From positions 4,996 through 68,995 of the IMG/VR virus record IMGVR_UViG_3300048848_000129: DNA of 64,000 nt, one strand, 5' to 3'. This stretch comes from a virus. A model generated the notes under the pieces. The model saw only the letters and a program-made list of their open reading frames with translations, did not search any database and had not been told where the DNA came from. Position numbers and translations under genes: made by a program. Below, piece after piece: positions 1-64,000 of the stretch. The stretch's first letter is position 1. Every line of letters begins with the position of its first letter.

Positions 1-684
1 CTTAGCGATAACGTTTGTATCTCCGGGGATGCTAGACAAGGCATATATCAAAGAGACGGCCTGTCGGCCATTGAAGAACTGGGGCTAACCCCGCATGAGT
101 TGAGGCGTCATTTCAGAATAGGACACAGAATCGCTCGTGCGGCCGATCGACTTATTCCTCCGCCCGAGGCGAACGACAGTTTAGAGGCCACATCCAACTA
201 CAATCCCAAGGTGCAGGGGGAGTCCAGCGCGGTAATGCATTCTTTGGCCTCAAGAGAAGAGCAGTTTTTCCGCATGGTCGAACTTATCCGAATACAGCTC
301 GACGCCTTCAGGGATGATAATATTGGCGTGTTTTGCGGCATTAGGGATTCGGTGGCGGAACTGCGTAGCCGATTTGATGGCACGGATCTTGGAGACCTCA
401 CAGCTGTTCATGGCGTGGACGGCGATGCGTCATTCTCGTCCCAAAAACGTATCCATGTAATGACGATTCATGCTGCAAAGGGAACCGAGTTCCGTGCCGT
501 CCATATTTTTGGCGCTGAAGATTTGGCAGATTTCCCAATGAACCGCCGCCGCCTGGGATATACCGCAATAACGAGAGCCAAGACGGCTCTAAACGTATTT
601 CGGACCGGTACAACGAATAGTCCGTTGGAGAACGCATTTGCTGAACCGAGCCATATTGAAATCGACGACCTCTTCGACAAATGA
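1..684 (+). CDS. SF1 (UvrD/Rep-like) helicase, C-terminal part; 5' end outside the window
   Basis: Frame is open from base 1. Motifs GDARQGIY (III), MTIHAAKGTEF (V) and LGYTAITRAK (VI) are present. Confidence 0.85.
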   Translation, partial: LSDNVCISGDARQGIYQRDGLSAIEELGLTPHELRRHFRIGHRIARAADRLIPPPEANDSLEATSNYNPKVQGESSAVMHSLASREEQFFRMVELIRIQLDAFRDDNIGVFCGIRDSVAELRSRFDGTDLGDLTAVHGVDGDASFSSQKRIHVMTIHAAKGTEFRAVHIFGAEDLADFPMNRRRLGYTAITRAKTALNVFRTGTTNSPLENAFAEPSHIEIDDLFDK

Positions 685-2096
685 ACAAAGCAAACATCCG
701 CTGGAACACTGTGGGCAGGGAAGACCTGCTCGATGTGCTGCTGGGCGAGCACCGTCCTCAGGGACTCAGCGCGTCTAGTTTTCCGTTGCTCGAGTCGAAG
801 GAAGGGCAGCTTGCGCTCGGCTATCCTGAAGCTGCAGCGTTCGAATCGTACTCCCCACCGTCGCTTGTAGTGATAAACGACGATGTAGTGGCGGACACGC
901 TATCTTGGTTGCGAGTGTATGCAGGTGAGGCGTCGCCGATCAGCCAATTTGCCAGGGTTGTGCTAGCAAGTGACTGGCAGACGTTTGGCGAGGGAACCGG
1001 AAGCCTCCGGTTGGAGGATGGCCGTTCTGATCGTTGGGCGTGTGTGACAGTCGGAGAGGCAATGGCTCAAACCGACGGTGACGCCGACTTTCACAATATG
1101 CCGCTTTCGCGGCTAACCAGTTGTCTCTCGATGCCCGTTGGCCGATCCTCTTTGCTCTTCGGTCAGGGAGATTCGACTCGGATTTGTGTCGATCGACTTC
1201 GCGCAGTTGCTTCTGATAGCCGGTTTGGTCGGCGAGCGGTTTCTGTCGACGAGCTTGCGCCTGTCTGGGCTATTGCTGGCTCCCATATGCCAGAGCACGT
1301 GCCAGCTGAAGACGCGGCCTTGCTGGTAATGGAGGCGGCGTCCCGCCATTTTCAAACCGCAGCCCCGAACGCTCGCTTGTTCAGTGCCAATCAGCTCAGA
1401 GGCTTTCCGGGATTGTCGAGCGACTCAGTAGAGGAGCGCGTGGTCGCCTTCAATCGCCTCTCACTGGAAATCCTCCAAGAAAACTCGTCGCAAGTCGATG
1501 GCGTGGTTGGTCCCGTTTTGGCCGCAGCAGCGTTCCTCGTTGGAAGAAGCACGTCCCACGCCTTTCTACTTAAACGCGTCGCCCGTGTTTCGCCAGTCGC
1601 TTCCGTTTGGTTTGGTGCAATGGCAGCGCTTGCCGGTCCGCGTGCATGGGATGCGACTTGGCTGCGTGCCGTGAAAGGCGCTGAGCGTCTACTGCGAGCA
1701 GAATTCAGCTGGCTGAATGCACCTAGTGCCGACATTTGTTGGGCAGAGTTCGCTTGGCTTGCAGGAAAGTTTGGCGACCTCGATCAGCTGATTAGTCTTC
1801 CGAAGATGCTGCCAAGGACTCTTAGTATTGAGGTAGTGCCTGGCACCATACTACAGGTTCGTTTTGGCGCTGGAACGGTCGAGCCTGATACTCGCACTAC
1901 AAATAGCGCGACGATTCGTGAACGGGCCCTGCAGGACGCATTGGCTCAGTTCGTTTCGCTTGCGCAGCGCGTCAAAGGCCTTGTCGACAAAGGGCCAGTC
2001 GCTGCTAGCGGCCAGCAATCGCTGAACTTGGGGAGCGAATCGAGCACCTACTTTAAAGCCCGCCCGAAAAAGAGGCGCGATGTCGGTGATACTTAG
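681..2096 (+). CDS. Hypothetical 471-aa protein, translationally coupled to the helicase; possible defence component
   Basis: ATGA overlap with the helicase stop; long ORF with lower GC than the phage genes; no motif recognised. Confidence 0.75.
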   Translation: MNKANIRWNTVGREDLLDVLLGEHRPQGLSASSFPLLESKEGQLALGYPEAAAFESYSPPSLVVINDDVVADTLSWLRVYAGEASPISQFARVVLASDWQTFGEGTGSLRLEDGRSDRWACVTVGEAMAQTDGDADFHNMPLSRLTSCLSMPVGRSSLLFGQGDSTRICVDRLRAVASDSRFGRRAVSVDELAPVWAIAGSHMPEHVPAEDAALLVMEAASRHFQTAAPNARLFSANQLRGFPGLSSDSVEERVVAFNRLSLEILQENSSQVDGVVGPVLAAAAFLVGRSTSHAFLLKRVARVSPVASVWFGAMAALAGPRAWDATWLRAVKGAERLLRAEFSWLNAPSADICWAEFAWLAGKFGDLDQLISLPKMLPRTLSIEVVPGTILQVRFGAGTVEPDTRTTNSATIRERALQDALAQFVSLAQRVKGLVDKGPVAASGQQSLNLGSESSTYFKARPKKRRDVGDT

Positions 2097-2325
2097 CAGA
2101 CCCGCATGAGGCAACTGCATCGTCCAGATCGTGAGTCACTCTCACCCACGGATAAGGTGAACGTCCAACTTTTAGCTTGCCAGATATTTCTGATGGGACG
2201 CTGATCGCCATTACTCGATTCGGGTGATCTAGTTTTTGCGGACCGACGTCCTGACCGTGAACATTGCGCCCATGTCATCGACTGAAGCGAGGCGAATTTC
2301 TACAAACTGCGTCGTCGCGACTTGG

Positions 2326-2892
2326 TCAGCGCGTCGCCGGTACGTTGGACGTTGGCTTGCCGAGGTGGCACGCCGCAGCGTAGGCCTGCAGATAACGCAG
2401 GTGCGCCATGTCGACATCGAAGTTCACTCGGAAATCAAGAGCACGCTGTCTAGCAGCGCCGGTGAGTTCGGCGGCCGCAGGCTCGCTGGCGACGGCGGCG
2501 GGAACTGCGGGCACGTTTCCACCACCTGGATGGGTGGCTGGGGCAGCGGCTGGACAGGCGCCAGGGACGAACACCCGGACAGCAGGATTGCCGCGGCGGC
2601 GGCGGTCAGCAGCGATCGCATCGTCGATCTCCTTCTGCAGGCCGGTGGCCCGCGATTCCTCGTCTTGGTTCAGAGCCTTCTGCACGCGCAGTGCGTCCTT
2701 GGCCAGCCCGCTGATGACCACGGCCTGGCGCGCCAGCGTGTCGGCATGCGCGGCCTTGGTCTGGGCGTGGGCTGCGCGCTCGTCCGCCGCTGCAGTGCGC
2801 CCGTCGGCGATCTCGCTGCGCTGCCACAGCGCCAGCGCACCCAGCGCAAGCAGCGCGCCGGCGCCGAGCTTGATCAGCATTGGCGAGATCAC
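2326..2892 (-). CDS. i-spanin (Rz-like)
   Basis: GTG start after GGAGG; N-terminal TM (MLIKLGAGALLALGALALW) then coiled coil; last gene of the lysis cassette; contains an embedded lipoprotein ORF. Confidence 0.85.
   Translation of the reverse strand: MISPMLIKLGAGALLALGALALWQRSEIADGRTAAADERAAHAQTKAAHADTLARQAVVISGLAKDALRVQKALNQDEESRATGLQKEIDDAIAADRRRRGNPAVRVFVPGACPAAAPATHPGGGNVPAVPAAVASEPAAAELTGAARQRALDFRVNFDVDMAHLRYLQAYAAACHLGKPTSNVPATR
2424..2621 (-). CDS. o-spanin (Rz1-like lipoprotein), embedded in Rz
   Basis: Lipobox LLSGC and a Pro-rich mature part, in an alternate frame of Rz. Confidence 0.88.
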   Translation of the reverse strand: MRSLLTAAAAAILLSGCSSLAPVQPLPQPPIQVVETCPQFPPPSPASLRPPNSPALLDSVLLISE

Positions 2893-3032
2893 TTCCGCCT
2901 CCAGATCTCGTACGGGCAGTTCGCTGCGATGTGCCCCGTCCCGCCGCAGGCCGTGCACCCGCCAACGGGCGTCGCCAGCGCCAGCGCGCTGCGCCACCAG
3001 AACGCCCACATTGCCCAGGCGATCGCGTTCAC
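2889..3032 (-). CDS. Small CCHC zinc-knuckle protein (47 aa; not in the ORF track)
   Basis: MNAIAWAMWAFWWRSALALATPVGGCTACGGTGHIAANCPYEIWRRK contains C-x2-C-x4-H-x4-C; GTGA overlaps with both neighbours. Confidence 0.65.
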   Translation of the reverse strand: MNAIAWAMWAFWWRSALALATPVGGCTACGGTGHIAANCPYEIWRRK

Positions 3033-3562
3033 GGGCGGCCCCAATCGCTGAGCGGTGGCGCACCGCCGCCGAGGGCCTGGCGCATCACGAGCGCCGAGCG
3101 CTCCCCCTCGTCAGGCCACGGCCCGGCCACCTGGCGCGCGGCGTAGTGGTCCTGCAGGCGCGCCAGCACGCCGCTGGGGCTGTACGGCGCCGGCCGGCTC
3201 CAGCCCAGGGCCGCCCCGATGGCCTCGGTGCAGGTCCAGCGCCGCTTGTCCTCGCCGATGACGCCCCACCAGAACCGCGCCATGGCTGCGTAGTCGTAGC
3301 CCTCGCCGTCGTGATCAGAGAACCAGCGGTGCGCCCGCGCGCCCATCTGCCGCGGCAGCTCGAAGAAGTCCCATGCGTCGGCGCTGCTGTACTGGATGGC
3401 CTTGATGCGGACGCCCTCGCCCATCACGCTGCTGCCGCTCATGCCGTTTGGCAGGATGAGTTCCGCATGGCTGTAGGGGCCGTGGTCCAGGCGCTTGCCG
3501 ATCGCGTGCGTCAACGGGCCCCACAGGGTCGGCCGCGCGGTCTTCTTGAGGGCCAGCCTCAC
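3029..3562 (-). CDS. Permuted papain-like (NlpC/P60-related) protein
   Basis: His-before-Cys order: YSHAEL ... GYDY ... WTCTE; GTG overlaps the endolysin stop. Confidence 0.65.
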   Translation of the reverse strand: MRLALKKTARPTLWGPLTHAIGKRLDHGPYSHAELILPNGMSGSSVMGEGVRIKAIQYSSADAWDFFELPRQMGARAHRWFSDHDGEGYDYAAMARFWWGVIGEDKRRWTCTEAIGAALGWSRPAPYSPSGVLARLQDHYAARQVAGPWPDEGERSALVMRQALGGGAPPLSDWGRP

Positions 3563-4131
3563 ACCGCGCCCGCGCAAAGCGCGGCCTCCTCGGCACGCCG
3601 GTTGGCCAACCCCTGTACGAAGCGCATCTCGGGTTTGCCGCTGGGCAGCAGCCGGCCGGTGCGCACGTAGCTCCAGACCATCGTGCCGTCGTCGCCGCGC
3701 GCAATGCGCTGGCAGCCGCGCACCCACTCGCCAGCGTTCCAGGCCTTCATGGCGCCGCTTGCGCAGGTGTTCGGCGCACCGTTGTTCCAGGCGTGCGATC
3801 CGGCCATGTCCCAGACCATCTGGTTCGGCGGCCGCTTGAAGCACGGTGCCAGCTGCTGTTGCACGCGGATGACGGCCGCGGTCTCTTCGCTTTCGCACTG
3901 CTCATCGGTCCAGCGCTGGCCCACGATGATGGGCGTGCTGGTGACGTGCCGTGTCAGGCCGTTGCACACCGTAGGCAGCCCGCCCGCCAGCTTGTCCGCG
4001 TAGACGACCAGCACGCGCGAAGCGCCGCTCTCCCACTTGCCCAGGAACGCCATCAAGAACGGGCTGCCGGCCACCAGGGTGGCCCCTGCCACCGCGATGG
4101 TGGCGGCTGCGCGGCGCTGGCCGGGCTTCAC
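3559..4131 (-). CDS. SAR endolysin, GH24 (T4-type) lysozyme
   Basis: Ala/Gly-rich N-terminal anchor; WES..vYaD..GGLPTVCNGLT catalytic region; C-terminal GLANRRAEE. Confidence 0.9.
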   Translation of the reverse strand: MKPGQRRAAATIAVAGATLVAGSPFLMAFLGKWESGASRVLVVYADKLAGGLPTVCNGLTRHVTSTPIIVGQRWTDEQCESEETAAVIRVQQQLAPCFKRPPNQMVWDMAGSHAWNNGAPNTCASGAMKAWNAGEWVRGCQRIARGDDGTMVWSYVRTGRLLPSGKPEMRFVQGLANRRAEEAALCAGAV

Positions 4132-4337
4132 GGCAGGCTCCTGGGCTGCGCGACGATGCGCGCGGCGGCCGCGGCCAGCGACACCAGCACCGCCGCCCCG
4201 GCAAACCAGCCGCTGGGCTGCGTCGGCGCCACGAACGGCAGCGCGAACTCCACCGCAGACAGGCTGGCCGAAAGAATCGCCAGGCGCACGCTCCACGCAC
4301 GCTTGATCAGGCGGGGCCAGTTGTCGAGGAGCTTCAC
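4128..4337 (-). CDS. Putative holin
   Basis: 69 aa with two hydrophobic segments, directly upstream of the endolysin. Confidence 0.7.
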   Translation of the reverse strand: MKLLDNWPRLIKRAWSVRLAILSASLSAVEFALPFVAPTQPSGWFAGAAVLVSLAAAAARIVAQPRSLP

Positions 4338-4717
4338 GCCTTGCCCCCGACGACCAGAGCGAGCAGCGCAACAATGACCGCGGCGAGCACCAGCCAGTTC
4401 AGCTTGCGGATGTCGTGCCTGGTTTCCTTGAGCGGCGGCATCTCGCGCTCCAGCTCTCCGAGGCGGCTGTCCGCGCGCTTGGGCATGCCCTTCTCCAACT
4501 CGGTCAGCCGCTCGCGCATCTCCTCCATTGCCCGCGATCCCTCGGCCAGCCGCAGGTTGATGGCCTGCTGCCGCTCCTCCATGCGGACCATCATCTGCAT
4601 GCTGGTTGCGATCTCCCGCAGCTGCTGGCCGGTACTGCGCGCCGATTCGTCGAATTTCTGATCGATTCGGTGCACCAGCTGCTCGAGGTTGGAGATGCGC
4701 CCCGTCACGTTTTCCAT
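4334..4717 (-). CDS. Lysis-cassette membrane protein (coiled coil plus C-terminal TM)
   Basis: GAGG RBS before MENVTG; C-terminal WLVLAAVIVALLALVV. Confidence 0.7.
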   Translation of the reverse strand: MENVTGRISNLEQLVHRIDQKFDESARSTGQQLREIATSMQMMVRMEERQQAINLRLAEGSRAMEEMRERLTELEKGMPKRADSRLGELEREMPPLKETRHDIRKLNWLVLAAVIVALLALVVGGKA

Positions 4718-4737
4718 CGTCTGTACCTCGCAGGCGG

Positions 4738-4821
4738 TCACGGCACGGGCACCGCGCAGCGCGACAGGATCAACAGCACCGTGGTGGCTGCGAAGATGAG
4801 GGCGGGTCGGGTGAGCAACAT
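4738..4821 (-). CDS. Possible 27-aa hydrophobic peptide at the head of the lysis operon
   Basis: MLLTRPALIFAATTVLLILSRCAVPVP; ATG lies 6 nt after a predicted late -10. Confidence 0.35.
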   Translation of the reverse strand: MLLTRPALIFAATTVLLILSRCAVPVP

Positions 4822-4827
4822 GGACCC

Positions 4828-4868
4828 AGTCTCAGCGCCTGCCCAGCGCTGGCCAAACACTACGGGGG
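4828..4868 (-). promoter_or_regulatory. Degenerate late-promoter motif upstream of lysis genes
   Basis: GTAGTGTT-N22-GAGACT, same spacing as the five consensus copies. Confidence 0.5.
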
Positions 4869-7052
4869 GACGGCGCGTGCAGTTGCTTCCCCGGCGGCGC
4901 TCACGGCGGCGCTGCTGGGGCTGAAGGACACGTGGCTGGCTTCGCCCTGTCGCGTCACGTGCGAAACGCTGTCCAGCAGCACCACGTGGCAGATGCCTCC
5001 GCCCCATGCAAGGTGGCTCACTGCCGCCTGCAGCGTCACGTGCGAGATGTCCGTGGTGACGTCGCGCGGCGGCACCGTGCTCAAGTCGCGGCCGCGTGCT
5101 TTGAGCACTGCATCGGCCAGGGCAATCGTCAGGGCCGCCTGGATCGGCAGTGCGGCCTGGATGTCGCCGGTCGCATCCTGCAGCGGCAGCACCACCACGC
5201 CGGTCAGCGGCAGCGCGCCGGTGGCCGACAGCACGGCATTGGCCAGGGTCTTGATGACCACGCCGCCAGGCAGCGCCGCGACCGTGGCCGTGCCGGCCAG
5301 CGTGGCGGGCTCGAGCAACGCGGACAGCGCGCCGTACTCCCAGCGCTGCTTATCCGTCGTCGCTTCGAGCGTGGCCGGCGCGAGCGTGGCCGCGACGGTT
5401 GCGTTGCGCGGGCTGGTGCCAGCGGCCACCACCGCGGCGTTGGCCAGCACCTGCGCCACCACGCCGCCTGGGCCAGCCATGAGCGTGGCGCTGGCCAGCA
5501 GCGCGGCGTCGTCGAGCGTGATCGCGCCGTCGGCGCGGCGCGGGCTGGTGCCGGTAGCCGTCGAGACCAGGGCGTCCAGCAGCACCCCGGCCGCAGCGCG
5601 GATGCGCAGCTGGCCCGCGCCCGTGGCGTCCTCGAGCTGGGCCACCAGTGCACCGGTCGGTCCATCCGCCACCGTGGCCTGGGCGGCCAGGGTGGCCTGG
5701 GCCAGGACCGTAGCGAGCTGGCCCGTCCCGGCAGGTTGCTGTAGCTCACCAGCGGCCACCAGGGTAGCGGGAGCCAGCTGGGCCAGGACCTCGCCCGTCG
5801 GAACCGGCGTCGACGCGCCTGCGGCCGCCAGGGTGGCAGTCTCCAGGGCTACAGACAGGGTCCCACGGGCGCCATCCGTCAACAGCGCGGCCGCGAGCAG
5901 CACGGCAGGCGCCAGCTGGGCCGCCACCATACCCTCCGGGATCGCCGCCAGGGTGCCGGCAGAGGCGAGCTGGGCCGGATCCAGCGTGGCCGCCAGGATG
6001 CCCTCGGGCACGGCCGCCAGATCACCGGTCGCGACCACCACGGCGTCGGCCAGGGTGGCGTCGACCATGCCGCGCGGGCCATCCGTCACCGAGCCGGTCG
6101 ATTCCAGGGTGGCGTGCGACAGGATGCTGGTGAGCACGCCGCTGATGGGCTCGGGGATCAGCAGCGCGATCGAGACCAGGTCCGCGTCGGCCAAGGCCTG
6201 GGCCACCTCGGCGCGCAACGCCAGGACAGCGGCCGACGTGCCCTCGGCGTTGGCCAGGGACACGGCCAGCTCGCCCGTGGGCACGCCGGCCGTCACGCCG
6301 GTGGCCGTCAGGGTCGAGGCGTCGAGCGTGGAGCCGAGCTGGGCCGCCAGCGGCAGCGCGGCCTGGGCGGCCAGCATGGCCGGCGCGAGCTGGGCGGCGG
6401 CCGCGCCAAAGGATGGCAGCGTGCCGGCACCGGCGAGCGTGGCGTCGTCGAGCGTGACGGCCAGCGTGCCGATGGGCACAGCGGTCGCAGCGCCAGCAGC
6501 GGAGAGCGTGGCGTCGACGAGCACCCGCGCGAGCGCGGCCTGCACGGGCAGCACGCCGGCGATGGCCGCGACCACGGGCTGCAGGGTAGCGGTCAGCGTG
6601 CCGCGCGGGCCCAGCGCGCCGGCGCCGTTGGCCATCGCATCGTCGAGCGTGCGCGCCAGGGTGCCAGCGATGCTCAAGGTGCCGCTGCCGGCCACGATGG
6701 CGTTGGACAGCGTGCGCGTGGTCGTACCGGCCAGGGCGACAGTGCCAGCGGCCGCTGCGGTCACGTTGGCCAGGGTGGCTGCGAGCGTCGCGTTGATGCC
6801 AACTGCACCGCCCGCGCTTGTGCCGGTGGCCACCAAGGTGGCATTGGCCAGCGTCCTGTTCGCGGTGCCCCAGTTCGGCGCGTCGAGCGTGAAACTCGCG
6901 GTCGCATCAGGGAACGTCGCGTTCAGCGTGCCGGTGGGGCCTTCTGGCGGCTCAACATCCGCCGTGCCCGCTACCTGATTGCCGCCAGGGATGCGCCCGG
7001 TCCCGGATCCTACGAGAACCCTGTTGCCACCGGGGATGCGGGCGAACGTCAC
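4860..7052 (-). CDS. Repetitive Ala/Thr/Leu-rich fibre/stalk protein (730 aa)
   Basis: Many ~20-aa G-x-L-A-x-T-L-x-x-A-T-L repeats; located in the tail-fibre region. Confidence 0.7.
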   Translation of the reverse strand: MTFARIPGGNRVLVGSGTGRIPGGNQVAGTADVEPPEGPTGTLNATFPDATASFTLDAPNWGTANRTLANATLVATGTSAGGAVGINATLAATLANVTAAAAGTVALAGTTTRTLSNAIVAGSGTLSIAGTLARTLDDAMANGAGALGPRGTLTATLQPVVAAIAGVLPVQAALARVLVDATLSAAGAATAVPIGTLAVTLDDATLAGAGTLPSFGAAAAQLAPAMLAAQAALPLAAQLGSTLDASTLTATGVTAGVPTGELAVSLANAEGTSAAVLALRAEVAQALADADLVSIALLIPEPISGVLTSILSHATLESTGSVTDGPRGMVDATLADAVVVATGDLAAVPEGILAATLDPAQLASAGTLAAIPEGMVAAQLAPAVLLAAALLTDGARGTLSVALETATLAAAGASTPVPTGEVLAQLAPATLVAAGELQQPAGTGQLATVLAQATLAAQATVADGPTGALVAQLEDATGAGQLRIRAAAGVLLDALVSTATGTSPRRADGAITLDDAALLASATLMAGPGGVVAQVLANAAVVAAGTSPRNATVAATLAPATLEATTDKQRWEYGALSALLEPATLAGTATVAALPGGVVIKTLANAVLSATGALPLTGVVVLPLQDATGDIQAALPIQAALTIALADAVLKARGRDLSTVPPRDVTTDISHVTLQAAVSHLAWGGGICHVVLLDSVSHVTRQGEASHVSFSPSSAAVSAAGEATARAVPP

Positions 7053-8371
7053 AGCAGTACCGGCACGTCAACGGCGAAATTGCGCGCGACGAAGACCAAC
7101 ACCTCCACCTTGATGAATCCGGCCGAGCCCACGGTGATGGGCACGTCGATCTTGCGTGGCTTCGGCGAGGCGAGCGTGGTGGTCCAGCCCGAGCTGGTGC
7201 CGTACTTCGTGGTCAGCTCCTGCGCCGTGAACAGCGTGGACCAGAAGCCGTCCTCGCCCGGCATGCTCGTCACGGTGCCGCCCTCGTAGCTCACGCGGAT
7301 GGCGATCTCTGCGTCCGTGGGCTCGGCGCCGTCTGCCAGCACCGGCACGGAGACCGTGATCGACGAGCCGACCGTCTCGTTCCAGATGGGCTCCAGCTCG
7401 TAGACGAACGGGCAGGCCGGGTAGCTGCACATGTTCGTGCGGCCGTTGAGGAGCGCTGCGCGGTCGCGCCCGCCAGTGCGGTAGTGCGCCGTGGACAGCA
7501 CGCCCTTGCCGAACGAGTCCTCCTCGATGTCGAAGCGCGTGCCCAGGTCGTCGTAGCAGTCGTGCAGCTCGACGCGCGCCGTGCGCACCGTAGGCGCGGC
7601 GCTGAAGCAGCCGCCAGTCCAGCCCGAGGGCATCTTCATGCGCGCCAGCACGAGCTTGCCGGTGCCCGACGTCATCACGAGGATGTTGCCGGTCTGTGAG
7701 AGGCGCGAGATGTCGCCGCCCATGATCATGGCGTCCAGGCCACGCTGCACAGTCATGGAGAACAGCGTGACAAGGCGCGAGCCCAACGTGTTCATCAGCC
7801 TGTCGATGCGGAGCCTGCTCTGACCCAAGACGATCTGCTGCGCCGTGTTGCCGAAGATGACGGTCAGGTCCTTGATCATGATGCTGCCCGGCGCGCCCGA
7901 GGTCGTCGTGCCCAGGCTCAGGCGGATGCCCGTGCCAGCTCCAGTGAACGTGATCAGCAGGCCGTTGATGGCAATGTCGTTGCTGACCGGTGTCCCGATG
8001 TTGATGTTCGCGCTCGCGCCCGAGGTGGACAGTGCGAGGCCAACGCCACCGGCAATGAAGACGTTGCCGGTGATGGCAATGGCGGACGATGCCCCGGTCG
8101 TCGTGATGGATGCGCCGTAGAAGTCCTGCACGGGCGGGTCCGAGGCCGTGATGACGCCGGTCTCGATGCGCACGGTCGCGCCGCCCGTGGTGGTCGGGCA
8201 AGTCAGCGTGACGGCCGTTGCGGCGCTTTGAACGTAGTCCTGATCGACGACCACGGTATCGGCCGTCGTGGCGATGGCCAGCGCACCGGCGATGGTCGCC
8301 TTAGCCAGCGCCCAGGATGCGCCGGTGTTCGAGTCGTTGGCCGATGCGCCGCCGACGTAGATGTTTGCCAT
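7049..8371 (-). CDS. Putative tailspike / beta-helix receptor-binding protein (440 aa)
   Basis: N-terminus IYVGGASANDSNTGASWALAKATI..A is typical of pectin-lyase-like beta-helix starts; rich in I/T/G. Confidence 0.6.
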   Translation of the reverse strand: MANIYVGGASANDSNTGASWALAKATIAGALAIATTADTVVVDQDYVQSAATAVTLTCPTTTGGATVRIETGVITASDPPVQDFYGASITTTGASSAIAITGNVFIAGGVGLALSTSGASANINIGTPVSNDIAINGLLITFTGAGTGIRLSLGTTTSGAPGSIMIKDLTVIFGNTAQQIVLGQSRLRIDRLMNTLGSRLVTLFSMTVQRGLDAMIMGGDISRLSQTGNILVMTSGTGKLVLARMKMPSGWTGGCFSAAPTVRTARVELHDCYDDLGTRFDIEEDSFGKGVLSTAHYRTGGRDRAALLNGRTNMCSYPACPFVYELEPIWNETVGSSITVSVPVLADGAEPTDAEIAIRVSYEGGTVTSMPGEDGFWSTLFTAQELTTKYGTSSGWTTTLASPKPRKIDVPITVGSAGFIKVEVLVFVARNFAVDVPVLL

Positions 8372-8377
8372 GCGGCC

Positions 8378-8776
8378 TCACAGCGTGTTGTCGTTGATGG
8401 TGATCGCCAGCACCGAAAGCTCTTGGTCCGGCATCACGTCCACGTTGCTCATGGTCATGTCGCCGCCGCCGCCGGGCAGTGAGACTGTGCCCTGTATGTG
8501 GCACACGTCGGAGCCGCTGTAGACCCGGAAGTGGCCGATGACGCCGGGCACCATGGAGAAGTTGGAGATGAAGATGTCCGGCCGCTTCACCTTCGTGCCG
8601 CCGCTTGCGTCCTCAAGCCAGTTGGTGACGCCGAACATCTCCGAGACCAGGGTGCCCGTCGACGCCGCTGCGCAGTTCGCCGGAGGCGAGCCCGTAAAGA
8701 GCCGGATCGTCGGGCCACCAATGATGGCCTCGATCTGGTCCAGCCGTGCGTTGGCAGCGGCAACGCTCAGCTGCAT
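8378..8776 (-). CDS. Virion structural protein, paralog family A (copy 4)
   Basis: MQLSVAAANARLD..IRLFTGSPPANCAAASTGTL..HFRVY..QGTVSLPGGGGDMT; clearly similar to the adjacent gene. Confidence 0.8.
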   Translation of the reverse strand: MQLSVAAANARLDQIEAIIGGPTIRLFTGSPPANCAAASTGTLVSEMFGVTNWLEDASGGTKVKRPDIFISNFSMVPGVIGHFRVYSGSDVCHIQGTVSLPGGGGDMTMSNVDVMPDQELSVLAITINDNTL

Positions 8777-8778
8777 GG

Positions 8779-9186
8779 TCAGGCGTTGCCGTCCGTCAGC
8801 GTGAAGCCGGTCACGGTGAAGGCCTGGCCAGCCGCGAAGCTCGTGTTGTCCACGGTCATGTCGCCGCCGCCGCCCGTCAGCGTCACGGTGCCCTGCAGGT
8901 CGCAGGTGGTGCCGTCGCTGCGGTACAGGCGGAAGTGGGCAGCGGTTCCGGCCGCGTCGGCCGACAGGTCTTCCCAGGTGCCGCTCTTGGCCTTGGAGCC
9001 GCCGCTGGCCGCTGCCATGTAGTCGGCCGGCAGGTTCAGCGTGGCCAGCACGGTGCCCGCATCGGCCGCCGCGCAGTTGGCCGGCACTGCGCCGCTGCGG
9101 ATCTTCAGGATGGCGCTGGCGCCCAGCGTGGTCTCGATGCTGTCGAGGCGGGCATTGCGAACTGCTGCGCTGAACTGGATGGTCAT
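8779..9186 (-). CDS. Virion structural protein, paralog family A (copy 3)
   Basis: LKIRSGAVPANCAAADAGTVLA..GTAAHFRLY..QGTVTLTGGGGDMT. Confidence 0.82.
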   Translation of the reverse strand: MTIQFSAAVRNARLDSIETTLGASAILKIRSGAVPANCAAADAGTVLATLNLPADYMAAASGGSKAKSGTWEDLSADAAGTAAHFRLYRSDGTTCDLQGTVTLTGGGGDMTVDNTSFAAGQAFTVTGFTLTDGNA

Positions 9187-9195
9187 GGTGCTCTC

Positions 9196-9822
9196 TCAGG
9201 TAAGGGGGGTGGTCACTTCGGATTCGACGGAGATGCGCCCGGCCAGGATGGCGAACACCGCGCCCTCCGGTGACTCCAGCTCGAGGTCGTAGACCCCGGC
9301 TTTCCAGTCCAGCGCCTCGGTCGCGGCGGCCGAGATCTCCACGGTGATCGTCTTGGCGACGTCGTCGAGGGTGATGGTGATGGGACCAGCAGCCAGGCTG
9401 GTCAGCAGGACCGGCCCGCCGACCTTGGAGCGCACCGACATGCGGGCCGTGTACGCCACCAGGTCGTGCGGCGAGTACCACTGCAGGAAGCCGGTGTTGA
9501 TGCGGTGCCGGCCAAACTGGCCGCCGCTCACCGGGTTGAACTCGATCGTGGTCTCGTCGATGACCGATGCGCGCCGGAAGTCACTTTCGCGGGGCGGGTT
9601 GGATGCGGCGTTCAGGTCGGTGAGCCCTTGGGCATCTACAACCGCGACGCGCCAGCCTTGCACGATCCCGTGCGGGGCTTGCGTCGCGACGCGCACGGGG
9701 CCGGAGTTCGCAATGGATGCGATCTGCGCGAACTTGAAAGGCTCGCACTCCCAGCGCACGGTCTCGCGGAACGTGCTGCCGCGGCGAATGCAAAGGTCGT
9801 GAAGGGTGGGCCTGTTGCTCAT
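9196..9822 (-). CDS. Virion/tail-associated protein
   Basis: Clean ORF directly after a late promoter; C-terminal GVYDLEL..ILAGRISV resembles baseplate/fibre adaptor domains. Confidence 0.65.
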   Translation of the reverse strand: MSNRPTLHDLCIRRGSTFRETVRWECEPFKFAQIASIANSGPVRVATQAPHGIVQGWRVAVVDAQGLTDLNAASNPPRESDFRRASVIDETTIEFNPVSGGQFGRHRINTGFLQWYSPHDLVAYTARMSVRSKVGGPVLLTSLAAGPITITLDDVAKTITVEISAAATEALDWKAGVYDLELESPEGAVFAILAGRISVESEVTTPLT

Positions 9823-9829
9823 GCCCGCC

Positions 9830-9870
9830 ACTGTGCCCAGGGGGCACCGCGGGCGCGAACCCTACCGGGG
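9830..9870 (-). promoter_or_regulatory. Late-promoter motif
   Basis: CCCCGGTAGGGTTCG with CACAGT 22 nt after GGGTT; ATG 7 nt further on. Confidence 0.7.
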
Positions 9871-9884
9871 GCCGCGATCGCCGA

Positions 9885-10451
9885 CTACCGCTTCAGGTCG
9901 TCGATGCAGGACTGGAACTGATCAAGAACCTGGGCGTCCAGCTTGATCGGGCCGGAGAAGACCAAGCCGCTCGGCTTTCCCGCGTTGAACGCGACCCAGG
10001 CCTTCTTGCCGTCAATGACCTGACGAAGGAAGCTCACGGCCTCCGAAGAGGTGATGCCGAACAGGAAGTAGCCAGCGGCCTCTCCGGGGATCACCTTGCC
10101 TTCAAGAGGAAGGATGGGCTTCTCGCCATCAACGCGAATCCAAGATGGCTGCTTGCCGCTGAATTTCTGGCCTTCCACGCCGGCGGCAAGGCGGCCGGTC
10201 GTGTGCCCTGCCTTCACCAGTGTCAGCCCACCTTGATGGAAGGCGACCGACGCGTCCACGGTGTCCACCATCGTGTTTGCATCGGTCGGTACTCCGTACA
10301 CGCCGACGAACCGCAGGCCGCACGAAGTGGTCCCCTTGGCACCGGCGAGCACGGTCGCCTGCCCTGTGAACTCGACGGACAGGACGCCCTGCGCCGGCGC
10401 CAAAGAGGACGCTCCAGCTGCCAGCAATCCCGCAATCCAGACCTTGACCAT
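9885..10451 (-). CDS. Secreted/periplasmic moron protein (188 aa)
   Basis: Signal peptide MVKVWIAGLLAAGASSLAPAQ; lower GC; inserted among virion genes. Confidence 0.7.
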   Translation of the reverse strand: MVKVWIAGLLAAGASSLAPAQGVLSVEFTGQATVLAGAKGTTSCGLRFVGVYGVPTDANTMVDTVDASVAFHQGGLTLVKAGHTTGRLAAGVEGQKFSGKQPSWIRVDGEKPILPLEGKVIPGEAAGYFLFGITSSEAVSFLRQVIDGKKAWVAFNAGKPSGLVFSGPIKLDAQVLDQFQSCIDDLKR

Positions 10452-10501
10452 CCTGACCCCCTTCGTTTTTCCAATGTAGCACTGGGATATGCTCCGCCTC
10501 C

Positions 10502-10654
10502 GTGGAAACCTTCGTCTTCTACCTGCTGGTCATCGGCGGCGTGCTGTTCTTCAAGCTGACGACCGGCCAGCAGCGCGCCGTCTGGGCCTGGGACTTCTGG
10601 ACCGCCCTGCTCATCCTGGGCGGCCTGGGCTTTGTCTACGAGCTACTGCACTGA
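10502..10654 (+). CDS. Small two-TM membrane protein (50 aa; not in the ORF track)
   Basis: GTG start; METFVFYLLVIGGVLFFKLTTGQQRAVWAWDFWTALLILGGLGFVYELLH; strong GC3 bias; opposite strand to the late operon. Confidence 0.65.
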   Translation: METFVFYLLVIGGVLFFKLTTGQQRAVWAWDFWTALLILGGLGFVYELLH

Positions 10655-13600
10655 CGCGGTCTGCGCGACGCGGTTGCGCCGCTCCTCGATCTCGTCCAGC
10701 CTGACCCGTTTCTCGTCCGCCGACAGCGTGCGGCTCGCCTCCACCATCCGCGCCTGCTGGTTGATCTTGGCCAGTTGCTCCTTGGCGTGGGTCACGCGCC
10801 GGCGCGCCAGCAGGTTGCCGCCCTCCTCCTCGCGGATCTGCGCGGCCTTCTCGGTGTCGCCGCGCTTGAGCGCATCCCGGTAGCTGGCATAGGCCTGGTC
10901 GACCTCGCGGGCCCGGTCATACAGCTGCGTGACGTAGCGGCTGCTGCCGCTGGGCAGCGACTCGACGAAGTTGCCAGCCACGAAGGCATCGCGCAACTCC
11001 ATCGCCGGTCGCTCGCCGCGGTCCATGGCCGGGCGCAGGGCGCGATCGCCCAGCTGCGCCGCCGTCGTGCCCACCCAGCCGAAGTAGCCGCGCAGCAGGA
11101 AGTCGATCTGCTTGGGGCTCAGCCCCGAGTATTCGCCCTTGGCCAGCTGCACGGGATCCGGCAGTCCGAGCTGGCCCAGGAAGCGCGCCACCTCGGTGGT
11201 GCGCTCGCCGGACCGGTCCTGCGGGCGCAGCCGCTCGTCGGACATGCCCTCGATCGCGCGGCCCGTGAAGCTGTCCTTGTTGGCGTAGACGTCCAGCAGC
11301 GGCTTGATGATCTGCGGCGTCGGGTCCATGGCGAAAGTGCCGAAGACCATGTCGCTGATCCGTTTGCCGAAGCGCTTGCCCGTCATCTCGTCGTTGAACA
11401 GCAGCTCGGCGCTGCGCTCGGCGATGGTGCCGATCGCGCCCAGCTCGAATGGCTTGGGGATGCGGAAGGCAGTGCCGCCGACCTTGAACCACCAGTAGGC
11501 GTCGCGGTCCCAGTCCTCGCGCTTCTTCCAGTCGTCGTCATCCTGGTAGGCGGCCATCAGTCCCAGGCTGGCCAGTGACACAGCCGCGGCCATGGTGCCG
11601 AAGCGCCGCGGGTCCTCCGCCGCGGCGCGGCCCAGCTTGTACAGGCCCTGGAGGCGGGCATTGAAGAACGGCACCGACTGGCCCAGCAGGCGAACCGTGG
11701 GCCAGGCGCCGGACAGGCTGAAGTCCATCAGGTCGCGCGCCATGAACGAGGCCTCGGCATGGCTGCGGCCCTTCTTCACCAGCTGCTCGTAGAGCGCGCC
11801 CCGGTTGACGTTCTCCATGCGGTCGCCGAACTCCTCGTAGGCGCCCCAGACCGTGCGCACCTGGTCGGCCAGCTTGCGCCAGCCTTCCTTGTCCAGGACT
11901 TGGCCGCCCAGCTTCTCGACCTGGGCGCGCAGCCGCGCGCTGTTCTCCTGCGTGCCAAAGCGGATGGTGCCGCCGCTGGCCAGCATGCTGGCGTAGATCT
12001 GCGAGTCCGCGGCCGTGGCCTTCCAGCCGCCGGCCACGTTGCGCAGCGGGTTGTAGGACAGGTCGGCCTGGCTGATCGCCGACAGGCTGTCGCGGATCAG
12101 ATTGCGGATCTTGAAGGTCGGGTTCACGGTGACCGTGTAGGTCAGGATGTTCTTCATGGCCGCCAGCGGCTTCATCAGCGGCGACGGCGTGTAGTGCAGC
12201 GCGGCCACGGCGTCCAGCAGGTAGGGATCCTCGACGGCCCAGTGCTCTGCCACGCCGGCGCGCAGCACGCGCACGGCGCCCTTCGTGCCATCCGGCACCT
12301 GGTGCGCGACGGCCAGGCGCTCGGCGGCATCCATGGTGGCCTGCGCCGCCCGGTTGCGCGCCGCCGCGCTGTACAGGTGCGACCAGTTCAGCAGCATGTT
12401 CTCGAGCAGATCGGCGTTCAATTGCTGGCTGCCGCCCTTGAGCTTCTTGAAGGCCTGCTGGTTGACCAGGCCGCTGCTGAACTTCGGCCCCTTCATGTCG
12501 CCCTCCTCCATGACCCGGTAGAACGGGACATAGGGCTGGTCCTTGAACAGGGCGCGCGCCTCGGGGTCGATCAGGCCGGACTGCTCGGCCATGGCCAGCA
12601 CGCTGTCGTTGAAGGCGTTGAGGTCGCGCAGCGCCTTGGCGTAGACCGGCGTGCGCGCCGTGCCGTCGTCGAAGCGGCCTGCGTTCAGCGTCTTCAGGGC
12701 GCCGATGTCCTGCGAGGTGAACAGGTTCTCTTTGCCCTCGGCCTGCAGCCGCTCCGCGCGGTGGGCAGCCACCCACATGAGGAAGCGATCGTGCTCACCC
12801 TTCAGGCTGGCCAGCACCTGGGCAAAGCCGCCGTCCTTCACGTCGACGTCGGGCGCGCCGTCCCGCAGGAACGGGCGGCCATACATCAGCGCCGCCTCCA
12901 TGGTGCCGTCGCTTCCTTTGGACAGGCGGGCCTGCATGTAGGCCTCGGCGCTGATTTCCTTGATGGGCGCGAACTGGTCCAGGACGCCCTGGCGAACCTT
13001 GGTGCCCAGATTGGCCCGCAGCGCGTCGAAGCGCTCCTTAAGCGTGGGCACCTGGCGCAGTTGGGCCACACGCTTCCAGGCCGCCTCCTGCGCCGGCGAC
13101 ATGGCGCCCATGGCAGTGCCGGCCGCCGCCTTGCTGGACATCGGAGCGTCTGCGTCGGGGCCGTCCAGCTTCATGGAAAGCAGCTCCCGCAGTACACTGG
13201 CCACCTCCCCCGAGGTGACCTTGCCGGATCGCTCCACGCTGCCACCAGCGTCAGCCCCGGAATCCCAGGCCCTCCGGGGAGCCTGCCTTTCCTGCGCGCC
13301 CCTTACAATTGGGGCGTCTCCTGGACGCCACCGACCGTTTTGCTCGGGCACTGCTTCGGCGCTGCCAGCTTCGGAATTGAGGGGCTTCAGGAGACTTTCT
13401 TTTGTGGCCACGCTGTGCAGGTACATGCGCTGCGAGTTCGGGTCACGTCGCACCAGCACCGTCACGATGTCGTCCACGCCCTGGACCTTCACGGGCGCGC
13501 TGACGTAGTGGCTGTCCACCCGTCCCTCGGTCGCCGACAGCACCACCTTCCCCTCTCGGAGCACCGCCGGCACGGCGGCGAACGCCTCGGCCTTGAACGG

Positions 13601-16600
13601 GCTCATGCGGTGGCCCATGGAGTCCTTGACGGCCCGGCCGTCCAGCACCACGTCGCCCAGCACCGGGTGCGTGGCCTTGCCGCCCGCATCCTCAAAGAGC
13701 TTCGTCGCCCAGGCTCGCAGCGCCGGGTAGCCCTTCGGCGCCTGGCTACCTGGCAGGTCCATGATGGCGGCGCCCTGTAGAAAGCGCGCCTTCTCGGCGT
13801 CCGGCACCGCGCTGACCGCGGCGCTGATGGCGCGCGCGCTGACCGGCACCGCGCTGCTGGGCACGCGCTCGGCGGCCGGGCCGCGCTCGATGAAGCCGCG
13901 CGCCGGCAGCAGGAAGTTGCGGACGATCTCGGCGTCCGAAAGCGCCAGGCCGCCCAGCGCTGGAATGTTCTCGCGCAGCCAGGTGCGGATGGCGGCGATC
14001 GCGCGGCGCACGAGCGGCAACTGCGGGTTCTGCTCGGCCAGCTCGGCCAGCACCTCTTCCGCGGCCATGCGGCGCTGCCGCTGGTTGCCCACGTCGAAGC
14101 CGTAGTCGGCGGCCTTCGCCCGGACCTGCTCTGCACGCGCCGTGGCCACCTGGTCCAGCACGCTGTTCAGGGCCGGCCCGAAGAAGCCGCGCAGGCCGGC
14201 ATGGCCCAGCGCCTCGTGGAACAGCACGCGCTGTGCCTCCGCGGAATCCTGCAGGAAGTCGGTGAAGAGGTAGACGGTGCCGCCGTAGAAGCTGCCGTTC
14301 GGCACAACAGCGCCGGGCCGCGTGTAGTGCTCGCGCACGCGCGGGTGCACGCCGGCAGCGCTGGGGTTCGCAACGACGATGACCGGCGGCGCGTTCTTCC
14401 AGCCTGCCACCGTCTGCTCGACAGCTCTGCGGATCTCGGCGACGCGCGGCGACGCGGCGCGCGCAGCCTGGGCGCCGGCCCCTGAGGCGCTGGAGAGCAC
14501 CACGTTGCCGTCATCTGCGGTGCGCGCCTCCAGCACGCCCAGCATGCGGTCGAAGGCGGCATTGATCTCGACGCGTTCGCGCCCGGCCGGGTACGGCCGT
14601 TTCCAGCCCCACGGCGTCAGGATGGCAGCGCCTTCCGGCGCGTGGTTCAGGAACGGACTGCGGCCGCCGCGCTCGGCAATCCGGTCCTCCACATAGCCCT
14701 GGAATGCGCGGGCCGCCAGTTCGTGCGGGGTGGTCCAGTAGTCGCTGCCGCGGCCTTGGTCGAGGCTGCGCGCGTCCATCGCGAAGTCGGTGGGCACGCG
14801 GCGCTCTGCCGTCGCCTCCTTCTGGGCATCGGCCAGCATCTTCAAGCGCTGGCTGTAGCGGCCCATGTGGTCCCGCAAGCCGTCCAAGGTGCCATTGCGG
14901 TTCGTGCTGTCGAAGCCACTGCGGCCCCGCACGGCCTTGTAGATGGCACTGATCTGCTCGAGCGCGTCGTTGGTCCAGCGCCAGCCGGTCAGCCGCCCCT
15001 TGCTGGCGGTGCCGCTCGCGCGCGCTTCCGTCTCCAGCGCAACACCGTCGACGATCGGCTTGGCCAGGGCATCGAATGCCCCCAGCTGCTCCGGCGTGGC
15101 TGGCTTCGTGAAGCGCTGGCCATAGGTTTTCTCGGAAGCGAGATCCTTGCGGATGCCGTCCAGGCTGCGCGCGACCTGCTCGCGGGTCTGCGCGACGAAG
15201 GCTTCGGCCTTGGCGCTGTCCTGCACAAAGCGCTCGGCCTTGTAGACCATCGTGCGCATGACGTGCTCGTAGGCCTCCCGAACCTCAGCGCGCACGCCGG
15301 AGTCGCGCCGGCTGAACCCGCCGCTGGCCATGTCGAACTCGCCGCCCAGCGCCTTCAGCGTGCGCGTGCCGTCGGCCTGGGTGGTCCACTGCGCAGCGGC
15401 CTTGCCATCCTGGCGGCCCAGGTAGTGGTCCAGCGCATGGAACCACTCGTGCGCCAGCGCGCCCGCGCCCTTCATCTTGGTGAGGTTGATGACGGCCCGC
15501 TCCTGCTCGTAGTGGGCCCTTGCGGAGTTCAGGCCCTGGCCGCGCGCCCCGAAGGCCAGCGCCAAGTCGCCATTGAGCGAGATCGCCCGCGGCGGGATGC
15601 CGACCACTTCGGCCAGATCCAGCAGCCCGTCGTAGGCCTCGTTCATCAGCTCCTGCCGCTCGGCCTGGTTGTTCCAGTTGCCGAACTCCACGCCGCGGAA
15701 ACCGAACGTGTCACGGAACGCCTGGCCGTCCACATCGCCTTGCCGACGCTCCGGTCCTTCCCGGCGCTTGTTCTCCGGCACCGGCAGGTCGGCCTCTCCG
15801 AAGGTGGTGTTGGTTTCGATGATGGCGGCGGCGTTGTTGGCCATGAAGGCCTGCGCAGCCTCGCGGCTGTCGAAGGTCTGGTCCACCACCTTGACGCGCT
15901 TGCGGTCGGTGACGTCGCGCCAGATCTCCCACTGCCCGGCCGCCAGCGGCACCGGGCGGTGCTTCATGGCCACTGCCAGCGCTGGCAGGGCCGCCTCCGC
16001 TTCCTCGCGCGTGGCGAACGACTGCCGGCCGAGCTGGCGGTCCTGGCCCAGCCTGTCTTGGCTGCGGCCGTCGCGGACCACCCATCGGCCCTCTTCACCG
16101 GCGCGCATGCTCTTGGCGATCTGGTCGATCTTGAAACGGCGGGCCCAAGCGGGCCGGTCGTCGTCGTTGGTGCGCCGAGGCTTGGCGGTGGCCGCGGCCG
16201 TGCCGCGCGTTGCGGCGTCCTTGCGGGCGCCGCCGATCTTCTCGCCGATGTCCTCGATCGCGCCGGGCGCTACGCCGCCCCCGCCGGCGTTGGCAGCCGA
16301 CCGCCACGTCGCGGTACGGTTAGGGCCTGTGCCTTCGTCATTCCGCCTTGGTTGATCCGGTAGTGGAGCGTCGACGGAACCAGCCCGACCTCCTCTGCCC
16401 ACGCCGCCAGTGTCCGAGTTCGGCCGTCGTGCGACAGCAGCACGTTCTTCCGCTGGTTGCGTGCCTGCTCCTTCTTGGTTGCCCACTGCACGTTGCCCGG
16501 CTGGTACGGCAGGTCGTTCTTGATCCTGTCGAGCGAGTGCAGAAGGCTCGGCCTCGATCCCACGCCGGCCAGGAACGCGGGAAAACTGTCCCGCCACTCC

Positions 16601-19033
16601 GGACAAAGCGTCACCCCCCTGCCCCCGTAGTTGTGGAAATACGGGTTGTTGGGGTTGCCGCACCGGTCCTTGACGTTGCTCCACAGCTTGTACAGCGGGT
16701 GTCGACTCAGCCCGTGTTCCTGGTACCGCGTTCGCACTGCGCACTCCTCTTGCTTGAGCGGCAGGCAACTTCGATTGCTCCCGATCCGCCGCCCAGTTTC
16801 TGAACTCCTCGATGGACATCTCCGTGACCGGTCCCACCTTCCAGCCAGCGTCGAAGTTCGATCGGTATGCCCGCAGGGCCGCAAGCCGGTTCGGGAAACC
16901 CAGCATCGCCTTCACTTCGTCGAAGCCGCCGGTCTGCTGGTCCAGTTGGTCGACGACGAACACCTTCTGGCTCTCCGGCTTCGGGCCGACGTACACATCG
17001 ACCTGGTCGCCGTCGGCGCCCTCGGTGCGGCGGATGTAGCCGTAGTGGTCGCTCATCTCGTGCGACCAAGCTGTTCCGTCGGGACCGGTGCCGCTGCGCG
17101 TGCTGCCCTTCGGGTTCTCGACGCTGATGTCCATCCCGGCCACCTTGATTCGGCCCTTCTTGTAGTTGCCCGCCTCTTTCTGCGCCTGCGTCGGCTCGGG
17201 CAGATCGTTGATCGGCGACGTGGCCGCGGCATGCGCGGCCTGGTCCAACGGCGTGGTCGGCGCAGGCAGCGCGCGCCGCGCTAGTGCCGCGCCAGCCCCT
17301 CCTGCTCTTAGAGCCAGATCACCTTGGCCAGGGGCCACAGCGGCTCCGGCAGCGGAACGGACTCCCGCCTCGGGTCCGCCGAGTTGCGGGCGTCCTGCAC
17401 CGCCCAGGCCTGGGCCAGCGTCAGCACGCTGTCCAGCACCATCTTTTGCAGCCAGTCCTCCAGGCTCGCCAGTTGCGCCATCAGCAGCTCCTTCGATACG
17501 GCGGACGTTCCAGCCGCCTTCCACACGCACGGGCTCATGGCCGGCGCCAGCCTCGCGCGCCAGCTTGCCGGCGCGAATGCGGTTCGTCGGTTGAGGCAGC
17601 AGGTCGACGGGCCGGGCCACACCGTCGGCGCCCAGCTCCAGCGTCTCCCCTCGCGCTGGCCCAGGCTTCACCTGCTCCACTGGCGTGAGCGGCGGCATGC
17701 CAAGGTCGGCGCGGCGCTGCGCTTCGGTTTCTTCCACGGCCTGCTGCTCGCCCAGTACCTGCTGGCGGTTGATGGCTTCCGCGCGGGTCTCCTGCCGCAC
17801 GGTGCCGTCGGCGTCCGCGATCAGCGTGTCGGTGGGCGCGGTGTCGTAGGCCAGCGCGGGCGGCGCGGCGTACTCGAGCGCGGGCTGCAGCTCGGGCGCC
17901 GGGAACGGCGCGGCGGCCGGCGCGTCTTCGCTGTTGCGGCCCTGGCCCATGGCACCCGTTTCCATGGGGCCCGGCGCGTCGCGCTCGGCCTGGCGCTGAT
18001 CGGCAGTGCGTGCGGTCCCATCGCCGTCCACGGTGACGGTGGGTGCCGGCAGCGCCAGCGTGGCGCCGTTGTCCACGGCCGTGGCCGCCGCGGCCGACAA
18101 GGGGCCAGCGTTCGGATCCAGGCCCATGCGCCGCGACGGCGGCACCGCGCCAGCGCCTGCGCCCATGACACCACCGGCCAGCGAGCCCTCGACGACGTTG
18201 CGCGCCATGCCCTCGGTCAGGTCCTTGCCCTCGGCCCAGTTCTGCGCGCCCTGCTCCACCGCGGACTGCGCCGCTTCTTCGGCCGCTTCATGCGCAGCGC
18301 CGCTGGCAACCCGGCCGGCCACGCCCGGCGTGCGCGCTGCCTGCGCGATCGCGCCGCCGGCCAGTGTGGTGTCGATGTCGCGCACGCCCATGCGCGCGGC
18401 AATGCGGCCGCCGACGGCGCCAGCTGCAGCACCAGCAGCACCGGTGCCCAACGCCGCCAACGCGGCCTTCTGCGGGTCCACCTGGTCGTCAATCTGGTCC
18501 ATCTGCTGGCCAGCCATGACGGCGCCCTCGCCCAGCGCGGCGCGCGCCGGCGCCGAAGCCAGGCCGGCCAGGCCAGCCACGCGCCCGGCGACGCCGCCGG
18601 CCACGATGCTGGGCACGCTCTGCACGACGTTCAGCGCCGTGGCGCGCGGGTTGCGCAGGTAGGCGCCGGCCACGTCCAGCGCGCCGGCGTTCGGGTCGGC
18701 CCAGGCCTGGTCGATGTCGGCGCGCGCGGCCTGCGTCTCCGGCGAGTACTGCTGCGCGGTCTCCAGCGCCCACTTGCCGGGCTGGAAGCCGGTCACCTCG
18801 CCCAGGCGTTCGGCGGAGCGCGACACCGGCCGGTTCATGCCGGCCAGGCTCAGCGGGATGTCGGCCAGGCCGGTCAGCGCGCCGGGCAGCTGCTGCACGC
18901 CCTGCTTGAGCGCCGTGCCGAAGTCCGACATCAAGCCCTTGTTGGAGGGCGGCGCCATGGTGCCGGACTCCCAGTCGGGCTCGGCTGCGGCCGGTGGGGC
19001 CATCTGGCCCTTTTCCCAATCGATTTCAGCCAT
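10643..19033 (-). CDS. Giant polyvalent internal virion/ejection protein (2796 aa): inorganic-pyrophosphatase-like, LPD5/LPD1-like with HExxH, second zincin, LPD3-like and LPD38-like domains
   Basis: PTQAQKEAGNYKKG..HYGYI..DGDQVDVY..FDEVK; EDIGEKIGGARKD; GVEFGNW..LAHEWFHALD; HELAARAF; HEALGHAGL..EEVLAE; YLHSV; WWFK..FRIPKPFELG. Confidence 0.85.
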   Translation of the reverse strand: MAEIDWEKGQMAPPAAAEPDWESGTMAPPSNKGLMSDFGTALKQGVQQLPGALTGLADIPLSLAGMNRPVSRSAERLGEVTGFQPGKWALETAQQYSPETQAARADIDQAWADPNAGALDVAGAYLRNPRATALNVVQSVPSIVAGGVAGRVAGLAGLASAPARAALGEGAVMAGQQMDQIDDQVDPQKAALAALGTGAAGAAAGAVGGRIAARMGVRDIDTTLAGGAIAQAARTPGVAGRVASGAAHEAAEEAAQSAVEQGAQNWAEGKDLTEGMARNVVEGSLAGGVMGAGAGAVPPSRRMGLDPNAGPLSAAAATAVDNGATLALPAPTVTVDGDGTARTADQRQAERDAPGPMETGAMGQGRNSEDAPAAAPFPAPELQPALEYAAPPALAYDTAPTDTLIADADGTVRQETRAEAINRQQVLGEQQAVEETEAQRRADLGMPPLTPVEQVKPGPARGETLELGADGVARPVDLLPQPTNRIRAGKLAREAGAGHEPVRVEGGWNVRRIEGAADGATGEPGGLAAKDGAGQRADAGPGLGGAGRPQLGGPEAGVRSAAGAAVAPGQGDLALRAGGAGAALARRALPAPTTPLDQAAHAAATSPINDLPEPTQAQKEAGNYKKGRIKVAGMDISVENPKGSTRSGTGPDGTAWSHEMSDHYGYIRRTEGADGDQVDVYVGPKPESQKVFVVDQLDQQTGGFDEVKAMLGFPNRLAALRAYRSNFDAGWKVGPVTEMSIEEFRNWAADREQSKLPAAQARGVRSANAVPGTRAESTPAVQAVEQRQGPVRQPQQPVFPQLRGQGGDALSGVAGQFSRVPGRRGIEAEPSALARQDQERPAVPAGQRAVGNQEGAGTQPAEERAAVARRPNSDTGGVGRGGRAGSVDAPLPDQPRRNDEGTGPNRTATWRSAANAGGGGVAPGAIEDIGEKIGGARKDAATRGTAAATAKPRRTNDDDRPAWARRFKIDQIAKSMRAGEEGRWVVRDGRSQDRLGQDRQLGRQSFATREEAEAALPALAVAMKHRPVPLAAGQWEIWRDVTDRKRVKVVDQTFDSREAAQAFMANNAAAIIETNTTFGEADLPVPENKRREGPERRQGDVDGQAFRDTFGFRGVEFGNWNNQAERQELMNEAYDGLLDLAEVVGIPPRAISLNGDLALAFGARGQGLNSARAHYEQERAVINLTKMKGAGALAHEWFHALDHYLGRQDGKAAAQWTTQADGTRTLKALGGEFDMASGGFSRRDSGVRAEVREAYEHVMRTMVYKAERFVQDSAKAEAFVAQTREQVARSLDGIRKDLASEKTYGQRFTKPATPEQLGAFDALAKPIVDGVALETEARASGTASKGRLTGWRWTNDALEQISAIYKAVRGRSGFDSTNRNGTLDGLRDHMGRYSQRLKMLADAQKEATAERRVPTDFAMDARSLDQGRGSDYWTTPHELAARAFQGYVEDRIAERGGRSPFLNHAPEGAAILTPWGWKRPYPAGRERVEINAAFDRMLGVLEARTADDGNVVLSSASGAGAQAARAASPRVAEIRRAVEQTVAGWKNAPPVIVVANPSAAGVHPRVREHYTRPGAVVPNGSFYGGTVYLFTDFLQDSAEAQRVLFHEALGHAGLRGFFGPALNSVLDQVATARAEQVRAKAADYGFDVGNQRQRRMAAEEVLAELAEQNPQLPLVRRAIAAIRTWLRENIPALGGLALSDAEIVRNFLLPARGFIERGPAAERVPSSAVPVSARAISAAVSAVPDAEKARFLQGAAIMDLPGSQAPKGYPALRAWATKLFEDAGGKATHPVLGDVVLDGRAVKDSMGHRMSPFKAEAFAAVPAVLREGKVVLSATEGRVDSHYVSAPVKVQGVDDIVTVLVRRDPNSQRMYLHSVATKESLLKPLNSEAGSAEAVPEQNGRWRPGDAPIVRGAQERQAPRRAWDSGADAGGSVERSGKVTSGEVASVLRELLSMKLDGPDADAPMSSKAAAGTAMGAMSPAQEAAWKRVAQLRQVPTLKERFDALRANLGTKVRQGVLDQFAPIKEISAEAYMQARLSKGSDGTMEAALMYGRPFLRDGAPDVDVKDGGFAQVLASLKGEHDRFLMWVAAHRAERLQAEGKENLFTSQDIGALKTLNAGRFDDGTARTPVYAKALRDLNAFNDSVLAMAEQSGLIDPEARALFKDQPYVPFYRVMEEGDMKGPKFSSGLVNQQAFKKLKGGSQQLNADLLENMLLNWSHLYSAAARNRAAQATMDAAERLAVAHQVPDGTKGAVRVLRAGVAEHWAVEDPYLLDAVAALHYTPSPLMKPLAAMKNILTYTVTVNPTFKIRNLIRDSLSAISQADLSYNPLRNVAGGWKATAADSQIYASMLASGGTIRFGTQENSARLRAQVEKLGGQVLDKEGWRKLADQVRTVWGAYEEFGDRMENVNRGALYEQLVKKGRSHAEASFMARDLMDFSLSGAWPTVRLLGQSVPFFNARLQGLYKLGRAAAEDPRRFGTMAAAVSLASLGLMAAYQDDDDWKKREDWDRDAYWWFKVGGTAFRIPKPFELGAIGTIAERSAELLFNDEMTGKRFGKRISDMVFGTFAMDPTPQIIKPLLDVYANKDSFTGRAIEGMSDERLRPQDRSGERTTEVARFLGQLGLPDPVQLAKGEYSGLSPKQIDFLLRGYFGWVGTTAAQLGDRALRPAMDRGERPAMELRDAFVAGNFVESLPSGSSRYVTQLYDRAREVDQAYASYRDALKRGDTEKAAQIREEEGGNLLARRRVTHAKEQLAKINQQARMVEASRTLSADEKRVRLDEIEERRNRVAQTASVQ
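16270..16737 (-). CDS. HNH-like (homing-endonuclease family) protein nested in the +1 frame of the giant gene
   Basis: GAGGAG 6 nt before GTG; HGLSRHPLYKLW..RC.NPN..YGGRGVTLCPEWRDSF..SLDRIKN..YQPGNVQWAT..Q.RN; C-terminal TLAAWAEEVGL..TLHYRI. Confidence 0.85.
   Translation of the reverse strand: MRTRYQEHGLSRHPLYKLWSNVKDRCGNPNNPYFHNYGGRGVTLCPEWRDSFPAFLAGVGSRPSLLHSLDRIKNDLPYQPGNVQWATKKEQARNQRKNVLLSHDGRTRTLAAWAEEVGLVPSTLHYRINQGGMTKAQALTVPRRGGRLPTPAGAA
17308..17481 (-). CDS. Nested 57-aa protein in the +1 frame of the giant gene
   Basis: AAGGAG 6 nt before ATG; MAQLASLEDWLQKMVLDSVLTLAQAWAVQDA..LPEPLWPLAKVIWL; the host frame reads as Gly/Ala linker here. Confidence 0.6.
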   Translation of the reverse strand: MAQLASLEDWLQKMVLDSVLTLAQAWAVQDARNSADPRRESVPLPEPLWPLAKVIWL

Positions 19034-19042
19034 GTATCGTCC

Positions 19043-20860
19043 TCAACGGGGAACCCACTTGGACCCGTCCCACGTGGCGGTGCGCCCGTTGACGGTGGAG
19101 GTCGTGCCGACCGGGCGCTGCTGGCCCCCGGCGGGTTGCGCGCCGCCCTGCTGCACGAACTGGCCGGTCTGGTTGTTGAACACCGACGACGCCTGCCGGT
19201 TGCCCATGTCGTCGGTGCCCCCCGGCACCACGGTGAAGCGCGGCGCCGGCGTGGACCCCTGCAGCGCCTGCAGCGTGGCCTGCGCCTGCGAGCGCGCCTC
19301 GGGCGTCTGGGCGTTCAGGAAGGCCTGCTGGGCCTGCAGCACATTGCCGCGCGTGCCGGCATCCAGCGCCGCAGCGCCAGCCTCGATGCCGAGCCGGCCT
19401 GCTGCCAGACGCTGCGCGGCTCCGTTGTTCTGGGCGGTGATGGCTTGGCCAGCGCGTTCCGTCTCCGCGCGGATGCCGGCCACGTCCGTGTCGCCGAGGT
19501 TGCGCATGCCGAGCTGCTGCACAGCCCCCAGGCGTTGCACCTCCGCCTGCGCCTGGGCGCGCGCCGGGCTGTTGACGATGCTGCTGGCCCCCGTCTGTGC
19601 GTTGCGCAGGTCCTGGCGGCTTTGCCAGTCGGTGCCTGGCGCCTGCCGATAGACCTGCGGCTGGGTGCCGCCGGGGATTTGCGCGGCGCCGAAGCCCAGG
19701 CCCGAACCGCCAGCGGCGGGTGCGCCCATGAAGCCGCCGCCGGGTTCGCGGCCGTTGACGGTGATGTCGCCGCGCACGGGCCCCGTGGCGCTGTAGCTGT
19801 TGCCCACGCGCGTGACGTTCGAGCCGCCGGGCTGCTGTGGCGTGAAGCCGGCCGGCGCTACCTGGGCCGCGCTGCTCAGCGCTCCAGCTGCGCCAGCAGC
19901 AGGCGCGCGCACTGGTGCGGGCGTGGGAGATGCGGCGGGCTGGGCGGGCGCCGCTGGGCTGCTGTCTGCGGCGTTGGCAATGCCGATCGCGCCGGCGACC
20001 GGTGTTCCGTAGGGCAGCGCCCCGGCCACCGCCCCGCGCACGCCGCTGGCGGCGGCGTCGAAGCCGCGCGCAGCTGCCAACGTGCGCACCGCGCCCAGCG
20101 CAGGCGCGGCACCAGGCAGCGCCGCCAGGGAGTTGCTGACGTTGCGGCCCAGCTCGGTGCTGTCGATGCGGTTGCCGTCGGGTGCAGGCCTGTACCCGGT
20201 GGTCGGGATCTGCTGCACGCCGCTCGGGCGCGCGGCGGCCGCGTCGCCGAAGCTGTTGGGGCGGCCCTGCTCGTCCTCCCCGACGACGCCGCCGGTGGCG
20301 AACGCAGGGGTGCCGCCCGGGATGGGCTTGAAGCCGGACGCGCCGCGCGTGGCCGCGCGCAGCGCATCGAGCGCCGCCTGGCCGACCTGCTGCACAACCT
20401 CGGGCGACACCGCTGCCTCACCATCCGACAGCAGCACGTCTTCGGTGGTGCTGGCGGGAAGGATGTGCGTTCCGCGCTCCATGCGCGCCGGGATGCTGTC
20501 GCTCGTGGCGGTGCCGGGGCCGTCGATCAAGTCGACCTGGCCAGGATCCACCGGCTCGACCTGGGCGCCGTCGCGCGCTGGTGGGCGCTTGCCGATCTGG
20601 CCGCCGGCCTTGAAGCCGGCCGCGGTCTCCGCCTCCTGCATGCGGCGATCGGCCGGGCCGGTGTTGGTCGGGCTGCGCGTCGGCATGCGCCGCGTGGCCT
20701 GCGGTGAGGCGGCCTGGTCGCCGCCCACGCGCTGGGCCGGATCGGCGTCGTTGGCACGGTCGGGGCCGAAGCCCAGGCCGCGCTGAACGCGGGTGCCGAC
20801 CTCGGCGAGGAGATCGCGCGCGCGCTGGTGTGGTTTGCTGCCTTGCATGTGCTGCCCCAT
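19043..20860 (-). CDS. Internal virion (ejection) protein
   Basis: Ala/Gly/Gln-rich; IDGPGTATSDSIPA motif; precedes the giant gene; start codon uncertain (20860 or 20848). Confidence 0.65.
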   Translation of the reverse strand: MGQHMQGSKPHQRARDLLAEVGTRVQRGLGFGPDRANDADPAQRVGGDQAASPQATRRMPTRSPTNTGPADRRMQEAETAAGFKAGGQIGKRPPARDGAQVEPVDPGQVDLIDGPGTATSDSIPARMERGTHILPASTTEDVLLSDGEAAVSPEVVQQVGQAALDALRAATRGASGFKPIPGGTPAFATGGVVGEDEQGRPNSFGDAAAARPSGVQQIPTTGYRPAPDGNRIDSTELGRNVSNSLAALPGAAPALGAVRTLAAARGFDAAASGVRGAVAGALPYGTPVAGAIGIANAADSSPAAPAQPAASPTPAPVRAPAAGAAGALSSAAQVAPAGFTPQQPGGSNVTRVGNSYSATGPVRGDITVNGREPGGGFMGAPAAGGSGLGFGAAQIPGGTQPQVYRQAPGTDWQSRQDLRNAQTGASSIVNSPARAQAQAEVQRLGAVQQLGMRNLGDTDVAGIRAETERAGQAITAQNNGAAQRLAAGRLGIEAGAAALDAGTRGNVLQAQQAFLNAQTPEARSQAQATLQALQGSTPAPRFTVVPGGTDDMGNRQASSVFNNQTGQFVQQGGAQPAGGQQRPVGTTSTVNGRTATWDGSKWVPR

Positions 20861-20876
20861 TCGAAGGATGGAGCGC

Positions 20877-20918
20877 ACGGTAGGGTTCGCGCGCGCAGGC
20901 GTCGAACCCTACTGGGGG
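20877..20918 (-). promoter_or_regulatory. Late-promoter motif containing an inverted second copy
   Basis: GTAGGGTTCG with TACCGT at the same 22-nt spacing; TAGGGTTCG...CGAACCCTA inverted repeat. Confidence 0.65.
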
Positions 20919-20922
20919 CGGG

Positions 20923-22809
20923 TCACAGCGCGATGGTGGTGTTCTCGGCGCCGGTGGCGCTGATGCCCGCGCTGGCGCTGACCGATGCGCCGACCGAGAT
21001 GCCAGCCATGGCGCCGGCGGCCATCGTGGCCGTGGCCTGGCCAGCCGACTTCAGCGCCTCGAGCTGCAGGCCGGCCGCCCGGATCATCTGCTCCATGTCG
21101 CTGATGTAGCGCCGGATCTCTACCTCGTACAGCGACAGCGCATTGCGCATGTTCGCCTCGGTGGCCTTGATCTGCAGCTCGACCTTCGTGCCCTCGACTC
21201 CGGCCTGGGCGGTGAACCGCGTGGTGTTGGCGCGGTGGGCTTCGGCGTTGGCCTGCACCACCGACACCTGGCCCTGCATCAAGGCCTTGTCCTTCTCCAG
21301 GTTGGCCACGTAGGCGCGCAGGCGCTGGTCGCTGATGGCCAGCTGCGTGCGCTGGTTGTTCATGGCGATCTCGGCGCGGGCGCTCTTGCCACTGACATAG
21401 GCCGCGTAGCCGCGGGCGCGCGACTCGACCATGCTAGCCTTGGCGGTCTCGCCCTTGATGCGCGACTCGTAGGCGTCGAAGCGCGTCTTGTCGGCCTGCA
21501 CCACCTCGGCATAGGCCTGCACTTCGCCCTTGAACACCTCGATCAGGTTGCGCTGCACATTGCTCTGCAGCTCGGCGCCGCTCATCTCGGTCTTGTAGAC
21601 CTCCAGGTCGGCCAGCAGCGCCTTGATCTGCTCGCCGTAGACCCGCACGCGCTGCTCGTTCACCTGACCTTTGGCGACCTCGGCATCCACCTGGGCGCGA
21701 AAGACCTGGATGGTGGCCAGGCTCGCCTCCAGCTTGGCCCGGAACACCGTGGCCTCGGTGGCGTAGGCCGACTGGCGCGCGTTGAAGATGGCGATGCGCG
21801 CGTTTAGCAGGGCCAGCTCGCTGTCCAGCTGGATCTTGGCGGCCTCGAATTCGCGCTGGGCCATGGCCGCCCAGATGCTCTCCAGCACCTGCTCGGCAGC
21901 GATGGCCTGCGTGCACGCGAAGCGCAGGTTCTCGATCTGCGTGTCGGCCACCTTGATCAGGATCTCGCGGCCCAGCGCCTGCTTGCGCAGCTGGCCGTCG
22001 GTGCGGATGGCGTCCAGGCGGCTGGCCATCATGCCGGGCGGCATGCTGAAGCCGCGGCCGCTGAACTCCACCGCGGCCGCGCTGATGTCGCGCGCCATGC
22101 TCATGTCCTCGCGGCTGGCCGCGCGCTCCCACAGCGCCTGCTCCACGGCTGGCGGCAGGCCAGTGCCGCCGTCCCACATGGCGCGCAGCTTGGCCATGGC
22201 CTCGTCCAGGATCTCGACCTGGTAGGGCGTCTCGGCCCACTGCAGCACCGTGCTGATGGCCGACTCCTGGAACTCCGGCGCCTGCGCCGTGAACACGGGC
22301 AGCAGCGGGAACTGGAACTCGGGGATGTTCACCTCAGCCAGCGCCGGCATGTTCGGCTTGTCCAGCACCGGCTTGCCGGGCAGCACGATCGCCGTCATCA
22401 CCGGCCTCTCGGGGATCGCGCCCAGCGGCGTGGGCTCGGGCGCGTCCGGCACCTGGATGGTCTCGAACCCGGGCACGAAGTCCTCGATGTTCTGGTCCGG
22501 CACCGGGTCGACGGTGCCCACGCCGAAGTCGCCGCGCGACACGGGCGTGATCTCGCCAAAGCTGGCCGTGCCCAGCTCGGGCAGGTTCATGTCGGCCCGG
22601 ATCTGCGTGGTGATCTCCGGCGGTGCCGGAATGGGCATGCTGGGTTGCAGACTCGGGATGAACCCGCTCATGGCGTCGATGCCCTGCAGCGCGGCGTCGC
22701 GCAGCTGGTCGGCCCGCACCATCGCGCTGTCCTGGCGAGACGTGACCCACTGCTGCAGTTCCTCGCCGCGCGAGACTGCTTCTTCAAAAATTCCGGTCAG
22801 TGCTGCCAT
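20923..22809 (-). CDS. Coiled-coil virion protein (628 aa)
   Basis: GGAGG RBS before MAALTG; long helical C-terminal half; FSGRGFSMPPG. Confidence 0.7.
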   Translation of the reverse strand: MAALTGIFEEAVSRGEELQQWVTSRQDSAMVRADQLRDAALQGIDAMSGFIPSLQPSMPIPAPPEITTQIRADMNLPELGTASFGEITPVSRGDFGVGTVDPVPDQNIEDFVPGFETIQVPDAPEPTPLGAIPERPVMTAIVLPGKPVLDKPNMPALAEVNIPEFQFPLLPVFTAQAPEFQESAISTVLQWAETPYQVEILDEAMAKLRAMWDGGTGLPPAVEQALWERAASREDMSMARDISAAAVEFSGRGFSMPPGMMASRLDAIRTDGQLRKQALGREILIKVADTQIENLRFACTQAIAAEQVLESIWAAMAQREFEAAKIQLDSELALLNARIAIFNARQSAYATEATVFRAKLEASLATIQVFRAQVDAEVAKGQVNEQRVRVYGEQIKALLADLEVYKTEMSGAELQSNVQRNLIEVFKGEVQAYAEVVQADKTRFDAYESRIKGETAKASMVESRARGYAAYVSGKSARAEIAMNNQRTQLAISDQRLRAYVANLEKDKALMQGQVSVVQANAEAHRANTTRFTAQAGVEGTKVELQIKATEANMRNALSLYEVEIRRYISDMEQMIRAAGLQLEALKSAGQATATMAAGAMAGISVGASVSASAGISATGAENTTIAL

Positions 22810-24725
22810 CAGATCCTCCGTTGCTTGCTGGGCACCACCTCGGCGGCGATGCTGTTGACCTCGAATGCGCACCCGGCCACGTTGCCCAGGCGGATGCGGT
22901 AGAAGCGTTCGTTCAGGCCCTTGCCGGGCTTCAAGCGGCTGTTGCGCGGCTCGCGGGCCGGCTGCCGCTGCAGCTTGTAGGTGTAGGCGGCATTGCCTTG
23001 CGTCTGCACCACCGCATCCAGGATGCCGTCGGCGCGGTAGCCGAACCAGAGCGCCACCAGGTGCTGCTTGTTCCACTGGTCGTTCTTGGGCAGGCCGGCG
23101 CGGTCGTAGCCGCTGAAGTCGGTGTAGCCCAGATCCAGCCCGGCCTCGATGTCGATGCCCTCGTCGAAGTCCTCGCCCAGCACCACCAGGCCATCCGGTC
23201 CCACGGCCACCACCGTGTCGCCCACCTGGGCCATGTCCTGGAATGCCCAGTTCTCGTACCAGGAAACGCCCGCGGTCTCGGTGTTCATCACCCAGGCGAT
23301 GAGGCCCTGCCCAGCCACCAGTGCCCGGTCGCGCACGCGGAAGCCTTCCTCGACCATGGCCACCGTGATGATCTGCACCTCGGTGGCGTCACCGATGGCC
23401 AGGCGCTCCTCGACCAGGCGCAGCGGCTCTGCGGAGCTGATGGCCACGGCATCGGCCACCGTGAATCCGTCCTCGGCCAGCACCGTCACGTGGATGCTGG
23501 CTGCGTCCAGCACGCGCAGGCCGCTCTCCACGGTCACGTTGCTGACCTGGGAGACCGCGCCGCGCAGGCGCAGGCCCTCCTCCACCGTGCGGCTGGTCGG
23601 CGGTGTGATCGTCGATCGCTCGGTCCCATCGGTCACCGTGAAGCCGTCGGCCACCATGCGGGCGCTGCCAACCATGACCCGCTCGCCCACGCGCAGCGTG
23701 CTGTCGAAGGTGCGGCCCACGCCGATCCGCACGCGCTCGAGCACGCGGAATCCGTCCTGCACCATGCGGGTGGCGTTGATGGTCTGGCCCATGGCCGCGT
23801 CGCGCACGCGGAACGCGTCGGAGACCATGAAGGTGTCGCCGCTCAACTCGGCCTCGCCGCCGATGACGAATCCGTCTGCCACCATGAGCAGGTCTGGCAC
23901 CTCCGCTGCGCCGGACAGGGCCGGCAGCTCAACCGACATCGGCGGCGCGAAAGCGATCTGGCGGCCTTGCGCGATCGAGTACAGCGGGGCCAGCTGGCCA
24001 GAGCCGAAATTGCCGGCCACGTCGGTGCCGCGGCCGCTCAGCGGTTGCAGCCAGCCGGTACCGGCGCTCACGTTGCGCGCACCGGTGGCTGTGGCCGTCA
24101 GCGGACTGAGCGCACCAGAGGCCATGTTCTGGCCGACCTGCAGCGCGCGGCCGACCAGCACCGACAGCTGGCCATCGCCGGCAGATCGGGGGCCAGCCCG
24201 GCCGGTCAGCGGCGCCATGGACCCGATGCCGCGCGCGACCAGGTCGCCGCCGTATCCGTCCAGTGGCGCCCATTCGCCGTTGCCCAGCGCGTTCAGGTGC
24301 GTGATGGAAGCGGTGATGACCCTGTCGCCCGTGCCGCGGAGAACGGCATCCAGATGCATCGGCGTGCCGGTCGACACCTGGCTCGTGGCCGCGTAGACCA
24401 CCTGGCCGGGCAGCTCGAAGGGCACGTCCGCCACGGCGCTGGGCTCGTCGCCGCGGCACAGGAAGACGCGCTGGCGGAAGCGCACCACGTGAAAGCGCTC
24501 AGTCCCCACCAGCGGGTCCAGCACCGCGCGCCGCACCGAGCCCTCGACAGCCCAGACGTTGGCCCCCGCGAACTCGAAGCCGGGGCTGGCCTCCTCGGGC
24601 AACGTGGTCGTGTCGGCCACCACCAGGCCCACGACGACACCGTCGATCGGCTCGGCCATGCTGAAGGAGAAATAGCCACTTCGAAGAGTGGCTACGCTGT
24701 GTGCACCTGCGGTCCAGTCGCTCAT
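22809..24725 (-). CDS. Repeat-containing tail protein (638 aa)
   Basis: G.G.L.PL.G repeats followed by V.(D/E)G(F/L).V.D repeats; C-terminal AWVMNTET domain. Confidence 0.7.
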   Translation of the reverse strand: MSDWTAGAHSVATLRSGYFSFSMAEPIDGVVVGLVVADTTTLPEEASPGFEFAGANVWAVEGSVRRAVLDPLVGTERFHVVRFRQRVFLCRGDEPSAVADVPFELPGQVVYAATSQVSTGTPMHLDAVLRGTGDRVITASITHLNALGNGEWAPLDGYGGDLVARGIGSMAPLTGRAGPRSAGDGQLSVLVGRALQVGQNMASGALSPLTATATGARNVSAGTGWLQPLSGRGTDVAGNFGSGQLAPLYSIAQGRQIAFAPPMSVELPALSGAAEVPDLLMVADGFVIGGEAELSGDTFMVSDAFRVRDAAMGQTINATRMVQDGFRVLERVRIGVGRTFDSTLRVGERVMVGSARMVADGFTVTDGTERSTITPPTSRTVEEGLRLRGAVSQVSNVTVESGLRVLDAASIHVTVLAEDGFTVADAVAISSAEPLRLVEERLAIGDATEVQIITVAMVEEGFRVRDRALVAGQGLIAWVMNTETAGVSWYENWAFQDMAQVGDTVVAVGPDGLVVLGEDFDEGIDIEAGLDLGYTDFSGYDRAGLPKNDQWNKQHLVALWFGYRADGILDAVVQTQGNAAYTYKLQRQPAREPRNSRLKPGKGLNERFYRIRLGNVAGCAFEVNSIAAEVVPSKQRRI

Positions 24726-24742
24726 GGCTGTTGCTCAGTTGG

Positions 24743-25192
24743 TCATTGCAGGGCTTGCTGCAGCGCAATGCTGTTGTACATGCGGTAGTAGTAGTTGAAC
24801 CACCCGGTGCCGCTCTCGCCGAAGAAGCGCCCCTGCACCACCGCGTAGACGTCGGGCTCGAGCTTGCAGATGCGCTCGACGGCCGCCGCGGCGCCGCTGT
24901 CGCCGGAGTTGTAGTGGCTGCGCGCCACGCATGCGCTGTAGCCGGCCTCCGGCGCCGTCACCGGAGGCGGTGCTGGGGTCGGCGTGGGCAGCGGCGCTGG
25001 CGCGGGCACCGGAGCTGGCGGCCAAGGCGCACCAGGCGGCCAGCCGGTCGGGTTCTCCAGCTCGCCAGGCGCAGCTGGCGGCGCGGGCACACCGGGCACC
25101 CCAGGCGCACCCGGCGTGCCCGGCGTGCCCGGCTTTGGCGGACTGGGCAGCACCGGAAGCGGCGCGGCGTCCACCCGGTAGAGCGTTCCCAT
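24743..25192 (-). CDS. Pro/Gly-rich small virion protein
   Basis: PGTPGTPGAPGVPGVP and PAPAP tracts; in the operon. Confidence 0.6.
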   Translation of the reverse strand: MGTLYRVDAAPLPVLPSPPKPGTPGTPGAPGVPGVPAPPAAPGELENPTGWPPGAPWPPAPVPAPAPLPTPTPAPPPVTAPEAGYSACVARSHYNSGDSGAAAAVERICKLEPDVYAVVQGRFFGESGTGWFNYYYRMYNSIALQQALQ

Positions 25193-25193
25193 T

Positions 25194-25643
25194 TCAGGCC
25201 GTCGGGAACGCGATGCGGTAGAACTCCAGCACGAACGGCTGGCCGGCCACCAGGTCGGGTTCGATCAGGAACAGATCCTCGCCGCCCAGGCCGCCTGCGG
25301 TGCCCTGCACGCGCGCCTCGGTCGTGCTGACGCCGCCGCTGTCGCCATCGGCCACGAAGCGGTAGTAGCTGGCCGTGCCGCTGGCCAGGATGGAATCCTC
25401 GCCCCAGCTCTCGCCCGTGGTCTTGGCGATGGAGGTGGTGGCGGCCGCTGCATCGAACGTCAGGCCGGTGGCGCCGTCCCCGCCCACCGTCAGCTCGGCC
25501 AGCAGCGTGCCGGTCTCGGCGGCGTCTGCAGTGGCCGGCACGGCGCCGGAGAAGATCCGCAGGCGGCCACCGTCCAGCGCAGCGATGAATGCGCCATCCA
25601 CGAGCATGTGGCGACGCAGTGCGGTTGAAGTCTTGATTGCCAT
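25194..25643 (-). CDS. Virion structural protein, paralog family A (copy 2)
   Basis: LRIFSGAVPATADAAETGTLLA..SGTASYYRF..RVQGTAG. Confidence 0.8.
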   Translation of the reverse strand: MAIKTSTALRRHMLVDGAFIAALDGGRLRIFSGAVPATADAAETGTLLAELTVGGDGATGLTFDAAAATTSIAKTTGESWGEDSILASGTASYYRFVADGDSGGVSTTEARVQGTAGGLGGEDLFLIEPDLVAGQPFVLEFYRIAFPTA

Positions 25644-25652
25644 GATGGCTCC

Positions 25653-26099
25653 TCAGTTGGCGGGGTAGGAAAGCTGGAAGCTGGGGATGGCCAGCTCCGT
25701 CGACGGGGTGATCGGATCGAACGCGGTGGCGAAGCTGTCGGCAGCAGCGCCATCCAGGCGGTATGCCGCGGTGGACAGCCCGGCGGGCGCGGCAAGCGCC
25801 GACCAGCGCCACCAGCCGAAGGTGCCGTCGGCAACGCCCTTCAGGATCCAGGTGCCCACGTTGACGAGCACGCCGGCATCGCCCGCTGCGACGGTGAGGC
25901 CGCCGGCCGGCGCGCCCGCGGTTGGCATGGCCAGGCCGTTCAAGGTGATGTTGCCCAGCAGCGTGCCGGTGGCCGCGTCGTTGGCGCTGGCCGGCTGCGC
26001 GCCGCTGTAGAAGGCGATGTGGCCGCCCTGCAGCAGGTAGCCCAGCCCGAAGTTGGTCACCAGTGCGGTGCGCAAGGCGGACGAAAGGCGAATGGTCAT
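25653..26099 (-). CDS. Virion structural protein, paralog family A (copy 1)
   Basis: IAFYSGAQPASANDAATGTLLG..DGTFGWWRW..RLDG. Confidence 0.8.
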   Translation of the reverse strand: MTIRLSSALRTALVTNFGLGYLLQGGHIAFYSGAQPASANDAATGTLLGNITLNGLAMPTAGAPAGGLTVAAGDAGVLVNVGTWILKGVADGTFGWWRWSALAAPAGLSTAAYRLDGAAADSFATAFDPITPSTELAIPSFQLSYPAN

Positions 26100-28759
26100 A
26101 GGACTCCGATCGGAAGGATGTTCTGGGCCAGGCCGTCGATGCCGGAGATCTCCGGCAGGTCCAGCGAGCTGATGCGGTACCACTGGTCCTCACCCTTCCA
26201 GGCGCCGGCCTCGACCTCCACCCAGGTGGTGCCGTTCCAGACGGTGGCGACGCCGACCGGGCCCAGCGTGCTTTCCAGTCGGCCGGCCAGCAGGAACTCG
26301 CCCTTGTAGTGGGCATAGCGCAGCTGCTCGACGCGCTGGTAGTTGTCGTCGCCATCGAAGATGCCGTCGCCGACGATGACCGGGCCCGACAGCACGTACT
26401 CCATGAAGCCCACACTGCTGACCTCGCCGGCGAGACCGCGGGGCATGGAGCGCGGCGCCGTCTCGCGGCCCCAGCTGACCAGAGTGCAGGGGTAGGACAC
26501 CGTGGGCGTGAAGGCGTTGGGGATGCGCGTGTGGAAGGCGACGGCTTCCAACACGCCGCGGTGCACGGAGAGGGTCGTGATGTTCTGGCGGTTCAGGTAG
26601 CTCCCCTCGAACACGTAGCCGATCCGGCCCGGGCTGGGGTAGTTCAGCGGGTTGGGCGCCGTCTTGATGACCTGGCCCTGGAACTTGAGCCGGCCCACCA
26701 GGTACTCGGTGTCCACGTTGGGCAGCGTGTACTCGACATAGGCCACGCCTGACGGCTGCATGATGTCGAAGGGCAGGAAGTGGCGGAAGTAGCCGTAGGC
26801 GGCAGCAGCGTTGAGCGTGCTTTCCTTGTCCATCCGCGTCTCGGCGTAGTTGATGCTGGTGCCGTCGGGGAAGACCAGGATGCCCAGAAACTGCTTGGTG
26901 TAGACCTTGCCGGCCGTGGCCTGCGACGAACTCGCGCGCACGACGATCCTGGCGTAGACGATCGTCTCGTCGTCGTAGGCGGCGATCAGGCGGCACTCGC
27001 CGTCCATTTCCTGGCTGTAGACCCCGGGCCCGAACGAGACCGGATTGATGTTCAGCTGGCCGGTGTGCACGGTCGTGAAGCCCTCGCCGTCGCGCCACTC
27101 CACGAAGCTGATGCTGTGGCCCAGCACGCCGCTGCTGCCCACCTGCGGCGACATGCCGCTGTCCAGGTAGCCGCTGGGCGCGTCCACCAGCCGCAGGACG
27201 CTGAACACCATGCGCGCGCCGCTGGCGCTGAACCGGGGCCGGCCGACCAGGCTGGCGTCGACCGGGTCGAGTGCGAAGGCCGCCACCTGGTGCCGCGTGG
27301 CATAGAAGTCGTCGATGAACCCCTCTTGGATGGCCATGAACCGTGCGGCATTGGCAGCGGAGCGCACCAGCACCGCGATGCGCAGCACCGCCCTGCCCTC
27401 CTCATCGCGCACCAGGGTGGCGGCCACCACGTCGAACAGGCGCGCGTCGACCGATGCAGGCGTCAGCCAGACCTTGCGGCCGTGCAGCGTCACGTAGGGG
27501 TCGTACATCCCCGCGGACGCCGGCCCGGTGCTGTAGGCCTGCACGAACATGTCTTGCCTGCCGGACACGCCGACCGCCTCGTGCCGCATGCCAGTGCCCA
27601 CGGCGTGCACCCACTCCAGGATCCCGGTGAAGATCTGGCAGGCGACGCGCGCGTTCGTCGGCGGCACGATGGCTGTGATCGGGCCGTCGATGTCGTAGGG
27701 CGGATCCTGCTGGCCCGACAGCACCGTGGTGATGGACGAGGTGTCCAGCGATGCGTAGTACTGCCCGCTGGAGCCCCAGTCCTCGATCATGTTCGCGTAG
27801 TGGCCGGGCGATGCCGCCCAGTCGGCCACCGCCTGCACCGCATAGGCCTCGTCGTAGGCCAGCATGCCCGAGTTGAAGTAGATGTTCTCGCCGCCGACGG
27901 CCTGCATGCCGGCGCGCACATTGATCCGATCGGCGAACGTCTGGTAGCCCTCGCGAAAGCCGTGGTTGCTGTGGCCCATGACCCCGACCAGCCGCACGTT
28001 GTCCATCAGGACGTTGGCCAGCTCGCCCTTGAAGCCCTGCAGCGGCGGGCCCAGCGGCGGCATACCGGCGCTCGCGCGTACCGCGTTGGTCTCGGTGCGG
28101 AACCGCTGCTCCACCGCGTTCTCGGTGGCGTAGGCTGGCCGGTGGCATAGCCAGGTGCCACCCTCGAACTCGGTGAAGCCCTCGCGGCCCTTGTAGCGGT
28201 ACTCGAACTGGACGATCCAGGGGTCCAGCGGGTCGGGCGGCGGCTGCGCCGGGTCGGGCTTGGCCAGGCGCATCACGCCGGCGCTCGGCAGCAGCTCCCA
28301 GTCCATGTAGAAGAGGCTGCCGGGCCAGGCCGGGTACTTGTTGCGTGCGAAGCGGTTGATGACTGCCTGACGCAGCACGCCACCAGGTGTGCCGATGCCG
28401 TCGGGCGTGGGCGGCAGGCCGAAGCCGTCGGGCGCGGCCGCGGTGCGCGGCGTGACCATGAACCCTTCGGGGAGCCAGACCTGACGGCGCGGCGCCGGCG
28501 GCGCGCTGGCCGGTGGCGGCGCAACCTGGGGCTGCTCGACGTGCACGTTCAGCCGCTCGATCGGGCCGGCAATGTTCGTCGTGATGACCGCGCCGCTGGC
28601 CTGGTCGACAACCCGCGTCCGCCAGACCGGCACCTGGGCGGTGCTGGCCAGCAGCTTGGCCACGAACATCGCGCGCCGGGCAGCCGGCAGCAGCGGTGTC
28701 GCTTGGCCATCGCCCGTGGTGCTGATGCCAGGGGCGTCGAAGGGTTGCCGGCCGTCCAT
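26096..28759 (-). CDS. Large tail protein with an internal CAP/SCP-like domain (887 aa)
   Basis: TNAVRASAGMPPL..MGHS..FADRI..GENIY..AVADWAASPGHYANMI matches the CAP consensus. Confidence 0.7.
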   Translation of the reverse strand: MDGRQPFDAPGISTTGDGQATPLLPAARRAMFVAKLLASTAQVPVWRTRVVDQASGAVITTNIAGPIERLNVHVEQPQVAPPPASAPPAPRRQVWLPEGFMVTPRTAAAPDGFGLPPTPDGIGTPGGVLRQAVINRFARNKYPAWPGSLFYMDWELLPSAGVMRLAKPDPAQPPPDPLDPWIVQFEYRYKGREGFTEFEGGTWLCHRPAYATENAVEQRFRTETNAVRASAGMPPLGPPLQGFKGELANVLMDNVRLVGVMGHSNHGFREGYQTFADRINVRAGMQAVGGENIYFNSGMLAYDEAYAVQAVADWAASPGHYANMIEDWGSSGQYYASLDTSSITTVLSGQQDPPYDIDGPITAIVPPTNARVACQIFTGILEWVHAVGTGMRHEAVGVSGRQDMFVQAYSTGPASAGMYDPYVTLHGRKVWLTPASVDARLFDVVAATLVRDEEGRAVLRIAVLVRSAANAARFMAIQEGFIDDFYATRHQVAAFALDPVDASLVGRPRFSASGARMVFSVLRLVDAPSGYLDSGMSPQVGSSGVLGHSISFVEWRDGEGFTTVHTGQLNINPVSFGPGVYSQEMDGECRLIAAYDDETIVYARIVVRASSSQATAGKVYTKQFLGILVFPDGTSINYAETRMDKESTLNAAAAYGYFRHFLPFDIMQPSGVAYVEYTLPNVDTEYLVGRLKFQGQVIKTAPNPLNYPSPGRIGYVFEGSYLNRQNITTLSVHRGVLEAVAFHTRIPNAFTPTVSYPCTLVSWGRETAPRSMPRGLAGEVSSVGFMEYVLSGPVIVGDGIFDGDDNYQRVEQLRYAHYKGEFLLAGRLESTLGPVGVATVWNGTTWVEVEAGAWKGEDQWYRISSLDLPEISGIDGLAQNILPIGVL

Positions 28760-28762
28760 GGA

Positions 28763-29371
28763 TCACTCGTCTTCGGCGAAGACCCGGTAGCCGAGGTTGA
28801 ACACGCTGGCGTTGCTCTTGGTCTCATCGCTGGTGAAGCGCGTGATGGACATCAGCACGCCGGCGCCCGAGCCCTTGGCCTGCTGGGACAGCAGCGCCGC
28901 GCCGCGGATCACGACGGAGGTGCCGGTGGCGATGGTGAATGCCGCCTTGTTGTCCGTCGTGCCGTCCACGTTCGTGATGCTGCCGTCGGCGGCCGGGCCC
29001 GTGGGCGTCCAGGGCCGGCGCGTGGCCTCGCTGTAGCCGTTGGTGTTGCTCACGATCTCCGTGGCCGCGCCGACGAAGGTGGCGGCGGTCAGCGTCTCGA
29101 CCGGCGTGTAGGCGCCGCTGAACAGGGCCAGGTACCAGGCCGGTTGCGCTGCCTGGGCGCGCAGGCCGGCCTCCAGCAGGTAGTTGCGGCCCTCGACGGG
29201 GACGAGGTTGGGGCACACCATGCGCCGGCCTTGCTCGTCGTCGTACTCGTAGACGCCGCCGAAGTGCACCTTGGCGGCCGGGAACAGCAGGCCGGCTGGC
29301 GTGACCTCGTAGTGGTGGTTGCGGAAAGCGCGGCGGAACTCAGCGGCGTGACGGGCAAGGGCTTTGAGCAT
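28763..29371 (-). CDS. Virion structural protein (202 aa)
   Basis: NLVPVEGRNYLL..WYLALFSG..YSEATR..W; typical phage tail-associated protein. Confidence 0.7.
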   Translation of the reverse strand: MLKALARHAAEFRRAFRNHHYEVTPAGLLFPAAKVHFGGVYEYDDEQGRRMVCPNLVPVEGRNYLLEAGLRAQAAQPAWYLALFSGAYTPVETLTAATFVGAATEIVSNTNGYSEATRRPWTPTGPAADGSITNVDGTTDNKAAFTIATGTSVVIRGAALLSQQAKGSGAGVLMSITRFTSDETKSNASVFNLGYRVFAEDE

Positions 29372-29381
29372 GATGAACCTT

Positions 29382-30593
29382 TCAGGTGGTGGTGGAGTCG
29401 ATGGCCACGCCGAAGACTTGGCCCTGGTGCGCGGCCGTCAGCGTGATGAGCTGCTTCATGCCGTCGCGTTGGAGGAAGACCGAGCGCCCTTCGGTGCGCG
29501 GGTCGATCGCGATGCGACCGGGCTGCAGCTGGCGCGCGCTGCCATCCGCAGCACCGAGCCAGTAGCCGTCCGTGGCCAGCCAGACAGCGACGTCGCCGGG
29601 TGCGCCTGCCGTGAAGTGCTTGGCGGGCAGCACGAGACTGCTGCGCCGCACGGCGACGGCCCTGCTGGTGCGCCGCTTGGACCAGGCTGTCGGGTCAGCG
29701 CCGGCGAGCCAGTGCACGCCCTCGTCGTCTCCCACCAGCAGCCCGCCGTCCAGCGCCTCGAGGATCCTGATCGGGCCCTCGAACTGCACGAAGTTGCTGG
29801 CAGGCCGGTGCAGGTGCGGCCGCAGGGCCTCGCTGAACCACAGCACGCTGCCACGCGCCACGTACAGGCGGCCGCCCTGGCTGCGCACGAAGCTGCCGGC
29901 CGGCATGGGCTGCAGGTGCAGCACCTCGCAGGGCTGGCCGCCCGGGTAGACCGTCAGGACGTGCTGGGCCAGCAGCGCAGGGAATTCCTCGACCAGGTAG
30001 AGCACGTCGCCATCGGGCGGCGTCATGTAGACGCGCCAGCGGTGGCCGTCCACCGCGGGCAGGCCGGTGAGCTTCAGACCGCCCCGCAGCTGCAGGCTGC
30101 CCAGCGGCAGCGCGCCGGACTCCTCGCCCGTGGCGTCCACGATGCTGATGGCCACGAGGTAGCGGCCCGCGGTCAGCGTGCCATAGGGGTGCGACTCGAT
30201 GTCGGGCACCGCCGGCATGCGCACGCCCACGCGCTGCGCCGGGCCGCGCCGCGGCAAGCGCCACAGCGCGCCCTCGTTCGCCGCGTACAGACTTTCGTTG
30301 TACTCGTGGAAGTCGATGGGCTCGGCACTGCCCATGCTGGCCACCTGCGTGACAGCCAGCGACTGCACGTCCAGGTCGCAGAGGTCGTAGCCGCGGCCCA
30401 GCAGCACGCGGCCGTTCCAGTTGTAGACGCCGCTCATGCCGTGCCCGGGCAGCAGCATGCGGTAGCCGTCGCGCCGCTTGATGGTCGCCTTGCCCAGGTC
30501 GACGTTCACGGCGCTGCGCGCGGTGCCGGCCGGCAGCGCGGTCTCGTCGGAGAGCATGTCGATGCCCAGCAGCGGCAGCGGGATCGTGTTCAT
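29382..30593 (-). CDS. Tail protein, possibly nozzle/beta-propeller-like (403 aa)
   Basis: RSAVNVD..RRDGY; LWFSEALRPH; position after the adaptor. Confidence 0.65.
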   Translation of the reverse strand: MNTIPLPLLGIDMLSDETALPAGTARSAVNVDLGKATIKRRDGYRMLLPGHGMSGVYNWNGRVLLGRGYDLCDLDVQSLAVTQVASMGSAEPIDFHEYNESLYAANEGALWRLPRRGPAQRVGVRMPAVPDIESHPYGTLTAGRYLVAISIVDATGEESGALPLGSLQLRGGLKLTGLPAVDGHRWRVYMTPPDGDVLYLVEEFPALLAQHVLTVYPGGQPCEVLHLQPMPAGSFVRSQGGRLYVARGSVLWFSEALRPHLHRPASNFVQFEGPIRILEALDGGLLVGDDEGVHWLAGADPTAWSKRRTSRAVAVRRSSLVLPAKHFTAGAPGDVAVWLATDGYWLGAADGSARQLQPGRIAIDPRTEGRSVFLQRDGMKQLITLTAAHQGQVFGVAIDSTTT

Positions 30594-31168
30594 GCCGCTT
30601 CGTAGCTGTTGACGAAGCCAGTCCAGAACTTCGCCGCTGGCGGGGCGGTGGGCACCCCGGCGTACATCAGGATCGACAGCGCCTCCTCGGGCGGCGCGTT
30701 GTCCGGGAACTCCAGGGTGAAATCTCCCTGCGCCGCGCCTTCTGTGGTGCCAGCGTTTCCAAAGACGCTGAGATTCCCCCCATGCACGCCAGGGAAGAAG
30801 CCGTTGGAGAACCCGGAGGGGTCGCTGACCTCGTGCCCCTCACCGTTGACCACGACCCGGCGCCATGCGGTCTCGTCGTCCGTCAGCGGGATGGTGACGA
30901 GGCAGTGCATGTCGCGAAAGTACCCCGGGTCGAAGCTGGTCCCGGTGCGAATCGACGCGGAGATGTACATCAAGTGCGGATCGACCAGCTCCGGGTTGAT
31001 CGTGATCCACGGCGAGATAGTCCCAGGCGAGTAGGTGCCGTCGAAGATCACCAACTCCCTTCGGTTGTAGGCTCCTCCCGGGTCGGTGTCGACCCACGTG
31101 GATGTGTCCGGCCACTCGCTTGGCGGCGGGAGATTGAGCGTCAGCAGCAGAACGGGACCGTCGGCCAT
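30590..31168 (-). CDS. Hypothetical protein (192 aa)
   Basis: Clean ORF coupled to the next gene by ATGA; acidic and aromatic composition. Confidence 0.6.
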   Translation of the reverse strand: MADGPVLLLTLNLPPPSEWPDTSTWVDTDPGGAYNRRELVIFDGTYSPGTISPWITINPELVDPHLMYISASIRTGTSFDPGYFRDMHCLVTIPLTDDETAWRRVVVNGEGHEVSDPSGFSNGFFPGVHGGNLSVFGNAGTTEGAAQGDFTLEFPDNAPPEEALSILMYAGVPTAPPAAKFWTGFVNSYEAA

Positions 31169-31236
31169 GTCAGCACCCCGCCCGGTTGGGGCGCCGCGAC
31201 GCGCTGGGAATGACGGCTGGTCTTTGCATGGCCGGC

Positions 31237-31278
31237 ATCGTGCCGGCGCGCCTGCGGGGGGTCGAACCCTACCGGGGG
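31237..31278 (-). promoter_or_regulatory. Late-promoter motif
   Basis: CCCCCGGTAGGGTTCG with CACGAT at 22-nt spacing. Confidence 0.7.
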
Positions 31279-31294
31279 CGGAAAACCCGGTGGA

Positions 31295-31972
31295 TCAGAA
31301 CCAGGCTTGGTTGTGGTGCACCTGGTCGTCGACGGTGTCCTGCAGCAGGTCGGCGTCCACGCGCAGCCCGAAGTAGGCCTCGAAGCGCGCAAGGGCGAGC
31401 TGCGATTCCTGCGGATTCAGCACCTCGCTGTCCGGCACGCTGTAGCCGCGATACAGCGCCCAGTCGATCAGGTGCCGATGATGGATCTCGTGGATCTCTG
31501 GCTGGCTGGCTTCGCTCTCGCCCAGCGGCTTCATGGGCAGGCGGTAGCCCTCCAGGAAGACGGTACCCGGGCGGCTGACCCAGCCAGCCATCTGCAGCAC
31601 GCCGCCGTGCAGCGTGATGGCCCACGGCCGGCGGCTGTCGTCGGTGCGCCAGTCCGGGAGCAACGCATCGAGAGCGCCGCGGCTGCGGATCACCAGCTCG
31701 CGGCGATCGCGCGGGCGGCAGCCAGCGTCGCCGTGCCAGGCCTTGGTGATGAGGAACCAGCGCGGGTGCAGCCTGTAGCTCTGCCGAGCAGCCTCCACAG
31801 AGACCTCGCACATCTGCGGATCACAGGCCTCGAACAGCAGGCGCTTGCGCATCGCCGCCTCGTCCTCGGCCTCGCGCAGCCATTCCAGGATGTCCGGCTC
31901 CTGGAAGTTGAAAGCGGCCACCTTGTCGTCGGTCGCCCGACGGAAGGCAGCGACGAGGGCGGCGGTTTTCAT
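31295..31972 (-). CDS. Head-tail adaptor protein
   Basis: WLREAEDEAAMR..PEIHEIHHRHLIDWALYRGY..FEAYFG; position after head genes. Confidence 0.7.
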   Translation of the reverse strand: MKTAALVAAFRRATDDKVAAFNFQEPDILEWLREAEDEAAMRKRLLFEACDPQMCEVSVEAARQSYRLHPRWFLITKAWHGDAGCRPRDRRELVIRSRGALDALLPDWRTDDSRRPWAITLHGGVLQMAGWVSRPGTVFLEGYRLPMKPLGESEASQPEIHEIHHRHLIDWALYRGYSVPDSEVLNPQESQLALARFEAYFGLRVDADLLQDTVDDQVHHNQAWF

Positions 31973-32796
31973 GCGCCGAAGGCGTTGATCATCTGCGTGA
32001 CGTCCTGCCGCAGCTCGCCAACAGTCTTGGCCTCGTCGACCTTCTGCCGGTAGTGCGTCAGTGCGAAGGACTTGAGCGCCGCCTTGCCCATGCGCGCCAC
32101 CTGATCGCGCAAGCCCTGCAGCTCGTTCTCCTTGGCGTCCTCCTCTGCCTTCTTCTTGGCCAGGGCCTCCAGCTGGCCGCCAGTGTCGTCGGCGGCGGGG
32201 CCGTCAGTGGCGTCTGCGGGCTGCTCCGGCCCGCGCTCGAACTGGTCCTGGTGACGCAGGAAGTTGCGGGCCAGGTCCGCGGGCACGCTGCGCACCTGGT
32301 CCTTCTCGAACTTCAGCAGCGAGCCGTAGATGCGATCGACGAAGGAATCGCGCCGGCCGATGTACTTGACGGGCACCATGCCGGCCGTGGGCACGCGCGG
32401 CTCGCGTGGCTGCAGCTTGGCCAGGTCGGGCGCTAGCACGTCCACGGCCAGCACCAGGCCCTTGACGGCGTGCACGACGCCGCGGAAGAGGTAGTCCTTG
32501 GCCTTCTGCTCGGCCGGCAGCTCGGCATAGGCCTTGATGCAGGGGTGGACCTTCTTCTCGGCGTCCTTGACGTCGCCGTAGGTCCAGCCGTCGGCCAGCT
32601 TGGCCTGCAGCCAGGACTCGTGCGCCTGCTCGGGCGTCGCGTCCGGGTTGGCCAGATGCATGTTGACGCCAGCGATCAGGCTGGCGTGGTGGGATTCGGG
32701 GGCTTCGGCCCAGGCCGGCACGCTGTCGTCGCCGAGCGAGGCGCAGTAGGCACGGTTGACGTCGTGGGCGATCTGGGCGATCTGGTCGGGCTTCAT
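31969..32796 (-). CDS. RyR-domain protein
   Basis: HESWLQAKLADGWTYGDVKDAEKKVHPCIKAYAELPAEQKAKD matches the RyR repeat signature. Confidence 0.8.
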   Translation of the reverse strand: MKPDQIAQIAHDVNRAYCASLGDDSVPAWAEAPESHHASLIAGVNMHLANPDATPEQAHESWLQAKLADGWTYGDVKDAEKKVHPCIKAYAELPAEQKAKDYLFRGVVHAVKGLVLAVDVLAPDLAKLQPREPRVPTAGMVPVKYIGRRDSFVDRIYGSLLKFEKDQVRSVPADLARNFLRHQDQFERGPEQPADATDGPAADDTGGQLEALAKKKAEEDAKENELQGLRDQVARMGKAALKSFALTHYRQKVDEAKTVGELRQDVTQMINAFGA

Positions 32797-32820
32797 TGGT
32801 GGACTCCAGCAAGGGGATGC

Positions 32821-32845
32821 GAAGAAAGGGCCCGCAGGCCCTTTC
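32821..32845 (-). terminator. Rho-independent terminator after the capsid/decoration genes
   Basis: AAAGGGCC-TGCG-GGCCCTTT followed by CTTC. Confidence 0.6.
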
Positions 32846-32863
32846 ACGTCGGACAGTGGCCGA

Positions 32864-33337
32864 TCAGGGGTTGCCCGTCTGCTCGCCGATGACCGAGATG
32901 TCGGTGCGCGAGGCCTTGGCGTTGGCCGCGCCGGCGATCGTCAGGATCAGGCGGGCGGGCTTGGGCAGCGTGACGGGGGCTTTGCCGCCGCTGGCGCGGT
33001 ACAGGCCTGCTGCGTTCAGCGCGATGCCCGCGCCGAAGTACGCCGCGTCCTGGGGCACCGCGACATCGTCGACGCCGTCCTCGTACTGGAACCCCAGCGA
33101 ACCGGTGACGGCAGCCGTCCAGGCCGTGGAGACGCGCGCGATGCTGTCGTCGAGGCGCATGCCGGCCGGCAGCGGGCCCAGGTCGAGCACGTCGCCAGCG
33201 GCCACGGCAGCGGCGCTGTCGGATTCCGCGAGTGCGCCGTTGGCGGCCGTGATGGCCAGGAACGCCAGCACGGAAAGGTTGCCGGCCGACTGCGCGTACT
33301 GGCGCGCGCGGAATTGCTTCTTGGTGATGGTTGCCAT
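32864..33337 (-). CDS. Capsid decoration / minor head protein
   Basis: Follows the capsid gene; GDVLDLGPLPAGMRL motif. Confidence 0.65.
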   Translation of the reverse strand: MATITKKQFRARQYAQSAGNLSVLAFLAITAANGALAESDSAAAVAAGDVLDLGPLPAGMRLDDSIARVSTAWTAAVTGSLGFQYEDGVDDVAVPQDAAYFGAGIALNAAGLYRASGGKAPVTLPKPARLILTIAGAANAKASRTDISVIGEQTGNP

Positions 33338-33403
33338 GGTGGATTGCTCCTGTGATGGATCTGCAAGGCGACGAGACGGGCCGGGTGGACCGGCCCTGCC
33401 CCA

Positions 33404-34693
33404 TCAGTTACGTGCGGAGATGATCGGCACGGCGGTGTCGATCACGGAAGCGCCGTAGTCGGTGATCTGCTTCATGTCGCCGTAGTCGATCTCGAAGCGG
33501 ATCTTGCTGACGCCGCGGATGACGCCGATCAGCACCTCTTCCTTATCCTCGAAGTCGTCGTCGTCTTCCTTCCAGAAGAACGGCATGCCGGAGTGGCGGG
33601 ACTTGGCCAGCGCTTCGGCCACGGCCTGGCCACCCAGCAGGATGGCGCGGTCCACAGCGAAGTTGCTGCCGAAGCTGGAGGGCACCACGCAGGTGCTCTC
33701 GACCTCGGTGCTGAAGTCGGCGCAGTACTTGATGGTGTCGCCGGCGTAGAAGCGGATCGGCTTGGGCATCTTGATGATCAGGACGCCGAACCACAGGCCC
33801 GCTTCCCCCAGGAACAGCGGGTGCATCTTTGCCTGCTGCGCACGCGCCAGGGCCGACGCCTGCAGCTGGCGGAAGTTGGGGTCCTTGGCGAAGCCCATGT
33901 ACTGGGCCGGGGACACCAGCAGCACGCGCAGCGGCGAGTCGGTGGCGGCGGCATCGCCGGGGAACTGCACCGGGGGCGGCGGCAGCGGGATCTGCTCCAT
34001 CACCGTGCGGATGCCGTCGACCGTGTCCATCTTGAACAGGTCCGTCGTGGCCAGGTCGATCTCGCCGGCGTTCACGGCGAAGGGCTGCACGCCGTTGGAG
34101 CCGTCGGCGATGAAGTGCCGGTTCTTGGTCGGCGCGATGACTGGGTTCACCATGATCTCGGCGAAGTCAGGGTCGACCTCGGTCGGCACCTTCCACTCGA
34201 TGTTGTTGTGGAAGCCGCGCGCGCCGGCCATGTGCACCAGCAGCGACTGGTCGACGTAGCCGTCCATCAGGGACTGCGCCACCGGGCGGCCCAGCGCGCG
34301 CATGTCGGCCGGGCTGCGGACCTCGGTCATCACGTCGCCCAGGTCCACTGGGAAACGGGCCTGGTTGACGCGCAGCCGGTCCTCGGTCAGCTTCAGGCCG
34401 ACGCCGCGGCCCTTGGCGTAGCGCGAGCCCATGATGGGCTTGCCGCCCACGGGGTTCAGCAGGTTGAAGGTCACCTCGTCGCCGCGGCCCTTGCCCAGGT
34501 CCGTGCAGCGCACGATGGGCATGTGCTGCGTGGTCTGCTTGCGGATCGTGGCTTCGGCGCCGCTGGTGCCCTTGGGCATGGGGCCCGACAGGCGCGACAG
34601 CGTGGTGTTGCGGGTCTGGTGCGCGGCGAAGAGGCCGGCTGCCTGTTCGACAAGCTTTTGCTTGTCGCCCGCGGACATGTGGGTCTTGTTCAT
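33404..34693 (-). CDS. Major capsid protein, N4-gp56/DUF4043-like
   Basis: DLGKGRGDEVTFNL; HMAGARG; HPLFLGEAGLW; VDRAILLGGQA; DYG. Confidence 0.88.
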   Translation of the reverse strand: MNKTHMSAGDKQKLVEQAAGLFAAHQTRNTTLSRLSGPMPKGTSGAEATIRKQTTQHMPIVRCTDLGKGRGDEVTFNLLNPVGGKPIMGSRYAKGRGVGLKLTEDRLRVNQARFPVDLGDVMTEVRSPADMRALGRPVAQSLMDGYVDQSLLVHMAGARGFHNNIEWKVPTEVDPDFAEIMVNPVIAPTKNRHFIADGSNGVQPFAVNAGEIDLATTDLFKMDTVDGIRTVMEQIPLPPPPVQFPGDAAATDSPLRVLLVSPAQYMGFAKDPNFRQLQASALARAQQAKMHPLFLGEAGLWFGVLIIKMPKPIRFYAGDTIKYCADFSTEVESTCVVPSSFGSNFAVDRAILLGGQAVAEALAKSRHSGMPFFWKEDDDDFEDKEEVLIGVIRGVSKIRFEIDYGDMKQITDYGASVIDTAVPIISARN

Positions 34694-34705
34694 GAGACGT
34701 GCCTA

Positions 34706-35818
34706 TCAAGTGGATCGGTTGAGGAAGGCCTCGCGCTGCTCCTCGGACATGGACTCCAAGGCTTCGGCCAGCGCGGGGCCCGACATCGACGCCATCGCTT
34801 CGAACCGGCTGCCTGGCCCTGCTGCTCCACCGGGGATCTCGGAGAGCGATGCGGGGGCCGGTGTCGGCGCAGCTGCGATGGCAGCTCTGGCTGCCGCTTT
34901 CGGGTCCGCTGTGAGAGCGGGAGCCGGTGCGGCCGCCTGGACAGCTCCAGTGGCCTTCTTGAACTCATCGAACAGCTCGATCACCTCGGCCGCCGAGCCG
35001 TTCGCCAGCACGGCCTGGAAGCCGGCGCGGGCGAAGGTCGGCTGTGCACCGATCCACGCTGCCAGCTCCTGGCTCTGCGCGATGGAGTCGGCGTCGGGGT
35101 GGGCCTTGTAGATGGAGCCGTAGTGCGCATCCGATGCTGACGTGGCCTGGCTCTGCTTGAGCGGCACGAGTTCGCCTTGCAGCGTCTCGACCTGCTTCTG
35201 CAGCGCCTGAACGGTCGTCAGCAGCGGCTGCATGCCCTGACCCAGCAGGATGCTGATGCCCTTGGCCAGCGCCTCGTCGGAGAAGTCCCCGAAGATTGCA
35301 GGATCGACGCCTGCCTGGATCGCCTTGTCGGCGGCCGCGGCGTTGGCGTCGGTCTGCGTCGGCTGCAGGCCGGCGTCGGCACGCAGTTGGGCCTGGGCCT
35401 GCAACGCGGCCAGTTCGGCACGGGCTGCAGCGGCATCCGCGCGCGCATCCCGGGCTTCGGTCCTGGCCTCCACCAGCTTGTCGTAGCTGATGGTGTGCTT
35501 GCCGCTCTTGGCCAGGATGACCGCGTTGGACGCGTTCAGGTCGGCCTCGTTGGGCTCGGCGGGCGCCGGTGCCGCAGCAGGAGCAGCAGCCGGCGCGGGC
35601 GCCGGTGCCGCCGTCGCTGCGGCGTCGATGATTTCAGTGGTGCCGCGATCGCCCTGGTCTGCGGCCGTCCCGTCGGTGGCGCTGGGCTCGCCACTTTCCA
35701 GCGCTTGCGCGCCGGTGTCGCCCTCGGTCAGAAGCTCAAGGTATCTGGCCGCGTGTTCCGGGGTCAGCTCGCCATCAGGGGCGTGCGTCTGGAGAAAGTC
35801 CGTTGCGTTGGTTGTCAT
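34706..35818 (-). CDS. Scaffolding protein
   Basis: Acidic, Ala-rich coiled coil between portal and capsid; HPDADSI motif. Confidence 0.75.
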   Translation of the reverse strand: MTTNATDFLQTHAPDGELTPEHAARYLELLTEGDTGAQALESGEPSATDGTAADQGDRGTTEIIDAAATAAPAPAPAAAPAAAPAPAEPNEADLNASNAVILAKSGKHTISYDKLVEARTEARDARADAAAARAELAALQAQAQLRADAGLQPTQTDANAAAADKAIQAGVDPAIFGDFSDEALAKGISILLGQGMQPLLTTVQALQKQVETLQGELVPLKQSQATSASDAHYGSIYKAHPDADSIAQSQELAAWIGAQPTFARAGFQAVLANGSAAEVIELFDEFKKATGAVQAAAPAPALTADPKAAARAAIAAAPTPAPASLSEIPGGAAGPGSRFEAMASMSGPALAEALESMSEEQREAFLNRST

Positions 35819-35919
35819 TGCGTCCCGCCACATCACGCCGTGGCCGCAGGGGTCCAGCGGTGCCGGCCAATTCCAGGCCGGCGGCTTCGGTGTCGACTTG
35901 CGCTTTCACCTTGCCGGGC

Positions 35920-35960
35920 AGTGTCAGGACTGGGCCTGCAGACGCGAAACCCTACCGGGG
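35920..35960 (-). promoter_or_regulatory. Late-promoter motif upstream of scaffold/capsid
   Basis: CCCCGGTAGGGTT-N22-GACACT. Confidence 0.7.
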
Positions 35961-35962
35961 TG

Positions 35963-38215
35963 CTACACCGGCACGTTGTCTTCCACGCGCGGCGTCTCGA
36001 TGCCACGCATGCCCTGCTCAGCCTGCTGTGGCACTGGCGGAAAGGCCGGGCTGGTGTTCTCGCGCACGCCAGCAGCGCCCTCGCCTTGCCCTGCGGCGCC
36101 TGGACCAGGCAGGACGGTAGGCTGGGCCGGCACCGGGAAGTTCGGGTCGTCGCCGCCAGGGCTCGGCCGCTGGTAACCGGCACCCTTCATGACCTCGTCC
36201 GCGATGGGCGCGATCATCGGCATCTGCGCGATCTGCGCGCCGGCCTGCATCGCGCTGAAGGCAGCCTGCACGCCGATCTGCACCGCCTGCGCATTGGTCA
36301 GCTTCTCCTTCATGTCCAGCTCGCGCGCCTTGTTCTGGCTGGCCAGCTCGTCACGGATGCGCTTCTCGACGGCCTCCGGCGACTCCATTGCGGCCGCCTC
36401 GCGGATCGCCTTGATGACGGCCCGCTTGTTCGGCAGGTCCATGAGCGACGCCATGAACGGGAACACGGCCTGCTGCAGCAGCGGCGGCATCGACTTGACT
36501 GCCTCCGAGAGCGCATTGAGCTGCTGGGCGCGGAAGCTGCTGGAAGTCGGCACGTCCTCCAGCGCGACCTTGAGCCGGGTGCGCTGAACGTCGTTGGACA
36601 GGTACGGCAGGCCGGTTTCCGGGTCGACCTCGGCCCCGTTCAGGACCACAGTGCGCGGCTCCTCCAGGTCGCCGCCATCGATCACCACCACCTCGCGCTG
36701 GCTGCCAAGGTCCTGGATGATCAGCGACAGCAGCAGCTCGCCGACCTGCGTGCGCGCTTCCTTGAAGTTGTCCATCAGGCCGGCCAGGCTCTGCGACGAC
36801 TGCTCAACCTGCGTCTGCTCCTGCAGTCCGCTGGTGGCGTTGCCCTGCTTGCCCAGGAAGCCGGCTGAGCCGGGCCCGACACGTTCGATGCTGACGCGGG
36901 CGTCCTCGACCATCTTGTAGTGCTGCTCGGACAGCGTGTAGTCGCGCTTCACTTCGAAGCGAGCCCCCTGCTTCGCCATGTGCACTTCGTCCAGCACGAT
37001 GTCCGCATCGACGCGCGCCACCATGCGGCGGAAGTCCGCGTCGGACATGGCCACTGCGCCCTTGGTGCGCTCGGTGCGCACGGCCGACATGCCCCAGCGC
37101 AGCTTGGAGATGCCGCTGTTCAGCGTCTCCTGCGGGAACATCATGGCGCGCAGCAAGCCGTAAGGCGCGCCAGTGCTGTCTTCGATGCCGGCGCGGAACA
37201 GCACGTAGGGGTAGCTGCGGTGCGCGTAGGGCGACGGGTCGTCGGCCAGCCGATGCGGGCCGAGCCAGTAGGCACGCCGGATCCGCGACACCACGGCCAG
37301 CGTTGGCTGCACCAGGCCGCGCGTCATGGCGTGCAGGTGCACGGGGTTGTTCTCGTCGAACTCCACCACGCGGCCGTCGGGCGTGGTGAACATGGCCACC
37401 TGCACCCAGCGCCGGTACCAGACCTCGCTGATGAGCGCCTTCTTGCTGTCGCGCTGGTACCAATTCATCTCCTCGATCGTCCAGCCCCGGGCCGAGCCGG
37501 TGCCGTCCGACAGGCCTGTGCTGGTGCCGCCCTCGATGCCGTTGACCATGCCGAACTCGCCCAGGTCGCCGCGGCCGCAGGCGTCGATCAGCGCCCGGTG
37601 CTGTGGGAACGCGAGCTTCAGGCGCTTGGCGAGGATCCACTGGCGCCGCATCACCCAGGCGCAGCGCTCGAGCCGCGGGTCGTTGCGATCGGTCATGTCC
37701 CAGAACATCTCATTGCGGTGGACGGCCGTGCACCGGTACTTGAATTTCGTGGGATCCGACTCGCGCGCCACCTCGACCCAGCCGACGCCAACGCAGGTCT
37801 CCTGGCGAAATGCATCGGTGCAGGCCTTGTCGGCGTGGCTCTTCTGCTCGGCCTGGTGCAGCTTGGAGCCGAGCGCGTCGGCCACGTCCTGGCCATCCGG
37901 ACCACCTTCGGGCGTGAGCCGCCAGTCGGTGCGCGTCTTGGCCTCCATGCCGACGATGCCCTCGACAGTGGGCGCCATGATGTTCTCGACCGCCGGCGGG
38001 ATGCCCAGCTCGCGCTGTCTCTGCAGCAGCTCGCTGTCCAGCTGGTTGCCGTCCAGGAAATCCATCTCCCGGTCGGCCTTGGCGCGCCAGTGCGGCTGAT
38101 CCTCGATCGCCTGCAGGATGTCGATGAACTCCTCCAGCGACAGCGGCCGATCCCCTTCGTTGTCCTCGGGCTCGTCGCCGGCGGGGTTTTCCAGGTGCTC
38201 TTGGGTCATGTCCAT
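35963..38215 (-). CDS. Portal protein (P22-like podoviral), 750 aa
   Basis: WRAKADREMDFLDGNQ; GVGWVEV; PYGLLRAM..Q; NATSG; start MDMTQEH just after the TerL stop. Confidence 0.88.
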   Translation of the reverse strand: MDMTQEHLENPAGDEPEDNEGDRPLSLEEFIDILQAIEDQPHWRAKADREMDFLDGNQLDSELLQRQRELGIPPAVENIMAPTVEGIVGMEAKTRTDWRLTPEGGPDGQDVADALGSKLHQAEQKSHADKACTDAFRQETCVGVGWVEVARESDPTKFKYRCTAVHRNEMFWDMTDRNDPRLERCAWVMRRQWILAKRLKLAFPQHRALIDACGRGDLGEFGMVNGIEGGTSTGLSDGTGSARGWTIEEMNWYQRDSKKALISEVWYRRWVQVAMFTTPDGRVVEFDENNPVHLHAMTRGLVQPTLAVVSRIRRAYWLGPHRLADDPSPYAHRSYPYVLFRAGIEDSTGAPYGLLRAMMFPQETLNSGISKLRWGMSAVRTERTKGAVAMSDADFRRMVARVDADIVLDEVHMAKQGARFEVKRDYTLSEQHYKMVEDARVSIERVGPGSAGFLGKQGNATSGLQEQTQVEQSSQSLAGLMDNFKEARTQVGELLLSLIIQDLGSQREVVVIDGGDLEEPRTVVLNGAEVDPETGLPYLSNDVQRTRLKVALEDVPTSSSFRAQQLNALSEAVKSMPPLLQQAVFPFMASLMDLPNKRAVIKAIREAAAMESPEAVEKRIRDELASQNKARELDMKEKLTNAQAVQIGVQAAFSAMQAGAQIAQMPMIAPIADEVMKGAGYQRPSPGGDDPNFPVPAQPTVLPGPGAAGQGEGAAGVRENTSPAFPPVPQQAEQGMRGIETPRVEDNVPV

Positions 38216-38223
38216 GGTGGTTC

Positions 38224-39777
38224 CTACATCCGCCAGTCGGGGGGCGGTGGCATTGCGGTGCGCTGGTGGCTGCTGACGACGGGCGTGATCAGGCCGCCTT
38301 CCTTGGCCTGGGCCCATTGCCGGAACGCATCGGCGCCTTCGCTGGCGCCGTTGCCCTTGTCCGGGGTGTCCGTGAAGCGGCCCTCGGCCGCGTTCCACTT
38401 CTTGCGGTAGTTGTCCAGGCGCTGCACGCCCTTGGCCGCCTGCTCGCGCTCGAAGTAGGCAGATGCGAAGTGCTTGCGCGTGGTCTGGATGCCGGTCGAC
38501 AGGTCCGTGATGCGCGGCACGATGACGGTGTTGCGCAGGCCCAGATCGTTCAGCATCTCCTCGGTGGACCGGTTCGTGTCCCCCAGTCGCTTGTGCGCGG
38601 CGTCGTGCGGCAAGAAGTGCTTGTTCCAGACATAGCCGGTCCGCTGCAGCTCGGCGACGTAGTAGCGCAGGTCCTCGCCGTGGGCTTCGATGTAGCCGAT
38701 GAAGCGGTCCTCGGGGCCGACCTGCTGGTGCAGCCAGATGCCGCAGCCATCGCCGTTGCCGATGTCCCAGAAGGTATTCACCGGCACGTCGATCACCGGG
38801 ATGCGCAGGATGCGGCCCTGCTTGCGCACCGCCGTCATCTGCTTGGCGTAGTAGTTGCCCTCCGAGGACACCTGGAACGGCTCCGACGGGGTCGACGGGT
38901 ACTCCTGCCACATCTTCTCGGCCGCGCCGCCGAAGTCGCTGTCGCGCGTCTTCACGTACCAGGCGCGCTGGTCGGGGTCGATCCTGGTGCCCTGCTCCTG
39001 CTCGACCTGGTCGAAGTAGTCGTGGTCGGCCTGGCTGATGGCCACCTCGCGCGAGTCCAGCCGGTACTCGGGCGCCTCTTGCCACGGGTAGAAGTGGAAG
39101 CGGTAGTCCTTGGTGGTGAGCCGCACCTTCTGGATGTGCAGCTTCTCCGCGGCATCGCTCATGGCATAGAACGGGCCCTCTCGCCCCTCCGCCGTGCTCT
39201 CGATGATGATGACGCCACCCTCGGGGACCGATGGGATGGAGCCGGTGATGACCTCCTGCGCCTTCTCGGGGAACTTGGCGCAGATCTTCCCGAACTCGGA
39301 CACGTGCAGCCGGTCCGTGGTGCCCGAGCGCAGGCTGGTCGCCACCTGGATGCTGCTGTTGTTGTGGCCGAACAGCAGCTCGTCGGCGCGCGCCACCTTG
39401 AGGGGGAAGCGCTCGCGCAGCACCGGGTCCAGGTTGTCGTACGCGAAGCGCACCTTGTCCCGGAAGATGCTGCCCGCGGCCTTGTCGTTGTGGGCCACGA
39501 TGCCGCAGCGCTGGTCGGCGTTGAACAGCGCGTGGTCCAGGAACAGGATCGCGATCAGCGTCGTGAAGCCCAGCTGGCGCGCCTTCAAGATGATGTTGCG
39601 GTGCCACATCCGCTCGATGAAGCGGCGCTGCGCGCGGTTCGGCTTGAAGGTCTTCACCTTCCCCGGATCGGCCGGGTTGTCGCTCTTGATGAGGATCTTG
39701 TACAGGTTGTTGAGCCGCCACATCGGGTCGGCCAGGCACAGCGCAAGCTCCTCCGCGTTGGACGGCAGTGCGCTCAT
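38224..39777 (-). CDS. Terminase large subunit
   Basis: ILKARQLGFTT Walker A; LHVSEFG; IESTAEG; nuclease domain FWDIG..LPHDA..GADAFR. Confidence 0.93.
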   Translation of the reverse strand: MSALPSNAEELALCLADPMWRLNNLYKILIKSDNPADPGKVKTFKPNRAQRRFIERMWHRNIILKARQLGFTTLIAILFLDHALFNADQRCGIVAHNDKAAGSIFRDKVRFAYDNLDPVLRERFPLKVARADELLFGHNNSSIQVATSLRSGTTDRLHVSEFGKICAKFPEKAQEVITGSIPSVPEGGVIIIESTAEGREGPFYAMSDAAEKLHIQKVRLTTKDYRFHFYPWQEAPEYRLDSREVAISQADHDYFDQVEQEQGTRIDPDQRAWYVKTRDSDFGGAAEKMWQEYPSTPSEPFQVSSEGNYYAKQMTAVRKQGRILRIPVIDVPVNTFWDIGNGDGCGIWLHQQVGPEDRFIGYIEAHGEDLRYYVAELQRTGYVWNKHFLPHDAAHKRLGDTNRSTEEMLNDLGLRNTVIVPRITDLSTGIQTTRKHFASAYFEREQAAKGVQRLDNYRKKWNAAEGRFTDTPDKGNGASEGADAFRQWAQAKEGGLITPVVSSHQRTAMPPPPDWRM

Positions 39778-40463
39778 GGGCGGTGCGCCGGATCGTCAGG
39801 AACGACGGGCAGCGCCGTCGCGCCAATCCCTCGCAGCAGCGCCGCGATCGGGTCCACGTTCTCCGGCTTGGTGCGCGGGTCGATGCCATAGGCCTCGCGC
39901 TCGAGCGTGACCTGGATGCGCAGCGCTTCCATCAGCTGGCGCACGACGCCGGTTCGATTGCCCAACGACAGCGCACGCTGCAGACCGTCGCTCATGGTCA
40001 CGCGGTGCTGCTCGGCCAGCTCTTCGCCCGGCTTGGCCAGCGCCAGCGCCGCCTCGATCCGTGCGAACAGGCCAGGGTCGGTAGACGCGCGCTCGACCTC
40101 GTCCAGTAGCCGCATGACGGCGACGCCGCCGCGCGAGATGCGATCCTGCTGGGTCATCCGCACGCTGGCCTGCGACCGTGCACCGGACTCGACGACCTGC
40201 TTCTCGGTCGCCAGGCGTTGCATTTCTGGTGACGTGGATACCGCCGCTCTGGATACCAGCGCATCGGCCTTGGCGCGGATCTTGGCGGCCAAGTCGCGCG
40301 TCCAGTCGTCGCGCTTCGCCCTCTTGTTGATGGCGCCGTGGGTGATGCCGTGCTCGCTGGCGATCTGGCGCAGCGTCTTCACGCCAGCGCGGTAGTCGGC
40401 CTCGATCCGGATCCAGTCCGGGTCATTTTTGGGAGAGCTTGGGGAATTGGATACCGGAGGCAT
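39774..40463 (-). CDS. Terminase small subunit
   Basis: DWIRIEADYRAG..LRQIASEHGITHGAINKRAKRDDW HTH; LEREAYGID. Confidence 0.85.
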   Translation of the reverse strand: MPPVSNSPSSPKNDPDWIRIEADYRAGVKTLRQIASEHGITHGAINKRAKRDDWTRDLAAKIRAKADALVSRAAVSTSPEMQRLATEKQVVESGARSQASVRMTQQDRISRGGVAVMRLLDEVERASTDPGLFARIEAALALAKPGEELAEQHRVTMSDGLQRALSLGNRTGVVRQLMEALRIQVTLEREAYGIDPRTKPENVDPIAALLRGIGATALPVVPDDPAHRP

Positions 40464-40471
40464 GGGCAGCG

Positions 40472-40513
40472 ACTGTGCCCATGCGCGCGTGGTGCAGCGA
40501 ACCCTACCCGGGG
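40472..40513 (-). promoter_or_regulatory. Late-promoter motif upstream of terS
   Basis: CCCCGGGTAGGGTTCG with CACAGT at 22-nt spacing; ATG 8 nt downstream. Confidence 0.72.
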
Positions 40514-40543
40514 ACGGCGGCCAGCGGGCCTACGCAATCGGCC

Positions 40544-40577
40544 AAAAAAAGGCGCCCGCCAAGCATGGCGGGCGCCT
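40544..40577 (-). terminator. Strong rho-independent terminator insulating the late operon
   Basis: GGCGCCCGCC-ATGCTT-GGCGGGCGCC-TTTTTTT. Confidence 0.85.
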
Positions 40578-40906
40578 ATCGCTGCAAGCAGCGTTCGCCC
40601 AGAGACGCAGAACGACTTTGACGCCTCCCGTCGACCTGCCGAGCCGGCGATGCGCGCCTGCTCCTGTGGGACAGGACCGCGCGGGCGAGAACAGCCTGTG
40701 AAGCGCGACCGGTCGGTCTCGCTCTTGGACGGGCGGGGGACAGGGTCCGCAGGGCTTTCCTCGAGCAGCAGCGGCGGCGGCGGGTGCGCAGTTGCGGCCC
40801 CACCATGAACGGCAGCTGGCGACTGAGTTGCGGCGTCAGTCGGACGGGACACGCGGCCGCGATCGCGGCTGACAGTCTGCCCTCTGTGACGGCATGAGAT
40901 TGGGAC

Positions 40907-41095
40907 ATGGATGACCGGATCCGCGAACTCGACGAAGCATTCAAAAGAGCGGACGAGCTTGGCGCTCGCGTGGAGGCTTACATCGCTTCCGGCCGCGGCA
41001 TTCCCCGCCATCTCATGGACGCATCCGCGAGGGCCGACGAGGAGCTGCTTCAAATACTGCTCGCCCTGGAGCGCGCCAGGAGGCCTGTCGAGTAA
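40907..41095 (+). CDS. Small hypothetical protein (62 aa)
   Basis: GGGA RBS; helical amphipathic sequence. Confidence 0.5.
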   Translation: MDDRIRELDEAFKRADELGARVEAYIASGRGIPRHLMDASARADEELLQILLALERARRPVE

Positions 41096-41218
41096 CGAAC
41101 CGGGCGGCAGGCAAGCCCAGCGCGGGTTCCAGCCAGACGACCGTGCAGCTCAGCACGGCGTGCGATGATGGCTTCGACCATCAGTCGCTGGCTAGTCAGC
41201 ATTTTTCTGTGCCGAAGC

Positions 41219-41467
41219 ATGTCGCAGTTCGTCCGACCATCCTTTCATAATGGCCAGTACCGAATCGCCAAGCAGGCCCGTCCGTACGTTGGAGCGCGGG
41301 TAGCGGCGTGGCTTAAGGTCGCGGCGGTATTCCCGACTGACGACAGCGTGGTCAACTACTGGGCCTTGGCCGATGCCCTGAGCGAGCTTGACGGTGGCAA
41401 GCCGAGCCAGGCGGCGCACAGGTTCTTGAGGTACTGCATTGAGCGCGGGTGGCTTGAGCGGGTTTAG
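41219..41467 (+). CDS. Small protein, paralog of 41515-41772
   Basis: GQYRIAKQARPY.G..AW.K..NYWALADAL..HRFLRYCIERGWLERV. Confidence 0.75.
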   Translation: MSQFVRPSFHNGQYRIAKQARPYVGARVAAWLKVAAVFPTDDSVVNYWALADALSELDGGKPSQAAHRFLRYCIERGWLERV

Positions 41468-41514
41468 ACGGCTCTGGCCGCATGGCCTGCCGATCATCGC
41501 CCCAACGTCATCTA

Positions 41515-41772
41515 CTACGGCGGCTGCACGCGCTCCAGCCAGCCTTGTCTGACACAGTACCTGAGGAACACGTGCGGATCCACGTCGGCTTTGTCTTCGC
41601 CGCCTTCAGCAAGCGCATCAACGAGTGCCCAATAGTTCAACGCAGGCACAGGAACTGAGAACGCTATTTCGATCTTGGTCCACGCGAAGGCTTGCTTTCC
41701 CGAATAGCGGCGCGGTTGCCGGGCAATTCGGTAGCGGCCGGTGTGTATCGAGTGCTTGAACAGCAAAGGCAT
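41515..41772 (-). CDS. Small protein, paralog of 41219-41467 (convergent)
   Basis: GRYRIARQPRRY.G..AW.K..NYWALVDAL..HVFLRYCVRQGWLERV. Confidence 0.75.
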   Translation of the reverse strand: MPLLFKHSIHTGRYRIARQPRRYSGKQAFAWTKIEIAFSVPVPALNYWALVDALAEGGEDKADVDPHVFLRYCVRQGWLERVQPP

Positions 41773-42026
41773 GTTCCGACGTGTCCCATTGAGCCTTGAA
41801 CTGTACGCGCTCCGCACTGGTCACAGAGCGATCAGCGCCAGCAGCAGGCCGTGTTGCCCTGGGGCTCCTCTGCTGGCTCTGCGCCACCCGGGCGGCGAAG
41901 GGGCGCTTCGTCGGCGAAGCGATGCATTTCTGAGGGATGGCCGCGCGGCGTCCCTGCATTACTGAGCATTTCTCCTCTAGCGTTGGCAACCGTTTAGGTG
42001 GACAAACGGGCGGCGGAGGACGCGCT

Positions 42027-42242
42027 ATGCCTTTGGAGATGCTGCGTGAACTGGCTACGCGAGTCCTGCCAGTGAGGATCACAGACTCTGAGCAGATCGA
42101 CAAGCTGCGGCAATTGCGCGACCTTGGCGACATCATTGTTCTGCTGCCAATAGGGTACGAGATGGTCCCGTACGCGAGCGTGCTCCTCATCACGGCACAC
42201 GGATGGCGCACGTTGCGCGGCCATCAATGCCCGCCAGCCTGA
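42027..42242 (+). CDS. Small winged-helix-like protein, paralog of the next gene
   Basis: GGAGG RBS; MPLEML..LPVRITD..IDKL..L..A.VLLITAHG. Confidence 0.65.
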   Translation: MPLEMLRELATRVLPVRITDSEQIDKLRQLRDLGDIIVLLPIGYEMVPYASVLLITAHGWRTLRGHQCPPA

Positions 42243-42259
42243 CGGACTAGGGGTCCGCC

Positions 42260-42487
42260 ATGCCAATCGACTACCTCTGTTCCATCGAGCATGTGCGGTT
42301 CCCGTTTCGGGCCACGGATGAGCACGCGATCCAGTGCCTCCAAGTACTGGCAGCCGCGAAACTGGTTGATGTGACCTTTGTTCCCTCCGGCGTGCCTGGC
42401 GTTGATCGCGCGGCCGACATCCATGCCATCACGGATCGTGGGAGGGTGGCCCTGGCCTGTCACGCGCAGGGGAAGCCGCTGCCATAG
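42260..42487 (+). CDS. Small winged-helix-like protein
   Basis: MPIDYL..FPFRATD..IQCL.VL..A.IHAITDRG. Confidence 0.65.
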   Translation: MPIDYLCSIEHVRFPFRATDEHAIQCLQVLAAAKLVDVTFVPSGVPGVDRAADIHAITDRGRVALACHAQGKPLP

Positions 42488-42567
42488 TGACTGCAGCCGT
42501 CCTGTCGCAGTACTTCACCGACCGCCTCTTGAGCCAGCCTTCGCTCTAGAAACGAATACGGCCGATA

Positions 42568-43065
42568 TCACAGCAGCGACGCCTGTTGCCCGACCTGCCG
42601 CTGCAGCGCCTCGACCGACTTCTGCAGCTGGGCGGCCAACGCCGTGGTCTGCCGGCTGCGGCCGTCGATCGCGGCCATCAGCTCGGCGATGTCGCTCAGC
42701 GCGCCGACGTGCACCGCCTCCTGGGCCATGCCTTGCATCTGCTTGGCGATGCGCCGGGCCTCGGTGGGGTTCACCTTCATGACCTGGTCGCCACACTCCA
42801 GGATGACACAGCCGTCCTCGAGGATGGTCACCGTGGTGGCCCTGGTGGGCTCGAACTGCTGAACCTTCTCGAAGATGCCGTTGCCGATGCGCTGGATCAG
42901 GCCGTCCTCGATGAACTTGTCGACGTGGTCGTCGATGATGTGGAACGGCAGCTCGGTCATCTCCCGCAGGCGCCTGCGCGTGAAGGCCTTGGCCACGGCC
43001 GCCAGCTCCTGGATGGCGGACCAGATGCGCTCTCGGGCAGGCATGGTGGGCTTTTGGTCGGTCAT
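42568..43065 (-). CDS. Winged-helix protein, candidate late-gene activator
   Basis: IWSAIQEL..TRRRLREMTELPFHIIDDHVDKFIEDGLIQRIGNGIF; last gene of the early right operon (Q position). Confidence 0.65.
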   Translation of the reverse strand: MTDQKPTMPARERIWSAIQELAAVAKAFTRRRLREMTELPFHIIDDHVDKFIEDGLIQRIGNGIFEKVQQFEPTRATTVTILEDGCVILECGDQVMKVNPTEARRIAKQMQGMAQEAVHVGALSDIAELMAAIDGRSRQTTALAAQLQKSVEALQRQVGQQASLL

Positions 43066-43152
43066 GCTGGGGCTCCCTTCTGAATGGGCTGGAACAGGGC
43101 CAAGCGGCCGCACGCGGTCATGCGGTGGTCACGTCCTTGGCGATCTGGCATG

Positions 43153-43695
43153 TCATGGGGCAGCTGCCAGGTCGATGACGGGTGTTGCGTTCAGGCGCTC
43201 CAGGGCCCAGGCGGCGGCGCGGCGGTAGCGCGCCGGCTCGCCGCGGTCGTGCACGATGCGGCGCCACTCGTCGACCTGGGCGCCGTGCGCGGCCATGAAG
43301 GCCTGCAGCTTCTGGGCGGCCGGCGCGGCGCCCTGGTCCAACCAGCGGTGGTGCGCATCGCCCAGCCAGGCGCTGTAGTGGTCGTCGGCCCTGCGGGCGC
43401 CGGCCTTGCCGTGCACAGACAGGTTGCTGTGGGCGGCTACGGTGCTCTCTGGGTGACACAGGCGCTGGCCGGTCAGCGTGCACAGCAGGCAGGTGCGGCC
43501 GCGGGCCATCTCCAGCAGTGCCGGGTTGCGGGCTGCCACGGTCTTCGGTACCGGGGTGGTGGTGGCCGGGCCCATGGTGGCGGCGCGGCCGCGGGTGCTG
43601 GCCAGTACGCGGCGGTTCCGGCCTTGCTTCTCGCGGCGGGCCTGCGCGGCTTCGTCGCGGCTCTGCGCGGCCCGGGCGGGGTTCGACCGCAGCAT
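43153..43695 (-). CDS. DUF1364-like Zn/HNH-fold nuclease-domain protein
   Basis: LLEMARGRTCLLC..TVAAHSN..HGK..DD..HHRWLD. Confidence 0.7.
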   Translation of the reverse strand: MLRSNPARAAQSRDEAAQARREKQGRNRRVLASTRGRAATMGPATTTPVPKTVAARNPALLEMARGRTCLLCTLTGQRLCHPESTVAAHSNLSVHGKAGARRADDHYSAWLGDAHHRWLDQGAAPAAQKLQAFMAAHGAQVDEWRRIVHDRGEPARYRRAAAWALERLNATPVIDLAAAP

Positions 43696-43886
43696 CAGCG
43701 GTGGTCCTTGCAGAAGAAGAACAGGCCGCTGCGCGATCGCTCGCCGCCCTTCTCCGGTACTGCCTTGCCGCAGGGGCCGCACCAGGCCATGCCCTTGGGG
43801 ATCTCGCGGCGCACGACGTTCATGGGAACGACCTGGCGCCGACGCGCGGGCGGCGTGATCGCGGGTGCTTTGCGTTTGGCGGCCAT
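43695..43886 (-). CDS. Small Cys/His protein
   Basis: WCGPCG...FFCKDH; coupled to its neighbours. Confidence 0.55.
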   Translation of the reverse strand: MAAKRKAPAITPPARRRQVVPMNVVRREIPKGMAWCGPCGKAVPEKGGERSRSGLFFFCKDHR

Positions 43887-43888
43887 GA

Positions 43889-44209
43889 TCAGCCCTCCTT
43901 CTCTGGGAAAACGACGTTGTGGTCCATGACTCCGAAGGCAGTCACGGCGTGCAGGAACAGGCGGATGCCGTCATCGGGGACGTTCTTCAGGCTGGGCGGG
44001 TCGATCAGCTCGCCCTCCTCCGTGAACTGCGGCCCCAGAAACTGCTTGGTCAGGTAGAGCTTCCAGAACTCTTTGGTGCAGCGCGTGCGCATGTCGTCGC
44101 GGCCCGGCACCAGCACCAGCACCTGGTCGCTGAAGGCTTCCAGCACCGGGCCGTGGAAGGCGCGCAGCAGCTGGACGCGCGATGCGCGGGCTGGTGCAAG
44201 GGCGCTCAA
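43889..44209 (-). CDS. NinB-like protein
   Basis: TTG start overlapping the upstream stop; FHGPVL..SDQV..EFWKLYL..QFLG..SL. Confidence 0.5.
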   Translation of the reverse strand: MSALAPARASRVQLLRAFHGPVLEAFSDQVLVLVPGRDDMRTRCTKEFWKLYLTKQFLGPQFTEEGELIDPPSLKNVPDDGIRLFLHAVTAFGVMDHNVVFPEKEG

Positions 44210-44412
44210 GTCGCCACCTCGAACAGCGGAATCTGGGGCGTGGCGCGTGCGCGGCGCGCCATGCGGCCGGTCGCGGTGCGGCGGTTCGGCCGGCCGAGTT
44301 CGCCGAACTGCAGCAGCTCGGCGCACTTCGGGCCTGCGACGACCTTGGCGCCGGCGATGGCCACCTCCACGCCTGGGCGAAAGAGCATGCGGCCGCAGCG
44401 CGCACAGCGCAT
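44206..44412 (-). CDS. Small Zn-binding protein
   Basis: MRCARCGR...GPKCA. Confidence 0.6.
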   Translation of the reverse strand: MRCARCGRMLFRPGVEVAIAGAKVVAGPKCAELLQFGELGRPNRRTATGRMARRARATPQIPLFEVAT

Positions 44413-44879
44413 CAGGCCACCTCCAGCAGCGAGGCCTGCGGCTGCGCGATGACCAGCGGCGTGATCGAGATCACCACGCGCGCCTCGCCGTCGGGCTCCA
44501 TGCGCTGCTTCTCGCCCTGCCACACCCACTTGTCATCGGTGTAGAGGACACCCTGCAGGGCGTCGCCCAGCACCTTTTCGGCGTTGCCAAGGTCGATGCA
44601 GCGGACATCGTCGTCCCAGTTCGTCGGGTTCAGGCGCTGGCGGCGCGCGTAGTCCTGCGGCCGCTGCGGGTAGAGCTTCAGGTCCAGGCGCAGGCGCTGC
44701 TCGAACGGCTGCTTGAGGCCGGCGGCCTTGGCAATCCAGGCGACCTGGTCGCGGTAGGTCTGGGCCTCCGGCGTGATGTAGGTCATGGCCATCCACTTGC
44801 CGGTGGCCTTCGCCTTGATGACGCGCGTGGCCCAGTAGCGATTGGCACTGATCGGGTATGGCAAGGTGAGCGTGATCAC
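44412..44879 (-). CDS. rusA: RusA-family Holliday junction resolvase
   Basis: LPYPISANRYW; DLGNAEKVLGDALQGVLYTDDKWV. Confidence 0.88.
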   Translation of the reverse strand: MITLTLPYPISANRYWATRVIKAKATGKWMAMTYITPEAQTYRDQVAWIAKAAGLKQPFEQRLRLDLKLYPQRPQDYARRQRLNPTNWDDDVRCIDLGNAEKVLGDALQGVLYTDDKWVWQGEKQRMEPDGEARVVISITPLVIAQPQASLLEVA

Positions 44880-45151
44880 TTCGGTGCTCCCTGAAGGACG
44901 CGGCGGTCGACGTCGATCTCTTCCGCCTTGGGGTTGGGGCGCATGCCGCGGAACTGGCCCGGGCCCAGGGTCACGCGCTGCAGCAGTGGGAACGGCCAGG
45001 CCGGGGGCGTGACGCGCAGGCGTACCACCTCGCGGCCCGCCTCCACGTCGACCAGCGCCTCGCCGAAGCTCCACCCGTTGAGCCGCCCGCCGACGATCCG
45101 GCCGCTCTCGGGCACGGAGCGCGTGGGCAGCTGCTGCAGCGCGGTGGCCAT
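44876..45151 (-). CDS. Hypothetical protein
   Basis: Tightly packed ORF in the operon. Confidence 0.55.
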   Translation of the reverse strand: MATALQQLPTRSVPESGRIVGGRLNGWSFGEALVDVEAGREVVRLRVTPPAWPFPLLQRVTLGPGQFRGMRPNPKAEEIDVDRRVLQGAPK

Positions 45152-45153
45152 GC

Positions 45154-45858
45154 TCAGTGCGGCAGGCCGGCGGACTCGGCCAGCGCGGCCTCGGGCGTGC
45201 CGGCCGCGAAGCCGCCGGCGCCCTTCTTCTCTTCCCTGATCGGGAACGGGTTCTCGGCCTGCGCGGCCGCGGACTTCTTGCCGCCCTTGGCCTTGGGCGT
45301 CGGCGCGGGCGTCGGATCCTCGATGTCGGACTGGCCGTCGTCGACGACCGGGCCCAGCAGCAGCACCTGCACCTCGCGCGACTTCAGCTTCGGCAGCTTG
45401 CCGGCGATCGCCTCCGACACGTCGGGCGCGTCCAGCTTGAACTTCATCAGGACGGACCCGCCCTCCTTCGGCTGGAACGAGAAGCCGTAGACGGTGCAGT
45501 CCAGCAGCTCGAGGTTGCTGCCGCTGGCCGCGCCCATGCCGTAGTCGATGGTCAGCCGCATGCCCGTGAACTCCTGCGCCCAGGGCAGGCGCTTCACGTG
45601 CGCACCGATGCCGGTCAGGTTCGGCAGGTCGGTCACGGCCATGCCGTCGAACTCGCCTTGCTTCTTCGGCGAGGCCGCCGACTTCGTGTACAGCGTGCTG
45701 CGCAGGTGGCCATCGAACATCGACAGCACGTCGTTGCTGATGGTCATCTCGAACTTCAGAGCCTGGCCCGGGTTCTCGTCAGGGTCGCGGTCCTTCTGCG
45801 ACAGCGTCGCGTGGTCCAGCAGCTTGGCCTTGGTGAAGGTTTCAAGTTCAAAGGGCAC
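45154..45858 (-). CDS. Conserved phage hypothetical protein (234 aa)
   Basis: GGAG RBS; strong codon bias; PKEGGSV motif. Confidence 0.7.
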   Translation of the reverse strand: MPFELETFTKAKLLDHATLSQKDRDPDENPGQALKFEMTISNDVLSMFDGHLRSTLYTKSAASPKKQGEFDGMAVTDLPNLTGIGAHVKRLPWAQEFTGMRLTIDYGMGAASGSNLELLDCTVYGFSFQPKEGGSVLMKFKLDAPDVSEAIAGKLPKLKSREVQVLLLGPVVDDGQSDIEDPTPAPTPKAKGGKKSAAAQAENPFPIREEKKGAGGFAAGTPEAALAESAGLPH

Positions 45859-46066
45859 GGGGTTCTCCTGTGGTGGTGGTTGCAGGGGTGGCGGGATAGA
45901 AATCGATGGCGTGCACGACGTCGGCCGTCATGCGGTGTAGGCCGCCGTGCTCATCGGTCACGGTGCAGCCGCGGCCCAGGGGCTCGTGGCGCTTGATGGG
46001 CTTCATGACGATGGCCACGACCGGCCGGGTGCCGTGCTTGGTGCCGGGCGGCAGATCGGGGCTCAC
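45848..46066 (-). CDS. Small hypothetical protein
   Basis: GTGA coupling to the dnaB stop. Confidence 0.4.
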   Translation of the reverse strand: MSPDLPPGTKHGTRPVVAIVMKPIKRHEPLGRGCTVTDEHGGLHRMTADVVHAIDFYPATPATTTTGEPRAL

Positions 46067-47511
46067 AGGTCGCCGCCTTTCGAGGCCTTGCCGCCGGTGC
46101 GCACCAGGCTGCTGGGCAGCTCGGTCTCCTTGGGCCAGTTCATGAACCGCGTGTTCTCGCCGACGTACATCAGATCCAGCTGACCGGGCTCGCCGTCGCG
46201 GACCTTTGCGACGGCCACCTTGGCGTGGTATTTCCACTCGTCCGCCAAGCCGGCCTTCGCGACGAACTCGCGGTGCACGAACAGCACGATGTCGGCGTCC
46301 TGCTCGATGGAGCCCGAGTCCCGCAGGTCGGAGAGCATCGGCATCTGGTCGACGCGCTCCTCGACCTTGCGGTTCACCTGGGCCAGCAGCAGCACCGGCA
46401 CGTTGAGTTCCTTCGCCAGCGTCTTCAGGCCCTTCGTGGCCTCCTCGATCTGGTAGGCCCGCTGCTGCTTCGGATCGGTGCCCGACATCAAGCCGAGGTA
46501 GTCCACCACCAGCACGCCCAGCTGGCCCTGCCGGCGCGCCAGGCCGCGCGCGCGGGCCCGGATCTGGTTGATGTTGAGGTTGCCCGTGTCCGTCACGAAG
46601 AACGGTACGCGCCGGATGTTCTCGACGGATTCCGTGATGGCCGGCCAGTCGTAGTCGCGCAGGCGCTCGGCGCGCTTCAGCCTCGACAGGTGGATGTGCG
46701 AGCGCAGGGACAGCTGGCGCTTGTAGACCTGCTGCTTCGGCATCTCCATGGAGAAGAAGCCGGCCGGCTTGCGCAGGCCAGCGATGTGGTCCGCGATGCA
46801 CAGGGCCAGCGCCGTCTTTCCCATGCGCGGCCGCGCGGCCAGCACGATCAGCTCGCCGCCCCGCAAGCCGCCGTTCAGCCGCTCGTCCAGGTCGTGCAGG
46901 CCGGTGGGCGTGTAGTCCGGTTCGGCGGTGCCTTCGGCCTGGGCGTTGATGCTGTCGATCAGCTCGACCATGCCGGCCTCTGCGCCCTGCCAGTCGTCGT
47001 GGGCGGCGACGCGGCTCTCCGCGATCGCGAACACCTTGGCCTGGGCGGCGTCGACCACCTCGTCGACCGTCTTCCCTTCAGGCGAGAACGCAAGCGTGGC
47101 GATCTCGTCGCTGGCGGTGACCAGGCCTCGCAGCAGCGCGCGCTCGCGCACGATCTCGGCGTAGCGGCGGACATTGGCCGCGTTCGGCACCTCGTTGGCC
47201 AGGCGGCCCAGGTAACCGATGCCGCCGACCTCCTCGGCCTTGCCCTGGCGCTCCAGCTGCTCGAGCACCGTGGTCACGTCGGCCGGCTTGTTGGCGTTGC
47301 ACAGGTCGCGGATCGCCGCGAAGACCAGCCGGTGCTCGTGCCGGTAGAAGTCGCTGTCCTTGAGCACGTCGCCGACGCGGTCCCACGCGATGCCGCTGTC
47401 CAGCAGCAGGCCGCCCAGCACGTTGGACTCGGCCTGGTTGTTGTGCGGCGGCACGCGCAGCATGGCCAGGGCCGGGTCCTCGGGCATGTCGAACTCGTCG
47501 CGCGCTGTCAT
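46063..47511 (-). CDS. dnaB: Replicative DNA helicase DnaB (phage-encoded)
   Basis: PPHNNQAESNVLGGLLL; AARPRMGKT; VVDYLGL; LAQVNR; DLRDSGSIEQDAD. Confidence 0.95.
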   Translation of the reverse strand: MTARDEFDMPEDPALAMLRVPPHNNQAESNVLGGLLLDSGIAWDRVGDVLKDSDFYRHEHRLVFAAIRDLCNANKPADVTTVLEQLERQGKAEEVGGIGYLGRLANEVPNAANVRRYAEIVRERALLRGLVTASDEIATLAFSPEGKTVDEVVDAAQAKVFAIAESRVAAHDDWQGAEAGMVELIDSINAQAEGTAEPDYTPTGLHDLDERLNGGLRGGELIVLAARPRMGKTALALCIADHIAGLRKPAGFFSMEMPKQQVYKRQLSLRSHIHLSRLKRAERLRDYDWPAITESVENIRRVPFFVTDTGNLNINQIRARARGLARRQGQLGVLVVDYLGLMSGTDPKQQRAYQIEEATKGLKTLAKELNVPVLLLAQVNRKVEERVDQMPMLSDLRDSGSIEQDADIVLFVHREFVAKAGLADEWKYHAKVAVAKVRDGEPGQLDLMYVGENTRFMNWPKETELPSSLVRTGGKASKGGDL

Positions 47512-48482
47512 GCAGCCTCCCGTGTTTTCTCGATGACGTGCTTCATCCCGCGATCGGTCAGCAGGAAGTCGAGGTCGCATTGCCAGTTGGCGTGCTCGCC
47601 GGTGCGTGGATTGCGCCCCATCAGGAAGTCGTTCTCGCGGGCCCGGTCGAAGTAGTCGCGCGCCCAGCTCAGCGCCTCCTCAGCGGTCTGCGCCCGGCGT
47701 GAGCCGTCACCCTTGGACGAGGTCAGCACCCAGCGCCAGAACTTCGAGATTGCCGCCTTGCGCTTCTCCGGCATGAGCCTGCAGCGCGGCAGCTCGGGCA
47801 GCACCTCGTGGTACAGGTCGACCACAGCCTGCGTCTGGCAGGTCGGCAGCGCCGCTGGCGACGAAGAAGCCGAAGGCTTCTCTTCTATAAGTTGTCCCTG
47901 TCCCTGTCCCTCTCCCTGTCCCTTGGAGTGCGTTTCCCCGGGGACAACTCGGGGACCGTCCCCACCATGTCCCGGGGACATCGGTTTCCTGTCCTCGGGG
48001 ACAGGGAGCGCATGTCCCTGGGGACGTCCGAAAGACAACCAGGCTTCGAAGTCGGGCATGAGCACTGCCACCTCGCCTTCCAGGTGGTGCCGCTGGTTGT
48101 GCTTCTTCACCCGGCTGGCCTCGGTGCGCCAGCGCTGCTCCAGCTTGCCGCGCCAGGCCTCGTTGGCCTTCTCGGCCACCACGGCGTGGTACAGCCGGCC
48201 GTCGTCGCACTTCACCCAGCCGCGCAGCGCGCCCTCGCGTTCCTTCAGCCACTCCTTCACCACGCGGCCATAGCCCGCGAGGTTGGCCAGCACGCGATCG
48301 TCGTCGGGCAGGCTGGCGGCGGGCAGCTGGTGCCAACTCGCACACCAGAGCAGCACCGCAGCCCGGAAGCCCTCGGCCGTCTCCGTGGCCGCCAGGTCAG
48401 AATCGCGCAGGCGAACCACGTCCAACGGCATGAAGGCGAAGTCCCGCAGGTCGCAGTCGGCGGGCGTGAGCGGCTGTGGCAC
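47508..48482 (-). CDS. Replication initiator, DUF1376/YdaU-like
   Basis: DCDLRDFAFMPLDV.RLRDS; LWCASWHQLPAASLPDDD; internal iterons; C-terminal W.CDLDFLL. Confidence 0.85.
   Translation of the reverse strand: MPQPLTPADCDLRDFAFMPLDVVRLRDSDLAATETAEGFRAAVLLWCASWHQLPAASLPDDDRVLANLAGYGRVVKEWLKEREGALRGWVKCDDGRLYHAVVAEKANEAWRGKLEQRWRTEASRVKKHNQRHHLEGEVAVLMPDFEAWLSFGRPQGHALPVPEDRKPMSPGHGGDGPRVVPGETHSKGQGEGQGQGQLIEEKPSASSSPAALPTCQTQAVVDLYHEVLPELPRCRLMPEKRKAAISKFWRWVLTSSKGDGSRRAQTAEEALSWARDYFDRARENDFLMGRNPRTGEHANWQCDLDFLLTDRGMKHVIEKTREAA
47893..48026. repeat. Iteron array / probable replication origin
   Basis: Four near-palindromes of type TGTCCC(N)GGGGACA at 47933, 47968, 47990 and 48013, plus TGTCCC hexamer repeats, inside the initiator gene. 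Confidence 0.75.
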
Positions 48483-48670
48483 TACGCGCCCTGCCCTTCC
48501 ACCTTCCGCTCGGCCAGCGCCTCACCGGCGGCCTGCTGCCATACCGCGTGATGGTCGGTGTGCGCTTCGTAGGGGTTCAGCGCAGCGCGACCCTGCTGCG
48601 CGACAGCGATGGCGGCGTGCGCGCGGATGCGGTCGACCGGCGCGATGCCGTGCGGATGCGGCGCGGTCAT
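48482..48670 (-). CDS. Small hypothetical protein
   Basis: Coupled ORF with an NPY..W motif. Confidence 0.55.
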   Translation of the reverse strand: MTAPHPHGIAPVDRIRAHAAIAVAQQGRAALNPYEAHTDHHAVWQQAAGEALAERKVEGQGA

Positions 48671-48978
48671 CGCGCTGTCCCCCCAGGCCCCGACACTTTT
48701 CCGGCCCGACCGGTGACACGGCGGATCTGCTGGACCGCAATACTGGCCATATGGTCTTCACCCCACACGGCGACACGCAGGCACAGGCGCACGAAGTCGG
48801 GCATCTGCATGCCCATCTCGACCGCCGTGGCGCGCAAGCGCTCCATCGTGGCGCCGTCCATGCGGGTCTCGTCGATCTTGTCGTCCAGCTTCCCGAACGC
48901 GGCACCGAAGATCGCCTTGCTGGCCATCGGGAGGTCATCGTCCTGGGAAGCGTGCAGCTGGTGCTCGAATGTGTTCAT
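48667..48978 (-). CDS. CII-position regulator (ribbon-helix-helix-like)
   Basis: ERLRATAVEMGMQMPDFVR; downstream of cro and a terminator. Confidence 0.55.
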   Translation of the reverse strand: MNTFEHQLHASQDDDLPMASKAIFGAAFGKLDDKIDETRMDGATMERLRATAVEMGMQMPDFVRLCLRVAVWGEDHMASIAVQQIRRVTGRAGKVSGPGGTAR

Positions 48979-48998
48979 GGCTGGTGGCGGGTGTGTTG

Positions 48999-49025
48999 AA
49001 AGGGCCCGGAGCCGAAGCCCCGGGC
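48999..49025 (-). terminator. tR-like hairpin terminator
   Basis: GCCCGGGGC-TTCG-GCTCCGGGC then CCTTTC; cUUCGg loop. Confidence 0.55.
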
Positions 49026-49191
49026 AAAGCGCCGCTGCAGGGAGGAGGAGGAAGTCAGAAAACCCAGCGGCGCGAACTCAGGCGGCGCGGTAAAGGCGCG
49101 CGCCATGTGTCAGGTCCCCGGGTGCGGGGGCGCCCGCCCCTTCCCGCATACGATGGAAGCTCCTACACAGCCATCACGAGAAGGGGCGGAC

Positions 49192-49518
49192 ATGAACAAC
49201 GACCAGCTCATTGCGTTCGTCGAAGCAACGCAAGAAGCAATGCTGAAACAGCAACAACTGCTTCAAGCCCAAGGCCATCAGATCGTCGGTCTTCACTCGA
49301 AGCTTTCGGCGGTTCGACACTTGGCATATGCGCTCGCCGAGTCCCACCCGAACCCGCACCTTGTGCAAGACAGGTACTTGAGCCTGATGGACCGCGTCGC
49401 GGACAGGCTCCAGCCGGAAATGGCCCAAGTGTTTCAAGACGACATGCAAGTCGTCCTGCGCGAGCTGCTTGCATTGCGCCCGGGGCGAAGCGGGAGTGCA
49501 CCCCATCCCACTGCTTGA
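49192..49518 (+). CDS. Hypothetical protein antisense to the early right operon
   Basis: TACGAT -10-like box and GAAGGGG RBS; helical 108-aa ORF. Confidence 0.6.
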   Translation: MNNDQLIAFVEATQEAMLKQQQLLQAQGHQIVGLHSKLSAVRHLAYALAESHPNPHLVQDRYLSLMDRVADRLQPEMAQVFQDDMQVVLRELLALRPGRSGSAPHPTA

Positions 49519-49640
49519 GCTTTGCGATCTGCTGCTCCGACGCAGCGGCCCAGGTCCGCATGTCTCGGTCGAAGTCGGCGATGGCGGACTTCAGCGCCTC
49601 TGCTTCGAGCCGCGGTCGCATGAACCGTCTGCGCTGCATC

Positions 49641-49979
49641 TCAGGCCCCCACTTCGGTGGCCGGGGCCGCAGCCGGCGTGTCGAGGGCCGAGGGCGTGCC
49701 CTCTTGGGGCCGCGCGACGTCGACAAGCGGGCGGCCTTCTGGGTGTGGCCAATCGGGATCCGGGATGCGTACCCAGCGCGTTGAAATGCCGAACCGTTCG
49801 ACATTCACCTTGCCGACGGTCCCACGCTCGATAGCGGCCATCTGGTCGGTCGGGATCGGCCGCAGATCCTTGACCCATTGGTTGACCATCGAAGGGCTCA
49901 CTCCCAAGAAGCGTGCAAGCTCTGCTTGGCTCTTGAAGTACTGGATTGCTTCCGTGAGAGGAGGGGTTTGCTCATGCAT
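49641..49979 (-). CDS. cro: Cro-like (YdaS family) regulator
   Basis: AIQYFKSQAELARFLGVSPSMVNQW..RPIP HTH; divergent from cI. Confidence 0.88.
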   Translation of the reverse strand: MHEQTPPLTEAIQYFKSQAELARFLGVSPSMVNQWVKDLRPIPTDQMAAIERGTVGKVNVERFGISTRWVRIPDPDWPHPEGRPLVDVARPQEGTPSALDTPAAAPATEVGA

Positions 49980-49985
49980 GCGGAC

Positions 49986-50050
49986 ACTGTAGCACTGCTA
50001 CACGTGGACATCAAGCCATGCTTCATGCCACCATCGTTAGCATTGCTTCA
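49986..50050. promoter_or_regulatory. OR region: three operators and PR
   Basis: TGTAGCACTGCTACA (49988), TCAAGCCATGCTTCA (50011), GTTAGCATTGCTTCA (50036); minus-strand TTGATG-17-TACAGT just before the cro ATG. Confidence 0.8.
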
Positions 50051-50051
50051 T

Positions 50052-50570
50052 ATGCACGACGAGGTAGAAGTTGAAGCCGCGAACCTCGCGGAGAGGTTTC
50101 AGCCAACGGTTGGGGAGCGGGTGTCGCAAGCGCAGTTCGCCCGCCAATTCGACGTCCCTGGTGGCGCGTCGATGGTCACCCAGCACATTAAGGGCACTCG
50201 ACCGATCAGTTTCGAGGCTGCGATCGCCTACGCTCGCGGTTTCAATGTCCCGCTGCACCAGATCAGCCAGCGCGCGGCCAATCTCTGGCATGCCGCGTCG
50301 GAGGTGATGGGCAGCAGCTCGAACGACACCCGCAAGGTGCACCAGCTCAACAGGTCCATCGGCACCCGAGACGCCTTGATGGCGCTGTGGGAGGCGGCAT
50401 CCCACCACGATGCCGATCACCGCGAAGGCGTCGCGCAGCTCGTCAAGAGCATGCTGAAGAACACTACGGACAGAGCCGCTGCAGAGCAGGCCGCAGACAA
50501 CATAGACCGCCTGCTAGCGCCTCCGCCTTCTCAAGCCTCCGCCTCCCAGAGCACAGCAAACGGTCGATGA
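50052..50570 (+). CDS. cI: CI-like repressor (HTH), no S24 peptidase domain seen
   Basis: SQAQFARQF..GGASMVTQHIKGTRPISFEAAIAYARGFNV.L..IS; divergent from cro. Confidence 0.82.
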   Translation: MHDEVEVEAANLAERFQPTVGERVSQAQFARQFDVPGGASMVTQHIKGTRPISFEAAIAYARGFNVPLHQISQRAANLWHAASEVMGSSSNDTRKVHQLNRSIGTRDALMALWEAASHHDADHREGVAQLVKSMLKNTTDRAAAEQAADNIDRLLAPPPSQASASQSTANGR

Positions 50571-50738
50571 AGGCGCACCAAGCCCTCATCCTTCCATTTG
50601 TGCGCAGACAGTGATGAGCGGCAAGCAATCGCGTCCACAAAGTGGATGACGCAAAGATGTAAGGCAATGGACAAAAGGTCGCGTTTCGCAATGATCGATG
50701 CCCATCCAGCAACACGCGGCTTCACCCGGACCACGCCG

Positions 50739-51362
50739 ATGAATTGGAATGTGCTCACTGCCGCCGTCGTTCTTGTCCTCGCGAGCCCGTGCACGCTCGC
50801 GCAGCTGGTCTACCGCTGCACCGACGCAGCCGGAAAGGTGCAGCTCAGCGACAAGGCCTGCGGCAAGGACGCCGTGGACGGATCTCGGGTCTTGCTGCGG
50901 CCGAACACCTTGGACACGTCCGGCGCCCGCGAGCAGCAGCTGCGCGATGAGAACGCCCAGCTGCGCGAGCAGATGCAGCAGCAGCGCCGGGGCGGCCGCG
51001 CGCAATCGACAGGCCGCACCGAGGCCGATCTGCAGGCCGATCGGTCGAACTCGTACGAATGCAGGCAGGCCCAGCGCGGCCTGGAAGTCGCTGCCAGCTC
51101 CATCACGGCGACGACCGGCGAAGCCAGGCGCGCAGCCGAGCACCGCATGCGCGCCGCTTGCGGCATGCGGGAGCCGACGCAGGTCAACATCTACAACGAA
51201 GCGCCGCGCACGGTCCGTCCCGGAGCGCGCGCGGCTCCCCTTCCCTACTCCCCAGGCAACTACCACCCGGCAGCCGGTGGGTACAACGACGCGCGCGGCA
51301 ACTTCTGCCCGCTGGTCGCAGGCGGGATGCAATGCCCACAGGGCTTCGTTCCAATCAACTAG
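50739..51362 (+). CDS. Secreted DUF4124-domain protein
   Basis: Signal peptide then VYRCTDAAGKVQLSDKAC. Confidence 0.8.
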   Translation: MNWNVLTAAVVLVLASPCTLAQLVYRCTDAAGKVQLSDKACGKDAVDGSRVLLRPNTLDTSGAREQQLRDENAQLREQMQQQRRGGRAQSTGRTEADLQADRSNSYECRQAQRGLEVAASSITATTGEARRAAEHRMRAACGMREPTQVNIYNEAPRTVRPGARAAPLPYSPGNYHPAAGGYNDARGNFCPLVAGGMQCPQGFVPIN

Positions 51363-51640
51363 CGCTCCTCGCCTTCGTTCTCGTGTTTGCCAGCACGCCT
51401 GCGGCGGCTGCCATTGCGCGCGACCGAGCCGAGGTGCGCGCCTTCCGCGCTGACAATCTCTGCCCTGCCACGGGCCGCAAGCGCGGTGCCTGCCCGGGGT
51501 GGCACGTCGATCACGTCATCGCCCTGTGCGCCGGCGGCGCCGATCACCGCAGCAACATGCAGTGGATCACGCGCGAGGATCATCGGTTCAAGACGCTTGT
51601 CGACGTCCGCGAGTGCAGAAAGGCGCGTCGCGCACGCTGA
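51332..51640 (+). CDS. HNH nuclease with an N-terminal signal peptide
   Basis: LALLAFVLVFASTPAAAA; CPATG..CPGWHVDHVIALCAGGADHRSNMQW..H..KT. Confidence 0.8.
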   Translation: MPTGLRSNQLALLAFVLVFASTPAAAAIARDRAEVRAFRADNLCPATGRKRGACPGWHVDHVIALCAGGADHRSNMQWITREDHRFKTLVDVRECRKARRAR

Positions 51641-51663
51641 GTTGAAGCCGCCGTCTCCATGAG

Positions 51664-51688
51664 AAGCCGCCCGTGAGGCGGCTTTTTC
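51664..51688 (+). terminator. Rho-independent terminator ending the cI transcript
   Basis: AAGCCGCC-CGTGA-GGCGGCTT-TTT. Confidence 0.85.
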
Positions 51689-51701
51689 ACGTCCGTGGAA
51701 G

Positions 51702-51760
51702 TTGAGCGCTGCTTGAGCGTAAAGCTTTGCTATTGACGCAACGTGTAGCACTGCTACATT
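51702..51760 (+). promoter_or_regulatory. OL region: three operators and PL
   Basis: TTGAGCGCTGCTTGA (51702), TAAAGCTTTGCTATT (51720), perfect TGTAGCACTGCTACA (51744); TTGACG-16-TACATT. Confidence 0.8.
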
Positions 51761-51861
51761 ACGCAACAGCACGCACCCACCCCAACAGGCCTAGCGACAC
51801 GAGGCCGCAGTCGGACAGGAAGCAGAGACAGGTGGGCGGCCGAAGGCCACGGGCGCGTGCT

Positions 51862-52024
51862 GCGGAGAACGCAGATAGGTGACGGCTGCATGGCGGGATC
51901 TCGCCTGGAGCGGTCCAGGCGCCGAGCGACGAGCCCCTATGACCCTGGTGCCCCCAGGCGAGGAAAGCGGCCCACGGGAGCGGTGAACGCAGCCCAGCCG
52001 TCGCCACCTACCTGCGCTCTCCGC
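51862..52024 (+). ncRNA. Candidate structured RNA in the PL leader
   Basis: 51862-51888 pairs with 51995-52024 (about 25 bp, imperfect), enclosing further hairpins. Confidence 0.45.
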
Positions 52025-52052
52025 GTCATCAACACGGCGACGGGAGAACCAC

Positions 52053-52310
52053 TTGGCGCGATACACAGACGACCTGCGGGCGGCGATGGCCATCCGCGGA
52101 CCCCAGGCCCGGCACGAGGCCCAGCAGCCGGCCGACGCTGACGGCTTCAGCGCCGCCGACCACTGCAGGGAGCTGAAGCGCTGCGTTGAGAACCTGTCCC
52201 GCGCGATTGATGCCGGCGTGCCCGGCTCGTCGCTTTTCGAGATCGGACAGGCCTCGGCGCGGCTGCAGGCCATTGCCGCCATCGAGACGGTACGGGAGAT
52301 GTACTGGTGA
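52053..52310 (+). CDS. Hypothetical early protein
   Basis: GGGAG RBS, TTG start; first ORF after PL. Confidence 0.6.
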   Translation: MARYTDDLRAAMAIRGPQARHEAQQPADADGFSAADHCRELKRCVENLSRAIDAGVPGSSLFEIGQASARLQAIAAIETVREMYW

Positions 52311-52615
52311 GCCGCCACGACTACCCGCGTATCGGCAGCACCCGAGCGCTGGGCAACGACAAGAAGCGCAAGGTCTGGAAGACCAACCCCAAGGCCGCGC
52401 CACGCTGCGTGGTCATCAGCTGCACCTGTCCCGCAACGACCCGTGTTGACGTGGAGGTCAATTGGTTCCGCGGCGACGACGAAGTGGGCCAGGCCTGCCC
52501 CACCCACAAGTCCGACGCCGCCGCTGTGCTGGCCGGCATCGAGGCGCGGCGGTCCGAGCAGGCGGCCAAGCGCGAGGCTGCAGAAGCGGCCAAGGCCCAA
52601 GGCGGTGCCGCATGA
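52307..52615 (+). CDS. Small Zn-finger-like protein
   Basis: CVVISC.C...VNWFRGDDEV..CPTH. Confidence 0.65.
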   Translation: MSRHDYPRIGSTRALGNDKKRKVWKTNPKAAPRCVVISCTCPATTRVDVEVNWFRGDDEVGQACPTHKSDAAAVLAGIEARRSEQAAKREAAEAAKAQGGAA

Positions 52616-52923
52616 ACACCACCACCCTCCTCCTGCGTCCGGCCGTGCCGCTGAGCGCAATCGCCGCGCAGTCCGATCGCAACCAGGCCGCCGCCAGGCA
52701 AGCCACAGTGCGCGCCGACATGGCCCGCAGCTTCGCCGAGCGCGGCCCGGTGCCCACCGCTGCAGCCGCCGTCTCCGAGCGCTACGGCCGCTTGGCCAGC
52801 CGCATGCGCGACATGCTGGAGCGCGCGGACAGCAGCCACGGCAACGACCGGGAAGCCGAACTGTGCGGCGACCTCGAAGACCTCGAGCGCCTGGTCGGTG
52901 AAGTGCTGCGAGGTGCGGCATGA
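52612..52923 (+). CDS. Hypothetical protein
   Basis: ATGA-coupled ORF. Confidence 0.55.
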   Translation: MNTTTLLLRPAVPLSAIAAQSDRNQAAARQATVRADMARSFAERGPVPTAAAAVSERYGRLASRMRDMLERADSSHGNDREAELCGDLEDLERLVGEVLRGAA

Positions 52924-53156
52924 ACGCGCGACCCATCCACTGGCTCATCGCCGCCGCCGTGGTGCTGGCGGTCAGCGCCTGCGCCGGCCGCGAGAGCTAC
53001 GACCCGGACGAGGCCCGCGCGCTGCAGAGCCGCGAGGAGGCCGTGCGCGACCGCGCTGCAGCCGACCTGTGTCGCTCCGAACTGGGCCCCGATGCGCTGT
53101 TCTTCTGGACGCCGGAAGGCCACCTGGTGTGCCGGCGCGGGAAGCCGCTGATATGA
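52920..53156 (+). CDS. Small lipoprotein-like protein
   Basis: Hydrophobic leader ending AVSAC. Confidence 0.6.
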   Translation: MNARPIHWLIAAAVVLAVSACAGRESYDPDEARALQSREEAVRDRAAADLCRSELGPDALFFWTPEGHLVCRRGKPLI

Positions 53157-53287
53157 GCCGCCGCGATGAACGCCTGACCGGCTGGCGCCTTGCCGGCTTC
53201 TGGATTGGCGCCGTCGGCGCCGGCTTCGCCCTTGTCACCGCCCTGGCCGCCGCCGCGGGTGCCCTGATCGCTTCCCTTCTGTACTGA
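53153..53287 (+). CDS. Small membrane protein
   Basis: 44 aa with a long hydrophobic C-terminus; ATGA-coupled. Confidence 0.5.
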   Translation: MSRRDERLTGWRLAGFWIGAVGAGFALVTALAAAAGALIASLLY

Positions 53288-53300
53288 CCACCACCACACC

Positions 53301-54464
53301 ATGAACGCACTGATCGAATCCCCATTCGCCGCTTCGGCTTCGGCCGACAGCGCCGCCGCCCTCCAGGTACAGGCCCGCGAGAACACCGAGGTCCTGGCCA
53401 TGGTCACGATGGCCAAGCGGTTCCCGCGCGACGTCGTGGCTTGCACGGACCGCATCCTCAACGCCTTCACGCGGGTGACGCTGGCCGAAACGGCCGCCTA
53501 CCAGTTCAGCCGCGGCGGCACCGACGTGAGCGGGCCCAGCATCCGCGCCGCCGAGGCGATCGCACAGGTCTGGGGCAACCTCAGTACCGGCTTCACCGAG
53601 CTGGAGCGCGGCGTGGGCCCCGATGGCATCCCGTTCAGCTGGGTCGAGGCCGCGGCCTGGGACCTCGAGTCGACGAACCGCGCCGCCCTGAAGTTCATCG
53701 TTCGGCACTGGCGCGACACCAAGCGCGGCGGCTACGTGATCAAGGAAGAGCGCGACATCTACGAACTGATCGCCAACCAGGCGCAGCGCCGCAAGCGCGC
53801 GTGCATCCTGGCCCTGGTGCCGGGCGACGTGGTCGAAGCCGCGATGAAGCAGGTCGAGGTCACGCTGAGCGCGAAAGCCGACACCTCCACCGAAGGCCTG
53901 GCCAAGCTGGTCGAGGCGTTCAAGCCGTTCGGCGTCACGCAGGGGCAGATCGAGAAGCGGATCCAGCGCCGCCTCGAAGCCATCCGGCCGGCCCAGGTGG
54001 TCGCGCTGAAGCGGATCTACGCCAGCCTGCGCGACGACATGAGCGAGCCTGCGGACTGGTTCGAATCGGAAGACCAGGACAGCGGCAAGCCGGCGGTCGA
54101 CATGCCGAAGGCGAAGGCCAAGGCGACCACGGCTGCAGATGTTGCTGACCCGGCGACGGGCGAGATCCAGCAGCCCGCCGCGACCGGCCAGGTCAGCGCC
54201 GCTGCGCAGCCAGCGGGAACAGCAGCACCGGCATCCGCAGCAGCGACCGCCACGCGCGCACCGCGGCCCGACGAGGACACCTCGGCCCAGGCCACGGACG
54301 GCGAGCGCCGCATGATCGTCAACCGGGCCCGCTCGAACGATCTGAACCTGGACGAACTGCTGCAGGAAGTCGGGCTCGAGCACCTGGTGGGCGTGGCCGA
54401 CCTGCAGGGCCTGACCAAGGACGGCTTCATTGCGTTGAAGGACGCCCTGCCGAAGGCCGCCTGA
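53301..54464 (+). CDS. Putative single-strand annealing (recombination) protein
   Basis: AKRFPRD..YQFSRGGT.VSGPSIRAAE..WGN..AWDLE; adjacent to an exonuclease. Confidence 0.65.
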   Translation: MNALIESPFAASASADSAAALQVQARENTEVLAMVTMAKRFPRDVVACTDRILNAFTRVTLAETAAYQFSRGGTDVSGPSIRAAEAIAQVWGNLSTGFTELERGVGPDGIPFSWVEAAAWDLESTNRAALKFIVRHWRDTKRGGYVIKEERDIYELIANQAQRRKRACILALVPGDVVEAAMKQVEVTLSAKADTSTEGLAKLVEAFKPFGVTQGQIEKRIQRRLEAIRPAQVVALKRIYASLRDDMSEPADWFESEDQDSGKPAVDMPKAKAKATTAADVADPATGEIQQPAATGQVSAAAQPAGTAAPASAAATATRAPRPDEDTSAQATDGERRMIVNRARSNDLNLDELLQEVGLEHLVGVADLQGLTKDGFIALKDALPKAA

Positions 54465-55078
54465 TGCTGACCTTCGACGAACGCACCCACACCTACCGCT
54501 ACGACGGCAAGGTGGTGCCCAGCGTGACGCAGATCCTGCAGCCGCTCAGCGACTACAGCCAGGTCCCGGCTGCAACGTTGTCGGCGGCCGCGGCCTTCGG
54601 CACCGCAGTGCACAAGGCCTGCGAGCTGGACGACCTCGGCGACCTCGACGAAGAGACGCTGTCGCCGGCCCTGGCGCCGTACCTCGACGGCTGGCGTGCG
54701 TTCTGTCGGGACTACGGCGCGCGCTGGAACCGCGTCGAGCAGCAGGTCTACCACCAGACCATGCGCTACGCCGGCACGGTCGACCGCACCGGACTCATCC
54801 GATTCGAAGGTCACGACTACGAGGCCGTCGTGGACCTGAAGTCCGGCGCCGACCTCTACCCCGCGGTCGGCCCGCAGCTGGCGGCCTACGAGCGCGCGAT
54901 CGGCGGCAACTCGCCGCTGGTCAAGCGCTTGGGCGTCCGCCTCAAAAACGACGGCACCTATGTGGCCCGGTTCTACCGCGACCCCATGGACTGGGCCGTC
55001 TTCGCCTCGCTCATCACCCTGCGCACGTTCTGCGCTCAACACGCCATCCAACCTTTCAAGGAGCTTTCCCATGTCTGA
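54464..55078 (+). CDS. PD-(D/E)XK exonuclease
   Basis: H.Y..PSVTQIL; GTAVH; YAGTVDR; VDLKSG; QLAAY. Confidence 0.85.
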   Translation: MLTFDERTHTYRYDGKVVPSVTQILQPLSDYSQVPAATLSAAAAFGTAVHKACELDDLGDLDEETLSPALAPYLDGWRAFCRDYGARWNRVEQQVYHQTMRYAGTVDRTGLIRFEGHDYEAVVDLKSGADLYPAVGPQLAAYERAIGGNSPLVKRLGVRLKNDGTYVARFYRDPMDWAVFASLITLRTFCAQHAIQPFKELSHV

Positions 55079-55916
55079 AGTACTCGACGCCGTCAACGCA
55101 AAGGGCCAAGTCGCCTACGACGCAAGCAACGCCGTGGTGTTCGCACAGCGTGCCCAGCGCGCACTGGCCAATGCCAAGGACTTCACCGTCGACAGCCAGG
55201 AGCTGCTGGATGCCGCTGGCGACGATCTGCGCGCCGTCAAGACGCTGGCCGCGCAGGTTGAGGAGCAGCGCACCTCGATCACGGTCCCACTGAACACCGC
55301 GCTCAAGGCCGTGAACGACCTGTTCCGCCCCGCGAAGACCTATCTCGACGAGGCCGAGCGCGTGCTGAAGGGCGCCATGGTCACCTACACCGACGAGCAG
55401 GCCCGGATCGCCCGCGAGGCCCGCCAGCGCGCAGAGGAAGAAGCCCGCAAGGAGCGTGAGCGCCTGGACGCCGAACGCCGCGAGCAAGAACGCCTGGCGC
55501 GCGTAGCCGCCGAGCAGGCCGCAGCTGCGCAGCGCGAAGCAGCAGAGGCCACGGCGCGCGGCGACGCAGCTGCCGCCGCCGCCGCTGAAGAAGCGCAGCG
55601 CAAGGCCTCCGCTGCCGCTGCTGCTGCCGAAGCTCAGGCCCAGGCCGCCGAGGTCACGGCCGCCGTCGTGGCCGTGCCACCGGCCGCCGAGCCCGCCCGC
55701 AAGGTCGCCGGCATCAGCACCAGCAAAACCGTGGACTTCGAGGTCAACGACCTGCACGCGCTGGTGAAGCACATCGCCGAGCACCCCGAGCTGCTGACCC
55801 TTGTCACAGCCGACGCCGTGAAGCTGCGCGCCTACGTGCGCAGCATGGGCCTGAACACGAAGCTGCCGGGCGTGCGCGTGTTCGACAAGACCGTCATGGC
55901 CGCTCGCGGCCGCTGA
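55071..55916 (+). CDS. Coiled-coil protein (Gp157/Gam-like)
   Basis: EEQRTSITVPL..VNDLF; Ala/Glu/Arg-rich coil; C-terminal LPGVRVF. Confidence 0.6.
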   Translation: MSEVLDAVNAKGQVAYDASNAVVFAQRAQRALANAKDFTVDSQELLDAAGDDLRAVKTLAAQVEEQRTSITVPLNTALKAVNDLFRPAKTYLDEAERVLKGAMVTYTDEQARIAREARQRAEEEARKERERLDAERREQERLARVAAEQAAAAQREAAEATARGDAAAAAAAEEAQRKASAAAAAAEAQAQAAEVTAAVVAVPPAAEPARKVAGISTSKTVDFEVNDLHALVKHIAEHPELLTLVTADAVKLRAYVRSMGLNTKLPGVRVFDKTVMAARGR

Positions 55917-55933
55917 ACCGAACCCCACAGGAG

Positions 55934-56251
55934 ATGACCATGAAGAAGACCTTCCCAGCCCCCGCCGACTTCAACGACCCCAAGGAATACGTCGCCATCC
56001 CGATGGTGCCGGTCGAGTCCAACCAGGTCGCCTGCATCGGCTACGACGCCGGCACCAAGACGCTGGCCTGCCAGTTCACACGCGGCCCTGGCCACATCTA
56101 CCACTACCCGGGCGTGTCGCCGGAGACGCACGAGGCTTTCATGAAGGCCGAGTCCATCGGCAAGTTCTTCGGCCAGCACATCAAGCCGCTGCCGTTCAAG
56201 AAGTTCGAGAACCTGGCCACCGACAGCACGCCTGCAGGAGCGGCCGCCTGA
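55934..56251 (+). CDS. KTSC-domain protein
   Basis: VESNQVACIGYD..Y.YPGV..FMKAESIGKFF..IK. Confidence 0.88.
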   Translation: MTMKKTFPAPADFNDPKEYVAIPMVPVESNQVACIGYDAGTKTLACQFTRGPGHIYHYPGVSPETHEAFMKAESIGKFFGQHIKPLPFKKFENLATDSTPAGAAA

Positions 56252-56676
56252 TGAACTCGATCGCCAGCACCATCGCCACCAGCGGCCGCAGCCGCAACGC
56301 GCACCGCCCGTTCGGGGCCGCCAGCACCAGCACCACCGAGTTCGACCCGGCCGAACTCGTGATCAACAACGACCCCTTGCCGACGAAGCGCGCGCTGCCC
56401 AACAAATACGCCGCCCGCTTCGCTGAGCTGGAGATGGGCCAGGCCATGGCGGTGCCGCCGAACCACGTTGCCAAGGTCAGCGCTGCGCTGCGCAACTGGA
56501 TCACGGCCAAAGGCATGAAGGGCAAGGCGCACGTCCGGTCGGTGACCGAGTACCCGGAGTGCAAGAAGGGCTGGGGCCGCGTCTGGCTGAAGGAAGGCCC
56601 GCAGTCGGCGCCGCACGTGGCCAAGGCCGGCAAGGGCCGCACCGCGGCGAACGACCAGCAGCAGGCCGCCGCATGA
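56251..56676 (+). CDS. Hypothetical protein
   Basis: DPLP.KR..NKY..F..LEMGQ..RVW; coupled. Confidence 0.6.
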   Translation: MNSIASTIATSGRSRNAHRPFGAASTSTTEFDPAELVINNDPLPTKRALPNKYAARFAELEMGQAMAVPPNHVAKVSAALRNWITAKGMKGKAHVRSVTEYPECKKGWGRVWLKEGPQSAPHVAKAGKGRTAANDQQQAAA

Positions 56677-58463
56677 TCGATACCGAGATCCGCGTCTTCC
56701 ACATGTTCGGCGCGATCGGGGGCGGCGCCAAGGGCTTCAAGCGCGCGCGCCCCTGCATCGGCACGCGCAGCGCGCACTACCGTTGCCTGGGCAGCGTCGA
56801 CGTCGACGCCGCGGCGAACCGCGACTTCGCCCGCTTGGTCGGCGTGCCGGCCACGACGCTGGACCTGGCCGACCGTGAGCAGTACCGGGCGATCCACGGG
56901 CGCGAGCCTGGCGCCAACTGGCACGAGGCCACGCCGGCCGACATCCAACGCGCGGCCGGCGGCGAGCGGCCGCACGTGGTGTTCCTGTCGGCACCGTGCA
57001 AGGGCTTCAGCGGCCTGCTGTCCGAGGGCAAGTCCAAAACCGACAAGTACCAGGCACTGAACAAGCTCACGCTGCGCGGCATCTGGCTGATGCTGGAGGC
57101 CTGGAAAGGCGACCCGCCCGAGTTCATCCTGTTCGAGAACGTGCCGCGCATCGCCACACGCGGCCGCCACCTGCTGGACCAGATCAGCGGCCTGCTGCGC
57201 GCCTACGGCTACGCGGTGGCCGAGACGGTGCACGACTGCGGCAAGCTGGGCAACCTGGCGCAGAGCCGCAAGCGCTTCCTGCTGGTGGCACGGCACGCCG
57301 AGAAGGTGCCGCCGTTCCTGTACCAGCCGGACAGCCGCCCGCTGCGCGCTGTCGGCGAGGTGCTGAGCCGCATGCCGCTGCCGGGCGACGAGCGCGCCGG
57401 CCCCATGCATCGCGTGCCGGCGCTGCAGTGGAAGACCTGGGTGCGCCTGGCGTTCGTGGAGGCCGGCAGCGACTGGCGCAGCCTGAACAAGCTGGCGATC
57501 GAGGATGGCCACCTGCGGGACTTCCTGATCGTGCCGGAGCTGCACCGCACCGTGCTGGGCGTCAACGACTGGGCCAAGTCCATGGGCACGGTGGCCGGCA
57601 GCAACCTGCCGACCAACGGCGCCTATTCGGTGGCGGACCCGCGCTTCGAACAGAGCGCGAAATGGAGCGATGGTCAGGCCTACGGCGTGCGGCGCTGGGG
57701 CGACACCAGCGGCGCGATCGCCGGCCAGCAGAACCCTGGCCAAGGTGCGTACTGCGTGGCCGACCCACGCCATGACGGGCCGCCGAAGCACTCGAACGAG
57801 TTCCGCGTGGTGCGTTGGGATGAGGCCGGGCGCTGCGTCACCGGCGCGCATGGCTCTGCGCAGTGCGTTGCGGATCCACGCGGGCCACAAGACGGTCGGC
57901 TGTTCAGCAAGTACCACTGCGCCGACTGGAACGGCAGCAGCCGCACGGTCATCAGTGGCGACAACAACGGCGCCTATGCCGTGGCGGATCCGCGCGCCGG
58001 CCTGGCCGCGGACCGCACCGCATACCTGACCGGCGGCCACTATGGCGTGGTGCCCTGGAGCGGCACGGCCGGCGCCGTCAGCAGTTCGGCCTGCCACGAC
58101 AGCGGCCGCTGGAGCGTTGCGGACCCGCGACCCATGCCTGCGCAGGCCGACCGCATGGTGGCGCGCATCCTGGCCCTGGACGGCACTTGGCATCGGCCGA
58201 TCACCACGCTGGAGCTGGCAGCGCTGCAGTCGCTGGTCGACCCAGAAGACACCTGGGTGCCGTGGCAGCTCGACGGCGAGAGCGACCAGGCCTGGCGCGA
58301 GCGCATCGGAAACGCCGTTCCGCCCGACGCGGCCCAGGCCGTGGCTGAAGTCATCGGCGAGACGCTGCTGCTGGCCTGGAGCGGTGAGACCTTCCTGCTG
58401 TCAGCGCGGCCGATCTGGGTGCGGCCGCTGGTGGCGGCGATCAGCGTGGCGGGGACCTCATGA
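56673..58463 (+). CDS. DNA (cytosine-5)-methyltransferase, orphan
   Basis: F.AIGG (I), SAPCKGFS (IV), FENVP (VI), QSRKR (VIII), IGNAVPP (X); five VADPR repeats. Confidence 0.92.
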   Translation: MIDTEIRVFHMFGAIGGGAKGFKRARPCIGTRSAHYRCLGSVDVDAAANRDFARLVGVPATTLDLADREQYRAIHGREPGANWHEATPADIQRAAGGERPHVVFLSAPCKGFSGLLSEGKSKTDKYQALNKLTLRGIWLMLEAWKGDPPEFILFENVPRIATRGRHLLDQISGLLRAYGYAVAETVHDCGKLGNLAQSRKRFLLVARHAEKVPPFLYQPDSRPLRAVGEVLSRMPLPGDERAGPMHRVPALQWKTWVRLAFVEAGSDWRSLNKLAIEDGHLRDFLIVPELHRTVLGVNDWAKSMGTVAGSNLPTNGAYSVADPRFEQSAKWSDGQAYGVRRWGDTSGAIAGQQNPGQGAYCVADPRHDGPPKHSNEFRVVRWDEAGRCVTGAHGSAQCVADPRGPQDGRLFSKYHCADWNGSSRTVISGDNNGAYAVADPRAGLAADRTAYLTGGHYGVVPWSGTAGAVSSSACHDSGRWSVADPRPMPAQADRMVARILALDGTWHRPITTLELAALQSLVDPEDTWVPWQLDGESDQAWRERIGNAVPPDAAQAVAEVIGETLLLAWSGETFLLSARPIWVRPLVAAISVAGTS

Positions 58464-58465
58464 AG

Positions 58466-58738
58466 CTACTGGCTCACCCACCGGTCGATCGCAGACCACG
58501 CTCGGTCGAAGGCCGCGCTCTCATCATCCGCGTACAGCGGTTCCACGCCCAGTCTGGTCTGTTGCCCCTGGTCATTGACCCAATAGGCGTGCGCGGCGAA
58601 GGCGTCCGCGCTCGCCGAGTAGGCGACGGCGACCTCAAAGCGGCTGCCGTGGTGCGAGCCAACCTGAACGCGGCGCTGGGGCACTCGAGGGTTGTCGGCG
58701 TGCTTGATGCCGAACTTGGAAACGAGGCTCTGGACCAT
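58466..58738 (-). CDS. Antisense cassette 1, small beta-rich protein (family C)
   Basis: AAAGGAG RBS; 90 aa ending AAFDRAWSAIDRW. Confidence 0.65.
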   Translation of the reverse strand: MVQSLVSKFGIKHADNPRVPQRRVQVGSHHGSRFEVAVAYSASADAFAAHAYWVNDQGQQTRLGVEPLYADDESAAFDRAWSAIDRWVSQ

Positions 58739-58878
58739 GGGCGTTGCTCCTTTCTGGAGCTGCAAGTATCTGCGGTGCGGCAGGCAAATCCACTGCGAGA
58801 CAATTTCGCTGGAGCGGTGCCATGACACCCGTCAGATTTGCGATCGTCGGCAGGATCGCACCCGAGGAGCGGCTTGGG

Positions 58879-59148
58879 TCAGTCGGATTGAGAGCGTCGC
58901 TCGTCGACATCTTCTCGCTGGACAAAGGGGCTGAGATGGCCTCTGGCGCGCAAGCCAAGCGCCGCTGCGTGGACAGGGCGCCAACAGCGCCGATAGGCTG
59001 CGATCGCTTGCTCCTGACCGTAGACCGCCTCCCCCAGAAGTACGGCAAGGGCATCCAGCGCGACTGCCCCGATGTGGACGTCGGCATCAACAACGTACTC
59101 GAAGACCACTCGGCGAGGTGTCATTCGGTATTGCGCTTGGAAGTCCAT
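58879..59148 (-). CDS. Antisense cassette 1, family A protein (DUF1488-like)
   Basis: MDFQAQY..RRVVF..ALA..AAY..WR.VHAAALGLRA.G, shared with 61493-61747. Confidence 0.7.
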   Translation of the reverse strand: MDFQAQYRMTPRRVVFEYVVDADVHIGAVALDALAVLLGEAVYGQEQAIAAYRRCWRPVHAAALGLRARGHLSPFVQREDVDERRSQSD

Positions 59149-59441
59149 GCCGCATTCTCCACACGTCGCGTGACCTCCTGCACGACGCGGGTACCCGTGC
59201 GTAGGCAGTGGCATTGGCGCTTTCCCAGCCCAAGCCTTGCTGCCTGCTCGATCAGCTCGCGAGCGTCCCTGCGCACACGATGCGCCTGCTCGGAAACCCA
59301 TCCGGCAGTCCATGCCACATCGGCAAGCTTCGCGGTCACGCTTGCATGCTGGGCGGTAGCGTATGGATTTGAGCTGAGCGGTTCGTCCCGCTGGAACGCC
59401 AAGCGCCCTTGTCGAGTGATTTCATCGACGTCCAAGTACAT
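59121..59441 (-). CDS. Antisense cassette 1, family B protein (RMF/CrpP-like motif)
   Basis: GRLAF..PLSSNPY..WTAGW. Confidence 0.6.
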   Translation of the reverse strand: MYLDVDEITRQGRLAFQRDEPLSSNPYATAQHASVTAKLADVAWTAGWVSEQAHRVRRDARELIEQAARLGLGKRQCHCLRTGTRVVQEVTRRVENAAWTSKRNTE

Positions 59442-59484
59442 GCCGCCCGCCGGCAATTCACATGCCGTCGGGCGGCCCGCTACT

Positions 59485-59589
59485 TCACATGACGTCTTCG
59501 CGCTGGACAAACGGAGGCTCTTGATCCGCAGATCGCGTCGCATGCCCTGCCGCGTGCTCGTCACGCCAGCTGGTCGCTTCCAGGCGCAT
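59485..59589 (-). pseudogene. Truncated family A remnant
   Basis: SWRDEHAA..PFVQREDV resembles the C-terminus of 58879-59148. Confidence 0.5.
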
Positions 59590-59609
59590 GTCGACCGGGA
59601 GATCCAGCG

Positions 59610-59828
59610 ATGACCACCGCACGCTTCGCTGGCGGCGCGATCGCCAAGCTGCGCGGCCAGATCCACGCCGCCCACTGCAAGCCCGACCAGTTCGCGCCCG
59701 CGCAGACCGAGCGCGGCACGCTGCGCTGCCCCAAGTGCGGCAGCAGCACGCCATACACCTTCAGCCCGAGTGGAGCGATGCAGGCCCGCTGCAGCGCCGC
59801 GGGCTGCCCCGTCCGCTTCACCCAGTAG
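59610..59828 (+). CDS. Small Zn-ribbon protein
   Basis: GTLRCPKCGS...ARCSAAGC. Confidence 0.65.
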   Translation: MTTARFAGGAIAKLRGQIHAAHCKPDQFAPAQTERGTLRCPKCGSSTPYTFSPSGAMQARCSAAGCPVRFTQ

Positions 59829-59841
59829 AAGGAATCCAAGA

Positions 59842-60402
59842 ATGCCAAAGCGCAGCCATGGGATGAGCAAGTCCCCCGAGTTCGCCAGTTGGGAGGCCAT
59901 GATCACACGCTGCTACAACCAGCGGGCGACGTCATACCCCAACTACGGTGCGCGGGGTATCACCGTCTGCGACGAATGGCGCGCCTCGTTCGCGACGTTC
60001 TTCGCCGACATGGGGCCGCGCCCCACCCGCGCGCATTCGATTGACCGCATCGACAACGAGCGCGGCTACACCCCTTCCAACTGCCGGTGGGCTACGCCAG
60101 CTGAGCAATCGCGCAACAAGCGCAACACCGTGCGAGCGCCTGGCTACGAGGTCTCCACCGTCAAGGAGCTGGCCGACAAGGCCGGGATCACCGAGCACGG
60201 AATGTGGCAGCGCATCAAGAGCGGCAAGTCCCCCGACATGCTGCGGCCATCGCTGCGGCGCGGCAGCATCTCGCACAACGGCACGACCGACACCATCCGC
60301 GGCTGGGCCAAGAGGACGGGAATCAACTACTCGACCATCACAAAACGCCTGCAGGCCGGCTGGTCGGTCGAACGAGCACTGACTGGAGTCGCACCATGCT
60401 GA
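59842..60402 (+). CDS. HNH-like homing-endonuclease-family protein (same family as the nested gene)
   Basis: HGMS..W..M..RC..YGARGITVCDEW..SIDRIDN..YTPSNCRWAT..Q.RN. Confidence 0.85.
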   Translation: MPKRSHGMSKSPEFASWEAMITRCYNQRATSYPNYGARGITVCDEWRASFATFFADMGPRPTRAHSIDRIDNERGYTPSNCRWATPAEQSRNKRNTVRAPGYEVSTVKELADKAGITEHGMWQRIKSGKSPDMLRPSLRRGSISHNGTTDTIRGWAKRTGINYSTITKRLQAGWSVERALTGVAPC

Positions 60403-60734
60403 AGATCGGCACCTTCCAATCGGCCCGCTGGGGCACAGTCGCAGCCTTGCGCGGCAGCTACGGCGGCCCGAAGGGCCCGCTCGCCATCGTCCTGCAGACC
60501 GAGAGCGGCGAACCGCTGGCCACGCTGAGCGTGAACATGTACCGACCCGAGTGCTCGCACGACAGCCGCGACCTGCCAGCCGGCTGCTTCTACGTCAAGG
60601 ACTACGGTGGCCACGAGGAGCTGGCGGCCGAGGCGCTGAGCAGCGGCCTGTTCAAGGCGCGCCCGGACCTGCGGGAGGCCAGCAGCGGCTTCGTGTCCGT
60701 GCCGGCCTGGGAACTCGCGGGAGCCTTCGCATGA
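60396..60734 (+). CDS. Hypothetical protein (DUF4313-like)
   Basis: GEPLATLSVN..FYVKDY..SGFVSVP.W. Confidence 0.65.
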   Translation: MLKIGTFQSARWGTVAALRGSYGGPKGPLAIVLQTESGEPLATLSVNMYRPECSHDSRDLPAGCFYVKDYGGHEELAAEALSSGLFKARPDLREASSGFVSVPAWELAGAFA

Positions 60735-60832
60735 CAGCGTGCCGCGAAGCCCGGACCACCTCGCACAACTCGCGGCCTCGTGACAAAGAGACGCCCATGG
60801 TCGACGGGCGACGATCCCGCCGCGCTCAGCGC

Positions 60833-61075
60833 CTACGAGCCGTCCAGCTCTCGATCGATCTTCTGCCTTGCCAGGGCAATACCGTGGCTCAAAGCCGCCT
60901 CTCGCGACTCGAACGCTTCGCTCGAGTCGCACCGAAAGGATTCCCTCGACTCATCTGGTGGACCGACAACGCAATTGCAGCGGAAGCCGCCCCGCGCGCT
61001 CACAACTGGAGTCGCAACGATGTGGAAACCCCGGTGAAGCTCGCTGATCTGATGCGGTTCGATTCGGTCGGGCAT
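60833..61075 (-). CDS. Antisense cassette 2, small beta-rich protein (family C-like)
   Basis: HRGFHI..FESREAALSHGIALARQKID. Confidence 0.6.
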   Translation of the reverse strand: MPDRIEPHQISELHRGFHIVATPVVSARGGFRCNCVVGPPDESRESFRCDSSEAFESREAALSHGIALARQKIDRELDGS

Positions 61076-61191
61076 GAAGATGCTCTGAAGTGGAGCGTCA
61101 TCGTACCGCCCGCGGAAATGGCACATGCGCCAATGGCGCCGGCCCACTGGAAAGCCTTGATCCCTCACTTACCGGCAGTTCTTACCGGGTG

Positions 61192-61404
61192 CTATCGGGG
61201 AGGCGGACGTTCCAGTATTTCGCGAAGCATCTCTGACCGCCGCACGATTTCTCGCAACTCTGCCGAGAGCCACCCAGCATTCCAGTCGTGGCGACACGAG
61301 GTGACGCCGGGGGCCGCAGTGCGATACGGGTTGCCATTGAGCGGAACTGAAGCGTGGTACGCGCGTTCGCCTTCTTCGGTTGCACTGGGCGGCCCGGAGT
61401 CCAT
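61192..61404 (-). CDS. Antisense cassette 2, family B protein
   Basis: GERAY..PLNGNPY..WNAGW. Confidence 0.6.
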   Translation of the reverse strand: MDSGPPSATEEGERAYHASVPLNGNPYRTAAPGVTSCRHDWNAGWLSAELREIVRRSEMLREILERPPPR

Positions 61405-61492
61405 AGGCCCGTCGGCGCAATTTTCGTTCCCGGCCCTTGCCTCTGGAAGGCCCATGCCAAGTCGCAGCCTTGATCGCGCTTCCGATAGGGCG

Positions 61493-61747
61493 CTACCGAA
61501 CGTCCGCGATCTCCACAACCGGGAACGCCTGACCCTGGGCTCGCAACCCCAGGGCTGCCGCATGCACGTCCCGCCAATACTTCTGGTACGCAGCGACCGG
61601 CTGAGGCTGGGGAAGAACTTCGCCGCGCGTCAAGGCCAGGGCCGCCAAAGCTTCAACGGTAACCCAGCCGGGGTGCAGTGCACCGGCGGCAGCGAACGCA
61701 AACACTACCCGCCGCGTGTGTTCTTCGTAGCGAGCCTGTGTGTCCAT
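61493..61747 (-). CDS. Antisense cassette 2, family A protein
   Basis: MDTQARY..RRVVF..AAYQKYWRDVHAAALGLRAQG. Confidence 0.7.
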   Translation of the reverse strand: MDTQARYEEHTRRVVFAFAAAGALHPGWVTVEALAALALTRGEVLPQPQPVAAYQKYWRDVHAAALGLRAQGQAFPVVEIADVR

Positions 61748-61829
61748 CAGTCATTGTGGACTGAACCGGGAAACAGACCGGCGGCCGCTGGGCTATCAGA
61801 GAAACACCATGCCGCTGAGGAGCACTCCC

Positions 61830-62474
61830 ATGGGTGACACCCCAACCCGCTACCCATTGGCCTGGCCGGCCGGCTGGAAGCGCACCGCAGCCGTCGCTCG
61901 GCAGGATGCCAAGTTCTCCCGGCTCGACAAGCGCCTCACGGTGGCCGACGGGCTCGGCCGCGTGCTCGCCGAACTGGGCCGGCTCGGCGTGCTCGAGGAC
62001 TTCGTCATCGTGTCGACCAACGTGGAGACCCGGCTGGACGGCATGCCGCGGTCCGGCCAGCCAGAGCCCAAGGACTCAGGCGTCAGCGTGTACTGGCAGA
62101 AGGGCGGGCCCCGCGGCGGCCACGCGACGCGCTGCATGGCTGTGGATCGCTACCAGCGCGTGGCCGACAACCTGGCGGCCGTCGCGGCCACGCTGGACGC
62201 GATGCGCGCGATCGAGCGCCACGGCGGCGCCGCCATCCTGGACCGGGCCTTCACCGGCTTCACCGCCCTGCCCCCGCCCATCGTGGCCAGCATGAAGCGG
62301 GACTGGCAGGTGGTGCTCGAGCTGCAGGGCTTGCTGCGCCCGACGGAGACCGACGTGCAGAAGGCCTACCGTCGGCTGGCCGCCAAGCACCACCCCGACC
62401 GCGGCGGCAAGGTCGGGGCCATGTCTGAGATCAACGCGGCGCGCGACGAGGCGCTGCAGGAGGTCGGGCGATGA
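61830..62474 (+). CDS. Phage J-domain (DnaJ-like) protein
   Basis: GAGGAG RBS; YPLAWPAGWKRT; C-terminal AYRRLAAKHHPDRGG..INAA. Confidence 0.85.
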   Translation: MGDTPTRYPLAWPAGWKRTAAVARQDAKFSRLDKRLTVADGLGRVLAELGRLGVLEDFVIVSTNVETRLDGMPRSGQPEPKDSGVSVYWQKGGPRGGHATRCMAVDRYQRVADNLAAVAATLDAMRAIERHGGAAILDRAFTGFTALPPPIVASMKRDWQVVLELQGLLRPTETDVQKAYRRLAAKHHPDRGGKVGAMSEINAARDEALQEVGR

Positions 62475-62914
62475 CCCTCCAGCTGCAGCCGCGCTTCGTG
62501 CGCCAGGTCGACGCGCCAGGCTATCTCGGCATTGACCGCAACAAGTTCGACGAGGAGGTGCGCCCCACCCTGACGGTGATCCCGCTGGGCAAGCGCGCGC
62601 TGGCCTACGACCGCCAGGACCTGGACGCCTGGGCGGACGCGTATAAAGCGGCCTGTGGACGCCCGGGTCGCAAAGAGGAAGGAAGTGAAATATGCGAACT
62701 CGGACAAAAGGGATCCAGCTCGTCGGATCAGCCGAGCGGATCGTCAACAAGGAGTACCGGGGAAACCGAATCTTCCAGCGCCTTGGCGCGGTCAGCCAGG
62801 ATGAAGCAGAAGCGTGGCTCCGTGCCCGCCAGGCAGAAATCGACGCTGAACACGCCAACCAGCTTCGCCACGGCTCTGAGCGCCTGTGGGCAGCTGCTGC
62901 GGAGAAATACCTGA
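62471..62914 (+). CDS. Putative excisionase (AlpA/Xis-like HTH) with a tail overlapping int
   Basis: PRFVRQVDAPGYLGIDR..F..VRP..YDRQDLDAWAD. Confidence 0.7.
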   Translation: MTLQLQPRFVRQVDAPGYLGIDRNKFDEEVRPTLTVIPLGKRALAYDRQDLDAWADAYKAACGRPGRKEEGSEICELGQKGSSSSDQPSGSSTRSTGETESSSALARSARMKQKRGSVPARQKSTLNTPTSFATALSACGQLLRRNT

Positions 62915-63798
62915 TCGAGTGCGAGCGCAAGAAGGTTCGGACCCTGGGAATGATCGGCAGGCACGTCAAAGACCTGTTGCCCTACATCGGAACGCTACCC
63001 ATGCGGGACATCTGCAGCGAGGCCCTGGAGGACTTCATCGCCGACCGTCAAGAAGACGGCGTGAAGAACGCGACCATCAACCGCACGCTCGAGGTGGTGC
63101 GCACGACAGTCATCCGGGCCGCGCGCGTGTGGCGCGAAGGTGGACGCACGTGGTTGCCGGCGGCGCCGCTGATTGAGATGCTGGACGAACAGGCCCAGCG
63201 CCGGCCACCGTACCCCATCACCTGGTCCGAACAGGCCCGGCTGCTCACGAGGCTGCCCGGGCACCTGCAGGACACCGCCGAGTTCTCACTGAACACCGGC
63301 GCGCGCGACCGCAACGTCTGCGGTCTGCTGTGGGAATGGGAGCGCCCGGTGCCGGAGATCGGCCGTAGCGTGTTCGTGATCCCGCCCGGGCACTTCAAGA
63401 GCAACCGCGCGCACGTGCTGGTGCTCAATGACATGGCTTGGCGGATCGTGGAGCGCCGGCGCGGCAAGCACAAGAAGCACGTCTTCGCGTTCGTGCACCC
63501 GACGATTCCGGGCGCCAAGCCGGAGCCGTTCGGCACGCAGAACAACTCGGCGTGGCAGAAGGCGCGGGCAGATGTCGGCTTGGGCCAGGTGCGGGTTCAC
63601 GACCTGCGGCACACGTTCGGCCAGCGCCTGCGCGACGCCGGTGTGAGCCAGGAAGACCGGGACCTGCTGATGGGCCATGCCAGCGAAGGGATGTCGCAGC
63701 ACTACGCCACGGCCACGCTGGAGCGCCTGCTGGAGGCGGCGAACAGTGCCAGCCGAACCGTGGACCGCACCACCGTGCTTCGGGTGGTGAACGGATAA
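62692..63798 (+). CDS. int: Tyrosine integrase
   Basis: TGAR (R), FKSN (K), HDLRHT, LMGH, HYA catalytic residues; next to a tRNA. Confidence 0.95.
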   Translation: MRTRTKGIQLVGSAERIVNKEYRGNRIFQRLGAVSQDEAEAWLRARQAEIDAEHANQLRHGSERLWAAAAEKYLIECERKKVRTLGMIGRHVKDLLPYIGTLPMRDICSEALEDFIADRQEDGVKNATINRTLEVVRTTVIRAARVWREGGRTWLPAAPLIEMLDEQAQRRPPYPITWSEQARLLTRLPGHLQDTAEFSLNTGARDRNVCGLLWEWERPVPEIGRSVFVIPPGHFKSNRAHVLVLNDMAWRIVERRRGKHKKHVFAFVHPTIPGAKPEPFGTQNNSAWQKARADVGLGQVRVHDLRHTFGQRLRDAGVSQEDRDLLMGHASEGMSQHYATATLERLLEAANSASRTVDRTTVLRVVNG

Positions 63799-63820
63799 GT
63801 CGCGCAGAAAGTCGCGCAGA
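63797..63820. repeat. 12-bp tandem repeat, likely integrase arm-type sites
   Basis: AAGTCGCGCAGA x2 between the int stop and the tRNA 3' end. Confidence 0.65.
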
Positions 63821-63875
63821 AAGACAAAGGGTCACAGACCGAAATCTGCAACCCTTTGAAAACACTAGTGAATTG

Positions 63876-63952
<77 letters not shown>

Positions 63953-64000
63953 AAGCCTGCCATTCTAGCCTGGAAGGGCGGGCGTTCCCGTAGAACGGAG

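Follow-up and report, generated by a model that had tools for sequence, protein, structure and literature searches.

The window, a 64,000-nucleotide stretch of viral DNA (IMG/VR record IMGVR_UViG_3300048848_000129, positions 4,996 to 68,995), contains on its minus strand a giant gene inside which two smaller genes lie in the +1 frame, one on either side of an inorganic-pyrophosphatase-like (InPase) domain encoded in the frame of the giant gene itself (the host frame). The features, in the order in which the giant gene is read, are as follows.

10643..19033, minus strand: host giant gene, one uninterrupted ORF of 2796 aa, encoding a polyvalent virion or ejection-type protein
17488..17493, minus strand: Shine-Dalgarno sequence AAGGAG, 6 nt upstream of the ATG of nested gene 2
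17308..17481, minus strand, +1 frame: nested gene 2, 57-aa protein predicted to be helical, ATG at 17481-17479, TAA at 17310-17308
16790..17188, minus strand, host frame: InPase domain, aa 616-748 (Pfam PF18823, E 2.4e-55)
16744..16749, minus strand: Shine-Dalgarno sequence GAGGAG, 6 nt upstream of the GTG of nested gene 1
16270..16737, minus strand, +1 frame: nested gene 1, HNH-endonuclease family, 155 aa, GTG at 16737-16735, TAG at 16272-16270
15734..16258, minus strand, host frame: beginning of the conserved module that follows in the host protein (aa 926 to about 1100), 12 nt past the HNH stop, from alignments to homologous giant proteins

Both the ORF list and the translation show zero internal stops in the giant ORF, and the other Pfam domains of its product are LPD1 (aa 1424-1503), LPD3 (aa 1770-1871) and LPD38 (aa 2499-2683). 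Polyvalent proteins are described as single phage-borne polypeptides in which numerous effector and LPD domains, unrelated to one another, are joined (Iyer et al. 2017, PMC5512222), and the giant protein answers to this description in having InPase, LPD1, LPD3 and LPD38 all within one ORF. Of 8000 candidates scored, 1927 were homologous giant proteins at E<=0.001, and the PHROG matches include DarB-like antirestriction and virion structural proteins. The bases of nested genes 1 and 2 double as host linker residues 766-921 and 518-575, respectively; the host-frame translation over the HNH gene consists of 16% G, 15% A, 12% R, 10% P and 10% Q, and that over the 57-aa gene of 29% G and 24% A. A sequence-only reading of this DNA had described an unbroken 2796-aa ORF carrying two +1 ORFs, each with a strong Shine-Dalgarno sequence 6 nt upstream, that flank a pyrophosphatase-like domain and are read as low-complexity linker in the host frame, and the present analysis bears out each of these points.

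Identity of the two nested genes

Nested gene 1 starts with GTG, not ATG. The suggestion that it encodes an HNH-like protein agrees with a match to the PHROG family phrog_3377, ‘HNH endonuclease’ (E 7.7e-47), with further matches to phrog_374, phrog_2081 and phrog_953, annotated likewise; Pfam (E<=0.01), NCBIfam (E<=0.1) and PDB sequences (E<=1) gave zero matches. Among 138 candidates, 87 relatives were found at E<=0.001, most of them about 150 aa long and up to 76% identical, and the family can be aligned over its full length from the predicted start codon. The assignment is based on the PHROG profile, the fold matches of the AlphaFold model (pLDDT 86.6) being weak: I-HmuI was the top Foldseek match at E 0.74, and PacI (3m7k_A) was the top VIA-align match with a Z score of 5.8, under the caution line of Z 8 (rmsd 4.4, 77 residues). 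The C-terminal part is helix-turn-helix-like and weakly matches ‘mad1’ in PADLOC (E 0.0013). The HNH motif contains a catalytic His and a metal-binding Asn or His. An alignment of 31 family members shows R71, N74, Y78, N82, W85, Q91 and N94 as the invariant residues of this region, with no His among them. The family has thus kept the Asn residues, but the general base is not identifiable there and nuclease activity of the nested protein is uncertain; H8, near the N-terminus, is almost invariant in the same alignment. The nested ORF is full length and keeps all 17 family-invariant residues, and it is a complete HNH-family gene, which probably encodes a homing-type endonuclease of the free-standing kind. 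The family is very widespread in phages (1098 records, 45 of them from Mycobacterium phages), and a second paralogue, itself free-standing, is present in the early region of this phage.

Nested gene 2 has six relatives at E<=0.001, which are 66-75 aa long, the top one showing 72% identity across all 57 residues (E 3.8e-17); the window protein terminates about nine residues earlier than its relatives. It is predicted to fold as four short helices (pLDDT 78.9), in keeping with the helical protein proposed from the sequence. The protein belongs to no family in Pfam, PHROG, NCBIfam or PADLOC, its top Foldseek match has an E value of only 2.1 and the Atlas held no usable match. Viral contigs, searched with the window's own sequence, gave no relative, and cultured phages gave none either; homologues of the gene are nested in the +1 frame in L183 and L103. 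Two further loci, L004 and L008, have +1 ORFs with a coding signal immediately ahead of InPase, and their weak similarity to the 57-aa family (HMM E 0.032 and 0.012, hhalign probability 17% and 75%, respectively) makes them no more than possible relatives of it. The gene product is not an endonuclease, a point on which the sequence-only reading needs correcting.

Coding signals and selection in the two frames

A scan of codon usage along the 2796-codon ORF gave a score that switches from the host to the +1 frame only at 16798-16260 and 17578-17230, and host-frame GC3 drops over the nested stretches from about 0.9 to 0.42-0.5; a frame-specific check of this kind had been suggested, and it singles out the two nested stretches. 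A weak stretch in which no frame scores positive was also seen at 13363-13229. Homologous giant proteins vary in content between InPase and the module beginning at aa 926 (this interval is about 35 aa in P0012), and the HNH gene exactly fills this gap in the window, as expected if the segment is an insertion or deletion relative to its homologues.

Selection was assessed against P0004, a relative with 81% identity over aa 1-1300. Host-frame identity between the two is 0.62 over the HNH stretch, compared with 0.88-0.91 in the flanks. Among 51 replacements in this stretch that a single base change can explain, 39 are silent in the HNH frame, nine are replacing and three are ambiguous, and the ratio of changes at host position 1 to those at host position 2 is 39:9, as against approximately 1:1 elsewhere; these counts are inferred from protein differences and are therefore blind to host-silent changes. 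In at least two lineages, purifying selection acts on the HNH gene. The same comparison for the 57-aa gene gave six silent and nine replacing changes, i.e. no clear purifying selection, and this gene may be changing rapidly or, in one lineage, be in decay. Purifying selection in the nested frames, one of the expectations of the sequence-only reading, is thus found for the HNH gene and not for its smaller companion. At the level of sequence, codon signal and conservation together establish both nested frames as real, conserved genes and the host frame over the inserts as free of amino-acid constraint. A 15,278-nt contig from an isolate-derived run, which spans 14500-19100, has 69 differences from the window and zero gaps; among the differences listed are three host-position-1 changes inside the HNH insert (16306, 16309 and 16321) and host-position-3 changes outside it, which we give as illustration only.

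Recurrence of the arrangement and the chance of an open host frame

An out-of-frame HNH gene in a stop-free host frame was also found in L103, L104 and two cultured Ralstonia phages, Gamede and GP4, all located by HNH homology alone and all with an intact nested copy. The HNH gene of L104 (Thermomonas) is nested in the +1 frame of a reading frame that stays open for at least 2703 aa and encodes InPase, MTase and SNF2 domains, that of L103 (a Rhodoferax MAG) in the +1 frame of a 903-aa ORF, and those of Gamede and GP4, themselves unannotated, in the +1 frame of an annotated DarB-like CDS. In addition, the giant InPase proteins P0223 and P0224 contain an out-of-frame HNH ‘shadow’ directly adjoining InPase.

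For each HNH gene we calculated exactly how likely the host frame is to lack stops when the HNH protein is fixed and its codons vary synonymously, taking either host or own codon usage. The values (host/own usage) were 0.161/0.057 for the window, 0.018/0.035 for L104, 0.016/0.087 for L103, 0.024/0.003 for Gamede and 0.007/0.008 for GP4. An open host frame over the window's 155-codon gene is therefore not rare in itself (0.16 by synonymous resampling; 523 of 1696 windows, or 0.31, empirically), and over the 57-aa gene the chance is 0.5-0.66; what goes beyond chance is that the nested frames are genuine genes and that other lineages repeat the arrangement. When considering such values, it is important that only L103, L104 and the Gamede/GP4 lineage are unbiased, because the window was chosen as open and a search for shadows finds open cases only. 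As a control, we examined 17 free-standing HNH homologues with GC3>=0.75, one of which was stop-free in the same frame. On the recurrence odds and the controls, a chance open frame is rejected for the HNH family, and not for the window alone. With a chance of only about 0.007-0.02 per other lineage, selection must keep the host frame open, and the calculation establishes from codon content that the stop-free state is maintained against the odds in several lineages. It had been suggested that GC-rich third codon positions of the passenger keep stop codons out of the host frame. High GC3 does make stop avoidance cheap, but it is insufficient alone, and at these odds active avoidance is needed beyond it.

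Two further loci, L040 and L072, are stop-free in a host-like frame but lie outside long conserved genes, and were taken as chance. A Fisher test of T at synonymous sites ‘at risk’ (0/82 in nested HNH genes, 28/289 at other sites and 44/458 in the 17 controls) was not used as evidence because it is circular, nested copies being recognized by their absence of stops.

Probable dual coding, alternatives and known systems

Our working hypothesis, to which we assign a probability of roughly 0.78, is that this is a case of dual coding in which an HNH-family gene and a small conserved gene occupy the two interdomain linkers that flank InPase. Ribosomes starting at the ATG of the giant gene would translate straight across both nested genes, shifted by one base, and the resulting G/A/R/P/Q-rich filler would serve as linker only, carrying the ribosome into the downstream domains. 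Other ribosomes would initiate internally at the Shine-Dalgarno sequence and start codon of each nested gene to produce the HNH and 57-aa proteins. Selection on amino acids would act in the nested frame, the host frame being selected only against stops and loss of frame. We infer that both frames are translated, and the HNH protein may be an active nuclease whose insertion originated by homing. Since no splicing element is present in the window, the filler is expected to remain part of the polyprotein, barring its removal by a protease.

The alternative that survives best, though we think it unlikely, accepts that dual coding is real and holds that the HNH-family protein is not selfish but a domesticated DNA-binding or regulatory protein, possibly inactive as a nuclease, whose nested position merely ties its synthesis to late-gene mRNA. 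The absence of an invariant His from the motif region of the 31 aligned members, the helix-turn-helix-like C-terminal part, purifying selection in at least two lineages, the free-standing early-region paralogue and the wide distribution of the family in phages (1098 records) would all suit such a protein. However, its spread among homologous host genes is sporadic: the HNH shadow peptide is carried by only four giant proteins of the database (P0003, P0004, P0223 and P0224), compared with 1927 homologues scored, and HNH is absent from all five viral-contig InPase relatives. The InPase tree needs at least two gains or losses of HNH, which is found on either side of InPase or without InPase altogether. 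Moreover, DNA homology between HNH copies ends at the ORF ends, and the cassette has a GC content of 65.6%, lower than the 70.9% of the host gene. Judged from these comparisons, its sporadic spread, position, homology ends and GC content are the marks of a mobile cassette. Joint mobility of InPase and HNH found no support, as the HNH-bearing InPase domains are not a clade, the HNH label is no more clustered on the tree than in 177 of 500 shuffles and the window InPase sits within a well-supported clade of HNH-less domains; for this tree 91 of 124 rows had been dropped beforehand as >90% identical, and, among the six HNH-bearing rows, four form long branches whose position is uncertain.

It is considerably less probable that the giant ORF is illusory and consists of at least three cistrons (N-terminal protein, small gene, InPase, HNH and C-terminal protein), the frame being open merely through the GC richness of the genome and the downstream parts being made by re-initiation. 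The window has a GC content of 68%, alternative-frame ORFs are common in it, and the open-frame chances given above (0.16-0.31 for the HNH gene, 0.5-0.66 for the small gene) are not small. In the lower-GC L023, an InPase gene ends exactly at the HNH start (ATGA overlap) and HNH is free-standing; this is not a split version of the giant protein, because HNH is followed by a tail-collar gene, unrelated to the giant protein, that has a Shine-Dalgarno sequence and TTG start for itself. Against re-initiation, no host-frame start codon with a well-placed Shine-Dalgarno sequence lies ahead of either the conserved region of InPase or the next module. A start-codon scan showed that the module at 15734..16258 has no start codon of its own, none of the host-frame start candidates from 16768 down to the module start at 16258 has a well-placed Shine-Dalgarno sequence, and the best restart candidate, TTG at 16768 with a 4-nt GGAG 6 nt ahead of it, lies upstream of the HNH start. 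Between 16402 and 16108 the host frame contains no ATG, GTG or TTG and the conserved module begins at 16258, so the host must read through HNH; that no obvious restart follows the HNH gene had been noted correctly. Furthermore, host parts upstream and downstream are always in one frame, and the three independent lineages found by homology are all stop-free at about 0.007-0.02 each, against one of the 17 free-standing controls. A promoter and terminator scan of 15800-18000 was uninformative, with zero promoter-like sites and one terminator-like site on the opposite strand.

Slightly less probable still is the proposal that the nested ORFs are decaying, unexpressed relics, retained since their removal would break the host frame. 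The six silent and nine replacing changes of the 57-aa gene against P0004, and its end about nine residues before its relatives, would fit decay, but the HNH gene is full length, has kept its 17 invariant residues and strong Shine-Dalgarno sequence and shows 39 silent versus nine replacing changes against P0004, and L103, L104, Gamede and GP4 likewise contain intact nested copies.

HNH genes are often carried by introns, which is a point in favour of the inserts being removed. Such removal, either as a group I or group II intron with an HNH ORF or as an intein with an out-of-frame endonuclease of the kind described in dnaX (bioRxiv 10.64898/2026.09.14.751524), is nonetheless very improbable: a search of 15800-18000 against Rfam, covering both strands, gave zero matches at E<=1, the 52 nt and 11 nt that separate the HNH ORF from conserved host sequence on its two sides leave no room for a ribozyme core, the Pfam matches of the giant protein (E<=0.01) include no intein or Hint family, and the host frame has no amino-acid constraint across the insert such as a splicing domain would need. 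The description of the arrangement as splice-free therefore stands, and the computational checks put forward in the sequence-only reading all turned out in its favour.

Intronless homing is known from free-standing phage homing endonuclease genes of the T4 mob and seg type, including cases of genes split by an endonuclease gene. These resemble the nested HNH gene in being small endonuclease genes with their own translation signals, sporadically spread and situated in a variable spot beside a conserved target, an interdomain linker taking the role of the intergenic spacer in the window. However, they lie between genes or split the host into two polypeptides, whereas the window's host ORF is continuous. 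The lambda gene Rz1, embedded out of frame inside Rz, is likewise a complete gene that has its own Shine-Dalgarno sequence and lies within a longer same-strand gene, in the +1 frame of the latter, but Rz and Rz1 are functional partners with both frames functional, whereas the host frame over the window's insert is filler.

The closest parallel is the ‘hidden HNH’ associated with the ShiLan domain in actinophage DNA methylase genes (Arsenault, Gosselin and Gogarten 2025, PMC11855218). As described there, a host gene contains, in another frame, an HNH ORF with a GTG start, and can itself be read across the insert without meeting a stop; neither intron nor intein was found, and the spread is sporadic and homing-like. 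The window likewise has an out-of-frame HNH gene in a stop-free host frame and no intron or intein found. The belief that homing endonucleases spare genes only through splicing or intergenic insertion, from which the sequence-only reading had set out, is outdated: with the ShiLan element, an out-of-frame HNH that does without splicing has already been published. By its published description, the ShiLan host is a methylase with the insert among highly conserved residues, whereas that of the window is a polyvalent virion protein with inserts in interdomain linkers beside InPase. On the same descriptions the two proteins differ in size and layout, the ShiLan HNH having 195 aa, flanking zinc fingers and a position in the third frame, compared with 155 aa, no zinc fingers and the +1 frame for the window HNH. 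The ShiLan account reports no ribosome-binding site and invokes leaderless initiation, whereas the window has a strong Shine-Dalgarno sequence at 6 nt, and a further point of difference from that account is the second, non-nuclease nested gene that accompanies the window HNH. The word ‘polyvalent’ is absent from the text of the ShiLan paper (PMC11855218). A second parallel, the cyanobacterial dnaX intein with its out-of-frame LAGLIDADG homing endonuclease (bioRxiv 10.64898/2026.09.14.751524), is described as having the endonuclease in an alternative frame of the host ORF, with purifying selection on the endonuclease frame and relaxation of the overlapped host frame. In contrast to the window, which has no splicing element, the overlapped host peptide is in that account part of the intein and is spliced out of the protein. 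As far as these two accounts go, the mechanism is already published (ShiLan hidden HNH, PMC11855218, and dnaX intein), and the window is a further example of a recently described splice-free way for selfish genes to reside inside a host gene.

What the window adds is a second, unrelated class of host gene for the hidden HNH strategy, together with a clear Shine-Dalgarno sequence and quantitative evidence of selection keeping the host frame open. Our literature search turned up no study of genes nested within polyvalent proteins; the text of Iyer et al. 2017 (PMC5512222) has zero occurrences of linker, overlapping, homing and frameshift, and the ShiLan survey tables and the Iyer et al. supplements could hold cases. 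On this reading, a polyvalent protein tolerates approximately 156 and 58 residues of filler whose sequence is dictated by another gene. This tolerance fits polyvalent proteins as strings of independent units, and the text of that study (Iyer et al. 2017, PMC5512222) proposes that peptidases built into them separate these units.

HNH immediately adjoins InPase, on one side or the other, in the window/P0004 lineage, P0223, P0224, L104 and L023. That it keeps so closely to the borders of InPase points to a connection, open to experimental test, of selfish endonucleases with domain shuffling. A bolder generalization, which we regard as speculative and rather doubtful, is that HNH passengers pick domain borders and that out-of-frame passenger genes quite generally find a niche in the interdomain linkers of giant polyvalent proteins. 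If so, cutting of empty alleles and repair from the occupied copy would drive the exchange of neighbouring domain cassettes, making nested endonucleases one engine of domain shuffling in polyvalent proteins, and the 57-aa gene would be a co-travelling helper or immunity factor. Gamede, GP4 and the isolate behind run X2 provide cultured systems for testing. In the RefSeq records of Gamede and GP4, as in the window's own record, only the giant ORF is annotated; gene callers that annotate the giant ORF only would therefore leave a whole class of phage genes invisible in databases.

The giant gene and its two nested genes

The IMG/VR virus record containing the window comprises 68,995 bases and is rated complete, and the GC content of the window is 68%. 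The sequence-only reading had described a 2796-aa ORF without a stop codon, and the minus-strand ORF at 10643..19033 was indeed translated without interruption into 2796 residues. Its product contains Pfam matches to InPase, LPD1, LPD3 and LPD38 and, with these combined in one ORF, is a polyvalent protein of the phage type as described by Iyer et al. 2017 (PMC5512222). A word-indexed search scored 8000 candidates, of which 1927 were giant proteins homologous to it at E<=0.001. The features central to this analysis are as follows.

16270-16737, minus strand, +1 frame: HNH gene, 155 aa, GTG start, GAGGAG 6 nt upstream
16790-17188, minus strand: InPase domain, aa 616-748 of the giant protein (Pfam, E 2.4e-55)
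17308-17481, minus strand, +1 frame: small gene, 57 aa, ATG start, AAGGAG 6 nt upstream

The two +1 ORFs thus each have the strong Shine–Dalgarno (SD) sequence attributed to them by the earlier reading, and they flank the pyrophosphatase-like domain as it had stated, the HNH gene lying 52 nt downstream and the small gene about 120 nt upstream of InPase. That reading had also suggested a frame-specific GC3 analysis, which showed the signal switching to +1 over the nested genes: host-frame GC3 is near 0.9 everywhere except in two stretches, where it falls to 0.42-0.5 and GC at host position 1 climbs to 0.86-0.96. Such a fall in GC3 together with a rise at host position 1 is the signature of a +1-frame gene. 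When codon-usage log-odds were calculated along all 2796 codons, the best-scoring frame departed from that of the host only at 17578-17230 and 16798-16260, apart from a third, weak spot (13363-13229) at which the host frame was not best and no frame scored positively. This spot (13229-13363, minus strand) coincides with an AT-richer ‘doubled tail’ after LPD3. The same coding signal was absent from other alternative-frame ORFs of this GC-rich giant gene, for example a 412-aa ORF at 11538-12776.

Each of the two nested frames is a real gene. Among the PHROG families annotated as HNH endonuclease, phrog_3377 matched the 155-aa product over residues 5-145 (E 7.7e-47), and 87 of 138 candidate database proteins were related to it at E<=0.001, with identity of up to 76%; the majority are about 150 aa long and called as separate genes. 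The family alignment spans the predicted start through to the stop and contains 17 invariant residues. Six relatives of the 57-aa product (66-75 aa) were found at E<=0.001, the closest being 72% identical across all 57 residues (E 3.8e-17).

Other carriers of the nested HNH gene

Further loci were sought by HNH similarity alone, and in the three closest with DNA available, from a Rhodoferax MAG (L103, 73%), Thermomonas sp. S9 (L104, 64%) and a metagenome (L023, 61%), the HNH gene touches a polyvalent-type gene (3/3). The L104 copy immediately precedes InPase and is nested in +1 within an open frame that spans at least 2703 codons and carries InPase, N6-methylase and SNF2 domains. The L103 copy is nested, again in +1, within an ORF of 903 codons, the N-terminus of which is homologous to that of the window giant protein; upstream of this copy lies a 57-aa gene homologue (HMM E 7e-9), likewise in +1. 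In L023 (58% GC) the InPase gene terminates at the HNH start in an ATGA overlap; the HNH gene is free-standing there, its other frame is interrupted by 10 stops, and an unrelated tail-collar gene comes next. The two best matches in a cultured-phage collection were Ralstonia phages Gamede and GP4, with the homologue in +1 inside a CDS annotated as ‘DarB-like antirestriction’.

NC_054958.1 (Gamede) 8968-9519: 184-codon +1 HNH-family ORF, AAGGAG before ATG
NC_054964.1 (GP4) 8968-9519: 184-codon +1 HNH-family ORF, AAGGAG before ATG

RefSeq lists only the giant DarB-like CDS, leaving the 184-codon ORF unannotated in both phages. A search with the shadow (the host-frame peptide read from the bases of the HNH gene), which by design detects open cases only, identified two further giant InPase proteins, with the shadow directly after InPase in one (P0223) and directly before it in the other (P0224). 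One HNH-family match with 43% identity, in Ralstonia phage AhaGv (OR820515.1 35142-35549), is covered by a feature that bears the annotation ‘Rz-like spanin’, reflecting either mis-annotation or another overlap. A sequencing run from an isolate (X2), its label being that of an organism and not of a metagenome, yielded a 15,278-nt contig that covers window positions 14500-19100 with 98.5% identity (69 differences, gapless over 4601 bases). There is probably a cultured host that carries a nearly identical prophage, and this isolate and phages Gamede and GP4 are practical experimental systems.

Probable read-through of the HNH gene

Alignment of the homologous giant proteins, a check recommended by the sequence-only reading, revealed variable content between InPase and the next module, with the HNH gene exactly there. 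The InPase domain ends in a motif shared with the window protein, the next conserved module begins at the position corresponding to window aa 926, and the interval ranges from about 35 residues (database protein P0012) up to whole extra domains; in the window the HNH gene occupies exactly this interval. The host peptide over this stretch is rich in G/A/R/P/Q, in keeping with the low-complexity linker described earlier. The absence of an obvious host-frame restart after the HNH gene was also borne out, as no ATG, GTG or TTG was found in this frame between 16402 and 16108, the conserved module beginning at 16258. Since the 1870 codons downstream are intact and conserved with a strong coding signal, it appears that they can only be reached by reading through the HNH gene. 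Ahead of the conserved InPase-region start at 17248, no host-frame start with a well-placed SD was found.

Comparison with a related database protein of 2917 aa (P0004; 81% identity over aa 1-1300) showed host-frame identity of 0.88-0.91 in the flanks vs 0.62 over the HNH stretch. Here, 51 replacements were explainable by a single base, of which 39 were silent in the HNH frame, nine replacing and three ambiguous, host-silent changes (HNH position 2) being invisible in this test as P0004 was compared as protein. The 39 silent ones fell on host codon position 1; outside the stretch, changes at positions 1 and 2 were about equally frequent (ratio near 1). The excess of silent over replacing changes and the low host identity point to purifying selection on the HNH frame and not on the host frame; P0004 is nevertheless one open protein.

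Exact synonymous resampling put the probability of an open host frame over the window HNH gene at 0.16 under host codon usage and at 0.057 under its own usage; empirically the frame was open in 523 of 1696 windows (0.31). Over the small gene the probability was 0.5-0.66. Taken alone, the open frame in the window is unremarkable. It is the comparison across lineages that is decisive for the host frame being kept open: with host and own usage, respectively, the host frame would be free of stops with a probability of 0.018 and 0.035 for L104, 0.016 and 0.087 for L103, 0.024 and 0.003 for Gamede and 0.007 and 0.008 for GP4, the product for three independent lineages being of the order of 1e-5. Among 17 free-standing homologues with GC3>=0.75, used as a control, the host-like frame contained 0-5 stops, with zero only in one locus (L040), and at this empirical rate the value for three lineages is about 2e-4. 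A Fisher test of the risk sites was set aside as selection evidence because it is circular.

Identity and probable mobility of the nested genes

An intron or intein was ruled out: a search of 15800-18000 against Rfam found nothing at E<=1, Pfam detected no intein family in the giant protein, DNA homology between HNH copies stops at the ORF borders, the ORF flanks are short (52 nt and 11 nt) and amino-acid constraint is absent from the host frame. The fold model of the 155-aa product is confident (pLDDT 86.6), yet its matches are weak (I-HmuI, E 0.74 by Foldseek; PacI, Z 5.8 by VIA-align; C-terminal part vs the I-TevI DNA-binding domain, Z 2.7) and no invariant His was found in the motif region of the family alignment, so that nuclease activity of this putative HNH protein is no more than likely. 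The window also carries a paralogue with two C-terminal helix-turn-helix-like repeats.

59770-60402, plus strand: free-standing, longer HNH-family paralogue in the early region, 39% identical over residues 6-132

Mobility of the HNH cassette is supported by this second family member, by the sporadic distribution of the nested gene, by the InPase tree, which requires at least two gains or losses and groups the window InPase within a supported HNH-less clade, by the variable position relative to InPase among carriers and by the lower GC content (65.6% vs 70.9% in the host gene).

The mechanism proposed in the sequence-only reading is already in print: Arsenault et al. 2025 (PMC11855218) describe an HNH endonuclease ORF hidden out of frame in actinophage DNA methylase genes that have no stop across it, and a 2026 preprint (bioRxiv 10.64898/2026.09.14.751524) an out-of-frame endonuclease inside a dnaX intein. 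The present case stands apart in five respects: the host gene is of another class and encodes a polyvalent virion protein, the inserts lie in interdomain linkers next to InPase, the HNH protein is probably of a different family, the SD is strong and a second nested gene is present.

A homologue of this second gene, with a GGAGG site and the same GC flip as in the window, is +1-nested in a 2223-codon open frame on another viral contig (L183, found via database protein P0211), and at two loci (L004 and L008) InPase is immediately preceded by +1 ORFs that show coding signal, their similarity to the small-gene family being weak. In the window/P0004 lineage the state of the small gene is less certain, because six changes are silent and nine replacing. 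The 57-aa protein was modelled as four short helices and searches for family and fold matches found none; the conclusion goes no further than a small, conserved helical protein that accompanies these linkers. In the Thermomonas giant ORF the codon signal switches to +1 over a second stretch (L104 8415-8696, plus strand); the ORF there, about 95 codons long, matched no PADLOC family and may be a nested passenger of a third kind. On L183, a 109-codon +1 ORF (1791-2120, plus strand) lies 120 nt past the nested small gene; it falls below the codon-score threshold and its GC content is highest at host position 1. In the window, AGGAGG (17300-17305, minus strand) lies directly 3' of the TAA of the small gene, with no host-frame start within 45 nt; the nearest one after it is TTG 17248, exactly at the conserved InPase-region start.
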